Part shown: one piece after another, positions 1 through 64,000 of the stretch | Numbering within the stretch: position 1 is the stretch's first letter | Layout of the letters: the number at the start of each line of letters is the position of its first letter | NCBI GenBank assembly: GCA_024277025.1 | Contig: JAJRWA010000018.1 | Span: 56 to 64,055 of the forward strand | From: Candidatus Krumholzibacteriota bacterium | GTDB taxonomy: Bacteria > Krumholzibacteriota > Krumholzibacteriia > LZORAL124-64-63 | DNA: 64,000 nucleotides | Direction of reading: 5' to 3' | The notes under the pieces: generated by a model | What the model saw: only the letters and a program-made list of their open reading frames with translations | The model's database searches: none | What the model was told of the DNA's origin: nothing | Position numbers and translations under genes: made by a program

Positions 1-1252
1 CGGCTGCATCCACATTCTCGCCTTCGACCTGGGCCAGGCTCTCGGTCAGGCGCACTTCGCAGTCGCTGACCCCCGCCAGTTCACGCAGTGCCCGTTCCAC
101 ACTGGCCGCACAGTGGCTGCAGTTCATGCCCTCGACCGCGAATTCCATTTTCTGCGCCACCGACGCCAAGCCCTGCAAGGTGGTCGTTCCGGTCTCGCAG
201 GCCGTCCCGTCACAGCCGCAATCGTGCTGCCGCGATTTCCACCAACTCCAGATCATGACCACCACCAGCACCACGCCGCTCAACTGGTCGAACCAACCGA
301 CGCCTTCGTGCTGATGCAATGAACCGGAAAGCACCGGCAGGGCCAGCGCCGCCCGCGGCATGAGCCAATCCAGCAGCAGGCCGCCGCCAAAGGCCGACAC
401 CGCCACTGTCAGCAGGTAGATGAGCATCGTGCGCCGGCCCAGCACCCGGCTGATCGTCGTCAGGGTGGCCGCGTTGGTGGCCGGTCCGGCCACCAGGAAG
501 GCCAAAGCCGCACCCGGCGTCGCCCCCAGGGCGATGAACCCCACGGCCAGCGGCACGCTCGCCGTCGCGCACACGTAGATCGGAATACCAACGATCATCA
601 TCAGGGCAATGGACACCGCGCCGGTGCCCAGATACGCGCCCAGGAAATTCTCGGGGATGGCGGCCGCGATAAAGCCCGCAATAAGAATACCGATCAACAA
701 GGCCCGGTTGATATCGCCGGGCAGCGTTTCCGTCGCGTAGACAAAGGCCGCCCGCAGCCGGGCCTGCCAGCCCACCGGGCGGTCGTCCGTGGGGGCACTG
801 GCCAGCCCCCCACCCCCGGCCGCGCTTTGGTCCTCGTCCTTGCCGAAAGCCTGCACCAGGCTGCCGCCCAGCAATCCGGTCAGCAACGCCACGACCGGCC
901 GGAAGATGGCAAACAAGGGCCCCAGCAGGGTCCAGGTGACCATGATCGAATCGACTCCCGTCTGCGGCGTCGACAACAGGAAGGCGGTCGTGGCTGCGCG
1001 GCTCGCGCCGTGCTGCCTGAGGCTGGCCGAGACCGGGATCACGCCGCACGAACACAGCGGCAACGGCACGCCGAAGAGCGAAGCCTTGAAAACCGGCGCC
1101 AGGCCCCGCCCGCCCAGGTGGCGCTCCAGCCAGGCCGGCGAAATGAAGACCGACAGCAGGCCGGCCACCGCAAAGCCCAGCAGCAGGAACGACGCCATCT
1201 GGGTCGTCAGCAGCCAGGTTTCGCGCAGAAAGTGAACAATGAAGTCAGTCAC
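1..1252 (-). CDS. Permease (DUF318/ArsP-like, SO_0444-type metal efflux) fused to C-terminal HMA domain; runs off left edge
   Basis: Not in ORF track. Manual translation from GTG at 1252 gives VTDFIVHFLRETW...LFGVPLPLCSCGVIPV...FLLSTPQTGVDS...GIPIYVCATASVP...AGPATNAAT, then FAVEGMNCSHCAASVERAL (HMA GMxCxxC). Confidence 0.85.
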   Translation of the reverse strand, partial: MTDFIVHFLRETWLLTTQMASFLLLGFAVAGLLSVFISPAWLERHLGGRGLAPVFKASLFGVPLPLCSCGVIPVSASLRQHGASRAATTAFLLSTPQTGVDSIMVTWTLLGPLFAIFRPVVALLTGLLGGSLVQAFGKDEDQSAAGGGGLASAPTDDRPVGWQARLRAAFVYATETLPGDINRALLIGILIAGFIAAAIPENFLGAYLGTGAVSIALMMIVGIPIYVCATASVPLAVGFIALGATPGAALAFLVAGPATNAATLTTISRVLGRRTMLIYLLTVAVSAFGGGLLLDWLMPRAALALPVLSGSLHQHEGVGWFDQLSGVVLVVVMIWSWWKSRQHDCGCDGTACETGTTTLQGLASVAQKMEFAVEGMNCSHCAASVERALRELAGVSDCEVRLTESLAQVEGENVDAA

Positions 1253-1285
1253 GCTGGCGATGATACTCTCGATCCATCCAGCCGG

Positions 1286-1636
1286 TTATTCGTCCCTGTA
1301 GCGCAGTCGGGTGCCCAGATCGTGGGAAAGCCGGATCTCTTCGGGCGCCAGTTCCCTGGGGAATCGGCAGCCGTAAATTTTGGCCCCACGCAGGCTCGCG
1401 CCCCGCAGATTCGACTGGCTGAAGTCGATGCCGCGCAGGTCCGCGTCCCGGAAGTAACTATCACTGAAATCCAGTCCGTCGGCGTCCAGGCCCCGCAAGT
1501 CCAGGGCCCGCAGATTCACGCCCGTCAGATCGCAGGTTTGCCCCGCCTCCTTCTTGATGTTGAAGGCCTTGACGTTGTCCACCCGCAGCAGCTGATACAT
1601 CGGATCCTTGGTGATCACAGGCTTTTCGCTCGGCAT
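1286..1636 (-). CDS. Pentapeptide repeat protein
   Basis: A(D/N)Lxx-type repeats: CDLTG VNLRA LDLRG LDADG LDFSD SYFRD ADLRG IDFSQ SNLRG ASLRG. ATG at 1636 follows AAAGGGAG. Confidence 0.9.
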   Translation of the reverse strand: MPSEKPVITKDPMYQLLRVDNVKAFNIKKEAGQTCDLTGVNLRALDLRGLDADGLDFSDSYFRDADLRGIDFSQSNLRGASLRGAKIYGCRFPRELAPEEIRLSHDLGTRLRYRDE

Positions 1637-1705
1637 GACGCTCCCTTTCGGTCCGGATTCAACCCAGTTCAAGATAAGGCCATTTCCCGCAGGCGGCGAC
1701 TGCCG

Positions 1706-3007
1706 TCAGTCCGTCCAACCGGCCTCGCGTTCGGCCCGGCGGGCAGCCTGAATTCCGGCGTTCACATCCACCCGGATCAGCAGCAAACCGCCCACGGCGA
1801 AAAACACGATCAGCGACAGGATGCCCAGGCGGCCCGTGCCCGTCAGTTGACTGACCACCCCGAACAGCAATGGCCCGGCGACACCGGCGAGCTTGCCGCT
1901 GGTGGAGAAGAAACCAAAGAACTCGGCCGTCTGGTGCCGGGGCACCATGGCGGCGAAAAGGGACCGACTCAGGGCCTGGGCCCCGCCCTGCACGGTACCG
2001 ACCGCGCCGGCCAGAACGTAGAACTGCCAGGCCGAGCGCATGAAATAGCCGCCGACGCTGATCAGCAGGTACACACCCAGTGCCCACAGAATCGCCTGCC
2101 GCGAGCTCGTCCGCCGGGCCAGGCGCCCGAACAGCAGCGCGCAGGGTATGCCGATCAACTGGGTCAGGACCAGGGCGCCGATCAGGTCGGTCAGGCCGAT
2201 ACCGATCTCCGAACCGTAGGCCGTGGCCATCTTGACGATGGTCCCGATCCCGTCGTTGTAGATCCAGTAGGCCCCCAGAAAGAGCAACAGCTGGCGGTGC
2301 CGGCGGATCTCCCGCAACGTGCGCCACAAGCGGGCGAAGCCCTGGGTGAACACGGTTCCGGTGGCCACGTCCAGGGGCGACCGAACCACCGGCGGCTCGG
2401 GCACATCGCGCAGCAAAGGCACCGCGAATACCGCCCACCACACAGCCACGCTGACAAACGAGGCCCGGACGGCAAATCCCGCGTCCGGCATACCGAACCA
2501 GCCCGGATGCAGCACCCACAGCAGGTTGACGATCAGCAGCAAGCCACCGCCCGCATAGCCCACCCCGTAGGCCCGGGTCGACAGGCGACCCAGATCCGGC
2601 CCCGCCGCCAGCCCCGGCAGCAGCGACTCATAGAAGATGATCGAAGCCGCGAAACCGAAGTTCGCCCCAACGAAGAGCAGGGCGGCAGTCTGCCAGGCGT
2701 CAGGACCCAGGGTCGCAAAGAGCGCCGTCAGGATCACGCCCAGCCCGGCAAACAGGGCCAGCAGGCGCTTCCGCGCGCCCACCACATCGGCCACCGCGCC
2801 CAGGATCGGCGCGCACACCGCGACCAGCAACAGGGCGCCGGCCGTCACATAGCCCCACAGGGCGGTGGCCTCGGCGCCGCTGTGGCCGGCGGCCTGGGCC
2901 AGCTCCCGGAAGAAGGGCGGAAACAGCGCCGCCATGACCGTGGTGGCGAAGGCGGAATTCGCCCAGTCATAGAGGCACCAGGCCCGTTGGGCGCGCCGGT
3001 CCGCCAT
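1706..3007 (-). CDS. MFS transporter (UMF1/ATG22-like)
   Basis: N-terminal AWCLYDWANSAF, about 12 hydrophobic segments, YNDGIGT, QALSRSLFAAMVP, EFFGFF. Confidence 0.9.
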   Translation of the reverse strand: MADRRAQRAWCLYDWANSAFATTVMAALFPPFFRELAQAAGHSGAEATALWGYVTAGALLLVAVCAPILGAVADVVGARKRLLALFAGLGVILTALFATLGPDAWQTAALLFVGANFGFAASIIFYESLLPGLAAGPDLGRLSTRAYGVGYAGGGLLLIVNLLWVLHPGWFGMPDAGFAVRASFVSVAVWWAVFAVPLLRDVPEPPVVRSPLDVATGTVFTQGFARLWRTLREIRRHRQLLLFLGAYWIYNDGIGTIVKMATAYGSEIGIGLTDLIGALVLTQLIGIPCALLFGRLARRTSSRQAILWALGVYLLISVGGYFMRSAWQFYVLAGAVGTVQGGAQALSRSLFAAMVPRHQTAEFFGFFSTSGKLAGVAGPLLFGVVSQLTGTGRLGILSLIVFFAVGGLLLIRVDVNAGIQAARRAEREAGWTD

Positions 3008-3013
3008 CAGCCG

Positions 3014-3586
3014 CTACCAGTAGTAGGAGATGCCCGCCTGGGGCACGACCTTGATATCACCGCTCTTGCCCAGATGCGCAAAATCGGCCTCGATCTTCCA
3101 GGCCCAGCGGCGTCCCTGCAGGTACTCGATGCCCACGCCACCGCCCACATTCCAGTTCTCGTTCAGATCAAAGACATCCTGGCCGCCGCTGGCGCCCGTC
3201 AATTCCTTGTGGTAGAAGTAGCCGGCCCCGGCGTTGATGAACATGCGCAGCCTTTGGTCCTGCCGCAGTATATAGTTCAGGTTGAAACCCAGATTGTGCT
3301 GCTGGTTGTCACTGGTGTGCCAGACACCACCGGCCACCTGGAGGTACAGCCACCAGCGCAACGGTACTCGGAACGATAAACCGTGCCCGCCAAGCTGGCC
3401 GTAGTGCAGGCCGATGGCCCCCTGCAGCGGGTCGCCGGCGCTGTTCCAGTCGGGCGTGGCCGTCGCCTGGGCTCCCGCCCCGGTCGGGACCAGGCAGGCC
3501 AGTACCACCAGGGCGGCCAAGACAAATCGGGCAATGAATGAGGTTGTCGGATAGCGGTAGCGCAACATGGCTCCATCCTTCGACAC
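3014..3586 (-). CDS. Putative outer-membrane beta-barrel protein
   Basis: Signal-peptide-like N-terminus, alternating amphipathic strands (NVGGGVGIEY, QAGISYYW), terminal aromatic residue. Start uncertain. Confidence 0.6.
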   Translation of the reverse strand: MSKDGAMLRYRYPTTSFIARFVLAALVVLACLVPTGAGAQATATPDWNSAGDPLQGAIGLHYGQLGGHGLSFRVPLRWWLYLQVAGGVWHTSDNQQHNLGFNLNYILRQDQRLRMFINAGAGYFYHKELTGASGGQDVFDLNENWNVGGGVGIEYLQGRRWAWKIEADFAHLGKSGDIKVVPQAGISYYW

Positions 3587-3645
3587 GGGTCAGCATCCTG
3601 CTTCGGAACCATGATGCCCAGATCGGCGGCCGGATTCAACCCCGA

Positions 3646-4284
3646 TTATGGCGCCGCCCCCTGCCGGGACTGGATATCGGTCACCTGATAGCCCGCATTT
3701 TCCACCGCCTGCCGCAGCAAATCCTCGTCCAGATCGTCGGCAACCCTGACCACGGCCTGCCCGCTTTCGTAATCCACATCCGACACCGCCACGCCGTCGA
3801 CGGCCGCCAACCGCTTGCTCAGGTTGACTTCACAGCCGGCGCAGGTCATCCCCTCGATGCCGAGGACTACGTCGTGACCCGTGGCCGGCATCGGGTTCTC
3901 TGGTGGGACCAGGACACCCACATAGTTGGGGAAAAAGGCGAACGCCAAAGTCATCACGGTCGCGACAGCCAGCAGGCCGAGATTGAACGTGCGCAACGAG
4001 AAGCCACGCTGCCGCCGGGGCGGGCAGCAATCCGCACCGTCAGTTGCACGCGCAGCGCCGGAAACAGCCGGCCGCAAGGTAAAATACCAGCCCAAGGCCA
4101 GCAGGACAAACGTGACGGGCAGCAGCACCGGCCGCCAGGCCTCGAATCTGGCCGCCGCCACGCCGCCGGAAAAACCGAACAGCAGCAGCAACAGGGGCAG
4201 CCAGCAGCAGGCCGATGAGACAACCGCTACTGCGACCGCGCCAAGCGCCGCCAGGGTTCCCTTTCGCCCCTCATTTCCCATCAT
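3646..4284 (-). CDS. MerT/MerF-like transporter fused to HMA (MerP-like) domain
   Basis: TM1 with SSACCWLP, three TMs, loop DCC pair, C-terminal IEGMTCAGC. Overlaps the upstream gene stop. Confidence 0.85.
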   Translation of the reverse strand: MMGNEGRKGTLAALGAVAVAVVSSACCWLPLLLLLFGFSGGVAAARFEAWRPVLLPVTFVLLALGWYFTLRPAVSGAARATDGADCCPPRRQRGFSLRTFNLGLLAVATVMTLAFAFFPNYVGVLVPPENPMPATGHDVVLGIEGMTCAGCEVNLSKRLAAVDGVAVSDVDYESGQAVVRVADDLDEDLLRQAVENAGYQVTDIQSRQGAAP

Positions 4285-4786
4285 CGGCCTCGTTCTCTTC
4301 AACGCCACAGCAAGCTGTATCGGCGACCTGGGCGAAAGGCTGCGCTGGTGCCGGCGCCCTTTTCCCCTTCGCGGCCTGCACCACTTGATTCACGTTGCCC
4401 AGACAGCACGCCCCCTGCGGATTCTTCTCTTCGCAGCGGTCGAGCCCCTGCTTGCACTTGCCGGCAATTTCGGCCGGGATATCAGAGTGTCCCTGCCGAC
4501 TGACGTCAGCTTCGAATTCGGCCGCGTCATGCCCGAAGCAATAACAGATCGGCCGCGGGTCGACGGTTTCCTTCATGCCGACGCGCACCTTGAGCTCACT
4601 CTTGTCGACTACTTCACCGGTTTCCGGCTGGTACCAGACCACAGCGCAGTCGGCGGTCGGGCAATAGTGGAACCCCTCCCGGACCGTCAACCGGGCCAGC
4701 ACTTCGCTGCGGGCCAGACTCGTGACAGTCAGTGGTTTGAGGCGCCGGCCTTTGGCCTGGCAAACGGGACAGAGCGGGGTGCTCAT
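4271..4786 (-). CDS. CopZ N-terminal-like Zn/[2Fe-2S] putative metallochaperone
   Basis: CPVC...YCPTADCAVVWY...PICYCFG...CEEKNPQGACCLGNV. ATG at 4786 directly after the merR-like stop. Confidence 0.8.
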   Translation of the reverse strand: MSTPLCPVCQAKGRRLKPLTVTSLARSEVLARLTVREGFHYCPTADCAVVWYQPETGEVVDKSELKVRVGMKETVDPRPICYCFGHDAAEFEADVSRQGHSDIPAEIAGKCKQGLDRCEEKNPQGACCLGNVNQVVQAAKGKRAPAPAQPFAQVADTACCGVEENEADDGK

Positions 4787-4787
4787 T

Positions 4788-5237
4788 TCACTGCTCCTCG
4801 ATTCGGTCCAGGGACAACGATTCCGCATCGACGAAGTTGCCCGCCAGCAGGGAGTCCAACAGCTGGCACTCTCCCGCCGAACGCCCGGCCCGGCAGGTGC
4901 CGGCCAGATCCTGCAGAGCCTCCCGCATCCGGGTCAGGGCCGACAGTCGAACCTCGATATCCGCGATCCTGGCCAGTGCGATCTCCTTGATCTCCAGGCA
5001 CGACGCCGCGGCATCGACCCGCAAAAAAAGCAGCTCACGTATGTCGGCCAGGGAGAAACCCAGGGCTTTGGCGTGCCGGATGAAGGCAATCCTGGCCACC
5101 GCCTCGGGCTGGTACATGCGGTAGCCGGACCGGTTGCGGGGCGGCGCGGGAATCAGGGACTCCCGCTCATAGAAACGCAGTGTCTCGATGCCGACGCCCG
5201 TCTGGCGCGACACCTGGCCGATGGTCATGCCCTCCAT
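4788..5237 (-). CDS. MerR-family heavy-metal-responsive regulator
   Basis: MTIGQVS...ETLRFYERESLI...RNRSGYRMY...ALGFSLADIRELL HTH. Three Cys (ASC, GTC-x8-C) in the pattern of the divalent-metal MerR/CadR/PbrR group. Confidence 0.93.
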   Translation of the reverse strand: MEGMTIGQVSRQTGVGIETLRFYERESLIPAPPRNRSGYRMYQPEAVARIAFIRHAKALGFSLADIRELLFLRVDAAASCLEIKEIALARIADIEVRLSALTRMREALQDLAGTCRAGRSAGECQLLDSLLAGNFVDAESLSLDRIEEQ

Positions 5238-5260
5238 GGGTGCTCCTCTGGTTGATTGTC

Positions 5261-5291
5261 AGTATAAGGCTGTACCTTGGTACAGGGTCAA
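5261..5291 (-). promoter_or_regulatory. MerR-type sigma70 promoter/operator with 19-bp spacer
   Basis: Minus strand reads TTGACC-19 bp-TATACT. The spacer holds the perfect dyad CTGTACC-AA-GGTACAG (5270-5285). Confidence 0.92.
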
Positions 5292-5389
5292 GCGCGCGAC
5301 GGGAATTCGGCCCAATTGGCCCGCGGGCGGGAACAATTTCCGAGCATTACGGTTGGGTTTTGTTGGCTCCCCACGAAAGGAAGGTTCTC

Positions 5390-6016
5390 ATGCGCATTGG
5401 GCTACTGATGGCTCTTTTCAGTCTGTTTCCCCTGGCCGGCCTGTCCGCGCCTTCGGCGGCTGCGACGGACGAGGGGGCATTCGCCGAGTTCGTCTCACCC
5501 GCCGACTCCCTGCCTCAGTTGCGGTATTTTGCCGACGGGCTGATCTCACTCAACGATCGCTGTCCCGTGCGCAAGGTGCGCCTGAATCCCCGGATGGGCG
5601 CAGCTTATGTCAATGGCCGACCGGTGGGCTTCTGCTGACGCCCGTGCGCCGCGACCTTCGTGCAAGGTCCTGAAATCTGGCTCACGCAGTTGGGGATCGA
5701 ACTGAACTGTGCGGTTGACCCGGCCCAGCCCGCTATTCTGGACGCCGATCACCGCATTTTCGTCAACTACGAGACCTACTATGTATCCAGCCTGGCAGCC
5801 CGCGACGAGTTTCGGCACGAGCCCTGGCGTTACGCGGGAATCGTGACCGATCCAATCAGCCGCGAGCGGTTCCAACCGACGGAGGCCTCACCGCGGACCC
5901 AGTGCGCGGGACGCGAATTCATCTTCACTTCACAGCGGAACGCAGCGCGTTTTCAGGCCGCGCCTGACCAATACGCCACACCCGTGGTGCCGTATGCCGG
6001 CCACATGGCGCAATAG
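5390..6016 (+). CDS. Candidate secreted selenoprotein with three YHS/TRASH-like repeats (208 aa, Sec83 at TGA 5636-5638)
   Basis: RBS AAGGAAGG, ATG 5390, signal peptide. ORFs 5180..5638 and 5660..6016 are in the same frame, and readthrough gives CPV...GFC-U-RPCAATFVQGPEIW, matching YHS FCCxxCxxxFxxxP. Confidence 0.8.
5636..5669 (+). promoter_or_regulatory. Bacterial SECIS-like element
   Basis: UGA, 14 nt, then stem GACCTT (5653-5658), loop CGTGC, AAGGTC (5664-5669). The loop starts after 20 intervening nt and has G at position 2 followed by U. Confidence 0.65.
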
Positions 6017-6099
6017 CCCCGCAGACGGTTGTTGGTTCACGCGCCCCGACGACAAGGCCCCGGCCCAGACAGGGACCGGGGCCTATTCCGTCAACGGGG
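6017..6099. terminator. Structured spacer or bidirectional terminator between convergent genes
   Basis: Inner hairpin AGGCCCCGG...CCGGGGCCT (6055-6084). Outer pairing CCCCGcaGACGG with CCGTCaaCGGGG. No clear U-tract. Confidence 0.5.
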
Positions 6100-6106
6100 G
6101 ACTGCC

Positions 6107-9100
6107 CTAGTCGGTCCTGGCCAGCGCCCGCCGACTCAGAAACCACTTGTACAGCGCCGGCAGAACCACCAGCGTCAGCACCGTCGAACTGACCAGCCCG
6201 CCGATCACCACGGTGGCCAGGGGCTTTTGCACCTCACTGCCGGTCCCGTGGGAAAACAGCAAAGGCAGCAAACCAAGCGCCGTCGTGATCGCCGTCATCA
6301 GCACGGCCCGCAACCGCAGACAGGCGCCCTGGATCGAGGCCTCGCGCACACTCACCCCGTCGGCAACCAGTTGGTTCATGTAGGTGATCAGCACCATGCC
6401 GTTTTCCAGCGCGATGCCGAACAGGGCGATGAAACCGATCGAGGCCGGCACCGACATGTTCATCTTGGCCAGCCACAACGCCACGACGCCGCCGACCAGG
6501 GCCAACGGGATGTTGATCAGGATCAGCATGCTGTTGCGCACCGAGCCGAAATTGCCGAACAAGAGCAGGAACAGGAACATCAGCACCACCGGCACGACAA
6601 ACTTCATGCGCTTGCTGGCCTCCTGCTGCAGACGGAACTGCCCGCCCCAGGTCGTCAGGTAGCCGGCCGGCAGCGTGACCTGCTCGGCCAACTCCGCCTG
6701 CGCATCGGCGACGAACGAACCGATGTCCCGCCCCACGACGTTGCATTGGATGGTGATGAAGCGCTGATTGTCCTCGCGCGTTATTTGGCGCAGGCCGACG
6801 ATCTCCTCGACCGTCGTCAGCTCAGCCAGCGGTACTTTCGCCCCACCGGGCGCCGTAATCAGGATGTCCTTGATCGCAGCCGCCGTGTCGCGAGCCTCAG
6901 GGACGAAGCGCACCAGGATATCGAAGCGCCGGATACCCTCGAAGACCTGACCGGCCACTTCGCCACCAACTGCGGCCCGCACAACGGACTGCACATCAGC
7001 CACGTTCAGGCCGTAGCGGGCAATGGCCTCACGGTCGATCCGGATCACCAACTGCGGCGCGCCGGAGACCTGGTCCACCTGCACGTCAGCCGCGCCCTCA
7101 ACCTCGCGGATGACCGCAGCCACCGCCTCGGCACTGTCCTTCAGGGTCTCCATGTCATCGCCAAAGACCTTGATCGCCAGTTCGGCCCGCACACCTTCGA
7201 GCAACTCGTCGACCGTCATGGCGATCGGCTGGGTGAGGTTCACCAGCACGCCCGGCACATTGCCGATCGACTCGCGAATCATCTCCTCGATGCCGGCCTG
7301 ACCCTTCTTGGTCCGCCACTGGTCCTCGGGCTGCAGAATGATGTATATCTCGGCGCTGTTGACGGGGTCGGTATGGGCCCCGACCTCGCCACGGCCGATC
7401 CGGCTGACGACTTCCTTCACTTCCGGAATCGCCATCAACCGCCGCTCGACAATGGCCGAGACCCGCTCGCTCTCGGTCATGGCGATCGACGGCGACATGG
7501 TCAGCCGCACGACGATCGTGCCTTCCTGCAGGCGCGGCGTGAACTCCGAACCGAGGCGGGGCGCGATGGCGCCGCCAATCACCAACAGCACGACAGCCAC
7601 CACCACGGCGGCCCACCGGTTGTCCACGAAGAAACGGGCCGCCGGCTTATAGGCTCCGATCAGCAGCCGCTGCATCCGGTTCTCGCCCTGCTTCTTGCCC
7701 GCCTTGGGCAACCGCATGAAGACGCTGCTGAGCATGGGGGCGATGCCGATGGCAAAGATCAGGGAGCCCAGCATGGCCAGGGCCACGGTGTAGGCCAGCG
7801 GCCGGAAGGTCTTGCCCTCGACACCCTGCAGCGTGAACAGGGGCACAAAGACCAGGATGATGATGCCGATGGCGAACAGGATCGGCCGCGCCACCTCGCG
7901 ACAGGCCGCCGAGATCACCTTCAGCTTGTGGCTGCCGGGTTCCGCCCCGCGCAGATGCCGGTCCACGTTCTCGATCATCACGATCGTGCCGTCGACCATC
8001 ATGCCGATGGCGATGGCGAGCCCGCCGAGGGACATCAGATTGGCCGTCATGCCCAGCTGTTTCATGGCCAGGAAGGCGAACAGCACCGAGAACGGCAGCG
8101 AGAGAGCCACCACGATGCTGGGCCGCACCCCGCCCATGAAGATCAGCAGCACCAGCGCCACCAGCAGCACGCCCTGCAGCAGGGCATCGGTCACCGTCCG
8201 CACCGCCGCCTGCACGAGTGTCTTCTGCTCGTAGTAGGGCACGATGTTCAGGCCCTCGGGCAGGATCTCGTTGATCTCCGCCAGCTTCTCCTCCACCCGC
8301 GCAATCACGGCTGAACTGTTGGTCCCGAAGAGCTTGATCACCTGTCCGGCCACCACCTCGCCGGTGCCGTTGCGCGACTGCATGCCGCGTCGCACGGCGC
8401 CACCGATCTTGACGTCGGCCAGGTCGCCGAGGAAAGTCGGCCGCCCGTCCTCGGTCCGGATCACGATGTCCCGCAGGTCATCCATGTCCCGGGCCAGACC
8501 GATTGATCTGACGACGAATTCCTCCGAGTTCTTCTCGATGAACTGGGCGCCCACGTTCAGATTGTTGGCACGCACCCGCTCGATCACCTCGCCGAGGGTC
8601 ACTCCGTAGCGCAGCAACTGCTCGGGGTGGACTTCGATGTGGAACTGCTTCTCGTAACCGCCGATCCCCAGCACCTCGGTCACACCGGGCACGGTCTGCA
8701 GATTGAACTTGATCAACCAGTCCTGGATCGAACGCAGCTCTTCGAGCGAATACTGTCCGGTCGTATCCTCGAGGTAGTAGAAGAGCACCAGCCCCATGCC
8801 GGTGGAGATCGGCCCCATGGCCGGATCGCCGAAGCCGTCGGGAATCTCCTCCCGGGCCTCCTGCAACCGTTCGCCAACCAACTGGCGGGCGAAGTAGATG
8901 TCCATCCCGTCTTCGAAATAGATGTTCACCACCGACAACCCGAAGTTGGAGACCGAACGCACCTTCACCACCCGCGGCAGACCGGTCATCGCCGCCTCGA
9001 CCGGATAGGTCACATACTTTTCGATTTCCTCGGGGGCCAGCCCGCTGGTCACGGTAAAGACCTGGACCAGATTGGGGGACACGTCCGGAAACGCATCGAC

Positions 9101-9205
9101 CGGCAGCTTGGTGTAGGCCTGATAGCCCGCACCCATCATCAACACGGCGGCCACGGCAATCATCAGGCGATTGCGCAGACCGAATTCGACTATTTTGTCC
9201 AACAT
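6107..9205 (-). CDS. czcA: CusA/CzcA-family heavy-metal RND efflux permease
   Basis: 1032 aa; LPVDAFPDVS, NLMSLGGLAIAIGMMVDGTIVMIEN, RLRAVLMTAITT, GSEVQKPLATVVIGG. Metal specificity not determinable. Confidence 0.95.
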   Translation of the reverse strand: MLDKIVEFGLRNRLMIAVAAVLMMGAGYQAYTKLPVDAFPDVSPNLVQVFTVTSGLAPEEIEKYVTYPVEAAMTGLPRVVKVRSVSNFGLSVVNIYFEDGMDIYFARQLVGERLQEAREEIPDGFGDPAMGPISTGMGLVLFYYLEDTTGQYSLEELRSIQDWLIKFNLQTVPGVTEVLGIGGYEKQFHIEVHPEQLLRYGVTLGEVIERVRANNLNVGAQFIEKNSEEFVVRSIGLARDMDDLRDIVIRTEDGRPTFLGDLADVKIGGAVRRGMQSRNGTGEVVAGQVIKLFGTNSSAVIARVEEKLAEINEILPEGLNIVPYYEQKTLVQAAVRTVTDALLQGVLLVALVLLIFMGGVRPSIVVALSLPFSVLFAFLAMKQLGMTANLMSLGGLAIAIGMMVDGTIVMIENVDRHLRGAEPGSHKLKVISAACREVARPILFAIGIIILVFVPLFTLQGVEGKTFRPLAYTVALAMLGSLIFAIGIAPMLSSVFMRLPKAGKKQGENRMQRLLIGAYKPAARFFVDNRWAAVVVAVVLLVIGGAIAPRLGSEFTPRLQEGTIVVRLTMSPSIAMTESERVSAIVERRLMAIPEVKEVVSRIGRGEVGAHTDPVNSAEIYIILQPEDQWRTKKGQAGIEEMIRESIGNVPGVLVNLTQPIAMTVDELLEGVRAELAIKVFGDDMETLKDSAEAVAAVIREVEGAADVQVDQVSGAPQLVIRIDREAIARYGLNVADVQSVVRAAVGGEVAGQVFEGIRRFDILVRFVPEARDTAAAIKDILITAPGGAKVPLAELTTVEEIVGLRQITREDNQRFITIQCNVVGRDIGSFVADAQAELAEQVTLPAGYLTTWGGQFRLQQEASKRMKFVVPVVLMFLFLLLFGNFGSVRNSMLILINIPLALVGGVVALWLAKMNMSVPASIGFIALFGIALENGMVLITYMNQLVADGVSVREASIQGACLRLRAVLMTAITTALGLLPLLFSHGTGSEVQKPLATVVIGGLVSSTVLTLVVLPALYKWFLSRRALARTD

Positions 9206-9217
9206 GCAACTCGCCTC

Positions 9218-10204
9218 CTAGTGTCCGTGGCCTTCGCCGAATGAGTCCTTGCCCAGTTCCGCCTTGATCGTGAAGCCGCCGGTGGCGACGTACTCGTCAC
9301 CCGGCTCCAGACCGGAGCGAATCTCCATTTCCAACTTGCCCCTGCGCCCGATCTCAACCGGGCGCGGCTCAAAGCCCTCGTCGTCGACCACGAACACCAC
9401 ATCCTCGCCTTCGATCGTATGGACCGCCGTGGCCGGCACGACCACCGATACCGCAAACGATCCCGTCACGACTTCGGCCGTGGCGAACATGCCCGGTCGC
9501 CAGTGTCCGTCCGTGTTGTCGACGACCAGGCGCGCCGTCGCCGTGCGGGTGTGCTCATCGACTACGGGTGTCACGTAGGTGATCTTGCCCGAAACGGCGA
9601 AGCCATCGGCCCGCGCGCGCACCGTAACGTCCTCACCCACCCGGATGCGATCGATGTCGCGTTGATAGACGGTGATATCGATCCAGACCGAACTCAGGTC
9701 CACCACGGTGAAACCGAATTCCGTGCGGGTGACCGGCTCGCCGCGGGTCATGTGCTTATCGATAACGGTCCCGGCGAGGAAGGTCGTCACTTCGTAGGGA
9801 GCCAGGCTGCCGTCGCTCTCGATGACAGCCAGCACTTCACCCGCCTGCACGTGATCCCCGATATTCGCCAACACCTTGGTGACGATGCCCTCATAACGCG
9901 GCACAATGTGCGCCACCAGGTCCTCGTTGAACCGCACCTCGGCCGGCAACGTGCGCGTCTGGCGCACCGTCCCGGGCCCGGCCACGGCCAGACCGATCTC
10001 GAATTCCCGGATTTCTTCAGCACTCAACTGCACCACGCCTTCATGATGCTCGCCTTCTTCGCCGTGCTCCGACTCGTTGCCGTGGTCATCCGGCTCGCTG
10101 TAGGCTGCGGGCGCGGTGACCAGCGGCAGGGCCAGCCCCAAAGCCAGCAGGAACGCGGCACGCCCAACGATGGTCTTGATAGGATTGCGCATCATGTCAG
10201 TCAT
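9218..10204 (-). CDS. czcB: RND periplasmic adaptor (CzcB/CusB-like) with His-rich N-terminus
   Basis: DDHGNESEHGEEGEHHE, biotinyl-lipoyl-like half motifs, TRTATARL, WRPGMFA, C-terminal GHGH. Start 10204 overlaps the TolC stop. Confidence 0.9.
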   Translation of the reverse strand: MTDMMRNPIKTIVGRAAFLLALGLALPLVTAPAAYSEPDDHGNESEHGEEGEHHEGVVQLSAEEIREFEIGLAVAGPGTVRQTRTLPAEVRFNEDLVAHIVPRYEGIVTKVLANIGDHVQAGEVLAVIESDGSLAPYEVTTFLAGTVIDKHMTRGEPVTRTEFGFTVVDLSSVWIDITVYQRDIDRIRVGEDVTVRARADGFAVSGKITYVTPVVDEHTRTATARLVVDNTDGHWRPGMFATAEVVTGSFAVSVVVPATAVHTIEGEDVVFVVDDEGFEPRPVEIGRRGKLEMEIRSGLEPGDEYVATGGFTIKAELGKDSFGEGHGH

Positions 10205-11519
10205 TCTCCTGGGAAAGAGGGGATTCGATGGGTGTGCCGCCCAGCAGCAACTCGACGGCGACCGCCGCCTCCTGGTAGCGGGCCAGTTCGGCCGTGTAGG
10301 CCCCGCGGGCCTCGAACCAGGTGCGGCGCACGGCCAGCACATCAGTCAGGGTAAAAAGACCCTTGCGGTAGGCCTGATCCATATCCGTGACGGCCTGCTC
10401 GGCCAGAGGCAGAATCTCGTCACGCAGGGTGATTACCTGCCCGTGGGCGGTGACCAGCTGTTCATATTCGCGGGCCAGGGCACTGCGCAGGGCCACGAAC
10501 TCGGCTTGCCGCTCGGCATCCAGGCGGGTCAGACCGAACTCGGCGGCTCGCCGCCCGTCCTGGTTCTTGTTGCGCACCGGCAGCGGTATGGAAATGGACG
10601 CCACGGCTGCGTTTTCACCATTGTCCTGGTAGTGCCGGATGCCGGCCGCCGCCGTCAGATCAATCTTGCCCAGGGCAGCTTCTGCGGCCACTTCAGCCCG
10701 GCGCCGATTGGCTTCCAGGTCCCACCGTTTGAGTCGCGGACTGCCCGGCAGTCGGGCGCTCAGTTCCGCCCAGGACGGAGCTGCCGGCACAGCCTCCAGA
10801 TCACCGACGACATCGCCGAAGCTGGCTTCAGCGCTGCCCCACAGGGCTGCAAGCTGGATTCTGGCTGCAGCCAATGTGCGCCGGGCGGTTGCCGCGGCAA
10901 GACGGGCCGTCGCCACGGCGATCCGTGTACGGCTGGCTTCGACCTCGGACGCGGTTCCCGTCCGCATCCGGCGCTCGGTGAACTCCAGATCCTTGGTCGC
11001 CAGGTTGACCATCTCGTTGGCCAGTTCGACCTCGATCTGGGCCGCCAATGCGGCCAGGAAGGCCCGGGTTGTCTCGGTGCGCAGGGCCCGGGCACCGAGT
11101 TCAGCGTCCAGACGAACCAGATCAGCCTGCCAGGCGGCGGCTTCCCTGGCCCGAGCCCGCTTGCCGCCCAGCTCAAAAGTCTGCGACAGGGCCAGAGTGA
11201 GTTCAGCCGCGTCGAAGCCACTGTAGGCGCCCGAGCCGATGAAGTTCTCCGCCTCGAACGACAGCTCGGGGTTCAGCCCCCGTCCGGCCTGGTCTGCCCG
11301 GGCCTGAGCTTCAGCCGTGGCCGCAGCATAGCCCTGCAGGGACGGATTGTACCGCAAGGCCAGTTCAACGGCCCGTTCCAGGGTCAGGCTCTGGCCTGCC
11401 AGGTTCGGCGCCGGGGATGGGTCCGCCGACGCAGTCGCCAGTACCGGGCTGACAACGGTCAGGGCCACGAGCAGCCAGCCAAGCCGGCACAAACCCGCAG
11501 ATATCGATTGGGTTGTCAT
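10197..11519 (-). CDS. czcC: TolC/CzcC-family outer-membrane efflux protein
   Basis: LTLERAVELALRYNPSL, NPELSFEAEN, LSQTFELGGKRRAR, AYRKGLFTLTDVL. Confidence 0.92.
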   Translation of the reverse strand: MTTQSISAGLCRLGWLLVALTVVSPVLATASADPSPAPNLAGQSLTLERAVELALRYNPSLQGYAAATAEAQARADQAGRGLNPELSFEAENFIGSGAYSGFDAAELTLALSQTFELGGKRARAREAAAWQADLVRLDAELGARALRTETTRAFLAALAAQIEVELANEMVNLATKDLEFTERRMRTGTASEVEASRTRIAVATARLAAATARRTLAAARIQLAALWGSAEASFGDVVGDLEAVPAAPSWAELSARLPGSPRLKRWDLEANRRRAEVAAEAALGKIDLTAAAGIRHYQDNGENAAVASISIPLPVRNKNQDGRRAAEFGLTRLDAERQAEFVALRSALAREYEQLVTAHGQVITLRDEILPLAEQAVTDMDQAYRKGLFTLTDVLAVRRTWFEARGAYTAELARYQEAAVAVELLLGGTPIESPLSQEND

Positions 11520-11622
11520 CAATTCACCTCGTCGTGGGTAGTAGTTGGACCGGACCGGTGCGCGCGCGCCAGCGGACGCACCCGTCAACCAGTCATCAGA
11601 GATATCCAGGCAGGAATCAGGC

Positions 11623-11973
11623 TCAACAGAGCAAAGGCAGGGATCCGTCGCTCAGAGTCAGGCAAAACATGGTAAGAGAAGGCAGCACGACCGGCTGCGG
11701 ATCAAGGCTTGGCTGAGGCGCCGTCGCAGGCTCGACCAACTCGGCGGCCCCCGTCAGCGAGGCACCATTGAGCAGGTCTTCGGGGCGGGTATCGTCACTG
11801 CGCAGACCGACCGCCAGAATCTGGCAGGGGTCCGTGGAACAGGACAACTCGTGCCGGCACTCACTGGATTCCTCACAAATGCAGGAATGGACCAGGACCC
11901 CCACACCGCACAGAAACGGCGCCAGGAGCAGGGTCCAGAATGACAACACGACAATGCCGTTCTTGGCTTTCAT
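11623..11973 (-). CDS. Small Cys/His-rich exported protein heading the czc operon (CzcI-like position)
   Basis: Hydrophobic N-terminus, then LCGVGVLVHSCICEESSECRHELSCSTDPC and a Pro-rich tail. Confidence 0.65.
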   Translation of the reverse strand: MKAKNGIVVLSFWTLLLAPFLCGVGVLVHSCICEESSECRHELSCSTDPCQILAVGLRSDDTRPEDLLNGASLTGAAELVEPATAPQPSLDPQPVVLPSLTMFCLTLSDGSLPLLC

Positions 11974-12132
11974 TGGCGGAAAGATAAGCGATTGTTGAAA
12001 AATGGCAACCGATTAGGTGGGACTACTCTGGTCAAGGCACACTCCCGTTTGCAAAGGGTTCAGGGGATTCATTCGGCCAAACCCGACAATTTTTAAATGG
12101 TTTCCAGAATTATTTTCGCTGGCCGGATTTTT

Positions 12133-12912
12133 CTAGCGGCGCGACCTCAACAACGGCCGCCACAACTGCGCCAGGAATCCGGCAGGAAACCGTGCCAGGC
12201 CCGGGAAACCCAGTGCCGCGGGCTGCTCCCGATCCGCTGGCGCGTACGCCGTCCCGAACAGCCAGTCCCACAGGCTCAGATTGATGCCGAAGTTGCACCC
12301 GTACTGGCCGTGCAGTTCCCGGTCGTGGTGCCAGATGTGCATGGTCGGATGGTTCAGCAAATAGCGCAGCGGGCCGAGCGTCACTTTCAGATTCGCGTGA
12401 TTGAAATGGCCCATGGCCGTGGAAAAGACATCCAGGGCGAACAGAACCGGCCAGTCGAAACCCAACAGCAACAGGGGCACATACTGCGCCGCCTTGTAGA
12501 CCACGACTTCCACCCAGTGGAAGCGCATGTTGCCGATCCAGTCCATCTCCACGATGGAATGGTGTACCCGATGAATGGACCACAACCACGGTACCCGATG
12601 CATCAGGACGTGCACGCCCCAGCGAATGAAATCCATGGCGAAGAAGGCGAGCAGAAACTGGGCCCACCAGGGCCAGGCCGCCACATGCCCCCGGCCCATG
12701 ACCGGCACCACAACCCGGTCGACCAACGCCTCGATCCGGCCACTGAATGGTGCGAGCAGCAGAGCCAGAACATAGCCATTGAAAACCAGATAGACCAGGT
12801 CAAGACCGAAGCCGCGCCGCAGCAACTTCTGCCGGCGCCAGGGCCACAGGCGTTCGGCCGCCACGAACAGCAGCGATAAGGCCACGACATAGGCCCAGTA
12901 GGGAATCCCCAA
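12133..12912 (-). CDS. Sterol desaturase / fatty acid hydroxylase family protein
   Basis: His boxes HVLMH, HRVHHS, RFHW, HFNHAN, HIWHH; NFGINLSLWDWLFGT. Confidence 0.92.
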   Translation of the reverse strand: MGIPYWAYVVALSLLFVAAERLWPWRRQKLLRRGFGLDLVYLVFNGYVLALLLAPFSGRIEALVDRVVVPVMGRGHVAAWPWWAQFLLAFFAMDFIRWGVHVLMHRVPWLWSIHRVHHSIVEMDWIGNMRFHWVEVVVYKAAQYVPLLLLGFDWPVLFALDVFSTAMGHFNHANLKVTLGPLRYLLNHPTMHIWHHDRELHGQYGCNFGINLSLWDWLFGTAYAPADREQPAALGFPGLARFPAGFLAQLWRPLLRSRR

Positions 12913-12924
12913 GGTCGGCTCCTG

Positions 12925-14307
12925 TCAGCTTTGCAATGAGCGCTTGAATTCGGCCAGCGGATCGGCGGCGCCCGGAAAACGATCGTCGGACCCGGCCCCG
13001 TTCTCCAGTTTCAACACACCGCGCGGGCAAACCGCCGCACACACGCCGCAACCGACGCATGAGGCACGCACGATATTACTGCCCTGCTGGGCATACGAAC
13101 GCACATCGATCCCCATCTCGCAATAGGTCGTGCAATTGCCGCACGAGATGCACTGGCTGCCGTTGGTGGTGATGCGAAAACTCGACCAGTAGCGCTGGAT
13201 GATGCCCAGAATCGCGGCCATCGGGCAAAAGAAGCGGCACCAGATGCGGCTGCCCCACACCGGATACGCCGCCACCCCCACCAGTCCGGCCAGGATCGAG
13301 GCCACGACGAAACCATAGGCAAACTTGAAGCCGTGGGCCGCCGGGCCCAGCACGCCGTCGCCGGTCAGATCGTTGAGCCAGAGCAGCGCCGTACCCAGAG
13401 TGATGATCACCAGTACCGAGTGGATCGTCCAGCGCTCGACCCGCCAGGCGCGCCGGCTCGGGTTGGCCAGATGCCGGAACGGATCGCCCGCTGTTTCGGC
13501 CAGGCCACCACAGCCGCAAACCCACGAGCAGTACCAGCGCTTGCCGAAGAAGTAGGTCAGGATCGGGGTGGCCACGAAGATGGCCGTCACCGCCCAAACC
13601 ACCATGAAGGTGCCCAAACCGCCCTGATGCTCGATCAGGTGGCGGATTTCTCCGGGATACAGGTACTTCGGCTGCAGGGGCCAGAAGTAGCTGAAGTAGA
13701 AATCAGGCTGGTGCAGCAGCCGCAGCAGGGACGGCAACAGGAAAGCCACCACCAGCTGAAAGAACATCAGGGACCCGGTGCGAATCATTTCATAGCGATT
13801 GTGCCGGTAGCGCAGGATCATGCGCACGCCCATCACCAGCACCGCCACGGTGTAGAGGTAGCCGTAGAGGAACCACTGATCCGACGGTACGTGACGCAGC
13901 CATTGGCTCAGCGGGTCGGCCAGCCGCGTCACGCCGTTCAGGTACTGCGGCCACCAGTAGTACGCGACATAGAACGCCAGCAGAACGAGCCCCAACAGCC
14001 AGGCGCCCCAGTTCCGGTTCTGCACCCCGGGATGGTAGGTGCCATGGTTCTTGATACCCGCCGGCGTCCCGCGATAGGTCCCGGCGACCCAGCCCAGGGC
14101 CCCGGCCGCGGTCAGGCCGTAAGTCAGCCCGAAAGCCAGCCAGCCCGTCCCCACGGTGTGCCCGAGGGCCGCCAAACCGAACAGCGACAGACCCGCAGCG
14201 AACGCCAGCCGGGACAGCCAGCGCCCAACGAACGGCACGTGGTGGTTGTTGCGCGAGACCGGCGTCGGAGCGCCGCCGGCGAATGCCGCATCACTGACAA
14301 AACTCAT
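12925..14307 (-). CDS. Membrane protein with 4Fe-4S binding domains (NapH/NosR-like)
   Basis: Many TMs, GKRWYCSWVCGCG, RIWCRFFCP, and two ferredoxin motifs CISCGNCTTYCEM and CVGCGVCAAVCP. ATGA overlap at 14304-14307. Confidence 0.9.
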   Translation of the reverse strand: MSFVSDAAFAGGAPTPVSRNNHHVPFVGRWLSRLAFAAGLSLFGLAALGHTVGTGWLAFGLTYGLTAAGALGWVAGTYRGTPAGIKNHGTYHPGVQNRNWGAWLLGLVLLAFYVAYYWWPQYLNGVTRLADPLSQWLRHVPSDQWFLYGYLYTVAVLVMGVRMILRYRHNRYEMIRTGSLMFFQLVVAFLLPSLLRLLHQPDFYFSYFWPLQPKYLYPGEIRHLIEHQGGLGTFMVVWAVTAIFVATPILTYFFGKRWYCSWVCGCGGLAETAGDPFRHLANPSRRAWRVERWTIHSVLVIITLGTALLWLNDLTGDGVLGPAAHGFKFAYGFVVASILAGLVGVAAYPVWGSRIWCRFFCPMAAILGIIQRYWSSFRITTNGSQCISCGNCTTYCEMGIDVRSYAQQGSNIVRASCVGCGVCAAVCPRGVLKLENGAGSDDRFPGAADPLAEFKRSLQS

Positions 14308-15590
14308 GACATCCGCTCCTTCAGGCTCCGGGCGATATCCCCTTCGTGGCGACGCGCGAACTCCGGATCGAAAATGGCTTCCGACAAATGGTCCAGGACG
14401 TACTCCGGCGAACGCTGCTCGGCGATCCAGGCCTCGCAGACCCGCTGCCGCAAGCGGATGCCAAAGGCGTTGAAACCGACCACCCGGCACTCGTCCATCA
14501 CCAGGCGCAACGCATGCCGCCGGTCGGCGTGCTGCCAGTAGAGCGTGCGCCGGCAGTCCGGGTCAGGTTCCTCCAGCGTGCTGGGCACCTGCCCGTAGGT
14601 GTGCCATTCCAGGTCGAATAACTTGGCCGAATTGAACCAGATGCCGCGGTCGTAGCTCACGTCCCGGCCGGCAATGTTCTGACCGACGACTTCGCCGTGC
14701 ATTCTTCCGGTGTACCACAGCTGTTCGATCCGGTTGCGCTCACCCTCCGGCGTGACGATCTCGGCGCAGTCCCCGGCGGCGAACACACCAGCGACCTGGG
14801 TGCGAAATCCGAAATCCACCAGCACGCCGCGCCCGACCGGAATGTCGGATCCCGCCAGGGCCGACAGGTTGGGACTGACGCCTGCGGTCAAGCCCACCAG
14901 CTCACATTCGATACGCTCACCCCCGGCGGTGGTCACGGCACAAACCCGGCCACCGCCGTCGTCGACGATCTCCTTCAGCTCCACGCCCAGGCGCAGATCG
15001 ATCCCGTTCTCACGGATCACCTCACTGACCAGAGTCGATTCCTCCACCGGCAGGATATTGTTCCAGTATGAGCCTTCGCGGGCCAGGATGGTCACCGGCA
15101 CGCCACGCGAATGCAGCATCTCGGCCAACTCGACACCGATTAATCCCCCGCCGACTATGACGGCCCGCCGGATGCGGCCGGAGGCCACCTCCAGCCGCTC
15201 AAGGTCCTGTAGATTGTACATACCCTGCACGCCCGCGAGGTCCTGTCCCGGCCAGCCGAACCTGTTGGGCTGAGAACCGGTGGCCAACAGCAGCCGGTCG
15301 TAGGCCAACGGTTCGCCGTTGTCCAACTGGACCTGCTGCGACGATGTGTCGATCGCGGTCACGCAGGCCCGCCGCAAGTCCAACCGCCGGGTGGCCCAGA
15401 AATCAGGCGGGTAGGGCTGGGTGTCCGCCAGGCTCATGTGTCCCATGTACACGTACATCAGGGCGGTGCGCGAGAAAAAATGGTCAGACTCGGCCGAAAC
15501 CATGGTCACCGTCCAGTCAGGCTGCAGCTTCCGGATGGTCAGGGCGGCAGTCACACCGGTGATGCCGTTGCCCACAATAACTACGCGCAA
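14304..15590 (-). CDS. NAD(P)/FAD-dependent oxidoreductase
   Basis: VIVGNGITG, YDRLLLATGS, IVGGGLIGVE, VFAAGDCAE. Confidence 0.92.
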   Translation of the reverse strand: MRVVIVGNGITGVTAALTIRKLQPDWTVTMVSAESDHFFSRTALMYVYMGHMSLADTQPYPPDFWATRRLDLRRACVTAIDTSSQQVQLDNGEPLAYDRLLLATGSQPNRFGWPGQDLAGVQGMYNLQDLERLEVASGRIRRAVIVGGGLIGVELAEMLHSRGVPVTILAREGSYWNNILPVEESTLVSEVIRENGIDLRLGVELKEIVDDGGGRVCAVTTAGGERIECELVGLTAGVSPNLSALAGSDIPVGRGVLVDFGFRTQVAGVFAAGDCAEIVTPEGERNRIEQLWYTGRMHGEVVGQNIAGRDVSYDRGIWFNSAKLFDLEWHTYGQVPSTLEEPDPDCRRTLYWQHADRRHALRLVMDECRVVGFNAFGIRLRQRVCEAWIAEQRSPEYVLDHLSEAIFDPEFARRHEGDIARSLKERMS

Positions 15591-15892
15591 GATCTTGCTC
15601 CCTGGTTGACACCGCCGGCTGTCCGGTTCATGGCCTGCTCCCCACTATAGATCCATCCGGGCCGGGTCACACCAATTCTCCCGGCAACGGGCGGCCCGGC
15701 CCGCCCGAATCGCCGGCCATGAGTGTCGTGCAACACGAAATTATTACAGAAAAATGATTTTCAGCTACCACCCAGACCCACCCATGTCGTATAATTGGGA
15801 GGCTTCAACAGGAAGCTATATCCTTTATTAGCCCAACTGGCGGCCATCTCGCTTGGCTGGCAGCCGACAAACATCAGCTCAGGAGGACACCA

Positions 15893-16552
15893 ATGAAGCG
15901 CATCGCTATTGCCCTGCTTTTGGTCATGATCGCCACGACCGCCCAAGCGACCACCATCGAGGATATGCAGACCGGTCTGGTGACCATTGGCGACGCCGTC
16001 ACCCTCTCGGGTGTCGTCGTGACCGCGGCCCGTTACAACGGCGTCTACGTCGCCGAGGCTCCCTATGGCACCTACCAGCAGATCTGGGTCTACACCGGCA
16101 CCGACCCCATGGCCGTTCCCGGTGACATGGTCGATGTGGCCGGCACCTATGCCGAATACTACGACCTGTCCGAGGTCGACGGCGGTACCGTCTCGGTGGT
16201 CGGCTCGGCTGTCATTCCGGCTCCGATCGTTGTGCCGGCCGCTACCCTGGTCGCCGACGGCGAACCCTATGAAAGCTGCATCATCTCCATTCCCGACATG
16301 ATGACCGTCACGGCCATCAACAGCTATGGCGAATGGGAAGTCACCGCTCTTGACGGTTCCGTGATGATCTTCGATGACTTCTGGTTCGATGACACGACCG
16401 TTGCGCTGGGAGATTGCTACAGCAACGTCACCGGAGCCTTGACCTACAGCTACGGTGCCTTCAAGGTCGAGCCCTTTGTCGACGGCATCACCGGTTGCCC
16501 GGTTGAGAACGAGTCGGTCAGTTTCGGCACGATGAAGTCCCTGTATCGGTAA
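15893..16552 (+). CDS. Secreted acidic protein (tandem OB-fold-like) with short C-terminal tail motif
   Basis: RBS AGGAGG, signal peptide ending AQA, TIEDMQTG...VTLSGVVVTA...PGDMVDVAGTYAEYYDLSEV...GEPYESCII, ends PVENESVSFGTMKSLYR. Confidence 0.75.
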   Translation: MKRIAIALLLVMIATTAQATTIEDMQTGLVTIGDAVTLSGVVVTAARYNGVYVAEAPYGTYQQIWVYTGTDPMAVPGDMVDVAGTYAEYYDLSEVDGGTVSVVGSAVIPAPIVVPAATLVADGEPYESCIISIPDMMTVTAINSYGEWEVTALDGSVMIFDDFWFDDTTVALGDCYSNVTGALTYSYGAFKVEPFVDGITGCPVENESVSFGTMKSLYR

Positions 16553-16572
16553 TTCCGCACGCGGACGACTGC

Positions 16573-16603
16573 GGGACCCGGCGTCATGCCGGGTCCCTTT
16601 TTT
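16573..16603 (+). terminator. Rho-independent terminator
   Basis: GGGACCCGGC-GTCAT-GCCGGGTCCC followed by TTTTTT. Confidence 0.92.
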
Positions 16604-16664
16604 GCGCACGGTGTGCTAGGCTGAACCGGTGCTCAGCGACAACCTCCCCGCGAAAGGATCCCGA

Positions 16665-17813
16665 TTGACCGCTCCCCTGATCTCACCCGAACAGACCTGG
16701 GCCGTCTGGGCCGTGCTGCTGGGCGCCGCCGCCTTCGGTTTCCTGGCTGAGAACACACGTCCGGGGCGCAAGGTCTCGGGCGCGATCCTGACCATGGGTG
16801 TCACCTTCACTCTGTCCAATGTGGGAGTCATCCCCGCCGACCAGGTGCCGGCCTACGATATCGTCTGGGGATATCTCGTGCCGCTGGCCATCCCCCTGCT
16901 CCTGTTCCGGGCCGATCTGCGCCGCATTCTGCGCGAAGCCGGCCCCACCCTGGTCGCCTTCCTCATCGGCGCCGTGGGCACGATCATCGGGACGATCGTC
17001 GCCTACCAGGTGGTGCCCCTGGGCGAGGAGGGCTGGCGGCTGGCCGCCATCTTCTCGGCCACCTACATCGGCGGCAGCATGAACTACGCGGCGGCCGCCG
17101 AGGCGGTGGGCCTGCACTCGGGCGATCTGCTGAGTGCCGGTGTGGCAGCCGACAATCTGGTGATGGCCCTGTATTTCCTGGTGCTCTTCGCCCTGCCCGG
17201 CATCGCCACCCTGCGCGCCCGCTACCCGAAGCGGCATCACGCCCTGGCCGAGGGGTCGGCCGAACTGGAAGCCAGCCGGCAGGAGGCCGCATCCTTCCCG
17301 CCGGTGGGCACAACGGCCCTGAGCCTGGCGATCGCCCTGGGCCTGTGCGCAGTCGGTTTCGGTTTGGCCGGACTGACCGGCTGGCGGGGCAGCGGTATCC
17401 TGGTGGTCACGGCCCTGACCGTGGTGCTGGCCACTTCCCTGCCGGGGCCGTTCAATCGCCTGGCCGGCGCCGAGGTCATCGGCACCTTCCTGATGCAGAT
17501 CTTCTTCGCGGTGATCGGCGCGAGTGCCAACGTGATGGTCGTCATGCGGATCGGCCCGGTGCTGTTCGTTTTCGCGGCCCTGATCCTGACCATTCACCTG
17601 GCGGTGCTGTTGCTGGGCGGCTGGCTGCTGAAGCTGGATCTGAGCGAGCTGGTCATTGCCTCGAACGCCAACATGGGTGGTCCCACCACGGCGGCGGCCA
17701 TGGCGGTGGCTCGCCGCTGGCAGTCTCTGGTGCTGCCGGCCATCCTCTGCGGGACCCTCGGCTACGCCGTGGCGACGTTCATCGGCGTGGCCCTGGGCCA
17801 CTGGCTGCGCTAG
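16665..17813 (+). CDS. DUF819-family membrane protein
   Basis: LVPLAIPLLLFRADLRRI, ATYIGGSMNY, ASNANMGGPTTAAAMA, GTLGYA. TTG start after AAAGGA. Confidence 0.88.
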   Translation: MTAPLISPEQTWAVWAVLLGAAAFGFLAENTRPGRKVSGAILTMGVTFTLSNVGVIPADQVPAYDIVWGYLVPLAIPLLLFRADLRRILREAGPTLVAFLIGAVGTIIGTIVAYQVVPLGEEGWRLAAIFSATYIGGSMNYAAAAEAVGLHSGDLLSAGVAADNLVMALYFLVLFALPGIATLRARYPKRHHALAEGSAELEASRQEAASFPPVGTTALSLAIALGLCAVGFGLAGLTGWRGSGILVVTALTVVLATSLPGPFNRLAGAEVIGTFLMQIFFAVIGASANVMVVMRIGPVLFVFAALILTIHLAVLLLGGWLLKLDLSELVIASNANMGGPTTAAAMAVARRWQSLVLPAILCGTLGYAVATFIGVALGHWLR

Positions 17814-18032
17814 CCGGCCAACCACCCGCTAGCCAATATTCTCCAATTGCTGGTGAATATTGTTGACCGCTCCACGTAGTTATCATCGACTAAAGCCATA
17901 TCTTGTTGCCTCTGCGAATGTTAAGTCACCGGTACAGTTATTGCGTCACCCGTGGTGGGCCGCCGGCAGGGAGTGGCGGCCGCTTTGATCACGATCCATT
18001 GGCAGGGTGGTTGGCCGAAGGCAGGTGGCAAC

Positions 18033-19091
18033 GTGCGTATTCCCGGTGTTCTGGTTGGCGTCCTGATGGTGTGTGCGACAGTGCGCCCTGTGGCTGCGCT
18101 CACGGTCGCGGAACAGGTGGCGATCAACGCCTACGACCGTGTCTCGAATTCAGTCGTGATGATCGCCTGCCGGGCCAACGACCCCAACAACGGCGCCGAA
18201 TACATTTCGACCGGCAGCGGCTTCGCCCTGGACGACAACTATATCATCACCGACTTCCACGTCATCGAGAATGCCGCCGAGGTCACGGTCATCACCCCGA
18301 CGCAGGAGCCGTACCCAGCCACGGTGGTGGGCACGGCTCCCTATTTCGATGTGGCGCTGCTGAAGCTGCCACGGGGCGCCCCACCCCTGGTCGCGGCTCC
18401 CCTTGGCACGGCGGACAGCTTGCGCCTGGGCCAGGGAATCCTGGCCATCGGCAGTCCGTTTGGCGCGGAGATTTCCGTCACCTCGGGCATTGTCAGTGGC
18501 CTGGGCCGTGAGTTCTCCACCAGCGATATCGAGCGGCGGCTCATCCAGTTCGATGCCGCGATCAATCCGGGACAGAGCGGCGGGCCCCTCGTGGACTCGG
18601 ACGGACGGGTCGTGGGCGTCATCATCGCCAAGGTCAGCGACGGCGAGTCGATGGGGTTCGCCACACCGATTGACCGCATCCGGGCGATGACTCCGGACCT
18701 GATTCGAATGGGGCACCCGTTCCAGGCCGAAATCGGCGTGCAAGGCATTGATGCGACGAGCGAGTTGGATGCCCTGCTGGCCATCGGGGCCCAGTCCGGA
18801 TTCCTGGTCGAGAAGGTGGAACCCAACAGCGCCGCGGCGGAGGCCGGCCTCCAGAGTGGCAGCCGCGTCGTGGAGATGGGCAACTACGTGTACGTCCTGG
18901 GCGGAGATATCATTCTTGCCGTCGATAACGAGCCAATCGCCGGTGGACGAGACCTCGCCCGTATTCTGCTGGCACTGACAGCTGGCCGTCAGGTTCGCCT
19001 GCTGGTGGATCGCGGCGGCGTGCAGCGGCAAGTCACCTTGACCATTCCGGCGATGAGCCACTGGGGAAACACGCCCACCGGCGGCCACTAG
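18033..19091 (+). CDS. HtrA/DegP-like trypsin serine protease with one PDZ domain
   Basis: GSGF, TDFHV (His), DVALLK (Asp), DAAINPGQSGGPL (Ser), PDZ NSAAAEAGL...GDIILAVD. Signal peptide from GTG 18033. Confidence 0.9.
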   Translation: MRIPGVLVGVLMVCATVRPVAALTVAEQVAINAYDRVSNSVVMIACRANDPNNGAEYISTGSGFALDDNYIITDFHVIENAAEVTVITPTQEPYPATVVGTAPYFDVALLKLPRGAPPLVAAPLGTADSLRLGQGILAIGSPFGAEISVTSGIVSGLGREFSTSDIERRLIQFDAAINPGQSGGPLVDSDGRVVGVIIAKVSDGESMGFATPIDRIRAMTPDLIRMGHPFQAEIGVQGIDATSELDALLAIGAQSGFLVEKVEPNSAAAEAGLQSGSRVVEMGNYVYVLGGDIILAVDNEPIAGGRDLARILLALTAGRQVRLLVDRGGVQRQVTLTIPAMSHWGNTPTGGH

Positions 19092-19199
19092 GTCGTGGTG
19101 GCGGCACCGCGTCTGCGCGGCCCCGGCACCCCAAGGAGGAGACGGTTGTCTTCCCAGATCGCGAGTGAAAATGTCCGGGCGGAGGTCGTGCGCAAGGGG

Positions 19200-20732
19200 A
19201 TGCCCCTTGGCTGGCGTCTGGCCCTGTACACAGCCGTCATCGTGGCCCTGGTCATGGGCGCGGTCACCGCCTTTCAGGAAACGAAGAACACCACCTACGA
19301 GCGTCAACAGTTGATCGGAGGCCTGCGGTCATCCCTCCTGCCCCTGGCGGCCCGGCTTGAGGCGGCCGGGAGCATCCGGGAGATGGAACAGGATCTGCAG
19401 TTGTTTCACCAGTCGTACCGGCGGGCCGGGATCGAGAGCCGCCACCTCACCCTCACCGCCCCGGACGGTGGCGTGCTGTTCTCGACCCTGCCGTCCGAAC
19501 CGCAGGTTGCAGCGTACATGCGTGTGGATCTGCCGATCACCAACAGTCAGTTGGGCCCCGGCGCCGCAGAACTGTCCATCTACCAGGACCAATCAGCCTG
19601 GCAGGCCCACATCCACAGCCGTTGGCGGCGCGGTCTCTTTCATTTCGTGGCGACTCTGGTGTCGATCCTGCTGGCGTTGCAGATCGCCATCCGGGTCCTG
19701 GTCACCGCACCGCTGGAGCGTCTGCTCGAAGGAATCCGCAAGACGGAAATGGGCTATTGGGGCGAAGTCGCCGATCCCGGCGGCGCCTGGGAGATCCGCT
19801 GGGTGGTTTGGCGGTTCCAGAACATGGGCCGTGAACTTGAACGCACAGTCCAGCACCTGCTGGCGGCCGAGAAGCGCGCCCGGGGGGCGGCCGCCGCCGA
19901 CCGGATGCCGCTCAGGCAGGCCGCCGCCGAGTCGCCCGACAGCCGGACGCCAACCGCTACGGGACGGCTTGACCCGCCCACCTATCCGGCCAGCCGGCTA
20001 CTGGCGGTCTGCTCCCGTCTTGAGGGTGTCCATGAGCCGTCATCCACTGATCGCCATCTGGCCCAGGCCGCGGTTGGCCGCCATGCGTTTGCGGCCGAGG
20101 CCCTGGGTGACATGACTCTCAAGTGCCGGTTGGAGAACGCGAGCCTCAGGATCCTGGAACCCACGGCCTATCACGACCTGGCCCAGCGGGTCGAGGCCTA
20201 CACCAGCAGCCGCCGCAACTCTCTGCAGCATTGCCAGGAGCGCCTGCGGACTGTGCTTGAGCAGAACATGGTTCCGGTCGTGGAACTGCATGCCCGCAAC
20301 AAGCACATCGCCGGCATCCACGCCAAAATGAGGAGCAAGGGACTGGAGTTCACGCAGATCCACGACCTGTTCGCCCTGCGCGTCGTCGTGCCCAGCGAAT
20401 CCGACTGCTACTGGGCACTCGGTCTGGTCCACGAGACGTTCGCACCGGTGGTCGGCCGCTTCAAGGACTACATCGCGGCCCCCAAACCGAATGGCTACCG
20501 CAGCCTCCACACCTGTGTCCGGGTCGAGGACACACTCGTGGTTGAGATCCAGATCCGTTCCCTGGCCATGCACCGCAGCGCGGAAAACGGAGCAACTTCG
20601 CACTTGAACTACAAGCAGGAAAACCGGTCAATGACGATGGCGAAACGGAGGAAAGGTTTGTCCGCAATCAGTATCGCCGCCACGGCGAAGAAAATGTTCG
20701 ACAAGTCACATCGTACACAGGAAACGGGGTAA
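19200..20732 (+). CDS. Two-TM, HAMP-containing RelA/SpoT-type (p)ppGpp synthetase
   Basis: TM1, about 120-aa extracytoplasmic region, TM2, HAMP-like TAPLERLLEGI...WEIRWVVWRFQNMGREL, then ARNKH...K...IHDLFALRV...RFKDYI...KPNGYRSLHT...EIQIRS...AENG...HLNYK. Start may be GTG 19188. Confidence 0.88.
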   Translation: MPLGWRLALYTAVIVALVMGAVTAFQETKNTTYERQQLIGGLRSSLLPLAARLEAAGSIREMEQDLQLFHQSYRRAGIESRHLTLTAPDGGVLFSTLPSEPQVAAYMRVDLPITNSQLGPGAAELSIYQDQSAWQAHIHSRWRRGLFHFVATLVSILLALQIAIRVLVTAPLERLLEGIRKTEMGYWGEVADPGGAWEIRWVVWRFQNMGRELERTVQHLLAAEKRARGAAAADRMPLRQAAAESPDSRTPTATGRLDPPTYPASRLLAVCSRLEGVHEPSSTDRHLAQAAVGRHAFAAEALGDMTLKCRLENASLRILEPTAYHDLAQRVEAYTSSRRNSLQHCQERLRTVLEQNMVPVVELHARNKHIAGIHAKMRSKGLEFTQIHDLFALRVVVPSESDCYWALGLVHETFAPVVGRFKDYIAAPKPNGYRSLHTCVRVEDTLVVEIQIRSLAMHRSAENGATSHLNYKQENRSMTMAKRRKGLSAISIAATAKKMFDKSHRTQETG

Positions 20733-20735
20733 GTC

Positions 20736-21353
20736 ATGTCTGCCAGAAACTGGAAACCTATTGTCCTGGCTCTGTTGGTCCTGCTGGGCGCGAACCAGGC
20801 ACTCGCCCTTGACCTTGGCGGTCACGATCGGGATGGGTTCGTGTTCGGCCTGGTCGTCGGCCATGGCTGGAATGCAATCCACACCGCCGACATCAACGGC
20901 GAGTCCCAGGGCACCAACCACATGGCCGCTTTCAACGGCGCCCTCAAGTTCGGCTGGGCCTGGAACGACGCACTTGTCGGCTTTATCGGCATGTCCGGCT
21001 GGAGCCGTGGTGCGAATCAGGACACCGCCCCGGCCTCGGCCACCAACCTGAATCTACTCGCCGAATTGTACTACTTTCCCGGCGGGCGCGGATTCTGGCT
21101 GAAGGGCGGTGCGGGCGCCGGCTCCCTTGACTACTTTTTGAATGCAGCCGAGCCGGGAGGCAACATCGTTTTCAAGGAGAGCGGATACGCCCTCACCTTC
21201 GGCACCGGCTTCGAGGTCAGGCTGCGGGGGCGGTACGGCGTGGGCCTGAGCTACGACTACACGCGGCTCGACATCAACGACTTTGGCAATATCACCGGGG
21301 CCAGGACCGGCAATCAGGTCATCGCCGTCAGTATCCTGATGTATGGCTCGTAG
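20736..21353 (+). CDS. Putative outer-membrane beta-barrel protein
   Basis: Signal peptide (ALA), HDRDGFVFGL, amphipathic strands GFWLKGGAGAG, FGTGFEVR, GLSYDY. Starts 3 nt after the upstream stop. Confidence 0.7.
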   Translation: MSARNWKPIVLALLVLLGANQALALDLGGHDRDGFVFGLVVGHGWNAIHTADINGESQGTNHMAAFNGALKFGWAWNDALVGFIGMSGWSRGANQDTAPASATNLNLLAELYYFPGGRGFWLKGGAGAGSLDYFLNAAEPGGNIVFKESGYALTFGTGFEVRLRGRYGVGLSYDYTRLDINDFGNITGARTGNQVIAVSILMYGS

Positions 21354-21398
21354 AGCCTACCCGGCGCGACCGCCGGCGAACCCGCGAGCGAGGTAAAA

Positions 21399-21989
21399 AT
21401 GAAGACGGTTCTGCTGATACTGACCGGAGTGCTGATCGTCGGCATCGGGTTGGTTCTTTTTTTCATGCGCGGCGCCCTGGCCACCGGTGTGCAGCATCCG
21501 CTAGCCGACAGTCAGGGTGTGCTGTGGGACCAGGAGTCCCGCACCCTGGCGGGTGAGGCCACAACCCTGGCCCCCTGGCGAGGGCAGGTCGCGCTGGTGG
21601 TCAACGTGGCCAGCAAGTGTGGGCTGACGCCCCAGTACGCCGGCCTCGAAAGCCTCTATACCGAACTGCGGGACCGCGGGTTCGTGATCCTGGCCTTTCC
21701 CAGCAACGATTTCATGGGACAGGAGCCGGGCACACCGGATGAGATCCGCACCTTCTGCACGGACAATTTCCAGGTGGATTTCCCCCTGTTCGCCAAGGTG
21801 CGGGTCAAGGGTGACCGGATGTCGGGCGTCTACGGGTTCCTGACCGCGGGCGGACTCGAACCGCCAAGCTGGAATTTCACCAAATACCTCGTTGGCCGCG
21901 ACGGCCGAGTCATCGCCCGCTACGCGCCGCGGACCAGGCCGGATGATCCGCACCTGCGGCAGGCGATCCTTGCCGCCCTGGGTGAGTGA
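21399..21989 (+). CDS. Glutathione peroxidase family (Cys type), N-terminal membrane anchor
   Basis: VVNVASKCGLTPQY, FPSNDFMGQEPG, WNFTKYLV. The catalytic codon is TGT. Confidence 0.93.
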   Translation: MKTVLLILTGVLIVGIGLVLFFMRGALATGVQHPLADSQGVLWDQESRTLAGEATTLAPWRGQVALVVNVASKCGLTPQYAGLESLYTELRDRGFVILAFPSNDFMGQEPGTPDEIRTFCTDNFQVDFPLFAKVRVKGDRMSGVYGFLTAGGLEPPSWNFTKYLVGRDGRVIARYAPRTRPDDPHLRQAILAALGE

Positions 21990-22128
21990 CGGCCTTCCCC
22001 AAAAATGACCCGGTGGAAATCCTTTTCCACCGGGTCACATGGCATTCCTTTGCCCTTGTTGTCGCTCCGTCGAAACGGATCTGCCGGCGCGTTCAATCAC
22101 GCCACCGGCGGGCTAAAAACCAGGCCGC

Positions 22129-25059
22129 TCAGGAACAGCCGGTCGTCCCCCCGCAGTTGTGGCACTTGTAGCACGAGCCGCTGCGGGTGGTCACTGAACC
22201 ACACTCCGGACACGGCGGGCTGTCCTGCTGCCGCTGGATCGTGCTCTTGTCCTCGGTTCTGTCGCCATAGGTGATCCGGCTGACCGTTTCACCATTCATC
22301 TGCATGGCCATCTCTTCCTTGCCGACCCTGGCCTTGGCCTGTTTGAGGGCCTCGGCCTCGCGGGTATCATCCTCGCCGTCGGGTACGGTACCATCGGCCT
22401 CGCCGGCATGCTCGCCGAACTTCAGATCCATCCAGCGGAAGATGTAGTCCATGACCGACTTGGCAATGGGGATCTCCGCGTTGCTGGTGAACCCGCTGGG
22501 CTCGAAGCGCGCGTGGCTGAACTTGTTGATCAGCACCTTCAACGGCACGCCGTACTGCAGCATGATCGAAACGCTGGTGGCGAAGCTGTCCATCAGTCCG
22601 CTGACAACCGAGCCTTCCTTGGCCATGGAGATGAACATCTCGCCCGGCTTGCCGTTGGGATACATGCCGATCGTCAGGTAGCCCTCGTGGCCCGCGATGG
22701 AGAACTTGTGGGTGATGGCCGTGCGTTCGTCCGGCAGGCGCACCCGCTTGGGCTTGGGCGGTGCCTGGTGGTCATCGGCAGCCACCGCATCGTCCTGCTT
22801 GTTGCTGGTGTTCAGCGGCTGCAGGCGCTTGGAGTTGTCCCGATAGATGGCCACGGCCTTGAGGCCCATCTTCCAGGCTTCCAGGTAGGTTTGCATGATC
22901 TCGTCCACGGTCGCCTCTTCGGGCAGGTTGACCGTCTTGGAGATGGCCCCGGACAGGAAAGGCTGCACCGCGCTCATCATGCGCAAGTGGCCCATGTAGT
23001 CGATGGACCGCACGCCGTTGGCCGGCCGGAAGGCGCAGTCGAAGACCGCCAGGTGTTCGTCCTTCAGGTGCGGCGCGCCCTCGATGGTCTCTTCACGGCC
23101 GATGTACTCGGTGATCGCTTCGACTTCCTCGTCCGTGTAGCCGAGTTTCTCCAGCGCATCGGGCACCGAATTGTTGACGATCTTCATCAGCCCGCCATCG
23201 ACCAGTTTCTTGTACTTGACCAGGGCGATGTCCGGCTCGACGCCGGTGGTGTCGCAGTCCATCATGAAACCGATGGTGCCGGTCGGCGCCAGGACCGTGA
23301 CCTGGGCGTTGCGGTAGCCGTAGTCGTGGCCCAGGGCGTAGGCCTCGCGCCAGACGGTCTCCGCCGCCTCGAGCAGGTCCGTGGGCACCCGGTTGGCGTT
23401 GATCTTGTTGACCGCCGCCCGGTGCATGCGCACCACTTCCAGCATGGGCTCGCGGTTCTCGGCGTAACCCTCGAAGGGACCGATCTGGCTGGCGATCTCG
23501 GCGCTCGTCAGATAGGCCTGGCCGCACATCAGGGCGGTGATCGCCGCAGCGTAGTCCCGGCCCGTGTTGCTGTCGTAGGGCAGGCTGCGATTCATCAGCA
23601 GGGCGCCGAGGTTCGCGTAGCCCAGGCCCAGAGGCCGGAACTTGTGGCTGTTGTCCTCGATCTCCTCACGGGGATAACTGCTGTTGCCGACCAGGATCTC
23701 CATGGCCATGATCATCAGCCGCGAAACATAGCGGAACGCATCGATGTCGAACTCGCCGTCCTCGCGCCGGAATTTCATCAGATTCAGCGAAGCCAGATTG
23801 CAGGCCGAGTTGCTCAGGAACATATACTCGCTGCAGGGATTCGAGGCGTGGATGCGATCAGTCGTCTTGCAGGTGTGCCAGTCGTTGATCGTGGTGTCGA
23901 ACTGCATGCCCGGATCGCCGCAAACGTGGGTGCCCTCGGCGATCTTGCGCATCAGGTCGCGGGCCCGGTAGGTGTCCATGGGCCGGCCATCGGTGATCGC
24001 GTGGGTGGTCCACTCGCCGTCTTCCTCGACCGCCCGCATGAACTCGTTGGTCACCCGCACCGAGTTGTTGCTGTTCTGGAAGAAGATCGAGCTGTAGGCC
24101 TCGCCGCCGAAGCTGCCGTCATAGCCCTGGTCCATCAGGGCCCAGGCCTTCTTCTCTTCATTGACCTTGCAGTCGATGAATTCCTCGATGTCCGGATGAT
24201 CGGCGTTCAGAATGACCATCTTGGCCGCGCGGCGCGTCTTGCCGCCGCTCTTGATCACGCCGGCGAAAGCATCAAAGCCGCGCATGAAGCTGACCGGACC
24301 GCTGGCCTGGCCGCCCGCCGAAAGGCTCTCGCGACTGGAGCGCAAAGTCGACAGGTTGCTGCCGGTGCCGCTGCCGAACTTGAACAGCAGACCCTCGGTC
24401 TTCGCCAGATCCAGGATGCTGGCCATGCTGTCTTCGACCGAGTTGATGAAACAGGCCGAGCACTGGGGGCGCTTTTCGACGCCGACATTGAACCAAACCG
24501 GCGAGTTGAAGGCCGCCAGCTGGTTGACCAGGATGTGCTTCAGTTCGTTGCGGCATATCTCTGCATCCACGGTGGTGGCGAAGTACTCATCCTTCAGGCC
24601 CCAGTCCGTGATCGTATCGGCCACCCGATCGATCAACTGGCGCACACTGTGCTCGCGTTCGGGCGTGCCCTGGCCGCCACGGAAATACTTGCTGACCACG
24701 ACATTGGTGGCCATCTGGGTCCAGTTGGCCGGAATCTCGCAGTTGTCCTGGCGGAAGATCGTCTCACCCTTGTCGCTGGTGATCGTGGCCGAGCGCATCT
24801 CCCACTCGATCTCGTCATACGGGTGCACGCCCTCGGTCGTGTAGCGCCGCTCGGCCGTCAGGCCGCGGCCCTTGATGCGGGCCTGGTCCCCATCGACTTC
24901 CGCGGCAGTGTCCAACATCTCTTCGGTTGCGGTCTCGAGACGGGCGGCCGGTCGCGTGCCCGTCTCGGGACCGTCCCCGAACAGGACGCCGCCGGTATTT
25001 GCCTGCAGGTCCTGGTTGGGTTGGTGTTTTCTGGTCTCAGCCTTGATCCGATCCGCCAT
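22129..25059 (-). CDS. nrdJ: Vitamin B12-dependent (class II) ribonucleotide reductase with TSCPD region and C-terminal Cys cluster
   Basis: FNSPVWFN, QCSACFI, GGKTRRAAKM, SNPCSEY, ACNLASLN, APTGTI, GAISKTVN, C-terminal CPECG...CHNCG. Confidence 0.96.
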   Translation of the reverse strand: MADRIKAETRKHQPNQDLQANTGGVLFGDGPETGTRPAARLETATEEMLDTAAEVDGDQARIKGRGLTAERRYTTEGVHPYDEIEWEMRSATITSDKGETIFRQDNCEIPANWTQMATNVVVSKYFRGGQGTPEREHSVRQLIDRVADTITDWGLKDEYFATTVDAEICRNELKHILVNQLAAFNSPVWFNVGVEKRPQCSACFINSVEDSMASILDLAKTEGLLFKFGSGTGSNLSTLRSSRESLSAGGQASGPVSFMRGFDAFAGVIKSGGKTRRAAKMVILNADHPDIEEFIDCKVNEEKKAWALMDQGYDGSFGGEAYSSIFFQNSNNSVRVTNEFMRAVEEDGEWTTHAITDGRPMDTYRARDLMRKIAEGTHVCGDPGMQFDTTINDWHTCKTTDRIHASNPCSEYMFLSNSACNLASLNLMKFRREDGEFDIDAFRYVSRLMIMAMEILVGNSSYPREEIEDNSHKFRPLGLGYANLGALLMNRSLPYDSNTGRDYAAAITALMCGQAYLTSAEIASQIGPFEGYAENREPMLEVVRMHRAAVNKINANRVPTDLLEAAETVWREAYALGHDYGYRNAQVTVLAPTGTIGFMMDCDTTGVEPDIALVKYKKLVDGGLMKIVNNSVPDALEKLGYTDEEVEAITEYIGREETIEGAPHLKDEHLAVFDCAFRPANGVRSIDYMGHLRMMSAVQPFLSGAISKTVNLPEEATVDEIMQTYLEAWKMGLKAVAIYRDNSKRLQPLNTSNKQDDAVAADDHQAPPKPKRVRLPDERTAITHKFSIAGHEGYLTIGMYPNGKPGEMFISMAKEGSVVSGLMDSFATSVSIMLQYGVPLKVLINKFSHARFEPSGFTSNAEIPIAKSVMDYIFRWMDLKFGEHAGEADGTVPDGEDDTREAEALKQAKARVGKEEMAMQMNGETVSRITYGDRTEDKSTIQRQQDSPPCPECGSVTTRSGSCYKCHNCGGTTGCS

Positions 25060-25235
25060 GATCTACTCCTTGTGTTCAGATCCTTCTGAACTCCCGCCCC
25101 TCGGGAATCGTCATGTTGTTGAGTATTATCGTCAACCGCCTGTTGCCTGGTCAGATCGGGCCAACCGACACTGCCAGGGACACGTTTCCATCTTGAGGAA
25201 AAGTGAGGTCGAGCTTGATTTTCCGTGTGGGAAAA

Positions 25236-25283
25236 GCCCCATATATAGGGGACTCCAACCATTCGGACCACAGCCCCTTGTGG
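25236..25283. promoter_or_regulatory. Tandem NrdR-box-like sites upstream of nrdJ
   Basis: GCCCCATATATAGGGG (25236-25251) fits acaCwAtATaTwGtg. A weaker CCACAGCCCCTTGTGG starts 32 bp later (25268-25283). Confidence 0.65.
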
Positions 25284-25376
25284 CCGTGACAGGACATTAG
25301 GTCTTCGGATTTTTCGTTTCAAAGCAAATATTTCATTTTTTTTTGGTATACAGAAACCGAGGTGGGGAAAGTGGGC

Positions 25377-25437
25377 AAAACCATCGGCAAAGCGGAATTT
25401 GCGGTGGCCTGAGGCCTCTGAAAATTTTTGCCGATGG
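25377..25437 (-). terminator. Long hairpin, probable terminator of the liu-HDOD-arsC-like operon
   Basis: CCATCGGCAAA (25381-25391) pairs with TTTGCCGATGG (25427-25437), with further inner pairing. TTTT follows on the minus strand. Confidence 0.45.
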
Positions 25438-25591
25438 GGTCCGCCATTTCACGCGTCAACCCTGCCGGAGGATTGTGGCCTTTTCATGGCCAAATTAAAG
25501 ATACCTGTATCTTGCTGACGCTACGTAAAATACGCTGACAAACAGACATTTTCGCGGTCCCGCCTGATCCGGGATCTCCGAACAGGTCCCA

Positions 25592-25999
25592 TCAAACCTC
25601 GGCGGCCAGTGCCGCCACGATCGCCCGGATCTCGTCCCGGCCCCGCCGGAAGTCCGCGCGGGTCTCCTCCGGACTGCCCTGGAAGGACATGGGATCGTCC
25701 ACAGGCAGGCGCCGGTGCCGCTCCGGCCGGGCCAGGGCCGGCAGATACTTGCCGGCCTCTTTGCTGAGCGTGACGATCAAATCGAAGCTGTCGAGATCCA
25801 CCTGGTCAATGGTCTTGGGTTCCTGTCCGGCCATGTCCAGGCCCACTTCGGCCATGACGGCGCGGGTCTTGGCCGAAATCCGATAGGTCAACAATCCGGC
25901 GCTCTGCACTGCCCAGTCGGCGGGAAACAGTTGCTTCGCCCAGGCCTCGGCCATCTGACTGCGGCACGAATTGGCCGTGCAGACAAAAAGGACTTTCAC
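25592..25999 (-). CDS. LMW-PTP/ArsC-family protein
   Basis: P-loop FVCTANSCRSQMAE and DDP motif. Lacks the distal Cys pair. Confidence 0.85.
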   Translation of the reverse strand: MKVLFVCTANSCRSQMAEAWAKQLFPADWAVQSAGLLTYRISAKTRAVMAEVGLDMAGQEPKTIDQVDLDSFDLIVTLSKEAGKYLPALARPERHRRLPVDDPMSFQGSPEETRADFRRGRDEIRAIVAALAAEV

Positions 26000-26871
26000 C
26001 GGCTCTCCCCGATCACGCTCAACATCGTGTCCAGATCACCCGGCAGGCGGGCGGCGAATTCGTCCACAAGCGCTTCCTCATAGCCCAGGTTCGCCATGAA
26101 CTCGGTCAGGTCCGCACCGGCCATCGCCGTTGCACCGCCGCCAAAACCACACCACGCCGCCACGGCATTGGCGCCGGCCACCGCGGCCGCGAGGGTCGCG
26201 GCCTCCGGGTCGTTGCCGTTCCCGCCGACCGCATCCCCGCCGGGTCGGTGGTGCCCGGCAATCAGGTCCACCAGCGCTGGCGGAAAATTCCAGGCCTGGG
26301 CCAGGGCCGCGCCGGCCTCGGCATGGTCAAAGCCCATGATCTGCACCTCGGCGGCCTGCAGGGCTGCGGCCGTCGGCTCGGACGGCAACTGGACCAACTT
26401 CTGTTTCAGGGCGCCATTGAGCAGCAGCTTGCCGATGTCATGGACCAGACCGGCGGTGAACGCCCGTTCGCGCAAGGAAACGTCGGGCTGCCGCGAGGCC
26501 AGGTGGGCCGCGCCCAGGGCCGTCCCCAGGGCGTGGTGCCACATCTGGTTGCGCTCCATGTGATAGCCGGTCAGGGGCCCCCGCAGCACATCGCCCATGC
26601 TGGCGGCGAAGGCCAGATTGACAATCGTCCGATTGCCCAGCAGGACCAGCGCCTGGCGGGCCGTGCCCACCTGGCGGCGCAACCCATAGTAGGCGCTGTT
26701 GCACAGCTTGAGCAGATTCGCCGTCAGGGAGGGATCCTTCTCGATGACCGCCAGGACCTCGTCGGCGCCAACGGTCGCGTCGTCCAGCAGGTCCATCAGG
26801 CGCATGGTGGTCGACGGCAGGCTGCGCAGCTCGCTGGTGCCGGCGATCAGGTCTTGCAGGGTTTTCGACAT
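25996..26871 (-). CDS. HDOD domain protein
   Basis: LRSLP, IEKDPSLTANLLKLCNSAYYG, MWHHAL, AFTAGLVHDIGKL, GFDHAEAGAALAQAWNFP. Confidence 0.92.
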   Translation of the reverse strand: MSKTLQDLIAGTSELRSLPSTTMRLMDLLDDATVGADEVLAVIEKDPSLTANLLKLCNSAYYGLRRQVGTARQALVLLGNRTIVNLAFAASMGDVLRGPLTGYHMERNQMWHHALGTALGAAHLASRQPDVSLRERAFTAGLVHDIGKLLLNGALKQKLVQLPSEPTAAALQAAEVQIMGFDHAEAGAALAQAWNFPPALVDLIAGHHRPGGDAVGGNGNDPEAATLAAAVAGANAVAAWCGFGGGATAMAGADLTEFMANLGYEEALVDEFAARLPGDLDTMLSVIGESR

Positions 26872-26892
26872 AAATAGTACCGTGACGAAAAA

Positions 26893-27387
26893 CTACTCCG
26901 ACGGCGTGATGTCCACCAAGGACTCACCCTGGGCCACCACCTGGCCGTCGCTGACGTGTACAGCCGCGATTACCCCCGCGACCGATGCGGACAATTCAGT
27001 CTCCATCTTCATCGATTCCATGATCAGCACGGTCTGCCCCACCATCACCGTCTCCCCCACCGCCACCGTCACCTGCACGACCTTGCCCGGCATATCAGCC
27101 GTCAAGTTGGGACCACCGCCCGACTGTTCCTCATCATCGGCGTGCTCGGGATCCGGCAGACGCAGCGCATGGACCTTGCCGTCGCAGAAGACGAGTCGTT
27201 CGTCACCCCTGACCGCAACCCACAGCCGGCGCCGTCCCTGGTGGGTTTCCACCAGCCAGGACCCATCGCCATCGAGGACCGCCTGCAGGGGGATCGTCCG
27301 GTCTCCCAGCTGCAGACGCCAGTCCTGGCCATCACGAGTCACCTCGACGGTCACATCTTCATCATCGGCGCGAAAGTTCAAATGCAA
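26893..27387 (-). CDS. Biotin carboxyl carrier subunit (BT + BCCP)
   Basis: ADMPGKV...MESMKME biotinylation motif. Own RBS GAGGA and TTG start. Confidence 0.9.
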   Translation of the reverse strand: MHLNFRADDEDVTVEVTRDGQDWRLQLGDRTIPLQAVLDGDGSWLVETHQGRRRLWVAVRGDERLVFCDGKVHALRLPDPEHADDEEQSGGGPNLTADMPGKVVQVTVAVGETVMVGQTVLIMESMKMETELSASVAGVIAAVHVSDGQVVAQGESLVDITPSE

Positions 27388-27398
27388 AGGATTTCCTC

Positions 27399-28964
27399 TC
27401 AGTCCAGTCCGTGCAGGCGAAAACGGCCCAGTTCGTGCCAGGGTGTGGCGGCCGGTGCCGCCGCGGTGCCGGTGCCGGGCGCGCCGGCGCGGCCCTGCTG
27501 CAGGCGGGTGTGCTCAGCCACCGCGGCCACGGCCAGCGCCAGATCGGCGTCCGCCCCGCGATCACTGCGCCAATCCGGCATTTCCTCGGCCAGGAAACCC
27601 GTGTGCAGATCGCCGCTCTGGAAGACCGGCTGCTGCAGTATCGCGATCAGATACTCGATGTTGGTCGTCACGCCGAGCACGGCGTAGGACTTGAGCGCCG
27701 CCACCGCCCGGTCGATGGCCGCCTGGCGGTCGTCCCCGTGCAGGCTCAGTTTGGCGATCATCGGATCGTAGTACATGGTCACCTCGTCACCCTGCCGCAC
27801 ACCGCTGTCCACCCGGACACCGGGCCCGGTCGGTTCGTTCAGCACCAGCAGCTCGCCCAATGACGGCAGGAACCCGTTGGCCGGATCCTCGGCGTAGACG
27901 CGGCACTCGATGGCGTGGCCGCGGGTCGTGATGTCGGCCTGCCGCCAGGGCAGGGGCCGACCTTCGGCCACGCGGATCTGGGCCCGCACGAGGTCTGTGC
28001 CGGTGACCCACTCGGTGACCGGATGTTCGACCTGCAGGCGCGTATTCATCTCCAGGAAGTAGAACCCGCCGTCCTGATCGAGCAGGAACTCCACCGTGCC
28101 GGCGCCTTCGTACTCCACGGCGGCGGCGGCGGCCACCGCCGCGGCGCCCATCTCGGCCCGCAGCGCGGGATTCAGCGCCGGCGAGGGTGACTCTTCGATG
28201 ATCTTCTGGTGGCGGCGCTGGATCGAGCACTCCCGCTCACAGAGGTGCACGTAGTGGCCGTGCCGGTCGCCGAAGATCTGGAACTCCACGTGGCGCGGCC
28301 GCTCGATGAATTTCTCGACATAGACGGTGCCATTGCCGAAGGCGCCCAGGGCCTCGCGCGCGGCGCCCTCGCAGGCCGCCACCACCTGATCCGGATCCGT
28401 GACCAGCCGCATGCCCTTGCCGCCGCCGCCAAAGGCCGCCTTGACCAACAGCGGGTAGCCGACACCGGCGCAGACCTCGCGCACGGCCGCGGCGGCGAAG
28501 TTGCCGTCCGCATCCGGATCCGGCAGCAGGGCACCGGGCACGACCGGCACGCCGGCCTCAGCCATGATCGCCCGCGCCGCGGTCTTTTCGCCCATCTGCT
28601 CGATAACTTCAGGCGACGGCCCGATGAAGATCAGCCCCGCCGCCTGGCACGCCCGCGCAAAGCCCGCGTTCTCGGCCAGAAAACCGTAGCCCGGATGCAC
28701 GGCGTCCGCGTCGGTGGCGCGCGCCACTTCCAGCAGGCGCTCAACCCGCAGGTAGGACTGGCCCGGCTCGGCCGGTCCGATGGTCACCGCCTGATCGGCC
28801 AGGCGCGTGTGCAGGGCGTCCTGGTCGACCTCCGAGCACACAGCGACGGTGCCGATACCCAGTTCGCGGCAGGCCCGGATCACCCGCACGGCGATCTCGC
28901 CGCGGTTGGCCACCAGCACCCGGCTGATGGGACGTTCAGTTTCCAGGGGGTTGGTCTTGGCCAT
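27399..28964 (-). CDS. liuD: Biotin carboxylase subunit of an acyl-CoA (probably methylcrotonyl-CoA) carboxylase
   Basis: LVANRGEIA, HPGYGFLAEN, GGGGKGMR, RECSIQRRHQK, FLEMNTRLQVEHPVTE, YYDPMIAK. Confidence 0.9.
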   Translation of the reverse strand: MAKTNPLETERPISRVLVANRGEIAVRVIRACRELGIGTVAVCSEVDQDALHTRLADQAVTIGPAEPGQSYLRVERLLEVARATDADAVHPGYGFLAENAGFARACQAAGLIFIGPSPEVIEQMGEKTAARAIMAEAGVPVVPGALLPDPDADGNFAAAAVREVCAGVGYPLLVKAAFGGGGKGMRLVTDPDQVVAACEGAAREALGAFGNGTVYVEKFIERPRHVEFQIFGDRHGHYVHLCERECSIQRRHQKIIEESPSPALNPALRAEMGAAAVAAAAAVEYEGAGTVEFLLDQDGGFYFLEMNTRLQVEHPVTEWVTGTDLVRAQIRVAEGRPLPWRQADITTRGHAIECRVYAEDPANGFLPSLGELLVLNEPTGPGVRVDSGVRQGDEVTMYYDPMIAKLSLHGDDRQAAIDRAVAALKSYAVLGVTTNIEYLIAILQQPVFQSGDLHTGFLAEEMPDWRSDRGADADLALAVAAVAEHTRLQQGRAGAPGTGTAAAPAATPWHELGRFRLHGLD

Positions 28965-29858
28965 CTAGGATTCCTCGCCAGGAGCCCCGTCCAGCGACGG
29001 CAGGGTCCAGATTGTGTCATCGAACCAGGGCACGGGCTGCTTGGCAAAGAACGCCTTCAGCGCGGCCTGGGCTTCGGGTTTGGTGCGGGCTTCAGCGATC
29101 ATGCGGGCCGTGAGCTCGGCGCTGCGGGCAAAGCCCAGGGACTCAGCGCCCTCCAACAGGCTCTTGCACAGGCCCAGAGCCTGGGCGCCGTTGTTCAACA
29201 GCTTGCCGACCACATCCTCCACTGTACCATCCAGGTCATCATTCTCAGCCAGGCGATCGACCAGCCCCAGCCGGCGCGCCTGACGCGGCCCAATCACCTC
29301 GGCGGTCAGAAAATACGTGCGCGCCGCCGCCTGCCCGATGCGATCGATCACCAGAGGCGAGATCACCCCGGGCACCAGGCCCAGCTTCACCTCTGAAAAA
29401 GCAAAGCGCGCGTTCAGGTCGGCCACCACGATATCGCAGGCCGCCACCAGTCCCACGCCGCCACCGTAGGCCGGCCCCTGCACCCGCGCCACCACCGGCA
29501 CCGGACAGTTGCGCACCGCCCGAAACATGGCCCCCATGTCCAGGGCCGCGGTCATGTTCTCCTGGTAGTCGGCCTCGCCCAGCTCTTTCATCTCGCCCAG
29601 ATGGGCCCCGGCGCAGAACACGTTGCCCACCGCGCGCAGCACGACCACATGGGGCCGGTAGCGCCCGGACGGACCGATGTCCCAGCCGGCGGGCCCCTTG
29701 ACCTTGTCCGCCTCCGGCGGCAGCACGTCGCGATAGCTCATCGTATCGAACAGATCACGCAGTTCGCCGATCGTCACCTTGTCGAACGCGTTCTTCACCT
29801 GGGGGTTGTCGATGGTGACAACCAGCACCTTGCCCGCGATGTCCTGCCTGATGGCCAC
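28965..29858 (-). CDS. liuC: Enoyl-CoA hydratase family (methylglutaconyl-CoA hydratase-like)
   Basis: FCAGAHL, GPAYGGGVGLVAACD, FSEVKLGLVP. Lies between carboxylase subunits. GTG start after AGGAGG. Confidence 0.85.
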   Translation of the reverse strand: MAIRQDIAGKVLVVTIDNPQVKNAFDKVTIGELRDLFDTMSYRDVLPPEADKVKGPAGWDIGPSGRYRPHVVVLRAVGNVFCAGAHLGEMKELGEADYQENMTAALDMGAMFRAVRNCPVPVVARVQGPAYGGGVGLVAACDIVVADLNARFAFSEVKLGLVPGVISPLVIDRIGQAAARTYFLTAEVIGPRQARRLGLVDRLAENDDLDGTVEDVVGKLLNNGAQALGLCKSLLEGAESLGFARSAELTARMIAEARTKPEAQAALKAFFAKQPVPWFDDTIWTLPSLDGAPGEES

Positions 29859-29868
29859 TGTGTGCCTC

Positions 29869-31476
29869 CTACATCCGGAACACGCCGTACTTGACCGGCG
29901 GAATGGGCGCATTCAGGGACATGGCCAAAGCGAGGCCCAGCACGTCACGGGTCTGGGTCGGATCGATCACGCCGTCGTCCCACAGGCGGGCGCTGCTGTA
30001 ATAGGCGTGCCCCTCGGTTTCGTACTTGGCCCGGATGGGCTCGACGATTTCCTGCTCCTGCTCCGCGGTCAGGGTCTCACCGCGGCGCTCGAGCTGATCC
30101 TTCTTCACGGTCAGCAGCACGTTGGCCGCCTGCTCGCCGCCCATGACCGAAATCTTGGCCTGGGGCCACATCAACAGCAGGCGCGGATCGAAGGCGCGGC
30201 CGCACATGCCGTAGTTGCCGGCCCCGTAGCTGCCGCCGATCACCACGGTAAACTTGGGCACGGTGCTGTTGCTGACGGCGTTGACCATCTTGGCCCCGTC
30301 CTTGGCGATGCCTCCGTGCTCGTACTGCTTGCCGATCATGAAACCGGTCACGTTCTGCAGGAAGATCAGCGGGATGCGGCGCGCGTTGCACAGCTCGATG
30401 AAGTGGGTCGCCTTCAGGGCTTCGGCGCTGAACAGGATGCCGTTGTTGGCGACGATCCCCACGGCATAGCCGTGGATGCGCGCGAAACCGCAGACCAGGG
30501 TCGTCCCGTAGCGCGGCTTGAACTCGTGCATCCGGCTGCCGTCGACGATGCGCGCGATGACCTCGCGCACCTCGAAGGGGATCTTCGGATCATGGCTGAC
30601 CACGCCGTACAGTTCCTCGGGATCAAAATGGGGTGCCTCGGCCACGTCGCACGGCGTGCGCGCGGTGTGCACCGGACCCAGATTCTCGATGATGTCCCGC
30701 ACGAGGCGCAGGGCGTGGGCGTCGTCATTGGCCAGATGGTCGGCCACGCCGCTGATCCGCGTGTGCACGTCGCCGCCGCCGAGTTCCTCGGCGGTGACCT
30801 CTTCGCCGGTGGCCGCCTTGACCAGCGGCGGGCCGCCCAGGAAGATCATGCCCTGTTCCTTGACGATCACCACTTCGTCGCTCATGGCCGGCACGTAGGC
30901 CCCGCCGGCGGTGCACAGCCCCATCACGCAGCTGATCTGCGGAATATCGAGGCTGCTCATGATGGCCTGATTGTAAAAGATGCGGCCGAAGTGTTCCCGG
31001 TCGGGAAAGACCTCGTCCTGCAGGGGCAGAAAGGCGCCGCCCGAATCCACCAGATACACGCACGGCAGCCGGTTCTCGCGCGCCACCTCCTGGGCCCTCA
31101 GGTGCTTCTTGACCGTCAGCGGGTAGTAGCTGCCGCCCTTGACCGTGGCGTCGTTGGCGATGACCATCACCTGCCGCCCGTGCACCTGCCCGATCCCGGT
31201 GACCACGCCGGCGGCGGCTGCCTGGCCGTCATACAGGCCATGGGCCGCCAGGGCGCTCAGTTCCAGGAACGGCGAGCCCGGGTCCAGCAGGGCCTCGATC
31301 CGGTCGCGCACCATCAGCTTGCCCTGGGACGTGTGCCGCTCGCGGGCCAGCTCGCTGCCGCCCCGGCTGACAGTGACCAGCAGCTCGCGCAATTCATTGG
31401 CGCGCTGACGGTTCAGCTTGTCGTTCTCCTGAAATACCGCATCCTGTGGGCTGATCCTGCTCTTGATCCTCTTCAT
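29869..31476 (-). CDS. liuB: Methylcrotonyl-CoA carboxylase carboxyltransferase subunit
   Basis: [63 protein letters not shown] end. Confidence 0.93.
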
Positions 31477-31542
31477 CGGTCCCTCTTTTTCGGATCCCTG
31501 TCGACGGCAAACGCACCCGCAACTATAACCTGTCAGTGAAAT

Positions 31543-31578
31543 GGGGTCCACACCGGCGATGAGCCGGCTGGGGACCCC
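31543..31578 (-). terminator. Probable terminator hairpin after the OmpA-family gene
   Basis: GGGGTCC...CCGGC-GATGA-GCCGG...GGACCCC with a weak U-tract. Confidence 0.5.
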
Positions 31579-31601
31579 GCTGTCCGGCTTGCCTGCCGCG
31601 A

Positions 31602-32264
31602 TCAGCCGGCCTTGCGCTGGGCTTCCTGCTTCAGCTTGTCGTTGGCCATGATCGCCAGTTCGACCCGGCGGTTGGCCGCCCGGCCGTCGGGGGTCGTGTT
31701 GTCGGCCACGGGCTGTTCCTCACCGTAGCCCATGATCGTAAAGCGCGTCGGGATGACCTGGGCCGACTCCAGGAAGACAGCCACCGCGTTGGCCCGGTTG
31801 CGCGACAAGGTCATATTGTATTCCGCGCTGCCGGTGGCGTCGGTATGACCCTCAATCAGGATCTCGGTGTCGTCGTACTTGTTGAGGATCCCGGCCAGCC
31901 TGGTCAGATTCTCGCGCGCCGCGCTGCTCATCGTCGACTCGTTCACGTCAAAGAGGATCCCCGAGTCGAAGGTGATCTTGATCCCCTCGCCAATCCGCTC
32001 GACGGTGGCGCCCTCGAGGTCCCGCTGGATCTCCGCGGCCTGGTCATCCATGTAGTCGCCGATCAGGCCGCCGGCCAGGCCACCGACAGCGGCGCCGATA
32101 ATGGCCCCAACCGCGGTGTTGCCCGAGCTGCTGCCGATCGCGCCGCCGATGGCCGCACCACTGCCGGCACCGATCAAGACGCCTTTGTCCTGGTTGCTCA
32201 TACCGGCACAGCCGACAACGGTGATCAAGACGGCGAACAGGAGAATCCGGGCGATGGTTTTCAT
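31602..32264 (-). CDS. OmpA-family lipoprotein with glycine zipper (YiaD-like)
   Basis: Lipobox [13 protein letters not shown] repeats, [20 protein letters not shown]. Confidence 0.93.
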
Positions 32265-32341
32265 GGTCTTCCTTTCGATGGGCTGCCTAACGGTCGAATG
32301 CCGCACGGCAAACTAAGGGATGGGCCTCCGGTGCGCCATGC

Positions 32342-32707
32342 CTACTGCGCATCGCGGTGCACCGTGTCCGGCGAAAAAGCGGGCAGGCACACCGCCACGT
32401 ACTCGGCGCCCCCCGGCTCGGGACAGCTGTAACGGATCCACTCGCCGGCATGGGTGACCACGGCCTGGCCGGCCCGCACGTCCAGCACGCCACTTTCGTG
32501 CTCCACCCGCAGCAGCCCCTTGAGCACGACGGTGATCTCCTCGAAATCAGGGCGCTGTCCGGGCTCGACCCAGCCTGAGGGCGCCATCATCCGCGCCACA
32601 CTGGCGGTTTCGTGGCCAGAGTTCACCCGGCCGGCGTACTCCTCGATGATCTTGGGCTTGTTGCCGGCGGCCTTGATGATGGACGGGGCGGCGATAAGTT
32701 GGGGCAT
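32342..32707 (-). CDS. Cupin domain protein
   Basis: GNKPKIIEEYAG, WVEPGQRPDFEEITVVLKG, VRAGQAV, PAFSPDTVHRD. Confidence 0.88.
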   Translation of the reverse strand: MPQLIAAPSIIKAAGNKPKIIEEYAGRVNSGHETASVARMMAPSGWVEPGQRPDFEEITVVLKGLLRVEHESGVLDVRAGQAVVTHAGEWIRYSCPEPGGAEYVAVCLPAFSPDTVHRDAQ

Positions 32708-32824
32708 GGTGGGCTCCTCAATGACAGGCAGTCGGTAAATATCGGATCTGACCTTTCGTCACTATATTGACCGAAGCCCGCCGGATGGGCAACTCACATT
32801 CCACCCCGCCCGAGAGGCCTGCCC

Positions 32825-33729
32825 ATGCAACTCCGCCGTTGCCGGACCCGGACAGTCATGATATTGGCCCTGACCATGCTGTCGGCTGCCGCACAAGCGA
32901 CACCGGAAGCGCTGGGCGGCTCACCCCGTTTTGTCCTCTTCTTCCGCGACCTGGGCCGCCCGTTCCCAGCCGACATCTGCCGTGAGATCGCCGAGCGCGG
33001 GGCGATCCCCGACATCTCGGTCGAGCTCGTGCACTGGGGTGGCCAAGACGCCGGACGCCTGGACGCGATCAATGCCGGCCAATACGACGACCTGTTTCGC
33101 AAGTATGCCGGTGATGCCCGCGACTCCGGCCGAGCCGTGCTCTACCGCTTCGGTTTCGAAATGAACGACGACTGGTTTGCCGGGGTGGACAGCCCACGGC
33201 CTTCATCAAGGCCTGGCAGCGAGTGCATGGGATCTTCCAGACCACCGGAGCCACCAATGTCCAGTGGGTCTGGGCGCCCAACGCCATCTCAGGCCCCGAC
33301 CATCCGGACAACGGCATCGAGAAGTACCGGCCGGGCGGCCGGTACGTCGACGTGATCGGGCTGGACGGCTACAACTTCGGCGACAACTACAGCCAATGGC
33401 ACCGCTGGGTCAGCTGCCAGGAGATATTCGCGCCGGCCCTGGACAAGATCCGCGGATCCGGCGTGCCCCAGCCGGTGCTGATTACGGAATTCGGCTGTAC
33501 CGATGACGGAGGCGCCAGGCAAAGAGCCACCTGGATCGAGTCCGCCCACGAATTTTTTGTCGGGCGGCCTGAGGTCGTCGGGGCCATCTGGTTCAACCAT
33601 GACAAGCGACAGGAAGGCGAAGCCAACTGGCGGATCGATGCAAACGCCGAGTCGCTGGCTGCCTGGCGCCGCACATTCGTCGGTTCCGGGGCCCGGCCTG
33701 GCCCCCAGGATTCCCCTACTGAACAATAG
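32825..33729 (+). pseudogene. Glycoside hydrolase family 26-like gene split by a 1-nt frameshift near 33181
   Basis: Frame 1 has GQYD...YRFGFEMNDDWF. Frame 2 continues GGQPTAFIKAWQRVH...WVWAPN...PG...VDVIGLDGYN...ITEFG. One added T gives A-W-G-G-Q-P. Confidence 0.82.
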
Positions 33730-33825
33730 ACTAGTATTTTCCTCGGCTTTTCCTCACTACTACCGCCAACCGGCCGATGCCACTCATCTCAGGTCGAATG
33801 CATACCCCACCCCAAGGAGCCAACC

Positions 33826-34164
33826 ATGAAGCCGATCTTCCACCGCCTGACAATTGTCTGCCTGCTGGCCTGCCTGTTGCTGCTCAGTGGCTGCGAAAAT
33901 CCATTTGCCAGCGATGACGACGACAATACCAACCCCGGCACGACCACCGTCACCTTCGTCTACGTTAACCAGACAGGTCAGCGCCTGCGGGTCTACCTCG
34001 ACGGCGTGCTGCTGAGCTTTGTGGAAATCGGTCAGACCCAGTCCTACGACAACAATCCGGCCGGTGCCCACACCCTGACGGCCGACAATTTCAGCTCCGG
34101 CAATTGGGGCCCGCTGCAGGTGACCCTGTCCGGCGGCGAAACTTACACCTGGACCCTGCGCTGA
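33826..34164 (+). CDS. Small hypothetical lipoprotein
   Basis: RBS AAGGAG, lipobox LSGC, small beta-rich domain. Confidence 0.8.
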   Translation: MKPIFHRLTIVCLLACLLLLSGCENPFASDDDDNTNPGTTTVTFVYVNQTGQRLRVYLDGVLLSFVEIGQTQSYDNNPAGAHTLTADNFSSGNWGPLQVTLSGGETYTWTLR

Positions 34165-34194
34165 TCTGGTTTGGGGCGGCGGCGGCAAGTGGGC

Positions 34195-36348
34195 TCAGCG
34201 CCCGGATCGTCGCCGCCCCTTGCCCCTGTTTTGCTTCGGGCCGGCCCGCCCACGCCTACTCCCCTTGTACTTATTGCGCTCGGAGTCTGTCGGATTCGCT
34301 CCAGATCCCGGCCGCCCCGCCGTCCCCGGCACCAGACACTCCGCCCCACTGCCGATCAATTCAGGCCGTCCCATCTTCACCAGCGCCGCCCTCAGCAACG
34401 GCCAGTTCCTCCGGTCATGCCACCTGAGAAACGCCTTGTGCAACTCCCGCTGCCTGGGCTGCCGCACCGCCCCCACCTCGTCGCCTGGCCGCGCCTGCCG
34501 CACCACTTTGCGCAGCGTATCGCGCCCCGAATGGTACATGGCCGTGGCGATGGCCATGGGCGTCGGCAGAAACGCCTGCACCTGGTCGGGCTTGAACTCG
34601 TTGCGCTTCAGCCACAGGGCCAGCTTCAGCATGTCCTCATCCGTGGTGCCCGGATGCGCGGCGATGAAGTACGGGATCAGGTACTGTTTCTTGCCCGCTT
34701 GCTGACTGAACTTGGTGAACATGTCGCGGAACTTGTAGAAGCTGCCCACACCCGGCTTCATCATCTTGTGCAGCGGCCCGTCCTCGGTGTGTTCGGGCGC
34801 GATCTTCAGGTAACCGCCCACATGGTGGGTCACCAGCTCCTTCACATACTCCGGCGACTCGACCGCCAGGTCGTACCGCAAACCCGAAGCGATCAGCACC
34901 TTCTTGATTCCCGGCAAGGCGCGCGCCTTGCGGTACAACCCGATCAGCGGCGCGTGGTCGGTGTTCAGGTTCCGGCAGATGCCCGGATACACACACGACG
35001 GCAATCGGCAGGCCGCTTCGATCTCGCGCGACTTGCAGGCCAGGCGCCATATGTTGGCCGTCGGCCCGCCCAGATCGCTGATCACCCCGGTAAAGCCGGG
35101 CGTCTTGTCGCGGATGTTCTCGATCTCGCGCAGGATGGACTGCTCACTGCGACTCTGAATGATGCGGCCCTCGTGCTCGGTGATCGAACAGAAAGTGCAG
35201 CCCCCGAAGCAGCCGCGCATGATGTTCACCGAGTTCTTGATCATGTCGTAGGCCGGCACCTTTTGCGCGCCGTATGAGGTGTGCGGCCGCCTCGTGTACG
35301 GCAGGTCGAACACGGCGTCGATCTCGGGCGTGGTCAGCGGCACCGGCGGCGGATTCAGCCACACGTCGCGGTCGCCGTGCCGCTGGGCCAGGGCCCGCGC
35401 ATTGCCGGGATTGGTCTCGGCGTGCATCACCCGCGAGGCGTGGCCGTACAGCACCGGATCATTCACCACATCCTCGAAGGCCGGCAGTCTGATGAAGGTG
35501 TGCCCGCGGTCGCCCCAACGCTGCTGAAGGTCCTGCAGCGGGGCCGGACGAGCGCCCCCCGGCGGGCAGGCCTCATCACCCATGGCATAGGGATCCGGAT
35601 GGTCGACCAGCGCGCCGGGCCGGTCCACGCTCGTCGAATCCAGTTCCACCCAACCGGGCGGCGGGGTGCGCCGCATGAAGGCCGTGCCCCGGATATCGGT
35701 CAGCGCCTTGATCTCCTCCCCCGCGCCCAGCCGCTGGGCGATCTCCACGATCTGCCGCTCGGCGTTGCCATAGACCAGCATGTCGGCCTTGCTGTCGACC
35801 AGCACGCTGCGCCGCACCTTGTCCGACCAGTAGTCGTATTGGGCGATGCGCCGCAGACTGGCCTCGATCCCGCCGACGATCACCGGCACACCCTTGAACG
35901 CCTCGCGGCAGCGCTGGGCGTAGACCAGCACCGCCCGGTCGGGCCGCTTGCCGCCCTGACCGCCGGCCGTGTAGGCATCGTCGCTGCGCACCTTGCGGTT
36001 GCTGGTGTAGCGGTTGACCAGGGAATCCATATTGCCGGCCGTCACGCCGCAGAAGAGGTTGGGCCGGCCCAGCTCTCGAAAAGGTTCGGCACTGTGCCAG
36101 TCCGGCTGGCTGATGATGCCCACCCGGAAGCCCTGGGCCTCGAGCACCCGCCCGATCACCGCCATACCGAAGCTGGGGTGGTCGATGTAGGCGTCGCCGG
36201 TGACCAGGATCACGTCGCAGGCTTCCCAGCCCAGCCGGTCCATCTCGGCACGGGTCATGGGCAGTTCGGAGGCAAGGCCGAACTGGGCGGCCCAGTACTT
36301 GGGGCGTGCGAAGAGGCCAGGGGCTGGCGATGGGGTCGATTGGGGCAT
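34195..36348 (-). CDS. ygiQ: YgiQ-family radical SAM protein
   Basis: [48 protein letters not shown]. Confidence 0.95.
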
Positions 36349-36589
36349 TGAATAGCCTAAACGAATTGAGGTGAGAGTAACTGTGAGCCTACGTAAGCGC
36401 CTGCGCCGGACCGCGTCAAGTCCGCGCGCACCGATGACCAATTGCCTTCGGACGAGGCCGCCAGGTCCGGCAGTGCGAACGGCGCGGCCACTGGCAAGTT
36501 GGTCATCAACCACTGATCAACGACATGCGGCCCGGCCACTAAGCCCCCAAGGGGCACAATGACCGGGCCGCAGCCAACGAACACTCTTC

Positions 36590-39500
36590 CTACTTCATCA
36601 ACAGCATCTTCTCCCTGAGCGTCCCCGCCTCGGTGCGCAGGGTGGAGAAGTACACGCCCGAGGCCACACCGCGGCCGTTGCTGTCGGTGCCGGACCAGAC
36701 CACCGTATGCCGACCGGCGGCCATGACCTCGTTGGCCAGCGTCGCCACCAGCTTGCCGCTCGCATCATAAACCCGCAGTTCCACCGCACCGTCGGCCGGC
36801 AGGCTGAAGCGGATCTCGGTCATGGGGTTGAACGGGTTCGGCGCCACACTCAACTTCAGGTTCTGCGCGCTCGGCGAGCGATCGCCGAGGTCGAAGTCCT
36901 TGTCGTTGAGACTGGCCACCGGGGCTTCCACCGCGCCGGAGGCGGGACGGACACCGAGCAGTTCGCCGAGTCGGACAACCTCGGGCAGGGAACCGCCGGC
37001 GCTACGGGCCGCATCGAGCCACAGGTAGGCCGGCTGCTCGTCAGTGACCGAAAGGCGCAGACGGGCCAGCACCAACGGGCCATCCGCCCGACGCGCATCG
37101 GCAAAGCCGAACACGAGGTCATTGCCCGCACTCAGGTCAAGGCCATCGCCCACCAGTTCCCGCTGATGAATGACCACGTTCTTGCTGGTGCGGATGGACG
37201 CCGCCAGGGCTTCAACGCCCTCGGCCGCGACCGCACCGCGCAGCACGATGTAGGCGTCGACCGGCTGGCCGGGAGCGGCTGTCCGCGCCGACCGGCCCCG
37301 GGCCGAATCAAAGACCAGACCCAACTCTCCCGCCGTCGCCACCTGCGTACCGCTGTTCTTGATCCCGGGGCACGAGGCACCCAGGGCGGCCGCCATGATC
37401 GTCACGTCGGACAGATCCAGAGCGCCGTTCCAGCGGAAATCGCCGGCATAGTCATAGACGGCCGAGAAGAATGCCGAACTGAACATCGGCACGTCGATCA
37501 GGTTCACCGCCAGGTCGCCGTTCATGTCGCCGCTGTTGACCCAGTACTGCAGACCCGGCAGTCCACCGGGATAGGTGATCCCGCCCAACAACGGACTGTT
37601 GACGACAACGAGCATCAATTCGCCCGGCGCACTGGAGCCGCCGGCGAACAAAGCCCCGCTGATGGTTGTCAACCCGCTGGCGTCGGTCGGCGCGTCGGCT
37701 GTCAGGGCGGCGCTCGCGCACTGGGTCCAGCCGGCGCTCTGGGCCGCGACGGTGATCAGGCTGGCCGGGAAGCCCACGACGGGATTGCCCGCCCCATCGA
37801 CCAGGCGCACGCCAATCGTTGCGTCAACGGTGATCGGCGGGTTGCCGGGAATTCCGTCCCATAACTGGGCCGCAGCCAGGGGGTCACCGGACCCGTCCGG
37901 CTGGGCGTACAGGGACACCGGACCGTTGAGCGGCTGCAGCGGAAAGACCGAGGCAAAGATCTGGTTGCTGGTCGTGCAGGACATCCAGGCCGTGCCCCAG
38001 CGGCCATCCTCGCCCGAGATGATCGTGCCACGGGTCTCGGCGTACTCGTTGTAGATCCAGAATGTGGTGTCGTCGGCCGGATCGACCGAGATGCCGCTGT
38101 AATCGCCCCAGCGGTTGCGGGAACCGCCAAAGGTACGCGTGTAGTAGTCCAGACCAATCTGTACCGGTCCCGCCGGTTGCACCGTACCAGCCGGATCCCC
38201 GACTTCGCGTCCGGTATGATACGCCCCGCAGAACATCGTCTGGGCCGAGGCCGAGAAACCGAATTTCGCGGCGCCACTGCCGTTGACGGCCACCGACGGG
38301 AAGAAGGTCCAGGTGTTGGGCGCGATATCCTCGCCCCCGATGTTGCCCTGATCCGCCACTGTGATCGGTGCCGGCACGGCAGTCGTGTCGAAGCGGAACC
38401 AGTGGGCCGTCGTTGAGCCGACATTGACCGGATCGTTGGCCACGTTGGGATTGATGGTCGTCGTCACCCAAAGACTGCCGTCGCGCCAGACCGCGTCCAG
38501 CGCCCGGGAATCGTTGACCTCGATCAGTCTCGCGGTCGAGCTCTGGGGCGCGTCCGGCAGCGGCGGAAAACCAAACGCGCCACCCACGTCCTCCAGGTCG
38601 CCCACTGTGACGAATTCGCCGGTAAAGGTCGGTGAACCCAGCGGATCATCGACCCGGATGACCTCGACCGCTTCGGGCTGGCCGGCGCCGCCATAAGTCA
38701 GGCTGCTGTACCCGACCAGGAAGGTGCCGACGCTGGAGCCCACACCGCCGACACCGCCGGGGCCGTAGACCAGAGCTGGCGCCAGGGTCAGGCTGATGAA
38801 GCCGGCGGGAATCGGGTCATGGACCGTCCACGCCGCCGCACCGCCACCGTAGAAGCCGCCGGCGGCGCCCTTGTCGACGATCCACAGCCGCGTGCCGCCG
38901 CCACTGCCGCTGAAGGGGAACATGTTGGCCGTCACATAGACCGCCTCTTCATCGACCTCGAAGCCCGGATAGTCGGCCCAGTGGTCGACGCCGCCGATAT
39001 TGATCTTGGAATCGATCGCCATATACCACCAGTCAGCCGCCGTGGCGGTCGCCGGCGACGAGGTCTTGGAAACCGCGATCAGGATCCGGGACTCGTCACT
39101 CGGATCACCGTTGGCGGCGAACCAGCGCTCCAGGGCGACAATCAGGAAGCGGCCTTCGTAATGATCGTAGACGATCTTGGGATCGAAAGTATAGGTACCC
39201 AGGGACTGGGCCCCCAGCGGGGCGAAGAAATCCTTCAGCGAGTCCCGGTACAGCAAGGTACCGGTCTTCGTACGGCACTCCAGGCCCGTGTTGACGACGC
39301 CGATCAGGCGGTCCGGACCGGCGGCACCCATCGGGTCGGGCGGGATGAAGAGAAAACCATTATTTTCCGTGGCGTTGTCATCGAAGTTGTAGCCGAGGAA
39401 GCTGACCCCGGGAAAGAAAGTCTTGTCGCCACGACCGTCGGTCGGGCTGCCTTCGAGCCGGATCGACTCCGGCACCCGCGGCGCCAGATCGGCAGCCGCC

Positions 39501-39622
39501 GCACCGGCGGAAATGGCATCGGGTCTGAACTCCATCGGATTCGCACTTGCCGCCACGGAAATAAGTACGGTCGCCGAGAGCGTCAGGGCGACCAGCAGAG
39601 CGAGGCGTGGCCAACGTTTCAT
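36590..39622 (-). CDS. Large secreted multidomain protein with dockerin-like and C-terminal FlgD-Ig-type domains
   Basis: Signal peptide; PPDP...FDPKIVYD...DYPG...RWGDYS region; GDMNGDLAVNLID and GDFRWNGALDLSD; PNPFNPMTEIRF...ASGVYF...KMLLMK. Confidence 0.85.
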   Translation of the reverse strand: MKRWPRLALLVALTLSATVLISVAASANPMEFRPDAISAGAAAADLAPRVPESIRLEGSPTDGRGDKTFFPGVSFLGYNFDDNATENNGFLFIPPDPMGAAGPDRLIGVVNTGLECRTKTGTLLYRDSLKDFFAPLGAQSLGTYTFDPKIVYDHYEGRFLIVALERWFAANGDPSDESRILIAVSKTSSPATATAADWWYMAIDSKINIGGVDHWADYPGFEVDEEAVYVTANMFPFSGSGGGTRLWIVDKGAAGGFYGGGAAAWTVHDPIPAGFISLTLAPALVYGPGGVGGVGSSVGTFLVGYSSLTYGGAGQPEAVEVIRVDDPLGSPTFTGEFVTVGDLEDVGGAFGFPPLPDAPQSSTARLIEVNDSRALDAVWRDGSLWVTTTINPNVANDPVNVGSTTAHWFRFDTTAVPAPITVADQGNIGGEDIAPNTWTFFPSVAVNGSGAAKFGFSASAQTMFCGAYHTGREVGDPAGTVQPAGPVQIGLDYYTRTFGGSRNRWGDYSGISVDPADDTTFWIYNEYAETRGTIISGEDGRWGTAWMSCTTSNQIFASVFPLQPLNGPVSLYAQPDGSGDPLAAAQLWDGIPGNPPITVDATIGVRLVDGAGNPVVGFPASLITVAAQSAGWTQCASAALTADAPTDASGLTTISGALFAGGSSAPGELMLVVVNSPLLGGITYPGGLPGLQYWVNSGDMNGDLAVNLIDVPMFSSAFFSAVYDYAGDFRWNGALDLSDVTIMAAALGASCPGIKNSGTQVATAGELGLVFDSARGRSARTAAPGQPVDAYIVLRGAVAAEGVEALAASIRTSKNVVIHQRELVGDGLDLSAGNDLVFGFADARRADGPLVLARLRLSVTDEQPAYLWLDAARSAGGSLPEVVRLGELLGVRPASGAVEAPVASLNDKDFDLGDRSPSAQNLKLSVAPNPFNPMTEIRFSLPADGAVELRVYDASGKLVATLANEVMAAGRHTVVWSGTDSNGRGVASGVYFSTLRTEAGTLREKMLLMK

Positions 39623-39876
39623 GGGAAGTCTCCTCTATTGAGTATCACGGCTCGGCGGCCTGTCCGGCGCGAGCCTGGGCGTAACTTGAGCGGGAAGCCG
39701 ACAGAAACAGCGGACCGCACAGCACCGCTGAAAGGCGAATCGTCTCCCCCCCACAAGAGCGGACTCGGTCTTATCGTAGCACACAATCGTCCAATCGTGC
39801 AAATTTGCTGGTAACGATAGCCATTATCAACTACAGTATCCCCTGCGCTGAATTCCCCAAGTACCCGGAGGCCCCC

Positions 39877-41199
39877 GTGCGACCAGCCCTATTGTCAATC
39901 TGTGTTGTTTTGCTCGCCGCCGGACCGGTCGCCGCCGGCACGACAGCTTTTGTCGGTGCCCGGCTCATTCCGGTCGACGGTCCCGAGATACCCGATGGCA
40001 TTCTGGTGATCAAGGACGGCGTGATCTCCCGGATCGGCGCCTGCGACCAGGTGAAGATCCCGGCCGGCGCCACAGCCATCGACGCGGCCAGTCGGACGAT
40101 CATGCCGGGTCTGGTCGACACCCACAGCCATATCGGCGGCTTTCGTGCGGCCGACAAGAGTGGTCCCCTTCAGCCGGGCGTCCGGATTCGCGACGGACTG
40201 AATGTCTTTGACGCGGGCTATCGCCGGGCAGTCGCCGGCGGCCTGACGACCCTGAATGTCATGCCCGGCAGCGGCTACCTCAGCAGCGGCCAGACCATCT
40301 ATCTGAAGATGCGCCGCACAGGTCCCGGCACGAAGATCTTCACCCCCCGCGACCTGGCCTACACTTCGGCCGACGGCCAACGGGTGCTCGGCGGCCTGAA
40401 GATGGCCAACGGCACCAACAGCCAGCGCAAGCCGCCGTTTCCCGGCACGCGCGCCAAGTCCGCCTATCTGGTGCGCGAAAGTTTCATCAAGGCCCAGGAG
40501 TACGCGGCCAAAATCGAGGCTGCGGACGGCGACACCGGCGAATTGCCGCCCCGGGACCTGGACCTCGAGACCCTGGTCGAAGTGCTGAACGGCGAGCGGG
40601 TCGTGCACCACCACACCCACCGGGCCGACGACATCATGACCGTGCTGCGCCTGCAACAGGAGTTCGGTTTCAAGGTCGTCCTGCACCACCTGAGCGAGGG
40701 CTGGAAGGTCGCCGACCAGATCGCCGCCGCGGGCGCGGCCTGCAGCCTGATCAACATCGACAGCCCGGGCGGCAAACTCGAGGCCGCCGAGTTGCGCTTC
40801 GAAACCGGAGCCGTGCTGGCTGCGGCCGGCGTCCTGGTCGCCTACCACACCGACGACTGGATCACCGACAGCCGCCTTTTTCTGCGCTCGGCGGCCCTGG
40901 GCGTACGCGGCGGGCTGGATCGCGCCACGGCCCTGAAGTCGGTCACGCTCAACGGTGCGATCATGCTGGACCTGGACGACCGCATCGGCAGCCTGACCAA
41001 AGGCAAGGACGCCGATTTCATCGTCCTGGACGGTGACCCGCTGAGCGTGTATACGCGGGTGCTGCAGACCTGGGTCGAAGGGGAAATGGTGTTCGATTAC
41101 AACGACCCCGCGGACCGGCTCCACGCCGAAGGCGGCCAGGGCGCGGCCAAGGACATGGAGCCCTTCCTGTGCTGCTACGAGAACGGAGGCGAGTCATGA
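39877..41199 (+). CDS. Secreted amidohydrolase family protein
   Basis: MPGLVDTHSH, LKMANG, HHHTHRADD, HTDD, GSLTKGKDAD. Confidence 0.9.
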   Translation: MRPALLSICVVLLAAGPVAAGTTAFVGARLIPVDGPEIPDGILVIKDGVISRIGACDQVKIPAGATAIDAASRTIMPGLVDTHSHIGGFRAADKSGPLQPGVRIRDGLNVFDAGYRRAVAGGLTTLNVMPGSGYLSSGQTIYLKMRRTGPGTKIFTPRDLAYTSADGQRVLGGLKMANGTNSQRKPPFPGTRAKSAYLVRESFIKAQEYAAKIEAADGDTGELPPRDLDLETLVEVLNGERVVHHHTHRADDIMTVLRLQQEFGFKVVLHHLSEGWKVADQIAAAGAACSLINIDSPGGKLEAAELRFETGAVLAAAGVLVAYHTDDWITDSRLFLRSAALGVRGGLDRATALKSVTLNGAIMLDLDDRIGSLTKGKDADFIVLDGDPLSVYTRVLQTWVEGEMVFDYNDPADRLHAEGGQGAAKDMEPFLCCYENGGES

Positions 41200-42413
41200 A
41201 GAAGCTGTTGCTGTTGAGCATGCTCCTGCTGGCCGCCTCGGCCGAAGCCCAGCTTGCCGTCCGCGGCGAGGTCGTCCACACGATGACCGGCCCGGCGATC
41301 ACCGATGGCGTGGTGTTGATCCAGGACGGCCGGATCAAGGCCGTCGGTCCGGCCTCGCAGATCCGGGTGCCTGACGACTATCGAGTACTGCGCGCGGCGG
41401 TGGTCACACCCGGCCTGATCGACGTGCACGCCACCGTCGGCCTGACCGGCATCTTCAATTCACGCCACGACCAGGACCATCTGGAAACCTCGGCGCCCAT
41501 ACAGCCGGAATTGCGGGCGCTGGACGCCTATAATCCGCAGGAACCGCTGGTGGCCTGGGTACGTTCGTTCGGCGTGACCACCCTGCACACCGGCCCCTCG
41601 CCCGGCGCTCCGGTCTCGGGTCAGACCATGATCGTCAAGACCCGCGGCAGCACCGTGGCCGAAGCGGTGGTCCAGGAAACGACCGCCCTGGCGGTCGCCC
41701 TCACGCCGCCCTCGGATATCTTCGACCAGAGCGAGATGTTCACCACCCGGGCCAAGACCGTGGCCCTGCTGCGGCAGGACCTGATCCGCGCCCGGGAGTA
41801 TCGGGCCGAACTGGCGGCCGCGGCCGACGATGACGACCTCACCGCGCCTGACCGCGACCTGCATCTGGAGACCATGACCGCGGTCCTGGACGGTGATCTG
41901 GCGCTGATGGTGACGGCCCATCGCGCCCGCGACATGGTCAACGCCCTGCGCCTGGCCGATGAATTCGGGTTGCGCCTGTGGCTGGACGGGGCGGCCGAAG
42001 CCCACCAGATCCTGCCCCTGATCAGGCAGGCCGGCGTGCCGGTGCTGCTGCACGCGACGATGATGCGCTCGTTCGGGGAAACCGAGAACACGAGCATGGA
42101 AACAGCGGCGCTGCTGCGCGAGGCCGGCATTCCCTTCGGTATCCAAAGCGGTTACGAGGCCTATGTGCCCAAGGTGCGGGTTGTTCTGCTGGAGGCGGCC
42201 GTCGCTGCGGCCCATGGGTTGGGTTTCGAGGCCGCCCTCGCTTCAATCACCAGCGAACCGGCCCGGATTCTGGGGATCGCCGACCGGGTCGGCTCCCTGG
42301 CCAAGGGTTTGGATGCTGATCTGGCGCTCTACGATGGCGATCCCTTCGAATACACGAGCCACTGCGTCGGCGTCGTCATCGAGGGGGAAATTGTTTCTGA
42401 GGTTGTGCGGTAG
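41196..42413 (+). CDS. Secreted amidohydrolase family protein (degenerate HxH)
   Basis: TPGLIDVHAT, GSLAKGLDAD. ATGA-coupled to the upstream paralog. Confidence 0.88.
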   Translation: MKKLLLLSMLLLAASAEAQLAVRGEVVHTMTGPAITDGVVLIQDGRIKAVGPASQIRVPDDYRVLRAAVVTPGLIDVHATVGLTGIFNSRHDQDHLETSAPIQPELRALDAYNPQEPLVAWVRSFGVTTLHTGPSPGAPVSGQTMIVKTRGSTVAEAVVQETTALAVALTPPSDIFDQSEMFTTRAKTVALLRQDLIRAREYRAELAAAADDDDLTAPDRDLHLETMTAVLDGDLALMVTAHRARDMVNALRLADEFGLRLWLDGAAEAHQILPLIRQAGVPVLLHATMMRSFGETENTSMETAALLREAGIPFGIQSGYEAYVPKVRVVLLEAAVAAAHGLGFEAALASITSEPARILGIADRVGSLAKGLDADLALYDGDPFEYTSHCVGVVIEGEIVSEVVR

Positions 42414-42542
42414 ACAGCAGTCTGTTCGTGGTTGCAGACCGGCATCGGAACGTCGGGCTGGCGGCAACCGCGCCACAGCGTCACAACCGACAATCCGGCG
42501 ACCACCTTGCACCGGCCCGCCGCAGCAGCGAGATTGGCCTGC

Positions 42543-43916
42543 ATGAGCAATGCCCGCCGCCGAAACGCCTCCCCACGCCAGCCCCGTTCCCAGCCGGTGC
42601 TCCAGAATCGCCTTGTCAGCCTGTGGCGGAAACTCGCCGCCAACCGGCAGCCTCCCGCCATCGACCGTTTTCTGGCCCGCGAGCTGGGCCGCCTGGACGG
42701 TCTCGGCCGTCGGGACCGTCTCTGGCTGGGCGACCTGCTGACCGACGGACTGCGCTTCGGCGCCCTGACCGTGTTCGCCGAGACCTGGCGCCGGGACATC
42801 TGGCAGTCCGGCGCGACGGTTGCCGAACGGCTGGTCAGCCACACCTTGCCCGATGGTGACGGACTTTGGCGCCGTCTGCGCCGCCTGCCCGTGCCCGTCG
42901 TCTTTTTCTGGACTTTCATGCGCAAACGCCTGAACGGTACCGAACTGCCCGCCATCGCCCCGCCGGGCCCGTTGGCCACCGAGGTGTGGCGTACGCTGCG
43001 CGAACAGGCCCCCGGCAGCCCCGACCCGGGCGTACGCGCGCTCTGGGCCGGCTTGCCACCGGCGCTGCTGCCACAGCTGACGACCCGGGCCTCGGCCTCG
43101 GGCTGGACGGCTGAACGACTGCTGACCTTTCTCGATCGTCACGCCCTGCGCCCGCCGGTCGGGTTGCGCATCCTCCGGCCCGAGGCCACGACTGCCCTGG
43201 CCGCCGAACTGGCCGCCGCCGGTTTTTCCTGCGAGCAGCAGGGAGCCGGGTTCATGGTGCAGGGCGAGGGCGGCGTCTTTGAATTGCCCGGCTACCGGTC
43301 CGGCCAACTCGAGATCCAGGATCTGGCCAGCCAGGCCATCGGCGAGGCGGTCGCGGCCCGGCCCGGCCAGTTGATCTGGGATTGCTGTGCCGGGGCCGGT
43401 GGCAAGAGCGTCCAGTTGGCGGCCGGTATGCGGGGCCGGGGGGCGATCCTGGCCACGGACCTGCAGGAAAGCAAGTTGAAGGATCTCAGGCGGCGCGCCA
43501 AACGGGCCCGTCTGGCCAACATCAAGACTGAAACCTGGTCCGGAGACGGCTTGCCTGATTTCAGCCCGGAAGTCGCAGCTCACGGCGGCTTCGACTGTGT
43601 GCTGGTGGACGCCCACTGTTCCGGCAGCGGCACCTGGCGGCGCAACGTCGACGGGCGGTTGCGATTCGACGCGGGGACGGTGAACAGCTGGGTCGAGGTG
43701 CAGAGCGGCCTGTTGGATCTCGTGGCGGCCAGTGTGCGACCGGACGGTCGCCTGGTCTACGGCACCTGTTCCTGGCTCGTGGCCGAGAACGAAGCCGTAT
43801 GCGAAACCTTCCTCGCCAGGCATCCCCAATGGCGGCTGCAGACCAGTTGCCTGGCCGGCAACCCGGATATCGACAGTGACACGACTTTCCATGCGGTATT
43901 CACGCGCGCGCAATAA
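42543..43916 (+). CDS. RsmB/NOP-family RNA m5C methyltransferase
   Basis: EIQDLASQ, DCCAGAGGKS, VLVDAHCSGSGTWRRN, LVYGTCS...ENE. Confidence 0.9.
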   Translation: MSNARRRNASPRQPRSQPVLQNRLVSLWRKLAANRQPPAIDRFLARELGRLDGLGRRDRLWLGDLLTDGLRFGALTVFAETWRRDIWQSGATVAERLVSHTLPDGDGLWRRLRRLPVPVVFFWTFMRKRLNGTELPAIAPPGPLATEVWRTLREQAPGSPDPGVRALWAGLPPALLPQLTTRASASGWTAERLLTFLDRHALRPPVGLRILRPEATTALAAELAAAGFSCEQQGAGFMVQGEGGVFELPGYRSGQLEIQDLASQAIGEAVAARPGQLIWDCCAGAGGKSVQLAAGMRGRGAILATDLQESKLKDLRRRAKRARLANIKTETWSGDGLPDFSPEVAAHGGFDCVLVDAHCSGSGTWRRNVDGRLRFDAGTVNSWVEVQSGLLDLVAASVRPDGRLVYGTCSWLVAENEAVCETFLARHPQWRLQTSCLAGNPDIDSDTTFHAVFTRAQ

Positions 43917-43931
43917 ACATCAGTTGACCTA

Positions 43932-43998
43932 TTGACTACCCCGCGGGTTGTTCCTTTACTGGAAACACAAGTTCAGAACCGAGCCGGAGTTCAGAACC
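43932..43998 (+). promoter_or_regulatory. Putative sigma70 promoter followed by an 11-bp direct repeat
   Basis: TTGACT-17 bp-TTTACT (43932-43960); AGTTCAGAACC at 43970-43980 and 43988-43998. Confidence 0.5.
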
Positions 43999-44017
43999 CC
44001 AATCAAGCGAGCCCGTC

Positions 44018-44350
44018 GTGTCGAACTACTACGATTCGCAGCATCTCAAGAAATTTGCCGACATCGCCGAGGGCAACCAGCCCATGGCCGACAAGTTCTT
44101 CGAGTATTACGACTCTGTCTTCCAGGAAGGCGCCCTGTCCAAGCGCGAGAAGGCCCTGATCGCCCTGGCGGTAGCTCATGCGATCCAGTGTCCGTATTGT
44201 ATCGACGCCTACACCGGCGGGGCCCAGCAGCACGGGGCGGACCTCGACCAGATGACCGAGGCGGTCCATGAGGCCTGCGCGATCCGTGGCGGGGCCTCAC
44301 TTGTGCACGGACTGCAGATGCTCGAACACGTCAAGAAATCCGGTATGTGA
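44018..44350 (+). CDS. AhpD/CMD-like peroxidase of the type associated with arsS
   Basis: GALSKREKALIALAVAHAIQCPYCIDAY...AIRGGASLVHG, adjacent to arsS. Confidence 0.9.
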   Translation: MSNYYDSQHLKKFADIAEGNQPMADKFFEYYDSVFQEGALSKREKALIALAVAHAIQCPYCIDAYTGGAQQHGADLDQMTEAVHEACAIRGGASLVHGLQMLEHVKKSGM

Positions 44351-44389
44351 TGTGGTGTCCCCCTGAAGATGTGAAAGGCCGGTGCCGCT

Positions 44390-45496
44390 GTGCGCGCTGA
44401 AATCAATCCCGCCCCCGACGAAGAAGTCGCCGGCCCGCGCAAGGTGCTCAGCCTCGTGCGCCGCGGCTCGCCGCTGGCCCGGCCGGCCCGGCAACTGCAG
44501 ATTCTGGGCGAGCTGCAGTTGACCCAGCCCGACGGCAGCCGGGCCGAATTCGACGCGACCCTGGCGGCCCACGGCTGCCCCCAACTGCGGCCGGCTACCC
44601 TGGAGATCTTCCAGATGAATCTGGGCAAGCTGTGCAACATGAGCTGCCGGCATTGCCACGTGGACGCGGGACCGGATCGCCACGACGCCGTGATGGACCG
44701 GACCACGGTTGACGCCTGTCTGGCGGCCCTGGACCGCACCGACGCCCACACCGTGGACCTGACCGGCGGCGCACCCGAAATGAACCCCCACTTCGCCTAT
44801 CTGGTCGACGAATTGACAGCCCGCGGCAAGCACGTGCTGGACCGCTGCAACCTGACGATTCTGCTGGCCAACGGCTACACGCACCTGCCGGAGTGGCTGG
44901 CCGAACGAGGCGTGGAAATCGTCTGCTCGCTGCCCCACTACCGCCTGCGCAACACCGATGCCCAGCGCGGCGACGGCACCTTCAAGAAGTCCATCCGGGC
45001 CCTGGGGCGGCTGAATGCCGTGGGTTATGGACAAGGTGATCCGCGCCTGAAACTGACCCTGGTCTCCAATCCGGCGGGCGCCTTCCTGGCCGGCGACCAG
45101 TGCTCGATGGAGCGTAAGTGGCGGCGCGAACTGGAGCGCCTGCACGACATCAGTTTTGATGCGCTGATCACGCTGAACAACATGCCGATTGCGCGCTACC
45201 TGGAGTGGCTGCAGCAATCGGGCAACCTGCAGGAGTACACCGAGACACTGCTCTGCGCGTTCAACCCGGCCACGATCGAGGGCCTGATGTGCCGCAACAC
45301 GATCTCCGTCGGCTGGGACGGCCAGGTATACGACTGCGACTTCAACCAGATGCTGGCGATCGGCAGCGAGGGCACGGCGCACATTTCCGTTTTCGATGCG
45401 GCCCGGTTCGCCGACCGCGGCATCCGCACCGCCCGCCACTGCTATGGCTGTACCGCCGGTGCGGGCAGCTCGTGCGGCGGCTCGCTGGCCGACTAG
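44390..45496 (+). CDS. arsS: Arsenosugar-biosynthesis radical SAM protein ArsS-like
   Basis: QMNLGKLCNMSCRHCHVDAGP, DLTGGAPEMNP, DRCNLT, MCRNTISV...YDCDFNQM, HCYGCTAGAGSSCGG. Confidence 0.92.
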   Translation: MRAEINPAPDEEVAGPRKVLSLVRRGSPLARPARQLQILGELQLTQPDGSRAEFDATLAAHGCPQLRPATLEIFQMNLGKLCNMSCRHCHVDAGPDRHDAVMDRTTVDACLAALDRTDAHTVDLTGGAPEMNPHFAYLVDELTARGKHVLDRCNLTILLANGYTHLPEWLAERGVEIVCSLPHYRLRNTDAQRGDGTFKKSIRALGRLNAVGYGQGDPRLKLTLVSNPAGAFLAGDQCSMERKWRRELERLHDISFDALITLNNMPIARYLEWLQQSGNLQEYTETLLCAFNPATIEGLMCRNTISVGWDGQVYDCDFNQMLAIGSEGTAHISVFDAARFADRGIRTARHCYGCTAGAGSSCGGSLAD

Positions 45497-45511
45497 CGCC
45501 GCCATTCAACC

Positions 45512-46234
45512 ATGTACCAGGAGCACACAGTCGCAGTCATCATACCGGCCCTGAACGAGGCCGCAGCCATCGGCGACGTCATCGCCCGGATCGACCGCAA
45601 GCTGGCCGACTGGGTCGTCGTCGGGGACAACGGTTCGACCGATGACACGGCCGCCGTGGCCCGGGCCGCCGGTGCCCTGGTTGTCCGGGAAGACCGCCGT
45701 GGCTACGGCAGCGCCTGCCTCAAGGCGATCACTCTGGTACCCAAGGCCGACATCCTGGTCTTTCTCGACGCCGATGGCGGCGATGACCCCTCGGACCTGC
45801 CGTTGCTGTTGGCAGCCCTGTTGGCCAGGGGCACCGACATCGTCATCGGCTCGCGCCTGGCCGGCCGCGCCGAACCCGGCTCGCTGACTTGCGTGCAACG
45901 CTTCGGCAATACCCTGACCTGCGGCCTGGTGCGACTGTTCTGGGGCGCGCGGTTCACCGATCTGGGGCCGTTCCGGGCCATCCGGCGGCCCGTTTATGAA
46001 ACGCTGCAGATGGCGGATCCGGACTACGGCTGGACCATCGAGATGCAGGTCAAGGCGGCCCAGAGGGGACTCAAGGTGGTCGAGGTTCCGGTCAGCTACC
46101 GCAAGCGGCAGGCCGGCCAAAGCAAGGTCAGCGGCACGATCATCGGTTCATGGCGGGCCGGCAGCCGGATCCTGGGTTACGTGTTCGCCGCCAAGGCCAA
46201 TGAATTGATGACGCGGCGCTCAGGTGGGAGTTAA
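45512..46234 (+). CDS. GT2 glycosyltransferase (DPM-synthase-like)
   Basis: IIPALNE, DNGSTD, GYGSAC, FLDADG, TDLGPFRAI, GWTIEMQ. Confidence 0.92.
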   Translation: MYQEHTVAVIIPALNEAAAIGDVIARIDRKLADWVVVGDNGSTDDTAAVARAAGALVVREDRRGYGSACLKAITLVPKADILVFLDADGGDDPSDLPLLLAALLARGTDIVIGSRLAGRAEPGSLTCVQRFGNTLTCGLVRLFWGARFTDLGPFRAIRRPVYETLQMADPDYGWTIEMQVKAAQRGLKVVEVPVSYRKRQAGQSKVSGTIIGSWRAGSRILGYVFAAKANELMTRRSGGS

Positions 46235-46241
46235 GTTGGCC

Positions 46242-46877
46242 ATGGTCGGAATTCCCGCAACAGGAACGGGCACGCTGATCCTGTTCACGCGCCTGCCGCT
46301 CGCTGGCCGGACCAAGACGCGGTTGATGCCACGGCTGGGCGCCGTCGGCGCGGCCGAGCTGCACCGGCGGCTGGTCGAACACACGCTGGGCACCGCGCGC
46401 CGGGCCGCTTTGGCTGGTGGCGTGAATCTGGAGATCCACCACACGGGCGACCGGCAGGAGATGGCCCGCTGGCTGGGCGACGACCTGGTCTACCGCCCGC
46501 AGGCCGACGGTGATCTGGGCGCACGGATGAGCGCGGCACTGGCAGCGGCAGCCGCACCGGCGGTGCTGATCGGCACCGACTGTCCGGACCTGACCGCGGA
46601 CATCCTGGGGGCGGCGTTTGCGGTGCTGACGGAGCATGACGCCGTCCTCGGTCCGGCGGCCGATGGCGGCTACTACCTGGTTGGCATACGGCCGCCGCAG
46701 CCCGGGATATTTGACAACGTGCCCTGGGGGACGGACCAGGTGCTGTCCGTGACCCGGGAACGGATTGCCGCGCAGGGGCTGAGCTGGGCCGAAGTGACGA
46801 CCCTGACGGATATCGACCGGCCCGAGGATCTGGCCCGCGTGCCGGCCCATCTGCTGCCTGACACGGAAACAATGTAA
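46242..46877 (+). CDS. TIGR04282/DUF2064-type glycosyltransferase-like protein
   Basis: GRTKTRL, QADGDLGARM, IGTDCP, LGPAADGGYYLVG, LTDIDRPEDL. Confidence 0.9.
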   Translation: MVGIPATGTGTLILFTRLPLAGRTKTRLMPRLGAVGAAELHRRLVEHTLGTARRAALAGGVNLEIHHTGDRQEMARWLGDDLVYRPQADGDLGARMSAALAAAAAPAVLIGTDCPDLTADILGAAFAVLTEHDAVLGPAADGGYYLVGIRPPQPGIFDNVPWGTDQVLSVTRERIAAQGLSWAEVTTLTDIDRPEDLARVPAHLLPDTETM

Positions 46878-46878
46878 A

Positions 46879-48393
46879 GTGGGGACCATGCTTGTCCATT
46901 CGATGCTGATCGTCTACATCGCCGCCTCCGTGGGCCTGCTCGTCTACGGGCTGAACGCCTACGTCATGCTGGCGTTGATGGTGCCCAGACGGCGCAAACA
47001 GCGGCAGGCCGACCAGGCTCTCGCCGAGCAGTTCGCCCTGGCCGGCCATGATCTGCCCCGCGTGACGACCCAGTTGCCGATCTACAACGAGAAGAATGTG
47101 GTCGCGCGCCTGCTGCGGGCCGTGTGCGCATTCGACTATCCGGCCGACCGCCACGAAATCCAGGTGCTGGATGATTCCACCGATGAGACCTCCGCTGTAG
47201 TCGCTGAACTGGTGGCCGAACTGCAGACCCTGGGGCACGACATCCACCACCTGCGCCGGACCCACCGCCAGGGCTTCAAGGCCGGCGCCCTGGCCGAAGG
47301 TCTGGCCGTGGCCAGGGGCGAGTTCGTCGCCATCTTCGACGCCGATTTTGTGCCCGCCCCCGACTTCCTGCGAGCCACGGTGCCTTTTCTGCTGGCGGAC
47401 GCGCGCTGCTGCTTCGTGCAGACGCGCTGGGGCCACCGCAACCGTGATTTTTCCCTGCTGACCGAACTGCAGAGCATCGGCATCGACGGCCATTTCGTCG
47501 TCGAGCAGGCCGCCCGCGCCTGGCACGGCCTGTTCTTCAACTTCAACGGCACCGCCGGCATCTGGCGGACGGCCGCGATCGCCGACGCCGGCGGCTGGCG
47601 GGCCGACACCCTGACCGAGGATCTGGACCTCAGTTACCGCGCGCTGCTGCGGGGCTGGCGGCCGCGCTACCTGCTGGACTACGTCACGCCGGCCGAAGTG
47701 CCCACCGACATCAACGCCCTCAAATCGCAGCAGCGGCGCTGGGCCACGGGCTCGATCCAGTGTGCGGTCAAGATGCTGCCCCGCGTCCTGGCCCAACCGG
47801 GTCTGGGGCGGTTTCGCAAGCTGCAGGCCGTCCTGCATCTGACCCACTACCTGATCCACCCCCTGATCCTGATACTGACCCTGTTGGTGTTGCCGCTGGT
47901 GCTGGCCCATGGCATGGAGTTCGCCAATGCCCTGACCATGCCGCTGGTCAGCGTGATGCTGGTGGCCATGTTCGGACCCAGTACCCTGTACGTCGTTTCC
48001 CAGGCGGTGAGCGGCGGCCGCTGGCGGCGGGCCGTGCTGTTGATGCCGTTGCTGATCGGCATCGGCATCGGCCTGGCGGTGAACAACAGCCTGGCGGTCG
48101 CCCGGGCCCTGCTGGGGCTCAAGGGCGGCGAATTCGTGCGCACGCCGAAACTGGGTGCCCTGGCGGAGAAAGGTGCTGGGCCGACTTCGCCCCAGGTCGG
48201 CAGCTACCGCCAACCCCTGGGCCGGATGTACGTGCTGGAGATTCTGCTGGGCCTGTGGGCCCTGGGGGCCTGCGGGGCTTTCGTGGCTTCCGTTGGCCCT
48301 GGAGCCGGCATCCTGCTGTTGATCCAGGCCCTGGGCTTTGCGGCGGTGGGTGTGATCTCGGTGCTGCACGGGCGACACCGTCATCCCGCATGA
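46879..48393 (+). CDS. Processive GT2 (cellulose-synthase-like) membrane glycosyltransferase
   Basis: QLPIYNE, DDSTD, KAGAL, FDADF, TEDLD, QQRRW, EFVRTPK, C-terminal TMs. Confidence 0.92.
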
Positions 48394-49721
48394 ATGTGCG
48401 CCGAGCCAGTCTGGCCCTGACCGCAATGGTCCTGCTGCTCGGCGCCCTGGCTATTGGCCAGGAAGCCGGAGGTTTTGCCCAGTGGGTGCACGTGACCATG
48501 GCCGTCAGTGTGATCGGGGGCGGCCTGATACTCCTGACCGCGTGGCTGTGGCGCCGTGAGACCATTGATCGTCGCTGGCTGCTGCTGGTCGTGATCCTGG
48601 GCGTGCTGATGCGCCTGCTGGTGCTGCCGGCCGACCGCGAGCTGAGTGATGACGCCGCGCGGTACCACTGGGACGGCAAGGCCATGGCCCACGGCGTGAA
48701 CCCCTATCTCTTTTCTCCCGATGATCCCGCGGTGAAGCACCTGTGGACCGATCCGGTCGACGAGCGCATCAACCATCCCTGGTACCGGACCTGCTACCCA
48801 CCCGTAGCCGAAGGCTTGTTCACGGTGGCCTATTGGTTGAGCCCCGGCCGCCTCCTGGGCTTGCAACTGCTCAATCTGCTGGCCGAGATCCTGACCTGGT
48901 TCATTCTGGCCCGGGAGTTGGCCCAGCGCCGGCGCTCCCTGGCCTGGCTGCTGCTGATCATCTGGTCACCGCTGCTGATCCTGCAAGGCTACCTGCCCGG
49001 GCATCTGGACCTGCTGGCCTTACCTTTTGTCGCGCTGCTGGTGCGCGCCGTGGCCCGGCGTCAGGCCGGATGGGCCGGCGTGTGGCTGACCCTGGCCTGC
49101 CTGGTCAAACCTTTGCCCCTGCTGTTCCTGCCGGCCATCGCCCGGGAACTGGGTTGGCGACGGACGCGGCGGTTGTTGCTGGTCTGCGGCGCGGTCGGCC
49201 TCGTGGCCTACGCGCCTTTCTTGCGAGCGGGCTGGTACCTGTTCAGTTCGACCTGGCTGATGGCCACCGACTGGTCCTTCAATGGCAGTGTGGGGGCCGC
49301 GCTGGAGCAGTTGCTGCCCATGCGGCAGGCCCATCTGGTGTCCGGTGTCCTGACCGGCGCCGGCGTGTTGCTGACCACCTGGCGGGGACGGGATTTTCTC
49401 GCGCGTGCCCTGGGCGGGTTCACGGTTTTTGTCGTCTTCACGCCCACCCTGTTCCCCTGGTACCTGATCACGGCCCTGCCCCTGCTGGTGCTGGGGCCGC
49501 AGCCGGCACTGCTTGTTCTCGGCGTGCTGGCCCCGCTGTCGGATCTGGTCGTGGTCGGATACAGATTGCGCGGGGTCTGGGAGCAGGCGGCGTGGGTGCG
49601 GTGGGTGCAGTACGTGCCGTTCTACGGCGTGCTGACCTGGGGGTTCAGGCGTCGCGGCCGGCCTCGATCCGAAGCCGGCCCCGCCGATTCGCAATCACTG
49701 CGTCAGAACAAGACTTGGTGA
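48390..49721 (+). CDS. GT-C fold (GT87/DUF2029-like) membrane glycosyltransferase
   Basis: LSDDAARYHWDG...GVNPY...YPP...GHLD...FNGS...FPWY, many TMs. ATGA overlap. Confidence 0.8.
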   Translation: MNVRRASLALTAMVLLLGALAIGQEAGGFAQWVHVTMAVSVIGGGLILLTAWLWRRETIDRRWLLLVVILGVLMRLLVLPADRELSDDAARYHWDGKAMAHGVNPYLFSPDDPAVKHLWTDPVDERINHPWYRTCYPPVAEGLFTVAYWLSPGRLLGLQLLNLLAEILTWFILARELAQRRRSLAWLLLIIWSPLLILQGYLPGHLDLLALPFVALLVRAVARRQAGWAGVWLTLACLVKPLPLLFLPAIARELGWRRTRRLLLVCGAVGLVAYAPFLRAGWYLFSSTWLMATDWSFNGSVGAALEQLLPMRQAHLVSGVLTGAGVLLTTWRGRDFLARALGGFTVFVVFTPTLFPWYLITALPLLVLGPQPALLVLGVLAPLSDLVVVGYRLRGVWEQAAWVRWVQYVPFYGVLTWGFRRRGRPRSEAGPADSQSLRQNKTW

Positions 49722-49776
49722 AGCACCTGAACTTTGCCAACGTCGTGTCCCTGGCACCGGTCGCCAAGGCATAGCC

Positions 49777-50847
49777 TCAGCAACCACAGCCGCTCTGCTC
49801 ACCAACCGACTCCCGGCGGCGGAACGCCTCGGTGCCGCAGCCGGCAAACAGGCCGAAGTGCGTCTGAAAATCGCCATGCACGGTGAAAAACGGCGCCAAG
49901 CGCGTCTCGCTCAACATCCGGACCGTGTTGCCGCAGACCCGTTCGGCCCGGCCCCGCTCGAAGACATGTTCCCGATCCAGGGTGTAGGTATCAGCGCCGG
50001 CCGGATGGCCCCCCTTGTAGGTCGCCACCTGCCCGAAGTCCTCACAGGCGTCCTCGAGACCCTCGATCTTCCACAACCGGTAGGTTCGCGAAGTGAAAAC
50101 AGTGTTGCCGGTCAGGGCCGCCACGTCGGGCTCGAGGTCGATCGTGCGGCAGTTCACCAACCGCGGGTCGACAAAACCCACGCGCCGGGCCATGCGCAGA
50201 AAATCGCCTTCGTACAGGGCGCCACCCAGGCATTCGCCGTGCAGCACGGGATCGGTCTTGGCGTCGGCGGGCAGCCGCCGGTCGGCGTACACGTCCGAGA
50301 AATAGAACTCGCCGCCCTGGCGCAGCAGACTGTGGATCTGGCGCAGCACCGGTTCCTTGTCCGCCAACAGGTTGATCACACAGTTCGAAGTCACCATGTC
50401 CAGCGAGTCGGCGGCGAAGTGGCGGTCCATGTTCTCGATCACGTCCTCGACGAACTCCACGTTGGATTCTTCGTACCCGAAGACCTTGGCCATGTGGTCC
50501 CGGTGCCGCCGGCCCACGTCGATCTGCTCGGGAGTCATGTCCAGGCCATGGACAAAACCGTCCCTACCGACCAATTTGGACATGACGTAGGAATCGCGGC
50601 CGGTGCCGCAGCCCAGGTCCAGGACCCGCAGCCCTGCCAGATCCGGCGGAAACGCCGTGCCGCAGCCGTAGTACCTGGTCAGGACTTCGGCGTGGATTCC
50701 CGGCAGCACTGCGCGCACGTAGTCCGGAATGGACTCGGTGGTGCAGCAAGCGGTGGTCTTGAGATCCGCGGTACAGGCCAGTTCCTGCCCGTAGTATTCC
50801 CGGGCGTTGGCGCGTTCGTCGAAGGCCGTCTTTTCGGTAGGGGACAT
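49777..50847 (-). CDS. arsM: Arsenite S-adenosylmethionine methyltransferase (AS3MT/ArsM-like)
   Basis: YYG...DLKTTACC, YYGCG, LDLGCGTGRD, SNCVINL, FSDVY, GECLGGAL, C-terminal GCGC. Confidence 0.85.
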   Translation of the reverse strand: MSPTEKTAFDERANAREYYGQELACTADLKTTACCTTESIPDYVRAVLPGIHAEVLTRYYGCGTAFPPDLAGLRVLDLGCGTGRDSYVMSKLVGRDGFVHGLDMTPEQIDVGRRHRDHMAKVFGYEESNVEFVEDVIENMDRHFAADSLDMVTSNCVINLLADKEPVLRQIHSLLRQGGEFYFSDVYADRRLPADAKTDPVLHGECLGGALYEGDFLRMARRVGFVDPRLVNCRTIDLEPDVAALTGNTVFTSRTYRLWKIEGLEDACEDFGQVATYKGGHPAGADTYTLDREHVFERGRAERVCGNTVRMLSETRLAPFFTVHGDFQTHFGLFAGCGTEAFRRRESVGEQSGCGC

Positions 50848-51034
50848 GGTTGCTCCTTGGTCCGGACGTTGGCTTGTGTGCTTCAATAGTACGCACATTC
50901 CGCTGATCCGCAGGAGATAAAAGCGCCCCTGGGACATTGCCAATCCCCACGCCTTGCCTACACTCTGGTCTAGTCCGGGTCCGGTGCATCCGTTACACCC
51001 GGCCACAACCACCCGCAACCGGCGAGAACTCACC

Positions 51035-52534
51035 TTGGCCACCGAACTGAACAAAGCCTCGCGCGGTGCCAAGCCGGCCTTCTACGCAGCCCTGCTGGCG
51101 GCCGTTCTGTTGCTGATCCGCCTGCCGTTGTGGCTCCTGCCCGGTCCCGGGCGCGATGAGGCGGCCTACTACTACTGGGCCCACCATCCGGAACCGGCCT
51201 ACTCGCTGCTGGTGCAGGCTGCCATCCGGCTGGGCGGGCTGGTGGCCGGACACTCCCTGTGGGCCCTGCGCTTGCCGGTGTTAGTGCTTGGACTTCTCGT
51301 GCTGGTGCTGAACGACCGCCGGCTGGCCCGAGCCGGGTCTCCGGTGGGCTGGCGTGGGCTGGCGGCGGCCGCCCTGGCGCTGAATCCCTGGCAGAGTTTT
51401 GCCGGTTCCATCCTTCATCCGGATAACTTCATGTTGGCGGCCCTGCTGCTGCTCGTCCTGGCGATCCAGGAGCGCCGGTTGTGGCTGGCGACCCTGGCGA
51501 CCGTGGGCGCGGTGCTGGCCAAGCCGACCGGAGTGCTGTTCCTGCCGGTGACCTGGTGGTTGCTCGGCACACTGCCCGGGCCGGATCGCCGTCAGTTGCA
51601 CGCCGCCCGCCTGGTGTTGGTGCTCGCGGCGGTCGGCCTGGCCGTGACCATGCGGCCGGATATGGTGGTCGGCATGGCGGGCTTCGGCCGCATGTCCGAC
51701 AGCCTGCCCTGGCTGACCCGGCTGATCGCCGGTGGCGGTTCGACCCTGTTTCTGGGCGGACCGGTGCTGCTGGGCCTTGCGGTACTCGGCGTGCGCCAGC
51801 GCTGGCCGGACATCCGGACTGACGATGAGGCCCGCGCCAGTCTGTCCCTGGCGGCGATTCTGCTGGTGGTCTTTCTAACGGCGGCCCTGCTGCGTGGACA
51901 ATTCAAGGGCAACTGGATCCTGCCGGCTGCGGTGCTGCTGTGGCCCCTGCGGCCACCCCGCCGGCAGTTGCTGGGCAATCCGCGCCGCTTGGTCGCTGTG
52001 GGCCTGGTACTGGCATTGCTGACCAGCCTCGGTCAGACCCTGGCCATGAGCCGGCCCGACCTGATCGACAACTGGGAACACGCGTTGTCGGACCGGAACC
52101 TCGTGCCGGCCTGGCTGGCTTATGAGACCCAGGCCGGCACGCGGGAAACGGCGGTTTCCAGCAGCCGCACCTGGTCCGATCATCTGCATGAGTACGACGA
52201 CATTTCCGGGTTCGCCGCCCAATTGAAATCCGATTGGTGCTGCACCGCAGGCGAAGCGGCGCCGCTGCCCTGGATCATTGCCGGCGACTACGGTCTCGCC
52301 TGTCAACTGCACTGGTATCTGGCCGAGCCGCAGGCCGCAATCGCCATCTATGGTGATGGAATCTTCTGCGGCACCTGGTCGGAAATCTGCAACTGCGCGC
52401 CGCCAACCTCGATGCTGGCCCTGTCCCTGCCGCCGGATGGTCAGGTGCGGTCGATCGCGGCCCTGCCCGTCCGCGCTCATCCGATTACCGGATTTCCGCT
52501 GCGGCCGGCGGTTGTGCGCTGGTCGACCCATTAA
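51035..52534 (+). CDS. ArnT/GT39-like (GT-C) membrane glycosyltransferase
   Basis: RDEAAYYYWA, ALRLP, HPD, LAKPTG, many TMs. Start uncertain. Confidence 0.65.
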   Translation: MATELNKASRGAKPAFYAALLAAVLLLIRLPLWLLPGPGRDEAAYYYWAHHPEPAYSLLVQAAIRLGGLVAGHSLWALRLPVLVLGLLVLVLNDRRLARAGSPVGWRGLAAAALALNPWQSFAGSILHPDNFMLAALLLLVLAIQERRLWLATLATVGAVLAKPTGVLFLPVTWWLLGTLPGPDRRQLHAARLVLVLAAVGLAVTMRPDMVVGMAGFGRMSDSLPWLTRLIAGGGSTLFLGGPVLLGLAVLGVRQRWPDIRTDDEARASLSLAAILLVVFLTAALLRGQFKGNWILPAAVLLWPLRPPRRQLLGNPRRLVAVGLVLALLTSLGQTLAMSRPDLIDNWEHALSDRNLVPAWLAYETQAGTRETAVSSSRTWSDHLHEYDDISGFAAQLKSDWCCTAGEAAPLPWIIAGDYGLACQLHWYLAEPQAAIAIYGDGIFCGTWSEICNCAPPTSMLALSLPPDGQVRSIAALPVRAHPITGFPLRPAVVRWSTH

Positions 52535-52550
52535 CGCAAGGAGAACCCCC

Positions 52551-53345
52551 ATGTGGAGATCAACCAGGCTCGCCGTCTTTCTGCTGCTGGCCATCGTGGC
52601 CGGTCCCCGGGCCATGAGCGCAACCAGAGAGCAGGCCGCAGCCCTGCACCCGAACTTCAGTCGACTGCTGTCAACCTATGTGCATGACAACCTGGTGGAC
52701 TACGAAGCCTGGTCGGCCAATGCCGACGACGAGGCAGCCCTGGCCCGCTACATCGCCGATCTGGCCGCCCTGGATCCGGCGGACTGGCCCCGCCAGGAGG
52801 CCCTGGCCTATTGGCTCAATCTCTACAACGCCGTCACGGTGAAGCTGATCCTGGACCACTACCCGCTGGACAGCATCAAGGATATCGGCGGCTTCATGAA
52901 GAAGTCGCCCTGGAAGCGGGATCTGGTCACCGTGGCCGGCAAGCCATTGACCCTGAACAACATCGAGCACGACGTGATCCGGCCCACTTTTGGCGACCCG
53001 CGCATTCACTTTGCCTTGAACTGCGCCTCGCTGGGGTGCCCGCCGCTGGGCGCGGCGGCCTTCGATCCTGATCAGCTGTCAGCGCAGTTGGACGCGGCCT
53101 GCCGGCTGGCGCTGAACCGTGAGCGCTGGGTCCGGGTTGACGGAGACGAAGTCTCGTTGACGAAGATCTTTGACTGGTACGGGCAGGATTTCCAGGTGGA
53201 CGGGGGTACGGTTCTGACCTTCATCAGGAACTACCGGACCGAGCCCTTCCCGGACGGTGAGCCAAAGGTGCGCTACATGTCCTATGACTGGCAGTTGAAC
53301 CGCGTCCCGGCACCGGACCGGTCCGCGCAGCGTGCAAAGGGCTGA
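52551..53345 (+). CDS. DUF547 domain protein, secreted
   Basis: VDY, LAYWLNLYNA, TLNNIEH, DPRIHFALNCASLGCP, KIFDWY, YDWQLN. Confidence 0.93.
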   Translation: MWRSTRLAVFLLLAIVAGPRAMSATREQAAALHPNFSRLLSTYVHDNLVDYEAWSANADDEAALARYIADLAALDPADWPRQEALAYWLNLYNAVTVKLILDHYPLDSIKDIGGFMKKSPWKRDLVTVAGKPLTLNNIEHDVIRPTFGDPRIHFALNCASLGCPPLGAAAFDPDQLSAQLDAACRLALNRERWVRVDGDEVSLTKIFDWYGQDFQVDGGTVLTFIRNYRTEPFPDGEPKVRYMSYDWQLNRVPAPDRSAQRAKG

Positions 53346-53445
53346 GGGCGCCGGACGGCCATCCGGTCGATGATGCCGCCGGCGCCGGACTGTGTTAGAC
53401 TTGCGACAGGGCGGTTTTCGAAGTCCCCGGAACGACAGGCAGGTC

Positions 53446-54819
53446 ATGCTTTTTCGAGGTGGTCAGACAATTACTTCCAGCGGGCTGTCGCCGGCCGCGG
53501 TCCGCGTCGCGGGGACCACGATCAGCGAAGTGGGCAGCGACCTGAATCCTCAGCCCGGTGAAACCGTGGTCGACGCGACCGGCCGCTGGCTCCTGCCCGG
53601 AGCCATCGATGGCCATACCCATTTCGGAATGCCCCTCGCAGGCGGACTCAGCAGCCTGGACTGGGCCGCAAGTTCGACCGCGGCCCTGCTGGGAGGCACC
53701 ACGACCGTCATCGATTTTGCCAACCCGGATGCCGGCGAATCATTGTCCGCAGCGGTGGGCCGCTGGCGGAACCTGGCCGACGGGCACACGCTCTGTGACT
53801 ACGGCCTGCACGTGACGGTCACCGACACCTCGCCCGAGCGGCTGGCCGAGATCCCCGGCCTGATCAGCGCGGGCCTACCCACCTTCAAGGGCTTTCTGGC
53901 CTACAAGAACCGCCTGATGCTCACGCTTGAACAAATGCGGAGCCTGATGACCGCCGTTCACGAGCACGGCGGCATGCTGCTGGTGCACGCCGAGGACGGC
54001 GAGATGAACGCCGCCGCCGAGCACGTCTTGCTGAATACGGGCCGCACAGCGCCGGTCTGGCACCCTTTGGCCCATCCGGCCGAGTCCGAGCTCAAGGCCG
54101 TGGGCGAGGTACTGGCCCTGGCGGCAGAGACCCATTGCCCCCTGACCATCGTGCATCTGAGCCTGACCGATTCGGTAGACGCGCTCAAACGGGCCAGACA
54201 AACCGCCGGCGAGTCCGCCACCCTGATCGGCGAGGTGTGCCTGCACCACCTGTTCGCCGATGAAGGCCTCTACTCGTCCGGCCATGAGACCGCCCTGGCC
54301 GCGATCTGCTCGCCGCCCCTGCGCCCGGCGGCCAATGGCCCGGGACTGCTGGCCGAACTGGCGGCCGGCAACCTGGACTTCCTGTCCACCGACCACTGCG
54401 AGTTCTGTTTGGCTGCGAAAGCCGCGGCGGCGGCGGGTGGCTTCGCCGGAGTCCCCAATGGCTGCGGCGGGGTCGGCGAACGCCTCGTCATGAGTTACAC
54501 CAAGGCCGTCGTGACCGGAGACCTGAGCCTGCCCCGCTGGCAGGAAGTGCTTTGCGAGCGGCCTGCGGCCCTGCTCGGTCTGGCCGACCGCAAAGGCCGG
54601 TTGTCGCCGGGCTGCGACGCCGATATCGTGCTCTTCGACCCCACACCCGAGTACCGCTGGGACCCCCTGGGGGCCAGTGATCGCGCGGGCTCGCTCTGGG
54701 CCGGCCTGATGGTCCGGGGCCGGGTCAGTGATGTCTGGTTGCGGGGCCGGCAAGTCGTTGCCGGCGGCCGCGTAACGGACGACCGGGCCGGCGGCGTTTT
54801 CCTGCCGCGTCAACTTTGA
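53446..54819 (+). CDS. Dihydropyrimidinase/hydantoinase-like cyclic amidohydrolase
   Basis: PGAIDGHTH, GGTTTVIDF, FKGFLAY, VHAED, VHLS, SPPLR, STDHC. Confidence 0.85.
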   Translation: MLFRGGQTITSSGLSPAAVRVAGTTISEVGSDLNPQPGETVVDATGRWLLPGAIDGHTHFGMPLAGGLSSLDWAASSTAALLGGTTTVIDFANPDAGESLSAAVGRWRNLADGHTLCDYGLHVTVTDTSPERLAEIPGLISAGLPTFKGFLAYKNRLMLTLEQMRSLMTAVHEHGGMLLVHAEDGEMNAAAEHVLLNTGRTAPVWHPLAHPAESELKAVGEVLALAAETHCPLTIVHLSLTDSVDALKRARQTAGESATLIGEVCLHHLFADEGLYSSGHETALAAICSPPLRPAANGPGLLAELAAGNLDFLSTDHCEFCLAAKAAAAAGGFAGVPNGCGGVGERLVMSYTKAVVTGDLSLPRWQEVLCERPAALLGLADRKGRLSPGCDADIVLFDPTPEYRWDPLGASDRAGSLWAGLMVRGRVSDVWLRGRQVVAGGRVTDDRAGGVFLPRQL

Positions 54820-54840
54820 ACCCACAGCTGAAGGATGCAG

Positions 54841-55347
54841 ATGACCGAATCATCCCGCGATATTTCAGCCGTCCGCCTGGCCGGCCGCTATGCCCGCATT
54901 TTCGCCCAGTTGGAAACCCAGCTCAAGACCGGTGCCAAACGCACCGCCGATCCGGTCGCGCGCATGGCCACCATCTGCGCCCTGCTCCACGCCAAGCTGC
55001 CTTATTTCTTCTGGACGGGATTCTATCGGCTGGTCGACGGCGAGTTGGTGGTCGGCCCCTACCAGGGCCCCCTGGCCTGCGCCCTGCTGCCGCCGCCCGA
55101 CGGTGTGTGCTGGCGCGGCATCACCGACGGGGAAACCGTCATCGTGCCGGATGTGCACGCCTTCGCGGGCCACGTGGCCTGCGACGCCCGCTCCCAAAGC
55201 GAGATCGTCGTGCCGGTGCGGGACACCTCGGGCAAAGTCGTCGCCGTGCTGGATGTGGATTCGGATCGGCCGGATTCGTTCGGGCCGGTCGACCGGGCGG
55301 GACTCGAGCGCATCGTCGCAATCGTCACGGACGGTGAGTTGCGCTAA
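54841..55347 (+). CDS. msrC: GAF-domain free methionine-(R)-sulfoxide reductase-like protein
   Basis: WTGFY, GPYQGPLAC, GVC, HVACD...SEIVVP, LDVDS. Confidence 0.85.
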   Translation: MTESSRDISAVRLAGRYARIFAQLETQLKTGAKRTADPVARMATICALLHAKLPYFFWTGFYRLVDGELVVGPYQGPLACALLPPPDGVCWRGITDGETVIVPDVHAFAGHVACDARSQSEIVVPVRDTSGKVVAVLDVDSDRPDSFGPVDRAGLERIVAIVTDGELR

Positions 55348-57047
55348 CGGCCCTCGCCGGGCAGCGGGAACCAGCGCAGCGGCTCCAACTCGTCCGACAG
55401 ACGGCCATCGACACCGACCGAAGGCCCCAGTTCCTTCATCTCCCTGACCCACTGCTCGGCCTGCTCCAGGTACTCGGCGAAAGCGCTCTCCGGCTCGGTC
55501 AGATGTTCAGAACGGTATTGCATGCGTCCGGTCCGATAGGTGATGTCATGCAGGCGCAGACTGGCCCCGTGCCGGGCTTCGCGGTGTCGCCACACGCCGG
55601 TTTCGGCGTCGAAATCGTAGTGATCCAGGAAGCGCCAGCCATCGCGGGCAATGAATTCCACCGCCTTGATGATGAAACTGAAAGCCTCATCGGAAATGAA
55701 GTAGTTGAAGTTCACCCGCACCCAGCCGGGCTTGATGCCCTCGCCGCCCGCGTTGATCGCCTCGTGGTACTTCATGCTGTGGGCCAAATCGATCCCCAAC
55801 AACCGATGACCGTACGGCCCGGCGCACGAACACCCGCCGCGGGCCTGAATACCGAACAGGTCGTTCAGCAGGGCGACCACGAAGTTGTGATGCAGGATGC
55901 GCTCGCCGCTCCGGATCACGAACGAGACGATGGACAACCGCTGGCCGTCCGTGTTGCCCAATACATGGATGTTGGGATTGCCGGCCCAGGCGGTGATGGC
56001 CCGGTCGATGAACTCGTGCTCCAGACCCTCGATATTCTGCTCGCCCACCGCCCGTTTCAGGTGAAACACGAGCCCCGCCCGGATCGCCTCGATGATCGCC
56101 GGCGTACCACCCTCTTCGCGGTGTTCCGGATCGGCCAGATAGGTATGCTCGGCGGGACTCACGTACGAGACCGTGCCCCCGCCCGGCACCGACGGCACCG
56201 TGTTGGTCAGCAGACGCCGCTTGACCACCAGCACCCCGGGCGTGCCCGGCCCGCCGATGAACTTGTGCGGCGAGATGAACACCGCATCCTTGTAGGTCAG
56301 CCCCGGATGTGGCGAATCCGCCGCACAGTCCGGCAGATTCATGTCGATGGACACGTATGGCGCCGCGGCCGCGAAATCCCAGAAGGCCAGGGCGCCGTGG
56401 GCGTGCAGCAGCCGCGAGATGCCGGCCGTGTCCGAGACGATACCCGTCACGTTGCTGGCCGCCGAGAAGCTGCCGATCTTCAGCGGTCGCGTCGCGTAGT
56501 TGATCAATTCCTTTGCCAGATGTTTCTGGTCGATGCGCCCGTCCATGTCCTCGGCGATCAGGACCACGTCGGCGATCGACTCGCGCCAGGGCAATTCATT
56601 GGAGTGGTGTTCGTACGGCCCGATGAAGACCACCGGCCGCTCGCCGGCCGGAATGTGCTCCGACAGCCCGTACTTCGTGTCCAGGTCCCGCGGCAAACGC
56701 AGATTCAGAATCTCGATCAGCTTGTTGATGGCCCCAGTCGCTCCCGAACCGCAGAACAGAACCACGTCCTCGTCGGTGCCGCCGACGGACTCCAGGATGA
56801 TCCGCCGGGCGTCCTCACGAAAGCAGGTCGTCTGCAGGCCGGTGCTTGAAGTCTCGGTGTGGGTATTGGCGTACAGCGGCAGCACTTCGTCAGCGATGAA
56901 ATCCTCGATGAACCCGAGCGAACGGCCGCTGGCCGTATAGTCGGCATAGGTCATGCGCCGGTGCCCGTAGGGTCCGTTCAGGGCGCGGTCGTCCCCGATG
57001 ATCGAATCACGGATCTTCTCGATGAGATGCTGAACGTTGGCTTCCAT
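55344..57047 (-). CDS. Class V PLP-dependent aminotransferase (cysteine-desulfurase-like)
   Basis: YADYTASGR, YANTHT, EHHSNELPW, SPHKF, RGGCSCAGPYG. Confidence 0.9.
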   Translation of the reverse strand: MEANVQHLIEKIRDSIIGDDRALNGPYGHRRMTYADYTASGRSLGFIEDFIADEVLPLYANTHTETSSTGLQTTCFREDARRIILESVGGTDEDVVLFCGSGATGAINKLIEILNLRLPRDLDTKYGLSEHIPAGERPVVFIGPYEHHSNELPWRESIADVVLIAEDMDGRIDQKHLAKELINYATRPLKIGSFSAASNVTGIVSDTAGISRLLHAHGALAFWDFAAAAPYVSIDMNLPDCAADSPHPGLTYKDAVFISPHKFIGGPGTPGVLVVKRRLLTNTVPSVPGGGTVSYVSPAEHTYLADPEHREEGGTPAIIEAIRAGLVFHLKRAVGEQNIEGLEHEFIDRAITAWAGNPNIHVLGNTDGQRLSIVSFVIRSGERILHHNFVVALLNDLFGIQARGGCSCAGPYGHRLLGIDLAHSMKYHEAINAGGEGIKPGWVRVNFNYFISDEAFSFIIKAVEFIARDGWRFLDHYDFDAETGVWRHREARHGASLRLHDITYRTGRMQYRSEHLTEPESAFAEYLEQAEQWVREMKELGPSVGVDGRLSDELEPLRWFPLPGEGR

Positions 57048-57138
57048 ATTCGACTCCGGAAAAAGTGCCTACACCCCCCGCACGACCGCCCAATCATAAC
57101 CCGCGGGGCGATCCGGGGAAACCCCGGCGGCCAGATAT

Positions 57139-58161
57139 TCACAGCCGGACGGAAATCGTGATCGAGCCGAAGTGGGTCGAGTTGTCCTGCAGTGCGTATT
57201 CCTTGGTCCGTTGCACGTACACCACACCCAGGCGCACTCCCAGTGCCGAGATGGCAAACCCACCCACGACATCGGCCACCCACTCGTTCTTGTCCACCCG
57301 GTGGCTGTCACGGAACGTGTTGCCGTCCAGAAAGATATTCTGCAGCACAAGCCGGCCGTCTACCCCGGCGAACACGTACCAGCCGAAGCGTTTGTCAGGA
57401 GTTAAGTAGCCGGAGCCGGGCGGGGCCGGCTGGATCCGCGGCGGCCCGAAATCCCGCGCCAACCCCTGCCCCAGGCGGACCGTACCCCCCAAAGCGCCAT
57501 AGGTCAGCACGTTGCCCAAGGCCACGCCCCCGTGGGGCGAGAAGTCCGCCGCCAAACCAAGCACCGGCAGCCGGTGCAGATTGCGCCACTTCTGCTCGAA
57601 TACCAGCATCACAGCCACCTCGTTGCCGATCTGGTTGGCCCAACCCAGCGGATCCGGCGAATCAATGACCTGGTGGACCCATTTCTGCATGGCCTCGCCC
57701 CCGGCCGCCGGCCCGACCACGCCCAGGGACAGTTCCAGCGTCCGGACCATATTGTCGGTCGTGCAGACCAGGCCAAGATCCCCGTGCAGCCAGGCGGCAT
57801 AGGGCCGGTCGTCGACGATCAGGTCGGTGCGCGAAAGATCCTCCGGTGTGTACAGGTTCTGGCCCAGGGCCCAGTGGGCGCGCAGCACGGCATCCGGCGC
57901 CGTGAACAGGTGAGTGCGGGCCCAGCCATCGAGCCAGCCCCAAACCCTGTTGTCCGCCGTCTGGTACGACAGCTGCAGCCCGTTGGTGTAACCCAGATCC
58001 GAATCGTCGGTGCCCAGCACGTCGTTCTCGAAGTGGAAGATGAACGAGCCACGGAGGGCAGGGCCGGCTTCGTCGCCGGCCGGCGCCGACACCGGCAGCG
58101 TGAGCAAAAGAAAAAGGGCGACAGCCCGGGTTCGTCGACAAGTCAGCAATACGGTTCCCAC
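57139..58161 (-). CDS. Lipid A deacylase LpxR (DUF2219) family OM protein
   Basis: FENDV...YTNG, GQNLYTP, DRPYAAWL, GWANQI, NIFLDGN. Start uncertain. Confidence 0.88.
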   Translation of the reverse strand: MGTVLLTCRRTRAVALFLLLTLPVSAPAGDEAGPALRGSFIFHFENDVLGTDDSDLGYTNGLQLSYQTADNRVWGWLDGWARTHLFTAPDAVLRAHWALGQNLYTPEDLSRTDLIVDDRPYAAWLHGDLGLVCTTDNMVRTLELSLGVVGPAAGGEAMQKWVHQVIDSPDPLGWANQIGNEVAVMLVFEQKWRNLHRLPVLGLAADFSPHGGVALGNVLTYGALGGTVRLGQGLARDFGPPRIQPAPPGSGYLTPDKRFGWYVFAGVDGRLVLQNIFLDGNTFRDSHRVDKNEWVADVVGGFAISALGVRLGVVYVQRTKEYALQDNSTHFGSITISVRL

Positions 58162-58231
58162 CCCTGGTTCCCTGGTCCCTGGATTCGTACGCGTACCGAG
58201 AATAGCCGCCCGCGGGCCGGACCGCAGTAAG

Positions 58232-58266
58232 AAAACCGGCCGCCGGGCCCTGGGGCCGACAGCCGG
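58232..58266 (-). terminator. Terminator hairpin, copy 1 of a 35-bp repeat
   Basis: + strand AAAACCGGCCGCCGGGCCCTGGGGCCGACAGCCGG; hairpin plus U-tract on the minus strand. Confidence 0.75.
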
Positions 58267-58293
58267 TTCCACCGGAAATTCGATACGCCGCAG

Positions 58294-61200
58294 TTACTTC
58301 AGCAACACCATCTTGCCCACGTCTCTCAGGTTGCCCGTTTTCAAGACATAGAAATAGACGCCCGAGGCCGCGCGGTTGCCCTGTTCATCACGACCTCGCC
58401 AAACGATTTCCTGTTGACCGGATTCGACCCAGCCGGCAACCAGTCTCCGCACCAAACGGCCGCTCACATCGTAGATGCCGAGGTCCGTGGGACCGGCGTG
58501 CGCCAATTCGTACCGGATCGTCGTCGCGGGATTGAATGGGTTGGGGTAGCACTGAATCACGCGAGATATCGGACTGGCTGGTGTGCCCGCCGCAGCGACG
58601 GAGCCGGCATCGTTGCAGCCCCAACTCCACCGGTCGCTCATGGTGTTGGTTCTGTCCCAGCCACCGAAGGTGACGAAGCGGCGAGATTGTTCGTCATAGA
58701 CCAACTCGATCCGCTCGCGCGCGGCCGGACCCGAGCTCAGGACATTGACTTGAGTCCAGGAGCCCTCGCTGAACTTCCACAGCTCGTTGTTGACCGCACC
58801 GGCATCACCGCCAAAGAGCGCGATTTCTCCGCAGTCCGGATTGTCGGCCAAGCCGAATTCGCGGCGGGGGCTCGGCCCGGTCGATGCCAATTGGGTCCAG
58901 GTGCCGTCATAGAACCAGGTGTCACCGAGCGGCGTGGCACCCGGGGCGTGTCCGCCGAACACAACGACTCCGCCCAACTCGGTGGAGTACGACATCTCAT
59001 GATAGCTGCGATAGCCGGGTGTGATGACGCCACGGCGACAGACCAGGTGGTGCCGTCATACTCGAAGGTCGTGCGACCGCGACCACCGACTCCGTTGCCG
59101 CCGTAACGCACCATCACGCCCCGCGTCTTGTCGTAGGCCATGCCGAAGGAAGAGCGGACCTCGCTGGTGGCGGTCGTGATCTGGGTCCAGACACCATTCG
59201 CCCATTCCCACGTTTCGCCCGAGGGGCCGTCGTTGGTGGACCCGCCGTAGAGCACCATCACCCGGCGGTCGCTGTCATAGGCCATTTCCGCGGCCACCCG
59301 AGGGGAAGGGGCGGTGCCAAAGCCGTTGTGGACCTGAGCCCAGACTCCGTTGGTCAATTCCCACACATCGGCGCGGCGGCCACCACCGTAGTCACCGCCG
59401 AACAGCACGGTAGTCCGGCGATCGGGGTCGTGGGCCATGGCATAGCCCCAACGCGGCCCGATCGCATAGCTGCCGGTGTCCGCCGCCGCCAGGGCCCACG
59501 CCTGATCAAGGACCGGACAATTGCAACTGGCCAGATCATCGCATTGATCGATGTAGAGTTCGACCCGGCCGTGCTGGGCAAATGTGGAAGAGGACAACGA
59601 CCCGGCGGGACTCTGGAGTGAGTTCTCGTTGGAAATGATACCGTAGATCGTGGTCTGTTCGTTCGCGAAACGAGAGACGAACGGAACTGTGGGACCATTT
59701 GAGAACGAAACAGTGAGCGTTGATTGATCGTCGGTGCGACCGCCGAAAACGCCGATCTTCTCCCCTTTCCTGACTGCGATATTCACCGGCAATATACCGC
59801 TGTCCTGGGTGACCGGTACGTAGAACAGCGAAGTGAGGTTACCGGTGTAAACAGGGAAAGCGAAGTTGGCCTCATCGGTTTCATTGATCCGTACGATCTC
59901 GACCGACTGGTCGCCACTGCTGGCATCCGTTGGTACCCGAACGCCCCCGATAACCATGTCGCGGGGCACGACGAACCAATAGCCGCTGCTGTTGGCGGCT
60001 GAAGAATAGTCCTGCGGAAGAATCGGCAGCGGGCAGTCGTCGTAGTTGTTGGCTTTGGCTGCCTGCACGACCGAGACGTTGTCGAACCAGGGCCCGGGAC
60101 AGGCCCCCTGCGGAACAGCTTTCGCGTAGTCTGACTGGTCAATGACACCGAGGGCGATTTGCACGTCCTCGGCGCCGGCCACGATCAAGCTCGTGAGGTC
60201 GATTTCGCGCTGGATATAGCGTGGTTCATTGCTGCTGTAAACCACGCCTTCGTTGCGCCAGGATGACCAGCCACCGTAGTTGAAACTATTGGAGTAGTCC
60301 GGCTTGCTACGGATACGCCAAGTGTAGAATACGCCGCTGTCCAGCGGTGCATCCATGTAGACCTCGAACCGCAGCAACGTACGCGGCAACAGCTCGCTGT
60401 CGGCTCCCGGCACATCGAGGGGTATGACCGGCGACCAGATTTCATTGTAGAGGCTGTTGGTGCCGTTGGACAAGCCGCCGCCGGTGTTGACGACATAACC
60501 GCCGGGAATGCCGTAGGTGCAATTGATGCCCGGTGTGCCACCTGTGCTCTCGCCCGGGTAGTTGAGCGGCGGTGTCCCGTCGTCGATGAAAGTCATCTGT
60601 TGGGAGAAGTTGTCGACCAGGGGGTCGGCATCACTCATGTTGTCGAATATCTTGCAGAACGCCCCCACAAGCTTGCGGGGTTTGAGAAACCGCGTGGCCA
60701 GCTCAGCGTTACCCCGGTATTCGAGGTAGGCGTGGTCCCAGACACTGCCGTCGGCGAAGGTCCAGACCTTGCCGCCGCCGATATCTTGTACGCAGCCCCA
60801 GACATCGACCAACGAGGTGGTCAGAAAGAGTCGTTCGGCAGGCAGGGAGCCGAGGATGTGACCGGTCCAGGCATACGAGACGTTGTCGATCTGACCAATG
60901 TCCGGATGGTCCAGCACCTGGCCGTTGGCGCGGCTGGCGACGTGATAGTTCGAGTTGAAACCCGAGACGCCGAGGTTGAGATTGCTGCCGAGAGCCGCCA
61001 GAGCAGCGTTGATATTGGCATTGAAATTGTCGTAGGACACATCGCCGCGTTCGCCGACAAAGACCACCGCGCCGCCGCCAGCGAGGGCGCTTTGCAGAAC
61101 TGAAATCTCAGTTCCGGTGAGCGCAACCTCGGGCCAACCCACCAGGATGAGCGCCGTTTCGGAAGTCATTCCGGGGGTGAGGGATTGCACCCTGTATACC

Positions 61201-61586
61201 GCGCTTACCAAGGGGTGGCCGGTATGGAAGGCCTCCATGCGATCATAGAGGGTGGTGGCTGGATAGCTTTCACGAATCACAACTTCACGCACGACGCCGT
61301 GCCAGTCGGACAGGTCGTGACAGGTCCAGCCTTGCCAGGCTGCCTGGCCTTGAGCGTCTTCGAATCCGCCCACGGTCGTGGCCCCACCACCATAGAGTTG
61401 AATCTCATTGGGGACGAGTTTCTCACCAAGCGGATCGCCGGTGGCCCAGGCTTTGGCGGGCGAAGGTGCGCTTTGGTAGAGAGCTCGTGGGGCGTCCTCA
61501 GCCGCAAGTACACCGGTCAGCGAAGGGCTGAGGACCAACAGGCTGAAGATCAGGAAGCCGACGTTCCAAACGGCATGACGTTGCAT
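58294..61586 (-). pseudogene. Large secreted Kelch-repeat protein with FlgD-Ig C-terminus, split by a 1-nt frameshift near 59030
   Basis: Kelch repeats (MAHD..VLFGG..W; MAYD..LYGG) in ORF 58737..61706 continue in another frame as GVITPGYRSYHEMSYSTELGGVVVFGG and end YPNPFNP...KMVLLK. Confidence 0.82.
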
Positions 61587-61727
61587 AGTAGTCCCTCGCA
61601 GAAAAAGTAGCTGGCGGCGTCTTTCAAGTCGAAATCGCTCTCGCGCAGGTTTTCTAACCGGGAATTTGAACTTTTTTCCGCTCCCCCTTCGTGCACCACA
61701 CTCCACCTCCAGCCTGGATTGCGAACA

Positions 61728-61762
61728 AAAACCGGCCGCCGAGCCCTGGGGCCGGCGGCCGG
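61728..61762 (-). terminator. Terminator hairpin, copy 2 of a 35-bp repeat
   Basis: + strand AAAACCGGCCGCCGAGCCCTGGGGCCGGCGGCCGG; 32/35 identical to 58232-58266. Confidence 0.8.
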
Positions 61763-61784
61763 ATCAAACGGGAATCCGTGATTC

Positions 61785-64000
61785 TCACTTCAGCATGATC
61801 ATCTTCCGCGTCTCCTGGAAACCGGGGGCCTCCAGGCGGTAGAAATACACGCCACTGGCATTGTCGCGCGCATCCCAGGTGAAGGTGTGCAGGCCGGGGC
61901 CGTAGGTCCCGCTGGCCAGCCGCTCGACCAGTTCACCCTTCACGTTGTAGACCGCCAGCCGGACTTCGCCCTCGGCCACCAGGCTGAAGGAAATCTCGGT
62001 CATGGGGTTGAACGGGTTGGGATGATTCTGACCCAGAGTGGTCCGGCTCACCAGACGACCGTCGCTGGCGCCGAACACGTCGCCGCACTCGCAGGACTTG
62101 GTCACCACGTTAGCCGACGCATCGTAGGTCAGGGTCGCGTGCGTCATGCCGGTCACCTCAAAGCAGAAGTCGACCGAGGCGAAAGACTTCACCGTCACGA
62201 AAGTAACCGTGCCGTCGGTGCCGGTCGTCCCGCTGAGGCTGCCGTTGTCGGTCCCGGTGTAGTCCACGAACACCGTCGCGCCGGAAACCGCCGCGCCACC
62301 GTCATCCACGACTGTCACCGTGCAGTAGCCATAAGACTTGCGCCCGCTGGCCGCCACACGCCACACATTCATATCCGACACATACATCGTGCCGCCGCCC
62401 GTCGTCGGCTCAGTCACGGTGATGTAGTCGGTCCTGGTCACGCTGTCGCTGCCATAGGCATTGGTCACCGTCAGGGCGACGGTGTACACACCAACCGCGG
62501 CGTACGTGTGGTCAGGGTTCTGCAGAGTCGACGTGCCACCGTCACCGAAGGTCCAGCTCCAACTCGTGGGCGTGTTGGTCGACTGGTCGCTGAAAGCCAC
62601 GACCAGCGGGTAGTTGCCACTGGTGGGGCTGCCGGCGAAAGCCGCGACCGGGGGATTCTCCACCGGCGTGCCGCCACCGGCGACCGCCGCCGCCGCGTCA
62701 ACCATGCCGTAGCCGCTGTAGCGGTCCCAGCCACTGCCGGACTCGACGTTGACGATGTCCTGGGCCGTGCCCGTCAGCTGGGCCCGCACCTGATCCGGGG
62801 TGTAGTCCGGGAACGCCGACTTGATCAGGGCACAGACGCCGGCCGCGTAGGGCGTGGCGCACGACGTGCCGTTGAAGAACATGTCGTAGTTGCCGTCATC
62901 ATAGCCGCCACTGCCCGAGATATCCGTCGTCGGCAGGATCGTCGGGGCGATGATGTCCACCGCACCGCGATCATCCTGCGTCGCCGGACCGTAGTTCGAG
63001 CCCCACCAGCGCTCGCCGTCGCAGGTGTAGCCGTTGGGATCGGCAAACACGCCGGGGTTCAGCTCGGTGTCGCTGCTGCTGCTGCGCTTGCGGTCGCCGC
63101 AGGGAGAAGCCGCGCCGACGCCGATCACGTACTCGTTGATCGCCGGGTAGCTGATGATGCTGTTGTTCTCGTTGCCGGTCGCCGCCAGGATCGTGCAGCC
63201 CGCGTTGTGGGCGTACAGGATCGCCGCATCGGTGGCCGCATCGGTGCTGATCGCCGCGCCCAGGCTCATGCTGATCACGTCGGCACCGTTGTCGGCCGCG
63301 TAGTAGATCGCGTTGGTGATCGAAGTGAAGCTCATGTTGCCCCGGAAATCGGCCACCTTCAACGGCATGATGGTCGCGCTGCCGGCGATGCCGACGATGC
63401 CGGTGTTGTTGTTGGCCACCGCAGCGGTCACACCAGCGCAGCACGTGCCGTGACCGGCACTGCGGCTGTCATCCATGGGGTTGGTGTCGTTGTCACCGAA
63501 GTCGTAACCGGCCATGCAGTTCAGGTCTTCGTGATAGATGTCCACACCACTGTCCACGATGGCGATGATCACCGACGGATCGCCATAGGTCTGATCCCAG
63601 GCCGCTTCGGCATTGCTGTCGAAGCCGACCGTACCGACCGTCGGGCCCGTATGGGAATACGTCGCCCAGTCGTAGGAGATCATCTGGGCCGTGTTGTTGT
63701 GGCCCCAGTGGTCCTGGTACAGGGGATCGTTCGGCGTGCTGGCCGGGAAGGCGATCCACTCGGGAGTCGCGATCTCCACGGCCGGGTCACGGGCCAGTTC
63801 GGCCGCCAGCGCAATCATGTCGCCGTCCGCGACATGGAACAGGAACCAGCGGTCCACACCCAGATCCGCAGCCTTGGCCACGGCCTTGGGCTGGTCGTAG
63901 GGCCTTTCTATCTGCGAAACCCCCGCCCGCGCGGCGATGGCGTCCACCGAGGCCACTCCCGTGCGGGCGCCGGGCACCGTCGCGCCTCTGGCGAAGGGCA
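61785..64000 (-). CDS. Subtilisin-family (S8) serine peptidase with PKD and FlgD-Ig domains; 5' end beyond window
   Basis: IVDSG (Asp), GHGTCCAG (His), AATGN, FNGTSCATP (Ser), PKD WSWTFGDG, HPNPFNP...KMIMLK. Confidence 0.93.
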   Translation of the reverse strand, partial: PFARGATVPGARTGVASVDAIAARAGVSQIERPYDQPKAVAKAADLGVDRWFLFHVADGDMIALAAELARDPAVEIATPEWIAFPASTPNDPLYQDHWGHNNTAQMISYDWATYSHTGPTVGTVGFDSNAEAAWDQTYGDPSVIIAIVDSGVDIYHEDLNCMAGYDFGDNDTNPMDDSRSAGHGTCCAGVTAAVANNNTGIVGIAGSATIMPLKVADFRGNMSFTSITNAIYYAADNGADVISMSLGAAISTDAATDAAILYAHNAGCTILAATGNENNSIISYPAINEYVIGVGAASPCGDRKRSSSSDTELNPGVFADPNGYTCDGERWWGSNYGPATQDDRGAVDIIAPTILPTTDISGSGGYDDGNYDMFFNGTSCATPYAAGVCALIKSAFPDYTPDQVRAQLTGTAQDIVNVESGSGWDRYSGYGMVDAAAAVAGGGTPVENPPVAAFAGSPTSGNYPLVVAFSDQSTNTPTSWSWTFGDGGTSTLQNPDHTYAAVGVYTVALTVTNAYGSDSVTRTDYITVTEPTTGGGTMYVSDMNVWRVAASGRKSYGYCTVTVVDDGGAAVSGATVFVDYTGTDNGSLSGTTGTDGTVTFVTVKSFASVDFCFEVTGMTHATLTYDASANVVTKSCECGDVFGASDGRLVSRTTLGQNHPNPFNPMTEISFSLVAEGEVRLAVYNVKGELVERLASGTYGPGLHTFTWDARDNASGVYFYRLEAPGFQETRKMIMLK

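What the first reader, a model, noticed from the sequence alone, without database searches (positions are those of the whole stretch)
5390..6016. Hidden secreted selenoprotein candidate (C-U-x-x-C, three YHS-like repeats) inside a heavy-metal locus
Seen: two annotated ORFs are one reading frame broken only by TGA 5636-5638, in GGC TTC TGC TGA CGC CCG TGC. Readthrough gives NDRCPV...VGFC-U-RPCAATFVQGPEIW, placing the UGA on the second Cys of the YHS/TRASH FCCxxC motif. Two more Cys-poor YHS-like repeats follow (YYVSSLAARDEFRHEPWRY and DPIS...FIFTSQRNAARFQAAPDQY). A SECIS-like hairpin follows the UGA. The gene is divergent from the MerR operon and convergent on czcA. Known: selenolate binds soft metals such as Hg very tightly, and some YHS-domain selenoproteins have been reported, so family novelty needs checking. 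Inference: a periplasmic Sec-based metal chaperone or sponge. Caveat: no selA/B/C/D lies in this window, and two other genes here have apparent indels.
Basis: partly seen in the sequence, partly recalled or inferred. Interest (0 to 1): 0.85.

Follow-up and report, generated by a model that had tools for sequence, protein, structure and literature searches.

The report
Uncatalogued secreted YHS-domain selenoprotein family
The two short ORFs are one gene for an exported protein whose in-frame TGA encodes selenocysteine inside a cysteine-rich, metal-site-like motif, and it belongs to a widespread family that selenoprotein catalogues and gene callers appear to miss.

Summary
ORF 5390-6016 (+) is one frame, broken only by TGA 5636-5638 (residue 83).

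Evidence that it is a real selenoprotein gene:
- The genome has selA, selB, selD and one tRNA-Sec. TGA is otherwise an ordinary stop.
- In 80 species-level loci from at least eight phyla, the same column is TGA in 69 and TGC/TGT in 11.
- Protein conservation runs across the codon (GFC-U-x-P-C).
- A 6-bp hairpin with a CGUGC loop starts 14 nt after the UGA. It pairs in 418 of 420 cells in TGA forms and 41 of 66 in Cys forms, with compensatory changes at four pairs.

The protein has a signal peptide and three YHS/TRASH-like modules. Only the first carries the invariant C58, C82, U83 and C86.

It is not the known YHS selenoprotein NF041384: it scores 19 bits against a cut-off of 70, and the Sec sits elsewhere. 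I found it in no catalogue I could read.

Public records hold it as truncated 'hypothetical' or 'YHS domain' fragments.

Binding of a thiophilic metal at a Cys3Sec site is inferred, not shown. The MerR/Czc neighbourhood is not conserved (0 of 80 loci).

I put Sec decoding at about 0.93 and the metal-binding role at about 0.55-0.6.

The parts
5376..5383 (+). Shine-Dalgarno-like AAGGAAGG, 6 nt before the ATG
   Evidence: Read from the sequence. Not tested.
5390..6016 (+). Selenoprotein gene: 208 codons plus a TAG stop, with one in-frame UGA
   Evidence: Orthologues with the same in-frame TGA.
5390..5464 (+). Probable Sec-type signal peptide (about residues 1-25, MRIGLLMALFSLFPLAGLSAPSAAA). Several orthologues instead have a lipobox-like L-x-x-C.
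   Evidence: Read by eye from the translations. No signal-peptide predictor was run.
5519..5692 (+). Module 1 (residues 44-101): YHS/TRASH-like, with invariant C58, C82, U83, C86 and N55, R61, Y73-V74-N75, G80-F81, P85, F90, P94
   Evidence: Alignments A1 and A3 (mean column identity 73%). In the Cys homologue P0018 the best Pfam YHS stretch is this module, and in the distant P0094 and P0153 it scores as YHS and TRASH. The AF2 model gives strand-strand-helix-helix here.
5636..5638 (+). UGA read as selenocysteine (U83)
   Evidence: Same column is TGA in 69 of 80 loci, TGC in 10 and TGT in 1. All 11 sequences of A1 have it. TGA is an ordinary stop elsewhere in the window.
5653..5669 (+). bSECIS-type hairpin: 6-bp stem (5653-5658 with 5664-5669) and loop CGUGC (5659-5663). 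The loop starts 20 nt after the UGA.
   Evidence: 418 of 420 cells pair, with compensatory changes at 4 of 6 pairs. Cys forms pair in only 41 of 66 cells.
5693..5836 (+). Module 2 (residues 102-149): Cys-poor, with the same strand-strand-helix-helix pattern. Invariant N126, E128, F141, P145; near-invariant D118, H121.
   Evidence: Pfam does not recognise it. hhalign against module 1 gave nothing.
5837..5989 (+). Module 3 (residues 150-200): Cys-less YHS domain. The Pfam match covers residues 153-198, which is 5846-5983.
   Evidence: 39.5 bits, cut-off 30.3. All 11 of 11 orthologues match YHS.
6055..6084 (.). Inverted repeat (12-nt arms, 92% complementary, 6-nt loop) between this gene and the convergent pump gene; terminator-like
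   Evidence: The terminator scan did not list it because it lacks a T-run.
5261..5291 (-). MerR-type promoter on the minus strand: -35 TTGACC (5291-5286), a 19-nt spacer holding the dyad CTGTACC-N2-GGTACAG (5270-5285), and -10 TATACT (5266-5261). It faces the merR operon, not the selenoprotein gene.
   Evidence: Dyad. Hexamers read by eye. The sigma-70 scan with 16-18-nt spacers found none.
4788..5237 (-). Neighbour: MerR-family metal-responsive regulator, divergent
   Evidence: Best scores are to ZntR, MerR, CadR/PbrR and CueR models, all below their cut-offs, so the metal specificity is open.
6107..9205 (-). Neighbour: CusA/CzcA-family heavy-metal RND pump, convergent. An adaptor (9218-10342) and an outer-membrane factor (10197-11588) lie upstream of it.
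   Evidence: TIGR00914, 1100 bits against a cut-off of 701; IhpB- and IhpA-like hits are below cut-off.

Best explanation
Window 5390-6016 is one gene for an exported selenoprotein of about 180 mature residues.

Decoding (shown by comparison). During translation, SelB with Sec-tRNA(Sec) recognises a small hairpin that starts 14 nt after UGA 5636-5638. The hairpin has a 6-bp stem and a CGUGC loop. Selenocysteine is inserted at residue 83.

Architecture (shown). The protein is a signal peptide followed by three YHS/TRASH-like strand-strand-helix-helix modules. Only the first keeps ligand-type residues: C58 on the first knuckle and C82-U83-x-x-C86 at the start of the helix.

Function (inferred). 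This Cys3Sec cluster binds a thiophilic metal ion in the periplasm, such as Cu(I), Hg(II), Cd(II) or Zn(II). The vicinal Cys-Sec pair gives tighter or faster binding than the Cys-Cys pair of the minority Cys forms. The two Cys-less modules would act as scaffold or docking surface. The protein works as a stand-alone periplasmic metal binder or carrier, not as a fixed part of the neighbouring MerR or Czc systems.

My odds: Sec decoding about 0.93; metal binding at the Cys3Sec site about 0.55-0.6. The overall figure below is set by the weaker step.
For: Sec machinery:
- selD at 363.9 bits (cut-off 125), itself with one in-frame TGA.
- selA at 436 bits.
- selB at 332.6 bits.
- One tRNA-SeC with anticodon tca.

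TGA is a normal stop here. 13 of 26 non-overlapping frames of at least 300 aa end on TGA, as do the merR, zf_CopZ and MFS genes.

Conservation of the UGA:
- 13 of 61 genomes matched. The 11 near-full-length matches all carry the TGA in the same column, GFC-U-[RSTM]-PC, at 37-60% identity to the window protein.
- In 80 named MAG loci the column is TGA in 69, TGC in 10 and TGT in 1.
- P85, C86 and F90 are invariant, yet they would lie between the two 'genes' if TGA were a stop.

Sec/Cys alternation:
- Of 29 longer homologues fetched, 24 have Cys, 3 Ser, 1 Arg and 1 Asn at the column.
- On a tree of the 80 loci the Cys state needs at least 5 changes, and Cys forms are sisters of Sec forms with support such as 100/96.

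Hairpin:
- 418 of 420 cells pair in the 6-bp stem.
- Pair types are GC 49/AU 20; UA 37/CG 25/UG 8; CG 65/UA 4; GC 67/CG 2.
- With two weak outer pairs included, the covariation score is 0.315 against 0.194 shuffled (0 of 500 shuffles reach it). Slid controls reach at most 0.123.
- Pair 25-39 couples the first base of codon 89 to the wobble base of codon 93.
- Cys forms pair in 41 of 66 cells.
- The loop has G at position 2 followed by U, and the UGA-to-loop spacing is 20 nt. Both fit the bSECIS model quoted in PMC13188914, section 5.

Domain type:
- Pfam YHS on module 3.
- Module 1 scores as YHS in the Cys homologue P0018, and as YHS plus TRASH in P0094 and P0153.
- The AF2 model (pLDDT 82.4, pTM 0.75) shows three like modules.

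Vicinal 'CU' motifs recur in predicted metal and organometal selenoproteins in Table 1 of PMC13188914: SaoL, SaoC, HgcA, MbdU and the CopZ-N-terminal family.
Against: - There is no experimental evidence of Se incorporation or of metal binding.
- A single-sequence fold is unremarkable. The 50-nt MFE is -12.4 kcal/mol with z-score 0.00, and 92 of 200 shuffles fold at least as well.
- The bare 6-bp hairpin is only -5.3 to -6.4 kcal/mol. That is weaker than the -7.5 limit of the bSECIS model.
- Pfam does not call module 1 of the window protein. Module 1 against module 3 by hhalign gives E 0.0072 and probability 5%.
- No PDB fold match has E <= 0.001.
- The first knuckle has one Cys, not the two of a classical TRASH site.
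- Metal-gene context is absent from all 80 related loci. The commonest neighbours there are housekeeping genes: mnmG in 12 of 80, mnmE in 11, and parA and parB in 7 each.
- The 69:11 ratio may be inflated. One of the two scan patterns encodes FV[QK][GD]P, which overlaps the hairpin.
- UxxC is also a classical redox motif.
Confidence: 0.6

Rival explanations
1. It is a genuine selenoprotein, but the site is redox-active rather than metal-carrying. U83-x-x-C86 (with C82 or C58 as resolving thiols) would cycle through a selenenylsulfide and act as a periplasmic oxidoreductase on a YHS-like scaffold. Possible substrates are disulfides, peroxides or chalcogen oxyanions.
For: - UxxC is the commonest Sec motif among the 119 families in Table 1 of PMC13188914, and the authors say most uncharacterised families probably serve redox roles.
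- Sec is strongly preferred over Cys (69 of 80 loci), as is typical of catalytic sites.
- There is no conserved metal-gene context.
- Some distant YHS-repeat relatives are fused to a cytochrome c domain: P0086 and P0143 carry PSCyt1.
Against: - The scaffold is YHS/TRASH, not a thioredoxin-type fold.
- Four invariant S/Se residues spaced like a knuckle-plus-helix metal site (C-x23-C-U-x2-C) suit coordination.
- Vicinal CU motifs in the catalogue are mostly ascribed to metal or organometal binding.
- No reductase partner is conserved nearby.
Confidence: 0.25
2. The protein would be a dedicated component of the adjacent MerR-regulated or Czc heavy-metal resistance system, for example a periplasmic Hg/Cd/Zn chaperone feeding MerT-HMA or the RND pump.
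For: In this genome the gene lies between a merR / CopZ-N-terminal-like / MerT-HMA operon and a CusA/CzcA-family pump operon. The 152-bp divergent intergenic region holds a MerR-type dyad.
Against: - tblastn with eight window neighbours (MFS, OMP-like, MerT-HMA, zf_CopZ, MerR, CzcA, CzcB, CzcC) found 0 hits in 80 related loci at E <= 1e-6. The positive control gave 81 hit lines.
- Even the closest Krumholzibacteria loci have different neighbours.
- The MerR-type -35/-10 pair with a 19-nt spacer faces the minus-strand operon (by eye).
- No MerA reaches the family cut-off in the genome: best 290 bits against 454, at 90.7% completeness.
Confidence: 0.1
3. It is not a selenoprotein. TGA 5636-5638 would be a true stop (two small genes), a nonsense mutation or pseudogene, or an assembly error.
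For: Gene callers split it. The database holds only fragments of 116-127 aa. In one search, 9 rows end at profile position 87, just before the UGA column, and many others begin at positions 89-130. The single-sequence hairpin energy is not significant.
Against: - The same TGA occurs in 69 of 80 independent species-level assemblies plus 10 relatives.
- Invariant residues lie immediately after it.
- Homologues with Cys at the column are contiguous proteins.
- The hairpin shows covariation.
- A 260-nt Logan contig of run X1 covers 5443-5702 with no difference. It probably comes from the source sample, so it is not independent.
Confidence: 0.03

Closest known systems
NCBIfam NF041384, 'YHS domain-containing (seleno)protein' (Zhang & Gladyshev 2007, Olavius symbionts, PMC1976440; listed with motif GxU in PMC13188914 Table 1)
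   Same: Both are bacterial selenoprotein/Cys-protein families that contain a Cys-less YHS domain. 8 of 11 orthologues give a weak sub-threshold hit to it through that domain (best E 1.6e-5).
   Different: - The window protein scores 19 bits against a cut-off of 70, and only over residues 170-197, which is module 3 and not the Sec region.
- The model finds nothing in this genome at E <= 0.01.
- It finds nothing at E <= 1e-5 in G002 and G004, which carry TGA orthologues.
- A true member (L111, 136 bits) is a protein of about 113 positions. Its Cys/Sec site (…GGFCAYG…) lies after a single YHS domain, not inside an FC-U-xxC knuckle.
Pfam YHS (PF04945) and TRASH-type metal-binding domains (Arc_trans_TRASH PF08394, TRASH_HVO_1752_C PF24273)
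   Same: - Module 3 is a bona fide YHS match.
- Module 1 has the F-C-x-x-x-C-x3-F-x3-P-x-[YW] half of the YHS pattern. Its counterparts in Cys homologues score as YHS or TRASH.
- Weak partial fold matches go to the C-terminal part of methane and toluene monooxygenase hydroxylases (E about 0.2-1). I recall these carry a YHS-like region.
   Different: - A selenocysteine sits next to the first Cys of the second knuckle.
- The first knuckle has one Cys, whereas the TRASH consensus C-x2-C-x19-22-C-x3-C has two (consensus recalled, not from a call).
- The protein is a secreted three-module array in which two modules have lost all ligands.
'CU'-motif metal/organometal selenoproteins (SaoL, SaoC, SaoB, HgcA, MbdU NF045648, Csac_0668 CopZ-N-terminal family NF045877), as listed in PMC13188914 Table 1
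   Same: They share a vicinal Cys-Sec pair proposed as a soft-metal or organometal ligand. A Cys-Cys version of one of them lies next door in the window: NF047645, 100.2 bits against a cut-off of 100.
   Different: None of these models hits the window protein at E <= 1. The fold and architecture differ. The original papers (Haft & Gwadz 2023; Haft & Tolstoy 2025) were not held, so I know these families only from the review's table.
NosL-type periplasmic Cu(I) chaperone lipoproteins
   Same: Both are small exported proteins, often lipoproteins, thought to bind a soft metal on a TRASH-related fold (clan relation recalled). A distant YHS-repeat relative, P0132, also matches Pfam NosL (2e-10).
   Different: The window protein has no NosL match. 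The NosL structure 7og7 appears only at E 1.0 and probability 0.08. No nos genes were seen nearby.

Membership tests
Bacterial selenoprotein gene (SelB/bSECIS-dependent) | In-frame UGA conserved in orthologues, with protein conservation on both sides | tested here: met
   11 of 11 orthologues and 69 of 80 loci carry it. P85, C86 and F90 are invariant just after the UGA.
Bacterial selenoprotein gene (SelB/bSECIS-dependent) | Homologues with Cys at the Sec position | tested here: met
   11 of 80 loci have TGC or TGT. 24 of 29 fetched longer homologues have Cys. The Cys state needs at least 5 changes on the tree.
Bacterial selenoprotein gene (SelB/bSECIS-dependent) | bSECIS geometry: apical loop 3-9 nt, upper stem 4-16 bp, G in the first two loop positions, 16-37 nt from UGA to loop (PMC13188914, section 5) | tested here: met
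   The loop is 5 nt (CGUGC), the stem 6 bp and the spacing 20 nt. Covariation is seen at 4 of 6 pairs.
Bacterial selenoprotein gene (SelB/bSECIS-dependent) | bSECIS stability: MFE <= -7.5 kcal/mol | tested here: inconclusive
   The core hairpin is -5.3 to -6.4 kcal/mol. The 50-nt MFE is -12.4 kcal/mol, but the z-score against shuffles is 0.00.
Bacterial selenoprotein gene (SelB/bSECIS-dependent) | selA, selB, selD and tRNA-Sec present in the genome | tested here: met
   all above cut-off; tRNA-SeC, tca.
Bacterial selenoprotein gene (SelB/bSECIS-dependent) | Selenium demonstrated in the protein | not testable with these tools
   This needs 75Se labelling or mass spectrometry.
NF041384 YHS_seleno_dom | Score at or above the curated cut-off (70 bits) | tested here: not met
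   19 bits. The best among 11 orthologues is E 1.6e-5. There was no genome hit.
NF041384 YHS_seleno_dom | Sec/Cys in the G-x-U site downstream of a single YHS domain | tested here: not met
   A true member reads …QFGGFCAYG… after the YHS domain. Here the Sec lies inside module 1, in FC-U-xxC.
Pfam YHS (PF04945) | Gathering score of 30.3 bits | tested here: met
   39.5 bits on residues 153-198. 11 of 11 orthologues match.
Pfam YHS / TRASH, for the Sec-bearing module 1 | Recognisable YHS/TRASH profile match or fold | tested here: inconclusive
   No Pfam hit on module 1 of the window protein. Support is transitive, through P0018, P0094 and P0153. hhalign of module 1 against module 3 gave E 0.0072 and probability 5%. 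The secondary-structure pattern is alike.
TRASH metal site (C-x2-C ... C-x3-C; consensus recalled) | Two Cys on each knuckle | tested here: not met
   The first knuckle has only C58 (N-D-R-C-P-V-R). The second has C82-x3-C86 plus U83.
mer / czc heavy-metal resistance operon component | Conserved linkage to merR, merT, merA or czcABC | tested here: not met
   0 of 80 loci. No MerA above cut-off in the genome.
MbdU and other CU-motif metal selenoprotein models in NCBIfam | A match to the family model | tested here: not met
   The only NCBIfam hit at E <= 1 is NF041384.

The most novel reading that the evidence does not exclude
This would be the founding description of a widespread, uncatalogued selenoprotein family found in Krumholzibacteriota, Latescibacterota, Eisenbacteria, Zixibacteria, Acidobacteriota, Gemmatimonadota, Planctomycetota and others. 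In it, selenocysteine is a direct ligand in a YHS/TRASH knuckle-type metal site (Cys3Sec). That would be the first Sec built into this class of small metal-binding fold. The protein would serve as a housekeeping periplasmic carrier or buffer for a thiophilic metal, not as a resistance-island accessory. Sec would be the ancestral and preferred state, with repeated reversions to Cys.
Probability: 0.45. Interest if true: 0.7.

Novelty: new member of a known kind. Interest (0 to 1): 0.58.

Why it matters
The gene is mis-annotated wherever I looked. Sec forms are stored as 116-127-aa fragments named 'hypothetical protein' or 'YHS domain-containing protein'.

A correct model would repair annotation in many MAGs of poorly known phyla. 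It would also add a family to the prokaryotic selenoproteome, which stands at 119 families in the 2026 review.

Biochemically it offers a small, soluble, natural Cys3Sec site with natural Cys4 counterparts. That is a clean system for asking what selenium adds to metal coordination or exchange in the periplasm.

The very short, coding-embedded SECIS has clear covariation. It is a useful training case for SECIS predictors, which rely on energy thresholds that this hairpin barely meets.

Tried and rejected
- PDB fold search: 0 matches with E <= 0.001. The best are partial hits to monooxygenase hydroxylases at E about 0.2.
- PDB sequence-profile search with module 1: 3 chance-level hits, E 0.61-2.9.
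- hhalign of module 1 against module 2: E 0.11 over one column.
- Conserved-neighbour analysis: 655 crude ORFs from 80 loci were clustered. The ORF picker is crude for GC-rich DNA, and cluster 1 is an antisense shadow of the target. No partner is shared by more than 12 of 80 loci, and those are mnmG, mnmE, parA, parB, an S8 peptidase and a beta-helix protein.
- tblastn of the window's metal genes against the loci: 0 hits.
- Sigma-70 promoter scan (16-18-nt spacers): 0 sites. The terminator scan gave 1 site inside the signal-peptide coding part, no more than shuffles give.
- Single-sequence fold of the UGA-downstream 50 nt: z-score 0.00.
- Sequencing runs: no RNA holder listed. Contigs of X1 cover 5300-5702 and 5753-5903; the rest has no cover. 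X2 and X3 contigs (about 89% alike over 5547-5680) list no difference at 5636-5638. Not all of their 14 differences are itemised, so this proves little. Of the 11 itemised places, 9 are third codon positions.
- MerA: no match above cut-off.
- Papers not held: Haft & Gwadz 2023 and Haft & Tolstoy 2025.
- Supplements of the surveys are closed. Candidate lists there could contain this family, for example those of Deng et al. 2026, cited in the review.
- Literature searches: 'TRASH domain' + 'selenocysteine' gave 0 papers. 'YHS domain' + 'selenoprotein' gave 4 papers, all referring to the NF041384-type family. Krumholzibacter/Latescibacter + selenoprotein terms gave nothing relevant among the 15 listed. 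'YHS domain' + periplasmic + copper gave 2 papers, neither relevant by listing.
Full report
OBSERVATION

The sequence reads GGC TTC TGC TGA CGC CCG TGC, with TGA at 5636-5638. ORFs 5180..5638 and 5660..6016 share one frame. From the ATG at 5390, which follows AAGGAAGG, the frame runs 208 codons to TAG 6014-6016 with that single TGA at residue 83.

IS THE UGA DECODED AS SELENOCYSTEINE?

The window lies in a 3.82-Mb assembly of 276 contigs, 90.7% complete.

Sec machinery is present elsewhere in the genome:
- selD scores 363.9 bits against a cut-off of 125, and itself has one in-frame TGA.
- selA scores 436 bits.
- selB scores 332.6 bits.
- There is one tRNA-SeC with anticodon tca.

TGA is otherwise an ordinary stop. 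13 of 26 non-overlapping frames of at least 300 aa in the window end on TGA. The merR, zf_CopZ and MFS genes end on TGA and have none inside.

A six-frame search of 61 genomes (G000 included) found 13 with a match.
- The 11 near-full-length matches span three families of one class and all have an in-frame TGA.
- The other two matches are short partial hits without stops.
- After orienting the loci, all 11 read GFC-U-[RSTM]-PC in the same column. Identity to the window protein is 37-60%.
- Invariant residues lie on both sides: N55, C58, R61, Y73, V74, N75, G80, F81, C82, then P85, C86, F90, P94.

A pattern scan of one genome per species returned 148 stretches. Of these, 124 were confirmed as relatives and the best 80 were kept. 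They are MAGs labelled Krumholzibacteria, Latescibacteria, Eisenbacteria, Zixibacteria, Acidobacteriota, Gemmatimonadota, Planctomycetota, Verrucomicrobiota, Ignavibacteriales and others. The codon in the Sec column is TGA in 69, TGC in 10 and TGT in 1. One caveat applies: one of the two scan patterns encodes FV[QK][GD]P, which overlaps the hairpin, so the 69:11 ratio may be biased.

An exhaustive profile search of 1.84 billion representative proteins gave 1592 hits at E <= 0.001 and 58 at E <= 1e-30.
- Most of the top hits are short proteins. Many begin at profile positions 89-130, and nine rows end at position 87, just before the UGA column. This is what gene callers produce when they stop at the UGA.
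- Of the 29 longer proteins I fetched, 24 have Cys at the column, 3 Ser, 1 Arg and 1 Asn.

On a maximum-likelihood tree of the 80 loci, the Cys state needs at least five changes. Cys forms are sisters of Sec forms with good support, for example L091/L095 at 100/96 and L102+L109 against L103+L105 at 100/99.

THE HAIRPIN

Fourteen nucleotides after the UGA lies GACCUU-CGUGC-AAGGUC (5653-5669).

I aligned 70 TGA-type sequences without gaps. RNAalifold predicts exactly this 6-bp stem.
- 418 of 420 cells form standard pairs.
- Four pairs show double changes: GC 49/AU 20; UA 37/CG 25/UG 8; CG 65/UA 4; GC 67/CG 2.
- With two weak outer pairs included, the covariation score is 0.315 against 0.194 in column shuffles (0 of 500 reach it). 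Slid partners reach at most 0.123.
- Pair 25-39 links the first base of codon 89 to the wobble base of codon 93. Pair 24-40 fixes the wobble base of codon 88. Protein-level selection cannot explain either.
- The 11 Cys-type loci pair in only 41 of 66 cells, and their peptide there is relaxed (FSFDP, FSMNP, FLKNP).

Loop size, stem length, G-U at loop positions 2-3 and the 20-nt spacing fit the bacterial SECIS model quoted in the 2026 review (section 5 read).

Evidence against: the window's own 50 nt fold no better than shuffles (-12.4 kcal/mol, z 0.00). The bare stem-loop is only -5.3 to -6.4 kcal/mol. The case for a SECIS therefore rests on comparison, not on thermodynamics.

THE PROTEIN

The N-terminus looks like a signal peptide. 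Several orthologues have a lipobox-like L-x-x-C instead (by eye). No predictor was available.

- Pfam finds YHS on residues 153-198 (E 5.6e-10), and in all 11 orthologues.
- The AlphaFold2 model built on the 11-sequence alignment has pLDDT 82.4 and pTM 0.75. It shows three consecutive strand-strand-helix-helix modules.
- Module 1, which carries the Sec, is the best conserved: 73% mean column identity against 57% and 60% for the other two.
- Pfam does not call module 1 in the window protein.
- In the Cys homologue P0018, however, the best YHS stretch is module 1. In the more distant three-module proteins P0094 and P0153, the FCCxxC modules score as YHS and as TRASH.
- hhalign puts FC-C-xx-C of module 1 over F-[TS]-S-xxx of module 3, but weakly (E 0.0072, probability 5%).
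- No solved structure matches significantly.

Together with C58, C82 and C86 it gives four invariant S/Se side chains.

CONTEXT

In the window the gene is flanked as follows:
- A MerR-family regulator. Its best scores are to ZntR, MerR, CadR and CueR models, all below cut-off.
- A CopZ-N-terminal 'CC' metallochaperone-like protein (NF047645, 100.2 bits, cut-off 100).
- A MerT-HMA fusion.
- On the other side, a CusA/CzcA-family RND pump with its adaptor and outer-membrane factor.

The intergenic region has a perfect 7-2-7 dyad. By eye it sits in a 19-nt spacer between TTGACC and TATACT on the minus strand. This MerR-type promoter drives the merR operon, not this gene.

None of the window's eight neighbour proteins has a homologue in any of the 80 related loci, although the positive control worked. 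Even the nearest Krumholzibacteria have different neighbours. The commonest neighbours elsewhere are mnmG (12 of 80), mnmE (11), parA and parB (7 each), an S8 peptidase and a beta-helix protein. No MerA reaches its cut-off in the genome.

The gene therefore behaves as a stand-alone unit. Its position in a metal locus here is not evidence of function.

MECHANISM

Shown by comparison:
- SelB/SECIS-dependent insertion of Sec at residue 83.
- A three-module YHS-type architecture with a single C…C-U-x-x-C cluster.

Inferred:
- Export to the periplasm.
- Coordination of a thiophilic metal by the Cys3Sec cluster.
- A carrier or buffer role.

The main rival is a redox-active U-x-x-C selenenylsulfide. 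Without biochemistry I cannot exclude it.

COMPARISON WITH WHAT IS KNOWN

The only YHS selenoprotein in the literature I could read is the Olavius-symbiont family. I saw passages of PMC1976440, PMC2398784 and PMC9312934, and Table 1 of PMC13188914. It corresponds to NCBIfam NF041384 with motif GxU.

The window protein fails that model (19 against 70 bits). The model finds nothing in this genome. It also finds nothing in relatives that carry TGA orthologues, while it does find true members elsewhere in the phylum (5 of 151 genomes over cut-off). One such member has its Cys in …GGFCAYG… after a single YHS domain.

None of the 119 families or subfamilies in the review's table has a CUxxC site in a YHS/TRASH module. 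No other NCBIfam model (release of June 2026) hits the protein.

Public names for family members are 'hypothetical protein' or 'YHS domain-containing protein'.

I could not read Haft & Gwadz 2023 or Haft & Tolstoy 2025, nor any supplements. Novelty is therefore probable, not certain.

VERDICT

This is a real, conserved selenoprotein gene that annotation splits in two. It is a new family (or subfamily, by the review's criteria) within the known kind of bacterial, SECIS-dependent, metal-site-type selenoproteins. Function is inferred. Interest is moderate to high for selenium and metal-homeostasis specialists. The mechanism of recoding itself is standard.

Noticed in passing
G000:C82, locus L006 position 1528: The genome's selD has an in-frame TGA (…KSAG-U-AAKL…). 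SelD is therefore itself a selenoprotein here, as in many Sec users.
   Followed up: partly
G000:C40:13272-14651 (L122): A pyridine-nucleotide-disulfide oxidoreductase homologue has one in-frame TGA. It scores 288 bits to the MerA model, below the cut-off. It may be another selenoprotein of this genome.
   Followed up: no
window 4271-4828 (-): The neighbour is a CopZ-N-terminal 'CC' putative Fe-S metallochaperone (NF047645, 100.2 bits against a cut-off of 100; Pfam zf_CopZ). It is the Cys-Cys counterpart of the 'CU' Csac_0668 selenoprotein family, NF045877 (72.8 bits, below cut-off). By eye, its likely start (M15, ATG 4786-4784) lies one base after the merR stop, which suggests translational coupling.
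   Followed up: partly
window 3646-4308 (-): This is a MerT-like membrane protein fused to an HMA domain. It is weakly similar to MerTP (93.7 against 180 bits) and to the MerT/CopZ fusion-like selenoprotein model NF045683 (53.2 against 375 bits). Here it is an all-Cys form.
   Followed up: no
window 5261-5291 (-): A MerR-type promoter architecture lies on the minus strand, facing merR. It has a 19-nt spacer containing the perfect dyad CTGTACC-N2-GGTACAG. The dyad is confirmed; the hexamers were read by eye.
   Followed up: partly
window 6055-6084: A GC-rich inverted repeat (12-nt arms, 92% complementary) lies between the convergent selenoprotein and RND-pump genes. It is probably a shared terminator without a T-run.
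   Followed up: partly
loci L038, L039, L045 and others (12 of 80): In Latescibacteria-like genomes the orthologue sits downstream of mnmE-mnmG and upstream of a beta-helix protein and parA-parB. This is an origin-region type of housekeeping neighbourhood.
   Followed up: partly
proteins P0086, P0143: Distant relatives fuse four to five YHS/TRASH modules to a planctomycete cytochrome c domain (PSCyt1) and leucine-rich repeats. This hints that such modules also work in periplasmic electron-transfer or sensing proteins.
   Followed up: no
window 3014-3586 (-): A 190-aa ORF with a signal-peptide-like start has no Pfam family. Its only hit is a weak one to the gliding-motility lipoprotein model CglE (27.9 against 70 bits). 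It lies between the MerT-HMA gene and an Atg22-like MFS transporter.
   Followed up: no

What the first reader, a model, noticed from the sequence alone, without database searches (positions are those of the whole stretch)
19200..20732. Receptor-like alarmone synthetase: TM-sensor-TM-HAMP fused to a RelA/SpoT synthetase domain
Seen: the 510-aa protein has the input half of a sensor kinase (TM1, extracytoplasmic region, TM2 near 19630-19700, HAMP-like segment near 19700-19860). Its output domain is an apparently intact RSH synthetase: RNK, K, IHDL.ALR, RFKDY, GYRSLH, EIQIR and the closing AENG...H..YK. The preceding AEALG...KCRLENASLRILEP..Y resembles the helical linker that follows the HD domain in long Rel proteins. 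No HD hydrolase, TGS or ACT domain is present. Known: characterised RSH enzymes are cytoplasmic long forms or small synthetases, and RxKD is the motif of bifunctional Rel/SpoT. Inference: a Rel hydrolase domain was replaced by a membrane sensor, giving a one-component system that turns an extracytoplasmic signal directly into (p)ppGpp or a related nucleotide. I do not know of a characterised example.
Basis: partly seen in the sequence, partly recalled or inferred. Interest (0 to 1): 0.9.

Follow-up and report, generated by a model that had tools for sequence, protein, structure and literature searches.

The report
Membrane receptor fused to alarmone synthetase
This gene encodes a membrane protein built like the input half of a bacterial sensor kinase, but its output is a Rel-type (p)ppGpp synthetase, so it may turn a signal from outside the cell directly into the stress alarmone, a route nobody seems to have described.

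Summary
The ORF is real, and its start is probably TTG 19146 (528 aa) rather than ATG 19200. It encodes TM1, a roughly 125-aa periplasmic alpha/beta domain, TM2, a divergent HAMP, a roughly 30-aa variable linker, Rel-type helices and an intact RelA_SpoT synthetase. There is no HD catalytic core, TGS or ACT domain.

It is not a chimera. 105 relatives with the same build appear in one search. It was also found in 4 of 208 genomes of its own phylum and in 25 of 301 genomes of a second class.

The synthetase region forms one clade of 150 membrane forms plus 7 short fragments, with support 1.0. It is nearest to long Rel enzymes (30-35% identity), not to small synthetases. All catalytic motifs are invariant in 75 of 75 aligned members.

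Pfam's HAMP model misses the HAMP (3 of 75 at E <= 0.1). A profile-profile comparison with HAMP kinases (94.9%) and the predicted fold support it.

No partner gene is conserved across phyla. In this lineage an HtrA-like protease gene lies upstream.

Activity, product and signal are untested. Nine literature searches found no description of this build.

Verdict: a new variant of a known kind, a receptor with an alarmone output. Interest 0.78.

The parts
19146..20732 (+).
   Evidence: ORF. Gene call P0002 of 528 aa. GC3 of 0.80, like its neighbours.
19133..19139 (+). Shine-Dalgarno-like AAGGAGG, 6 nt before TTG 19146
   Evidence: Read directly from the sequence.
19218..19274 (+). TM1 (residues 7-25, numbered from ATG 19200)
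   Evidence: Hydropathy peak of 2.28. Part of a long helix in the AF2 models.
19275..19646 (+). Extracytoplasmic sensor domain (residues 26-149): two helices and four strands, PDC/CusS-like
   Evidence: AF2 secondary structure, pLDDT about 85-97. Foldseek: WalK model E 2.5e-6, CusS sensor domain E 2e-3. Moderately conserved positions.
19647..19703 (+). TM2 (residues 150-168)
   Evidence: Hydropathy peak of 2.38. Conserved across the family.
19704..19898 (+). Divergent HAMP: AS1 to residue 183, connector 184-196, AS2 and its helical extension 197-233. Invariant P171, G185, G195, A196, E198.
   Evidence: Invariant columns. AF2 helices. hhalign against HAMP kinases: 59% against one kinase and 94.9% against four. 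The Pfam HAMP model itself does not reach significance.
19899..19988 (+). Variable linker of low model confidence (residues 234-263)
   Evidence: pLDDT 52-56 and no secondary structure. Unconserved, gap-rich columns.
19989..20294 (+). Rel-type helical region (residues 264-365): counterpart of the last HD-domain helices and the helices leading into SYNTH of long RSHs
   Evidence: TIGR00691 alignment from profile position 142. B. subtilis Rel aligned from its residue 154. Four helices in the model.
20295..20624 (+). RelA_SpoT synthetase domain (residues 366-475) with R366, K368, K376, D389, R394, RFKDY 420-424, N431, Y433, H437, E449, Q451, R453, H468, Y471
   Evidence: Pfam at 125.5 bits. These residues are invariant in 75 of 75 members. 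Foldseek best matches are long Rel enzymes, E 1e-15.
20625..20732 (+). Basic C-terminal tail (residues 476-510) and stop codon; variable in the family
   Evidence: Alignment columns 620-700. Helix with pLDDT 58-81.
17952..19091 (+). Upstream gene: HtrA/DegS-like serine protease with one PDZ domain. Its stop lies 4 nt before GTG 19095 and 55 nt before TTG 19146.
   Evidence: Trypsin_2 and PDZ. TIGR02037 at E 3e-65, below its cut-off. Homolog directly upstream of the RSH gene in G156 (48% identity); a 57-aa remnant in G164.
20736..21353 (+). Downstream gene: small outer-membrane beta-barrel protein, starting 4 nt after the RSH stop
   Evidence: OMP_b-brl at 24.9 bits, just under the cut-off of 28.7. 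A 67%-identical homolog in the same position in G164 scores 29.7 bits.
16573..16597 (+). Terminator-like hairpin (11 pairs followed by a T run) that may mark the upstream end of a transcription unit DUF819 - protease - RSH - OMP - glutathione peroxidase
   Evidence: 5 such sites found against 4.1 expected in shuffles, so this is weak evidence. Gene functions.

Best explanation
The gene encodes a one-component transmembrane receptor whose output is alarmone synthesis.

Topology (inferred). A short basic N-terminus lies in the cytoplasm. TM1 leads to a roughly 125-residue periplasmic alpha/beta sensor domain. TM2 returns to the cytoplasm and continues into a HAMP domain.

Catalytic module (shown by sequence and fold). 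It is a trimmed long Rel enzyme. It has the last helices of the HD domain, the helices that lead into the synthetase domain, and a complete synthetase domain with the RxKD motif.

Activity (inferred). It transfers pyrophosphate from ATP to the 3'-OH of GTP or GDP to make (p)ppGpp.

Signalling (inferred). A cue at the periplasmic domain changes the conformation of the TM2/HAMP dimer. That change alters the arrangement or accessibility of the two catalytic modules and so the rate of synthesis. The protein has no hydrolase. The alarmone would be removed by the genome's one complete bifunctional long RSH (shown present).

This route would feed the stringent-response messenger from the envelope, without the ribosome-sensing domains. 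In this lineage the gene sits behind an HtrA/DegS-like protease gene and before an outer-membrane barrel gene. An envelope or protein-folding cue is therefore a reasonable guess, but only a guess.
For: Architecture:
- TM segments are; 67 of 75 members show exactly two.
- The AF2 models have pLDDT 90.4 and 91.0.
- The N-terminal half matches a WalK TM-sensor-TM-HAMP model (E 2.5e-6, TMq 0.70) and the CusS sensor domain (E 2e-3).

HAMP:
- P171, G185, G195, A196 and E198 are invariant.
- hhalign against four kinases whose HAMP Pfam recognises at E 1e-12 to 1e-16 gives 94.9%, E 4.3e-8.

Synthetase:
- PF04607 scores 125.5 bits.
- All motif residues are invariant in 75 of 75 members.
- It shares 30-35% identity and fold with S. 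aureus, B. subtilis, M. tuberculosis and T. thermophilus Rel and with RelSeq. Small synthetases RelP/RelQ score far lower.

Real family under selection:
- 105 relatives carry PF04607 only, at E <= 1.2e-60.
- 189 of 316 sequences with the synthetase region also match the N-terminal profile, and no protein of 560 aa or more does.
- The family forms one clade with support 1.0.
- It was found in 4 of 208 and 25 of 301 genomes of two classes.

Stand-alone gene: 20 loci of the second class share no neighbour gene.

Hydrolase elsewhere: the genome's long RSH has HD_4, RelA_SpoT, TGS, AH/RIS and ACT.
Against: - No call measures activity, product or regulation.
- Pfam's own HAMP model fails on this protein and on 72 of 75 members at E <= 0.1.
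- HAMP is joined to the catalytic module by an unconserved stretch of low model confidence. In most HAMP receptors a continuous helix carries the signal (recalled), so the coupling mechanism is unclear.
- Our protein departs from the family consensus at several moderately conserved periplasmic positions (R81 for H, A87 for D, G145 for W).
- The gene is rare. It was not found in the 5 other genomes of its genus, and only 2 of 90 other genomes of its family have it. Two copies elsewhere look decayed. It is therefore dispensable.
- The protease/OMP neighbourhood is confined to this phylum.
Confidence: 0.6

Rival explanations
1. A membrane-tethered but unregulated synthetase. The N-terminal module only anchors or dimerises an always-on, weak (p)ppGpp synthetase at the membrane. 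Control lies in expression or turnover, for example through the upstream HtrA-like protease.
For: A flexible, unconserved linker lies between HAMP and the catalytic part. In G164 an open frame of 383 aa lacks TM1 and most of the sensor but keeps TM2, HAMP and the synthetase. A protease gene lies upstream in this lineage.
Against: The periplasmic domain and HAMP are conserved across phyla, with invariant HAMP residues. That is hard to explain for a mere anchor. Every one of the 150 non-redundant full-coverage members keeps the N-terminal module.
Confidence: 0.17
2. A synthetase-fold enzyme with a different product or target: (p)ppApp synthesis, or pyrophosphorylation of tRNA or another acceptor, as in toxic small alarmone synthetases.
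For: The RSH fold supports these chemistries in other subfamilies (abstracts and listings of PMC7229694, PMC12691689 and 10.1101/2021.04.30.441581). The product was not measured here.
Against: The domain is closest to bifunctional Rel enzymes in sequence and fold and keeps their motifs, including RFKDY and GYRSLH. No conserved neighbouring antitoxin or immunity gene was found in 23 loci. No secretion signal precedes the catalytic part, which is predicted to be cytoplasmic.
Confidence: 0.13
3. Not a functional unit: an assembly chimera, a pseudogene or an inactive pseudo-enzyme.
For: The genome is a 276-contig assembly, 90.7% complete with 3.85% contamination. Two relatives do carry broken copies (G164; G434).
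Against: The reading frame is intact and its GC3 matches its neighbours. The same architecture occurs in about 150 non-redundant sequences from independent assemblies. Catalytic residues are invariant.
Confidence: 0.03

Closest known systems
Long bifunctional Rel enzymes (Rel of S. aureus, B. subtilis, M. tuberculosis, T. thermophilus; RelSeq)
   Same: The synthetase domain and the helices before it share 30-35% identity and the same fold. The RxKD motif and all catalytic motifs are kept.
   Different: No HD catalytic core and no TGS, AH/RIS or ACT domains. A TM-sensor-TM-HAMP module takes their place. TIGR00691 scores 197 bits against a cut-off of 499.
Small alarmone synthetases RelP/RelQ (YwaC/YjbM) and RelV
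   Same: Synthetase only, with no hydrolase.
   Different: Much weaker similarity: phmmer E 5e-9 to 7e-6 against 1e-28 to 1e-34 for Rel. NF053588 scores 38 bits against a cut-off of 320. Those enzymes are small soluble proteins (recalled). This one is a 528-aa membrane protein that keeps Rel-type helices before the domain.
HAMP-linked transmembrane nucleotide-messenger enzymes (HAMP-GGDEF diguanylate cyclases, HAMP adenylyl cyclases such as mycobacterial Rv3645, the LapD receptor)
   Same: The same logic: a periplasmic sensor, two TM helices and a HAMP domain ahead of an enzyme that writes a nucleotide second messenger. This is recalled; the LapD and HAMP papers were seen only as search listings. 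The ESM feature look-alikes are such sensor modules (scores 0.87-0.88, leads only).
   Different: The output is an RSH synthetase, a nucleotide pyrophosphokinase, not a cyclase. A variable linker, rather than a continuous signalling helix, joins HAMP to the output.
Sensor histidine kinases of the WalK / CusS / PhoQ build
   Same: The N-terminal 235 residues superpose on a WalK TM-sensor-TM-HAMP model (TMq 0.70) and on the CusS sensor domain. The profile matches HAMP kinases of related genomes.
   Different: No HisKA or HATPase_c domains and no partner response regulator. The sensor domain has no significant Pfam family.
Other RSH enzymes that lost or gained domains (RickRel/RickSpo; M. smegmatis RNase HII-synthetase fusion RelZ; plant Ca2+-activated CRSH)
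   Same: They are precedents. Long RSHs can lose domains secondarily (legend of Fig. 1 of PMC7229694). The synthetase domain can be fused to other modules (title and abstract of PMC7591505; CRSH is recalled).
   Different: As far as my searches show, none of these is a transmembrane receptor with an extracytoplasmic domain and HAMP.

Membership tests
RSH superfamily, RelA_SpoT synthetase domain (PF04607) | Match to the Pfam model above its gathering score | tested here: met
   125.5 bits against 27, residues 366-475. 75 of 75 family members match.
RSH superfamily, RelA_SpoT synthetase domain (PF04607) | Conserved catalytic and substrate-binding motifs (RxK..K, D..R, RxKD/ExDD, GYxSxH, ExQIR, H..YK). 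The list of motifs is recalled. | tested here: met
   All are present, invariant in 75 of 75, and aligned residue by residue to S. aureus and B. subtilis Rel.
RSH superfamily, RelA_SpoT synthetase domain (PF04607) | Synthetase fold | tested here: met
   AF2 model with pLDDT 90.4. Foldseek to Rel structures, E 1e-15 to 5e-12, probability 1.00.
RSH superfamily, RelA_SpoT synthetase domain (PF04607) | Pyrophosphate transfer from ATP to the 3'-OH of GDP or GTP | not testable with these tools
   Needs an enzyme assay or in vivo nucleotide measurement.
Long RSH (Rel/RelA/SpoT; TIGR00691) | N-terminal HD hydrolase or pseudo-hydrolase domain | tested here: not met
   No HD or HD_4 hit at E <= 1. Alignment to Rel starts at Rel residue about 154.
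Long RSH (Rel/RelA/SpoT; TIGR00691) | C-terminal regulatory region (TGS, AH/RIS, ACT) | tested here: not met
   The protein ends 35 residues after the synthetase domain and has no such Pfam hits. The genome's own long RSH has them all.
Long RSH (Rel/RelA/SpoT; TIGR00691) | Score above the curated cut-off of the NCBIfam model | tested here: not met
   197.2 bits against 499.2.
Small alarmone synthetases (RelP/RelQ type) | Small single-domain soluble protein; match to the SAS model | tested here: not met
   528 aa with two TM segments. NF053588 scores 38.4 bits against 320. SAS structures score far below Rel.
HAMP domain (PF00672) | Match to the Pfam model at its gathering score | tested here: not met
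   No hit at E <= 1 for this protein. 3 of 75 members hit at E <= 0.1, best 0.013.
HAMP domain (PF00672) | Position directly after the last TM helix, with helix - connector - helix of about 50 residues | tested here: met
   TM2 is 150-168. The helix runs to 183, coil 184-196, helix from 197.
HAMP domain (PF00672) | Signature residues: Pro early in AS1, Gly at the AS1/connector junction, Glu at the start of AS2 (signature recalled) | tested here: met
   P171, G185 and E198 are invariant. G185 and E198 align to the G (of GD) and E (of DE[IV]G) of HAMP kinases. P171 aligns to P in the kinase consensus; the single kinase has G there.
HAMP domain (PF00672) | Profile-level homology to bona fide HAMP proteins | tested here: met
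   hhalign of A1 against four kinases with Pfam HAMP at E 1e-12 to 1e-16: 94.9%, E 4.3e-8, 139 columns. Against one kinase: 59%, E 9e-5.
HAMP domain (PF00672) | Parallel four-helix bundle in a homodimer | not testable with these tools
   Needs a structure or disulfide cross-linking.
PDC/CusS-like extracytoplasmic sensor domains | Fold likeness to solved sensor domains | tested here: inconclusive
   WalK integrative model E 2.5e-6 (whole N-terminal half). CusS sensor domain E 2e-3 to 1.4e-2, 10-11% identity. One of 75 members has a weak CusS Pfam hit at 0.017.
Toxic small alarmone synthetases (toxin-antitoxin type) | Conserved adjacent antitoxin gene | tested here: not met
   No gene family recurs next to the RSH gene in 20 loci of one class. 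Only the protease (4 loci, one of them about 2.5 kb away) and the OMP (2 loci) recur.

The most novel reading that the evidence does not exclude
This is the founding example of a widespread but overlooked class of transmembrane receptors. They would write the stringent-response alarmone directly. A periplasmic cue would be passed through TM2 and HAMP to a trimmed Rel synthetase and raise (p)ppGpp independently of ribosomes and amino-acid starvation. In this lineage the cue might be envelope or outer-membrane-protein stress, given the HtrA/DegS-like protease and barrel genes. That would add alarmone synthesis to the outputs of HAMP receptors, next to kinases, cyclases and chemoreceptors.
Probability: 0.5. 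Interest if true: 0.88.

Novelty: new variant of a known kind. Interest (0 to 1): 0.78.

Why it matters
Known (p)ppGpp synthetases sense the inside of the cell. They respond to ribosomes with uncharged tRNA, to protein partners, or to transcriptional induction of small synthetases.

A receptor that couples an extracytoplasmic domain through HAMP to a Rel-type synthetase would be a direct line from the environment or envelope to the stringent response. It would explain how some bacteria raise the alarmone without starvation.

It would also give HAMP research a new kind of output, an enzyme joined by a flexible linker. It would give RSH research a natural, minimal synthetase module that lacks both the autoinhibitory hydrolase core and the ribosome-binding region.

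The family is conserved across at least three phyla by the source names. Its members are almost all labelled hypothetical. At least one signal-transduction census treats RelA_SpoT as a non-signalling domain (passage of PMC2808908). Such proteins are therefore systematically overlooked.

Tried and rejected
Wasted or blank searches:
- The related-loci scan of genome contigs with the full alignment was swamped by long RSH genes, because two of the three patterns came from the synthetase. Only 1 of the 80 loci kept (L001) is a family member.
- The metagenome scan with A2 had the same problem and gave 1 locus (L089).
- The search for homologous proteins restricted to residues 1-235 returned only 8 proteins, all family members. 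I therefore found no other output domain attached to this sensor module at that sensitivity. This does not show that none exists.

Complex prediction: two copies of residues 130-510 gave no verdict (score 0.01, mark 0.42). This is no evidence either way.

The look-up of sequencing runs: one holder with a small share (0.06) and no RNA holder listed. I did not lay reads, so I have no read-level check of the junction and no evidence on expression.

Promoter scan: no plus-strand promoter-like site in 15500-22200. The terminator count does not exceed the shuffles.

The listing of cluster members gave no organism names.

Literature. Nine full-text searches found no paper describing an RSH with TM helices or HAMP. 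Many 'hamp' hits were the word 'hamper'.
- PMC3153485: passages only. It has 0 occurrences of 'transmembrane' and 'HAMP'.
- PMC7229694: section 5 and passages, plus the search listing. It has 0 occurrences of 'transmembrane'.
- Its Datasets S1 and S2, and the figures of both papers, could not be seen. The family may already sit there under a subfamily name.

Ideas rejected:
- Chimera or pseudogene: see the rival explanations.
- A metal sensor of CusS type: the fold likeness is weak. The only supporting context is an RND transporter fragment next to one homolog (L084).
Full report
THE GENE. Between 19095 and 20732 on the plus strand lies one open frame. TTG at 19146 is preceded by AAGGAGG (19133-19139) at a 6-nt distance. 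It gives the 528-residue protein that the public collection holds as the gene call for this window (P0002). Homologs conserve PPxRG(L/M)xLG just before the first membrane helix, and this protein reads RKGMPLG there. The ATG is therefore most likely internal, and the protein has a short basic cytoplasmic N-terminus. GC3 is 0.80, like the neighbouring genes.

WHAT THE PROTEIN IS MADE OF. Hydropathy gives two membrane segments, residues 7-25 and 150-168. Among the 75 sequences of alignment A1, 67 show exactly two such segments with a mean spacing of 138 residues, 4 show one and 4 show three. AlphaFold2 with the family alignment gives a confident model (pLDDT 90.4). Its parts, in order:
- a long TM1 helix;
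- a second helix and four strands (residues 59-130);
- a continuous helix 132-183 (TM2 plus the first HAMP helix);
- a 13-residue connector;
- a helix 197-233;
- a stretch without structure (234-263, pLDDT 52-56);
- four helices (264-355);
- an alpha/beta domain.
A separate model of residues 1-235 (pLDDT 91.0) finds as its best PDB match an integrative model of the sensor kinase WalK (E 2.5e-6, TM-score 0.70 on the query). The silver-bound CusS sensor domain comes next (E 2e-3 to 1.4e-2).

HAMP. Pfam gives no HAMP hit for this protein at E <= 1. Only 3 of 75 members have one at E <= 0.1, best 0.013. Other evidence is positive:
- P171, G185, G195, A196 and E198 are invariant.
- A tblastn search of related genomes with residues 1-235 hit four other proteins over residues about 141-229. 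All four are histidine kinases whose matched stretch is their Pfam HAMP domain (E 1e-12 to 1e-16).
- The family profile matches one of them at 59% (E 9e-5). It matches the alignment of all four at 94.9% probability (E 4.3e-8, 139 columns). The family's GYWG....GAWEIRW lines up with the kinases' GDW.....GRDE(I/V)G.
I conclude that it is a true but divergent, tryptophan-rich HAMP.

THE CATALYTIC HALF.
- RelA_SpoT (PF04607) matches residues 366-475 at 125.5 bits, against a cut-off of 27.
- The long-RSH model TIGR00691 aligns residues 296-483 to its positions 142-328.
- Against solved structures the best sequence matches are long Rel enzymes (E 3.6e-34 to 1.9e-28). Small synthetases score only E 5e-9 to 7e-6. 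Foldseek ranks them the same way: Rel E 1e-15 at 30-35% identity, RelP/RelQ E 6e-8 and weaker.
- The alignment to B. subtilis Rel begins at Rel residue 154. The protein thus keeps the last helices of the HD domain and the helices that lead into the synthetase, but not the HD core. No HD, TGS or ACT match exists at E <= 1.
- Every motif residue I checked is invariant in 75 of 75 members: R366, K368, K376, D389, R394, R420-F-K-D-Y424, N431, Y433, H437, E449, Q451, R453, H468 and Y471.
- The motif is the RxKD form. As I recall, that form belongs to bifunctional Rel/SpoT enzymes. A passage of PMC6416229 says that SpoT of acidithiobacilli has RXKD instead of EXDD.

IS IT A REAL FAMILY? Yes.
- The word-indexed search gave 291 proteins at E <= 0.001 among 8000 scored. 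Of the 120 listed, 106 (P0002-P0107) carry only PF04607 and have E <= 1.2e-60. One of these is the window's own. From P0108 on, the hits are long RSHs at E >= 2.9e-37.
- The exhaustive HMMER search of cluster representatives shows the same step, from E about 1e-39 to 1e-38. No family member in its best 150 rows is longer than 557 aa, so no larger fused form is in sight.
- Profiles of the N-terminal half and of the synthetase region co-occur in 189 of the 316 sequences that have the synthetase region. None of the proteins of 560 aa or more has the N-terminal half.
- I built a FastTree (LG+gamma) tree of 260 sequences: 150 membrane forms, 87 long RSHs, 22 short ones and 1 small-synthetase outgroup. 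In it the 150 membrane forms and 7 short fragments make one clade. Its support is 1.0 and its stem is 0.69 substitutions per site. Its sister group is unresolved (support 0.33).
The fusion therefore arose once, from a long-RSH-like ancestor, and is not an assembly artefact.

DISTRIBUTION.
- Source names include Chromatiales, Burkholderiales, Rubrivivax, Leptothrix, Holophagae and Acidobacteria. L001 is from a Thermoanaerobaculia assembly.
- The window's genome is a 3.8-Mb, 276-contig assembly, 90.7% complete.
- In its phylum, which the collection holds as a single class of 208 genomes, 4 have the gene: G000, G156, G164 and G029. It was not found in the 5 other genomes of the genus (completeness 65-96%).
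- These copies fall in one small clade of 8 (support 0.976).
- In the class of G208, 25 of 301 sampled genomes have it, 21 of them matched from query residue 1-4 to at least residue 468. One copy carries 1 and another 2 in-frame TGA codons.
The gene is thus widespread, patchy and dispensable.

SURROUNDINGS. On the same strand and closely spaced lie, in order:
- a DUF819 membrane protein gene (16629-17813);
- an HtrA/DegS-like protease gene with one PDZ domain (17952-19091);
- this gene;
- a small outer-membrane barrel gene (20736-21353, starting 4 nt after the stop);
- a glutathione peroxidase gene (21399-21989).
A hairpin with a T run at 16573-16597 may close the preceding unit.

In G156 a 48%-identical protease gene lies directly upstream and a cyclophilin gene lies downstream. 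In G164 only 57 residues of the protease remain. There the RSH gene has lost residues 87-131 and changes frame, and the barrel gene follows at 67% identity.

In 20 loci of the second class, neither the protease nor the barrel gene lies next to the RSH gene. One locus, L140, has a weak protease-domain match about 2.5 kb away. No other family recurs beyond closely related genomes, and the neighbours scanned are unrelated enzymes and transporters. The protein therefore looks like a self-contained, one-component unit. The protease/barrel link is a lineage-specific hint, not a family trait.

HOW IT MOST LIKELY WORKS.
Shown: the architecture, the descent of the catalytic part from a long RSH, the invariance of the catalytic residues, and the presence in the same genome of one complete long RSH with HD_4, RelA_SpoT, TGS, AH/RIS and ACT.
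Inferred: N-in/C-in topology, HAMP-mediated dimer signalling, (p)ppGpp as the product, and removal of the product by the long RSH.
Open problem: how HAMP controls the enzyme, because a variable linker intervenes. Changes in the spacing or mutual occlusion of two tethered catalytic modules are the simplest idea. I put 0.6 on the whole chain. The rivals are listed separately.

COMPARISON WITH WHAT IS KNOWN, AND NOVELTY. The protein fails the membership tests for long RSHs (no HD core, no C-terminal domains, below the curated cut-off). It also fails those for small alarmone synthetases. It passes those for the RelA_SpoT domain, and it passes those for HAMP at profile and structure level. It works like the HAMP-linked cyclases and diguanylate cyclases, but with an output not known for such receptors.

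Nine full-text searches and passages of the two RSH classification papers gave no description of it. I could not see those papers' supplements or figures. Automatic annotation already labels seven members as HAMP domain-containing, three of those also as ppGpp synthetase. The ESM Atlas holds a 148-member cluster named 'hypothetical protein'. The family is therefore in databases but, as far as I can tell, not in the literature.

I rate it a new variant of a known kind and give it interest 0.78. It would surprise specialists in the stringent response and can be tested with standard E. coli genetics. All functional claims are still inference.

Noticed in passing
L094 (G164:C62) 3276-5596, minus strand: The closest relative's cluster looks decayed. 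Only 57 residues of the HtrA-like protease remain. The RSH gene lacks residues 87-131 of the sensor domain and changes frame. It leaves a 383-aa frame (P0004) that starts just before TM2. The outer-membrane barrel gene is intact at 67% identity.
   Followed up: partly
L140 (G434:C1) about 4998-6023, and L133 (G286:C6): Two copies in the second class carry in-frame TGA codons (2 and 1). They may be pseudogenes or sequencing errors. I did not check a recoded reading.
   Followed up: no
Genomes G026, G027, G031, G032, G036, G037 (families f3, f4, f7 of the window's phylum): No RelA_SpoT domain of any kind was found in these 6 genomes, which are 96-99% complete. All 24 searched genomes of the window's own family have one. 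Whole families of this phylum may lack RSH synthetases.
   Followed up: no
L084 (G029:C68) 33-830: In G029 the gene directly upstream of the homolog is the C-terminal part of an AcrB/RND-type transporter (PF00873). The contig is only 2.7 kb, so the context is incomplete.
   Followed up: partly
window 15893-16552 (+): A 219-aa protein with a signal-peptide-like N-terminus matches the N-terminal part of ExeM/NucH extracellular nucleases weakly (E 4e-10, far below the cut-off). It is followed by the strongest terminator-like hairpin of the region.
   Followed up: no
window 22129-25059 (-): A 976-aa open frame next to the cluster. From its translation I took it for a ribonucleotide reductase, but I ran no family search on it.
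   Followed up: no
L128 (G308:C19) 6539-7942: In one genome of the second class the gene overlapping the RSH stop encodes a Ser/Thr protein kinase fused to a receiver domain. This is a possible local signalling partner, seen in one locus only.
   Followed up: no
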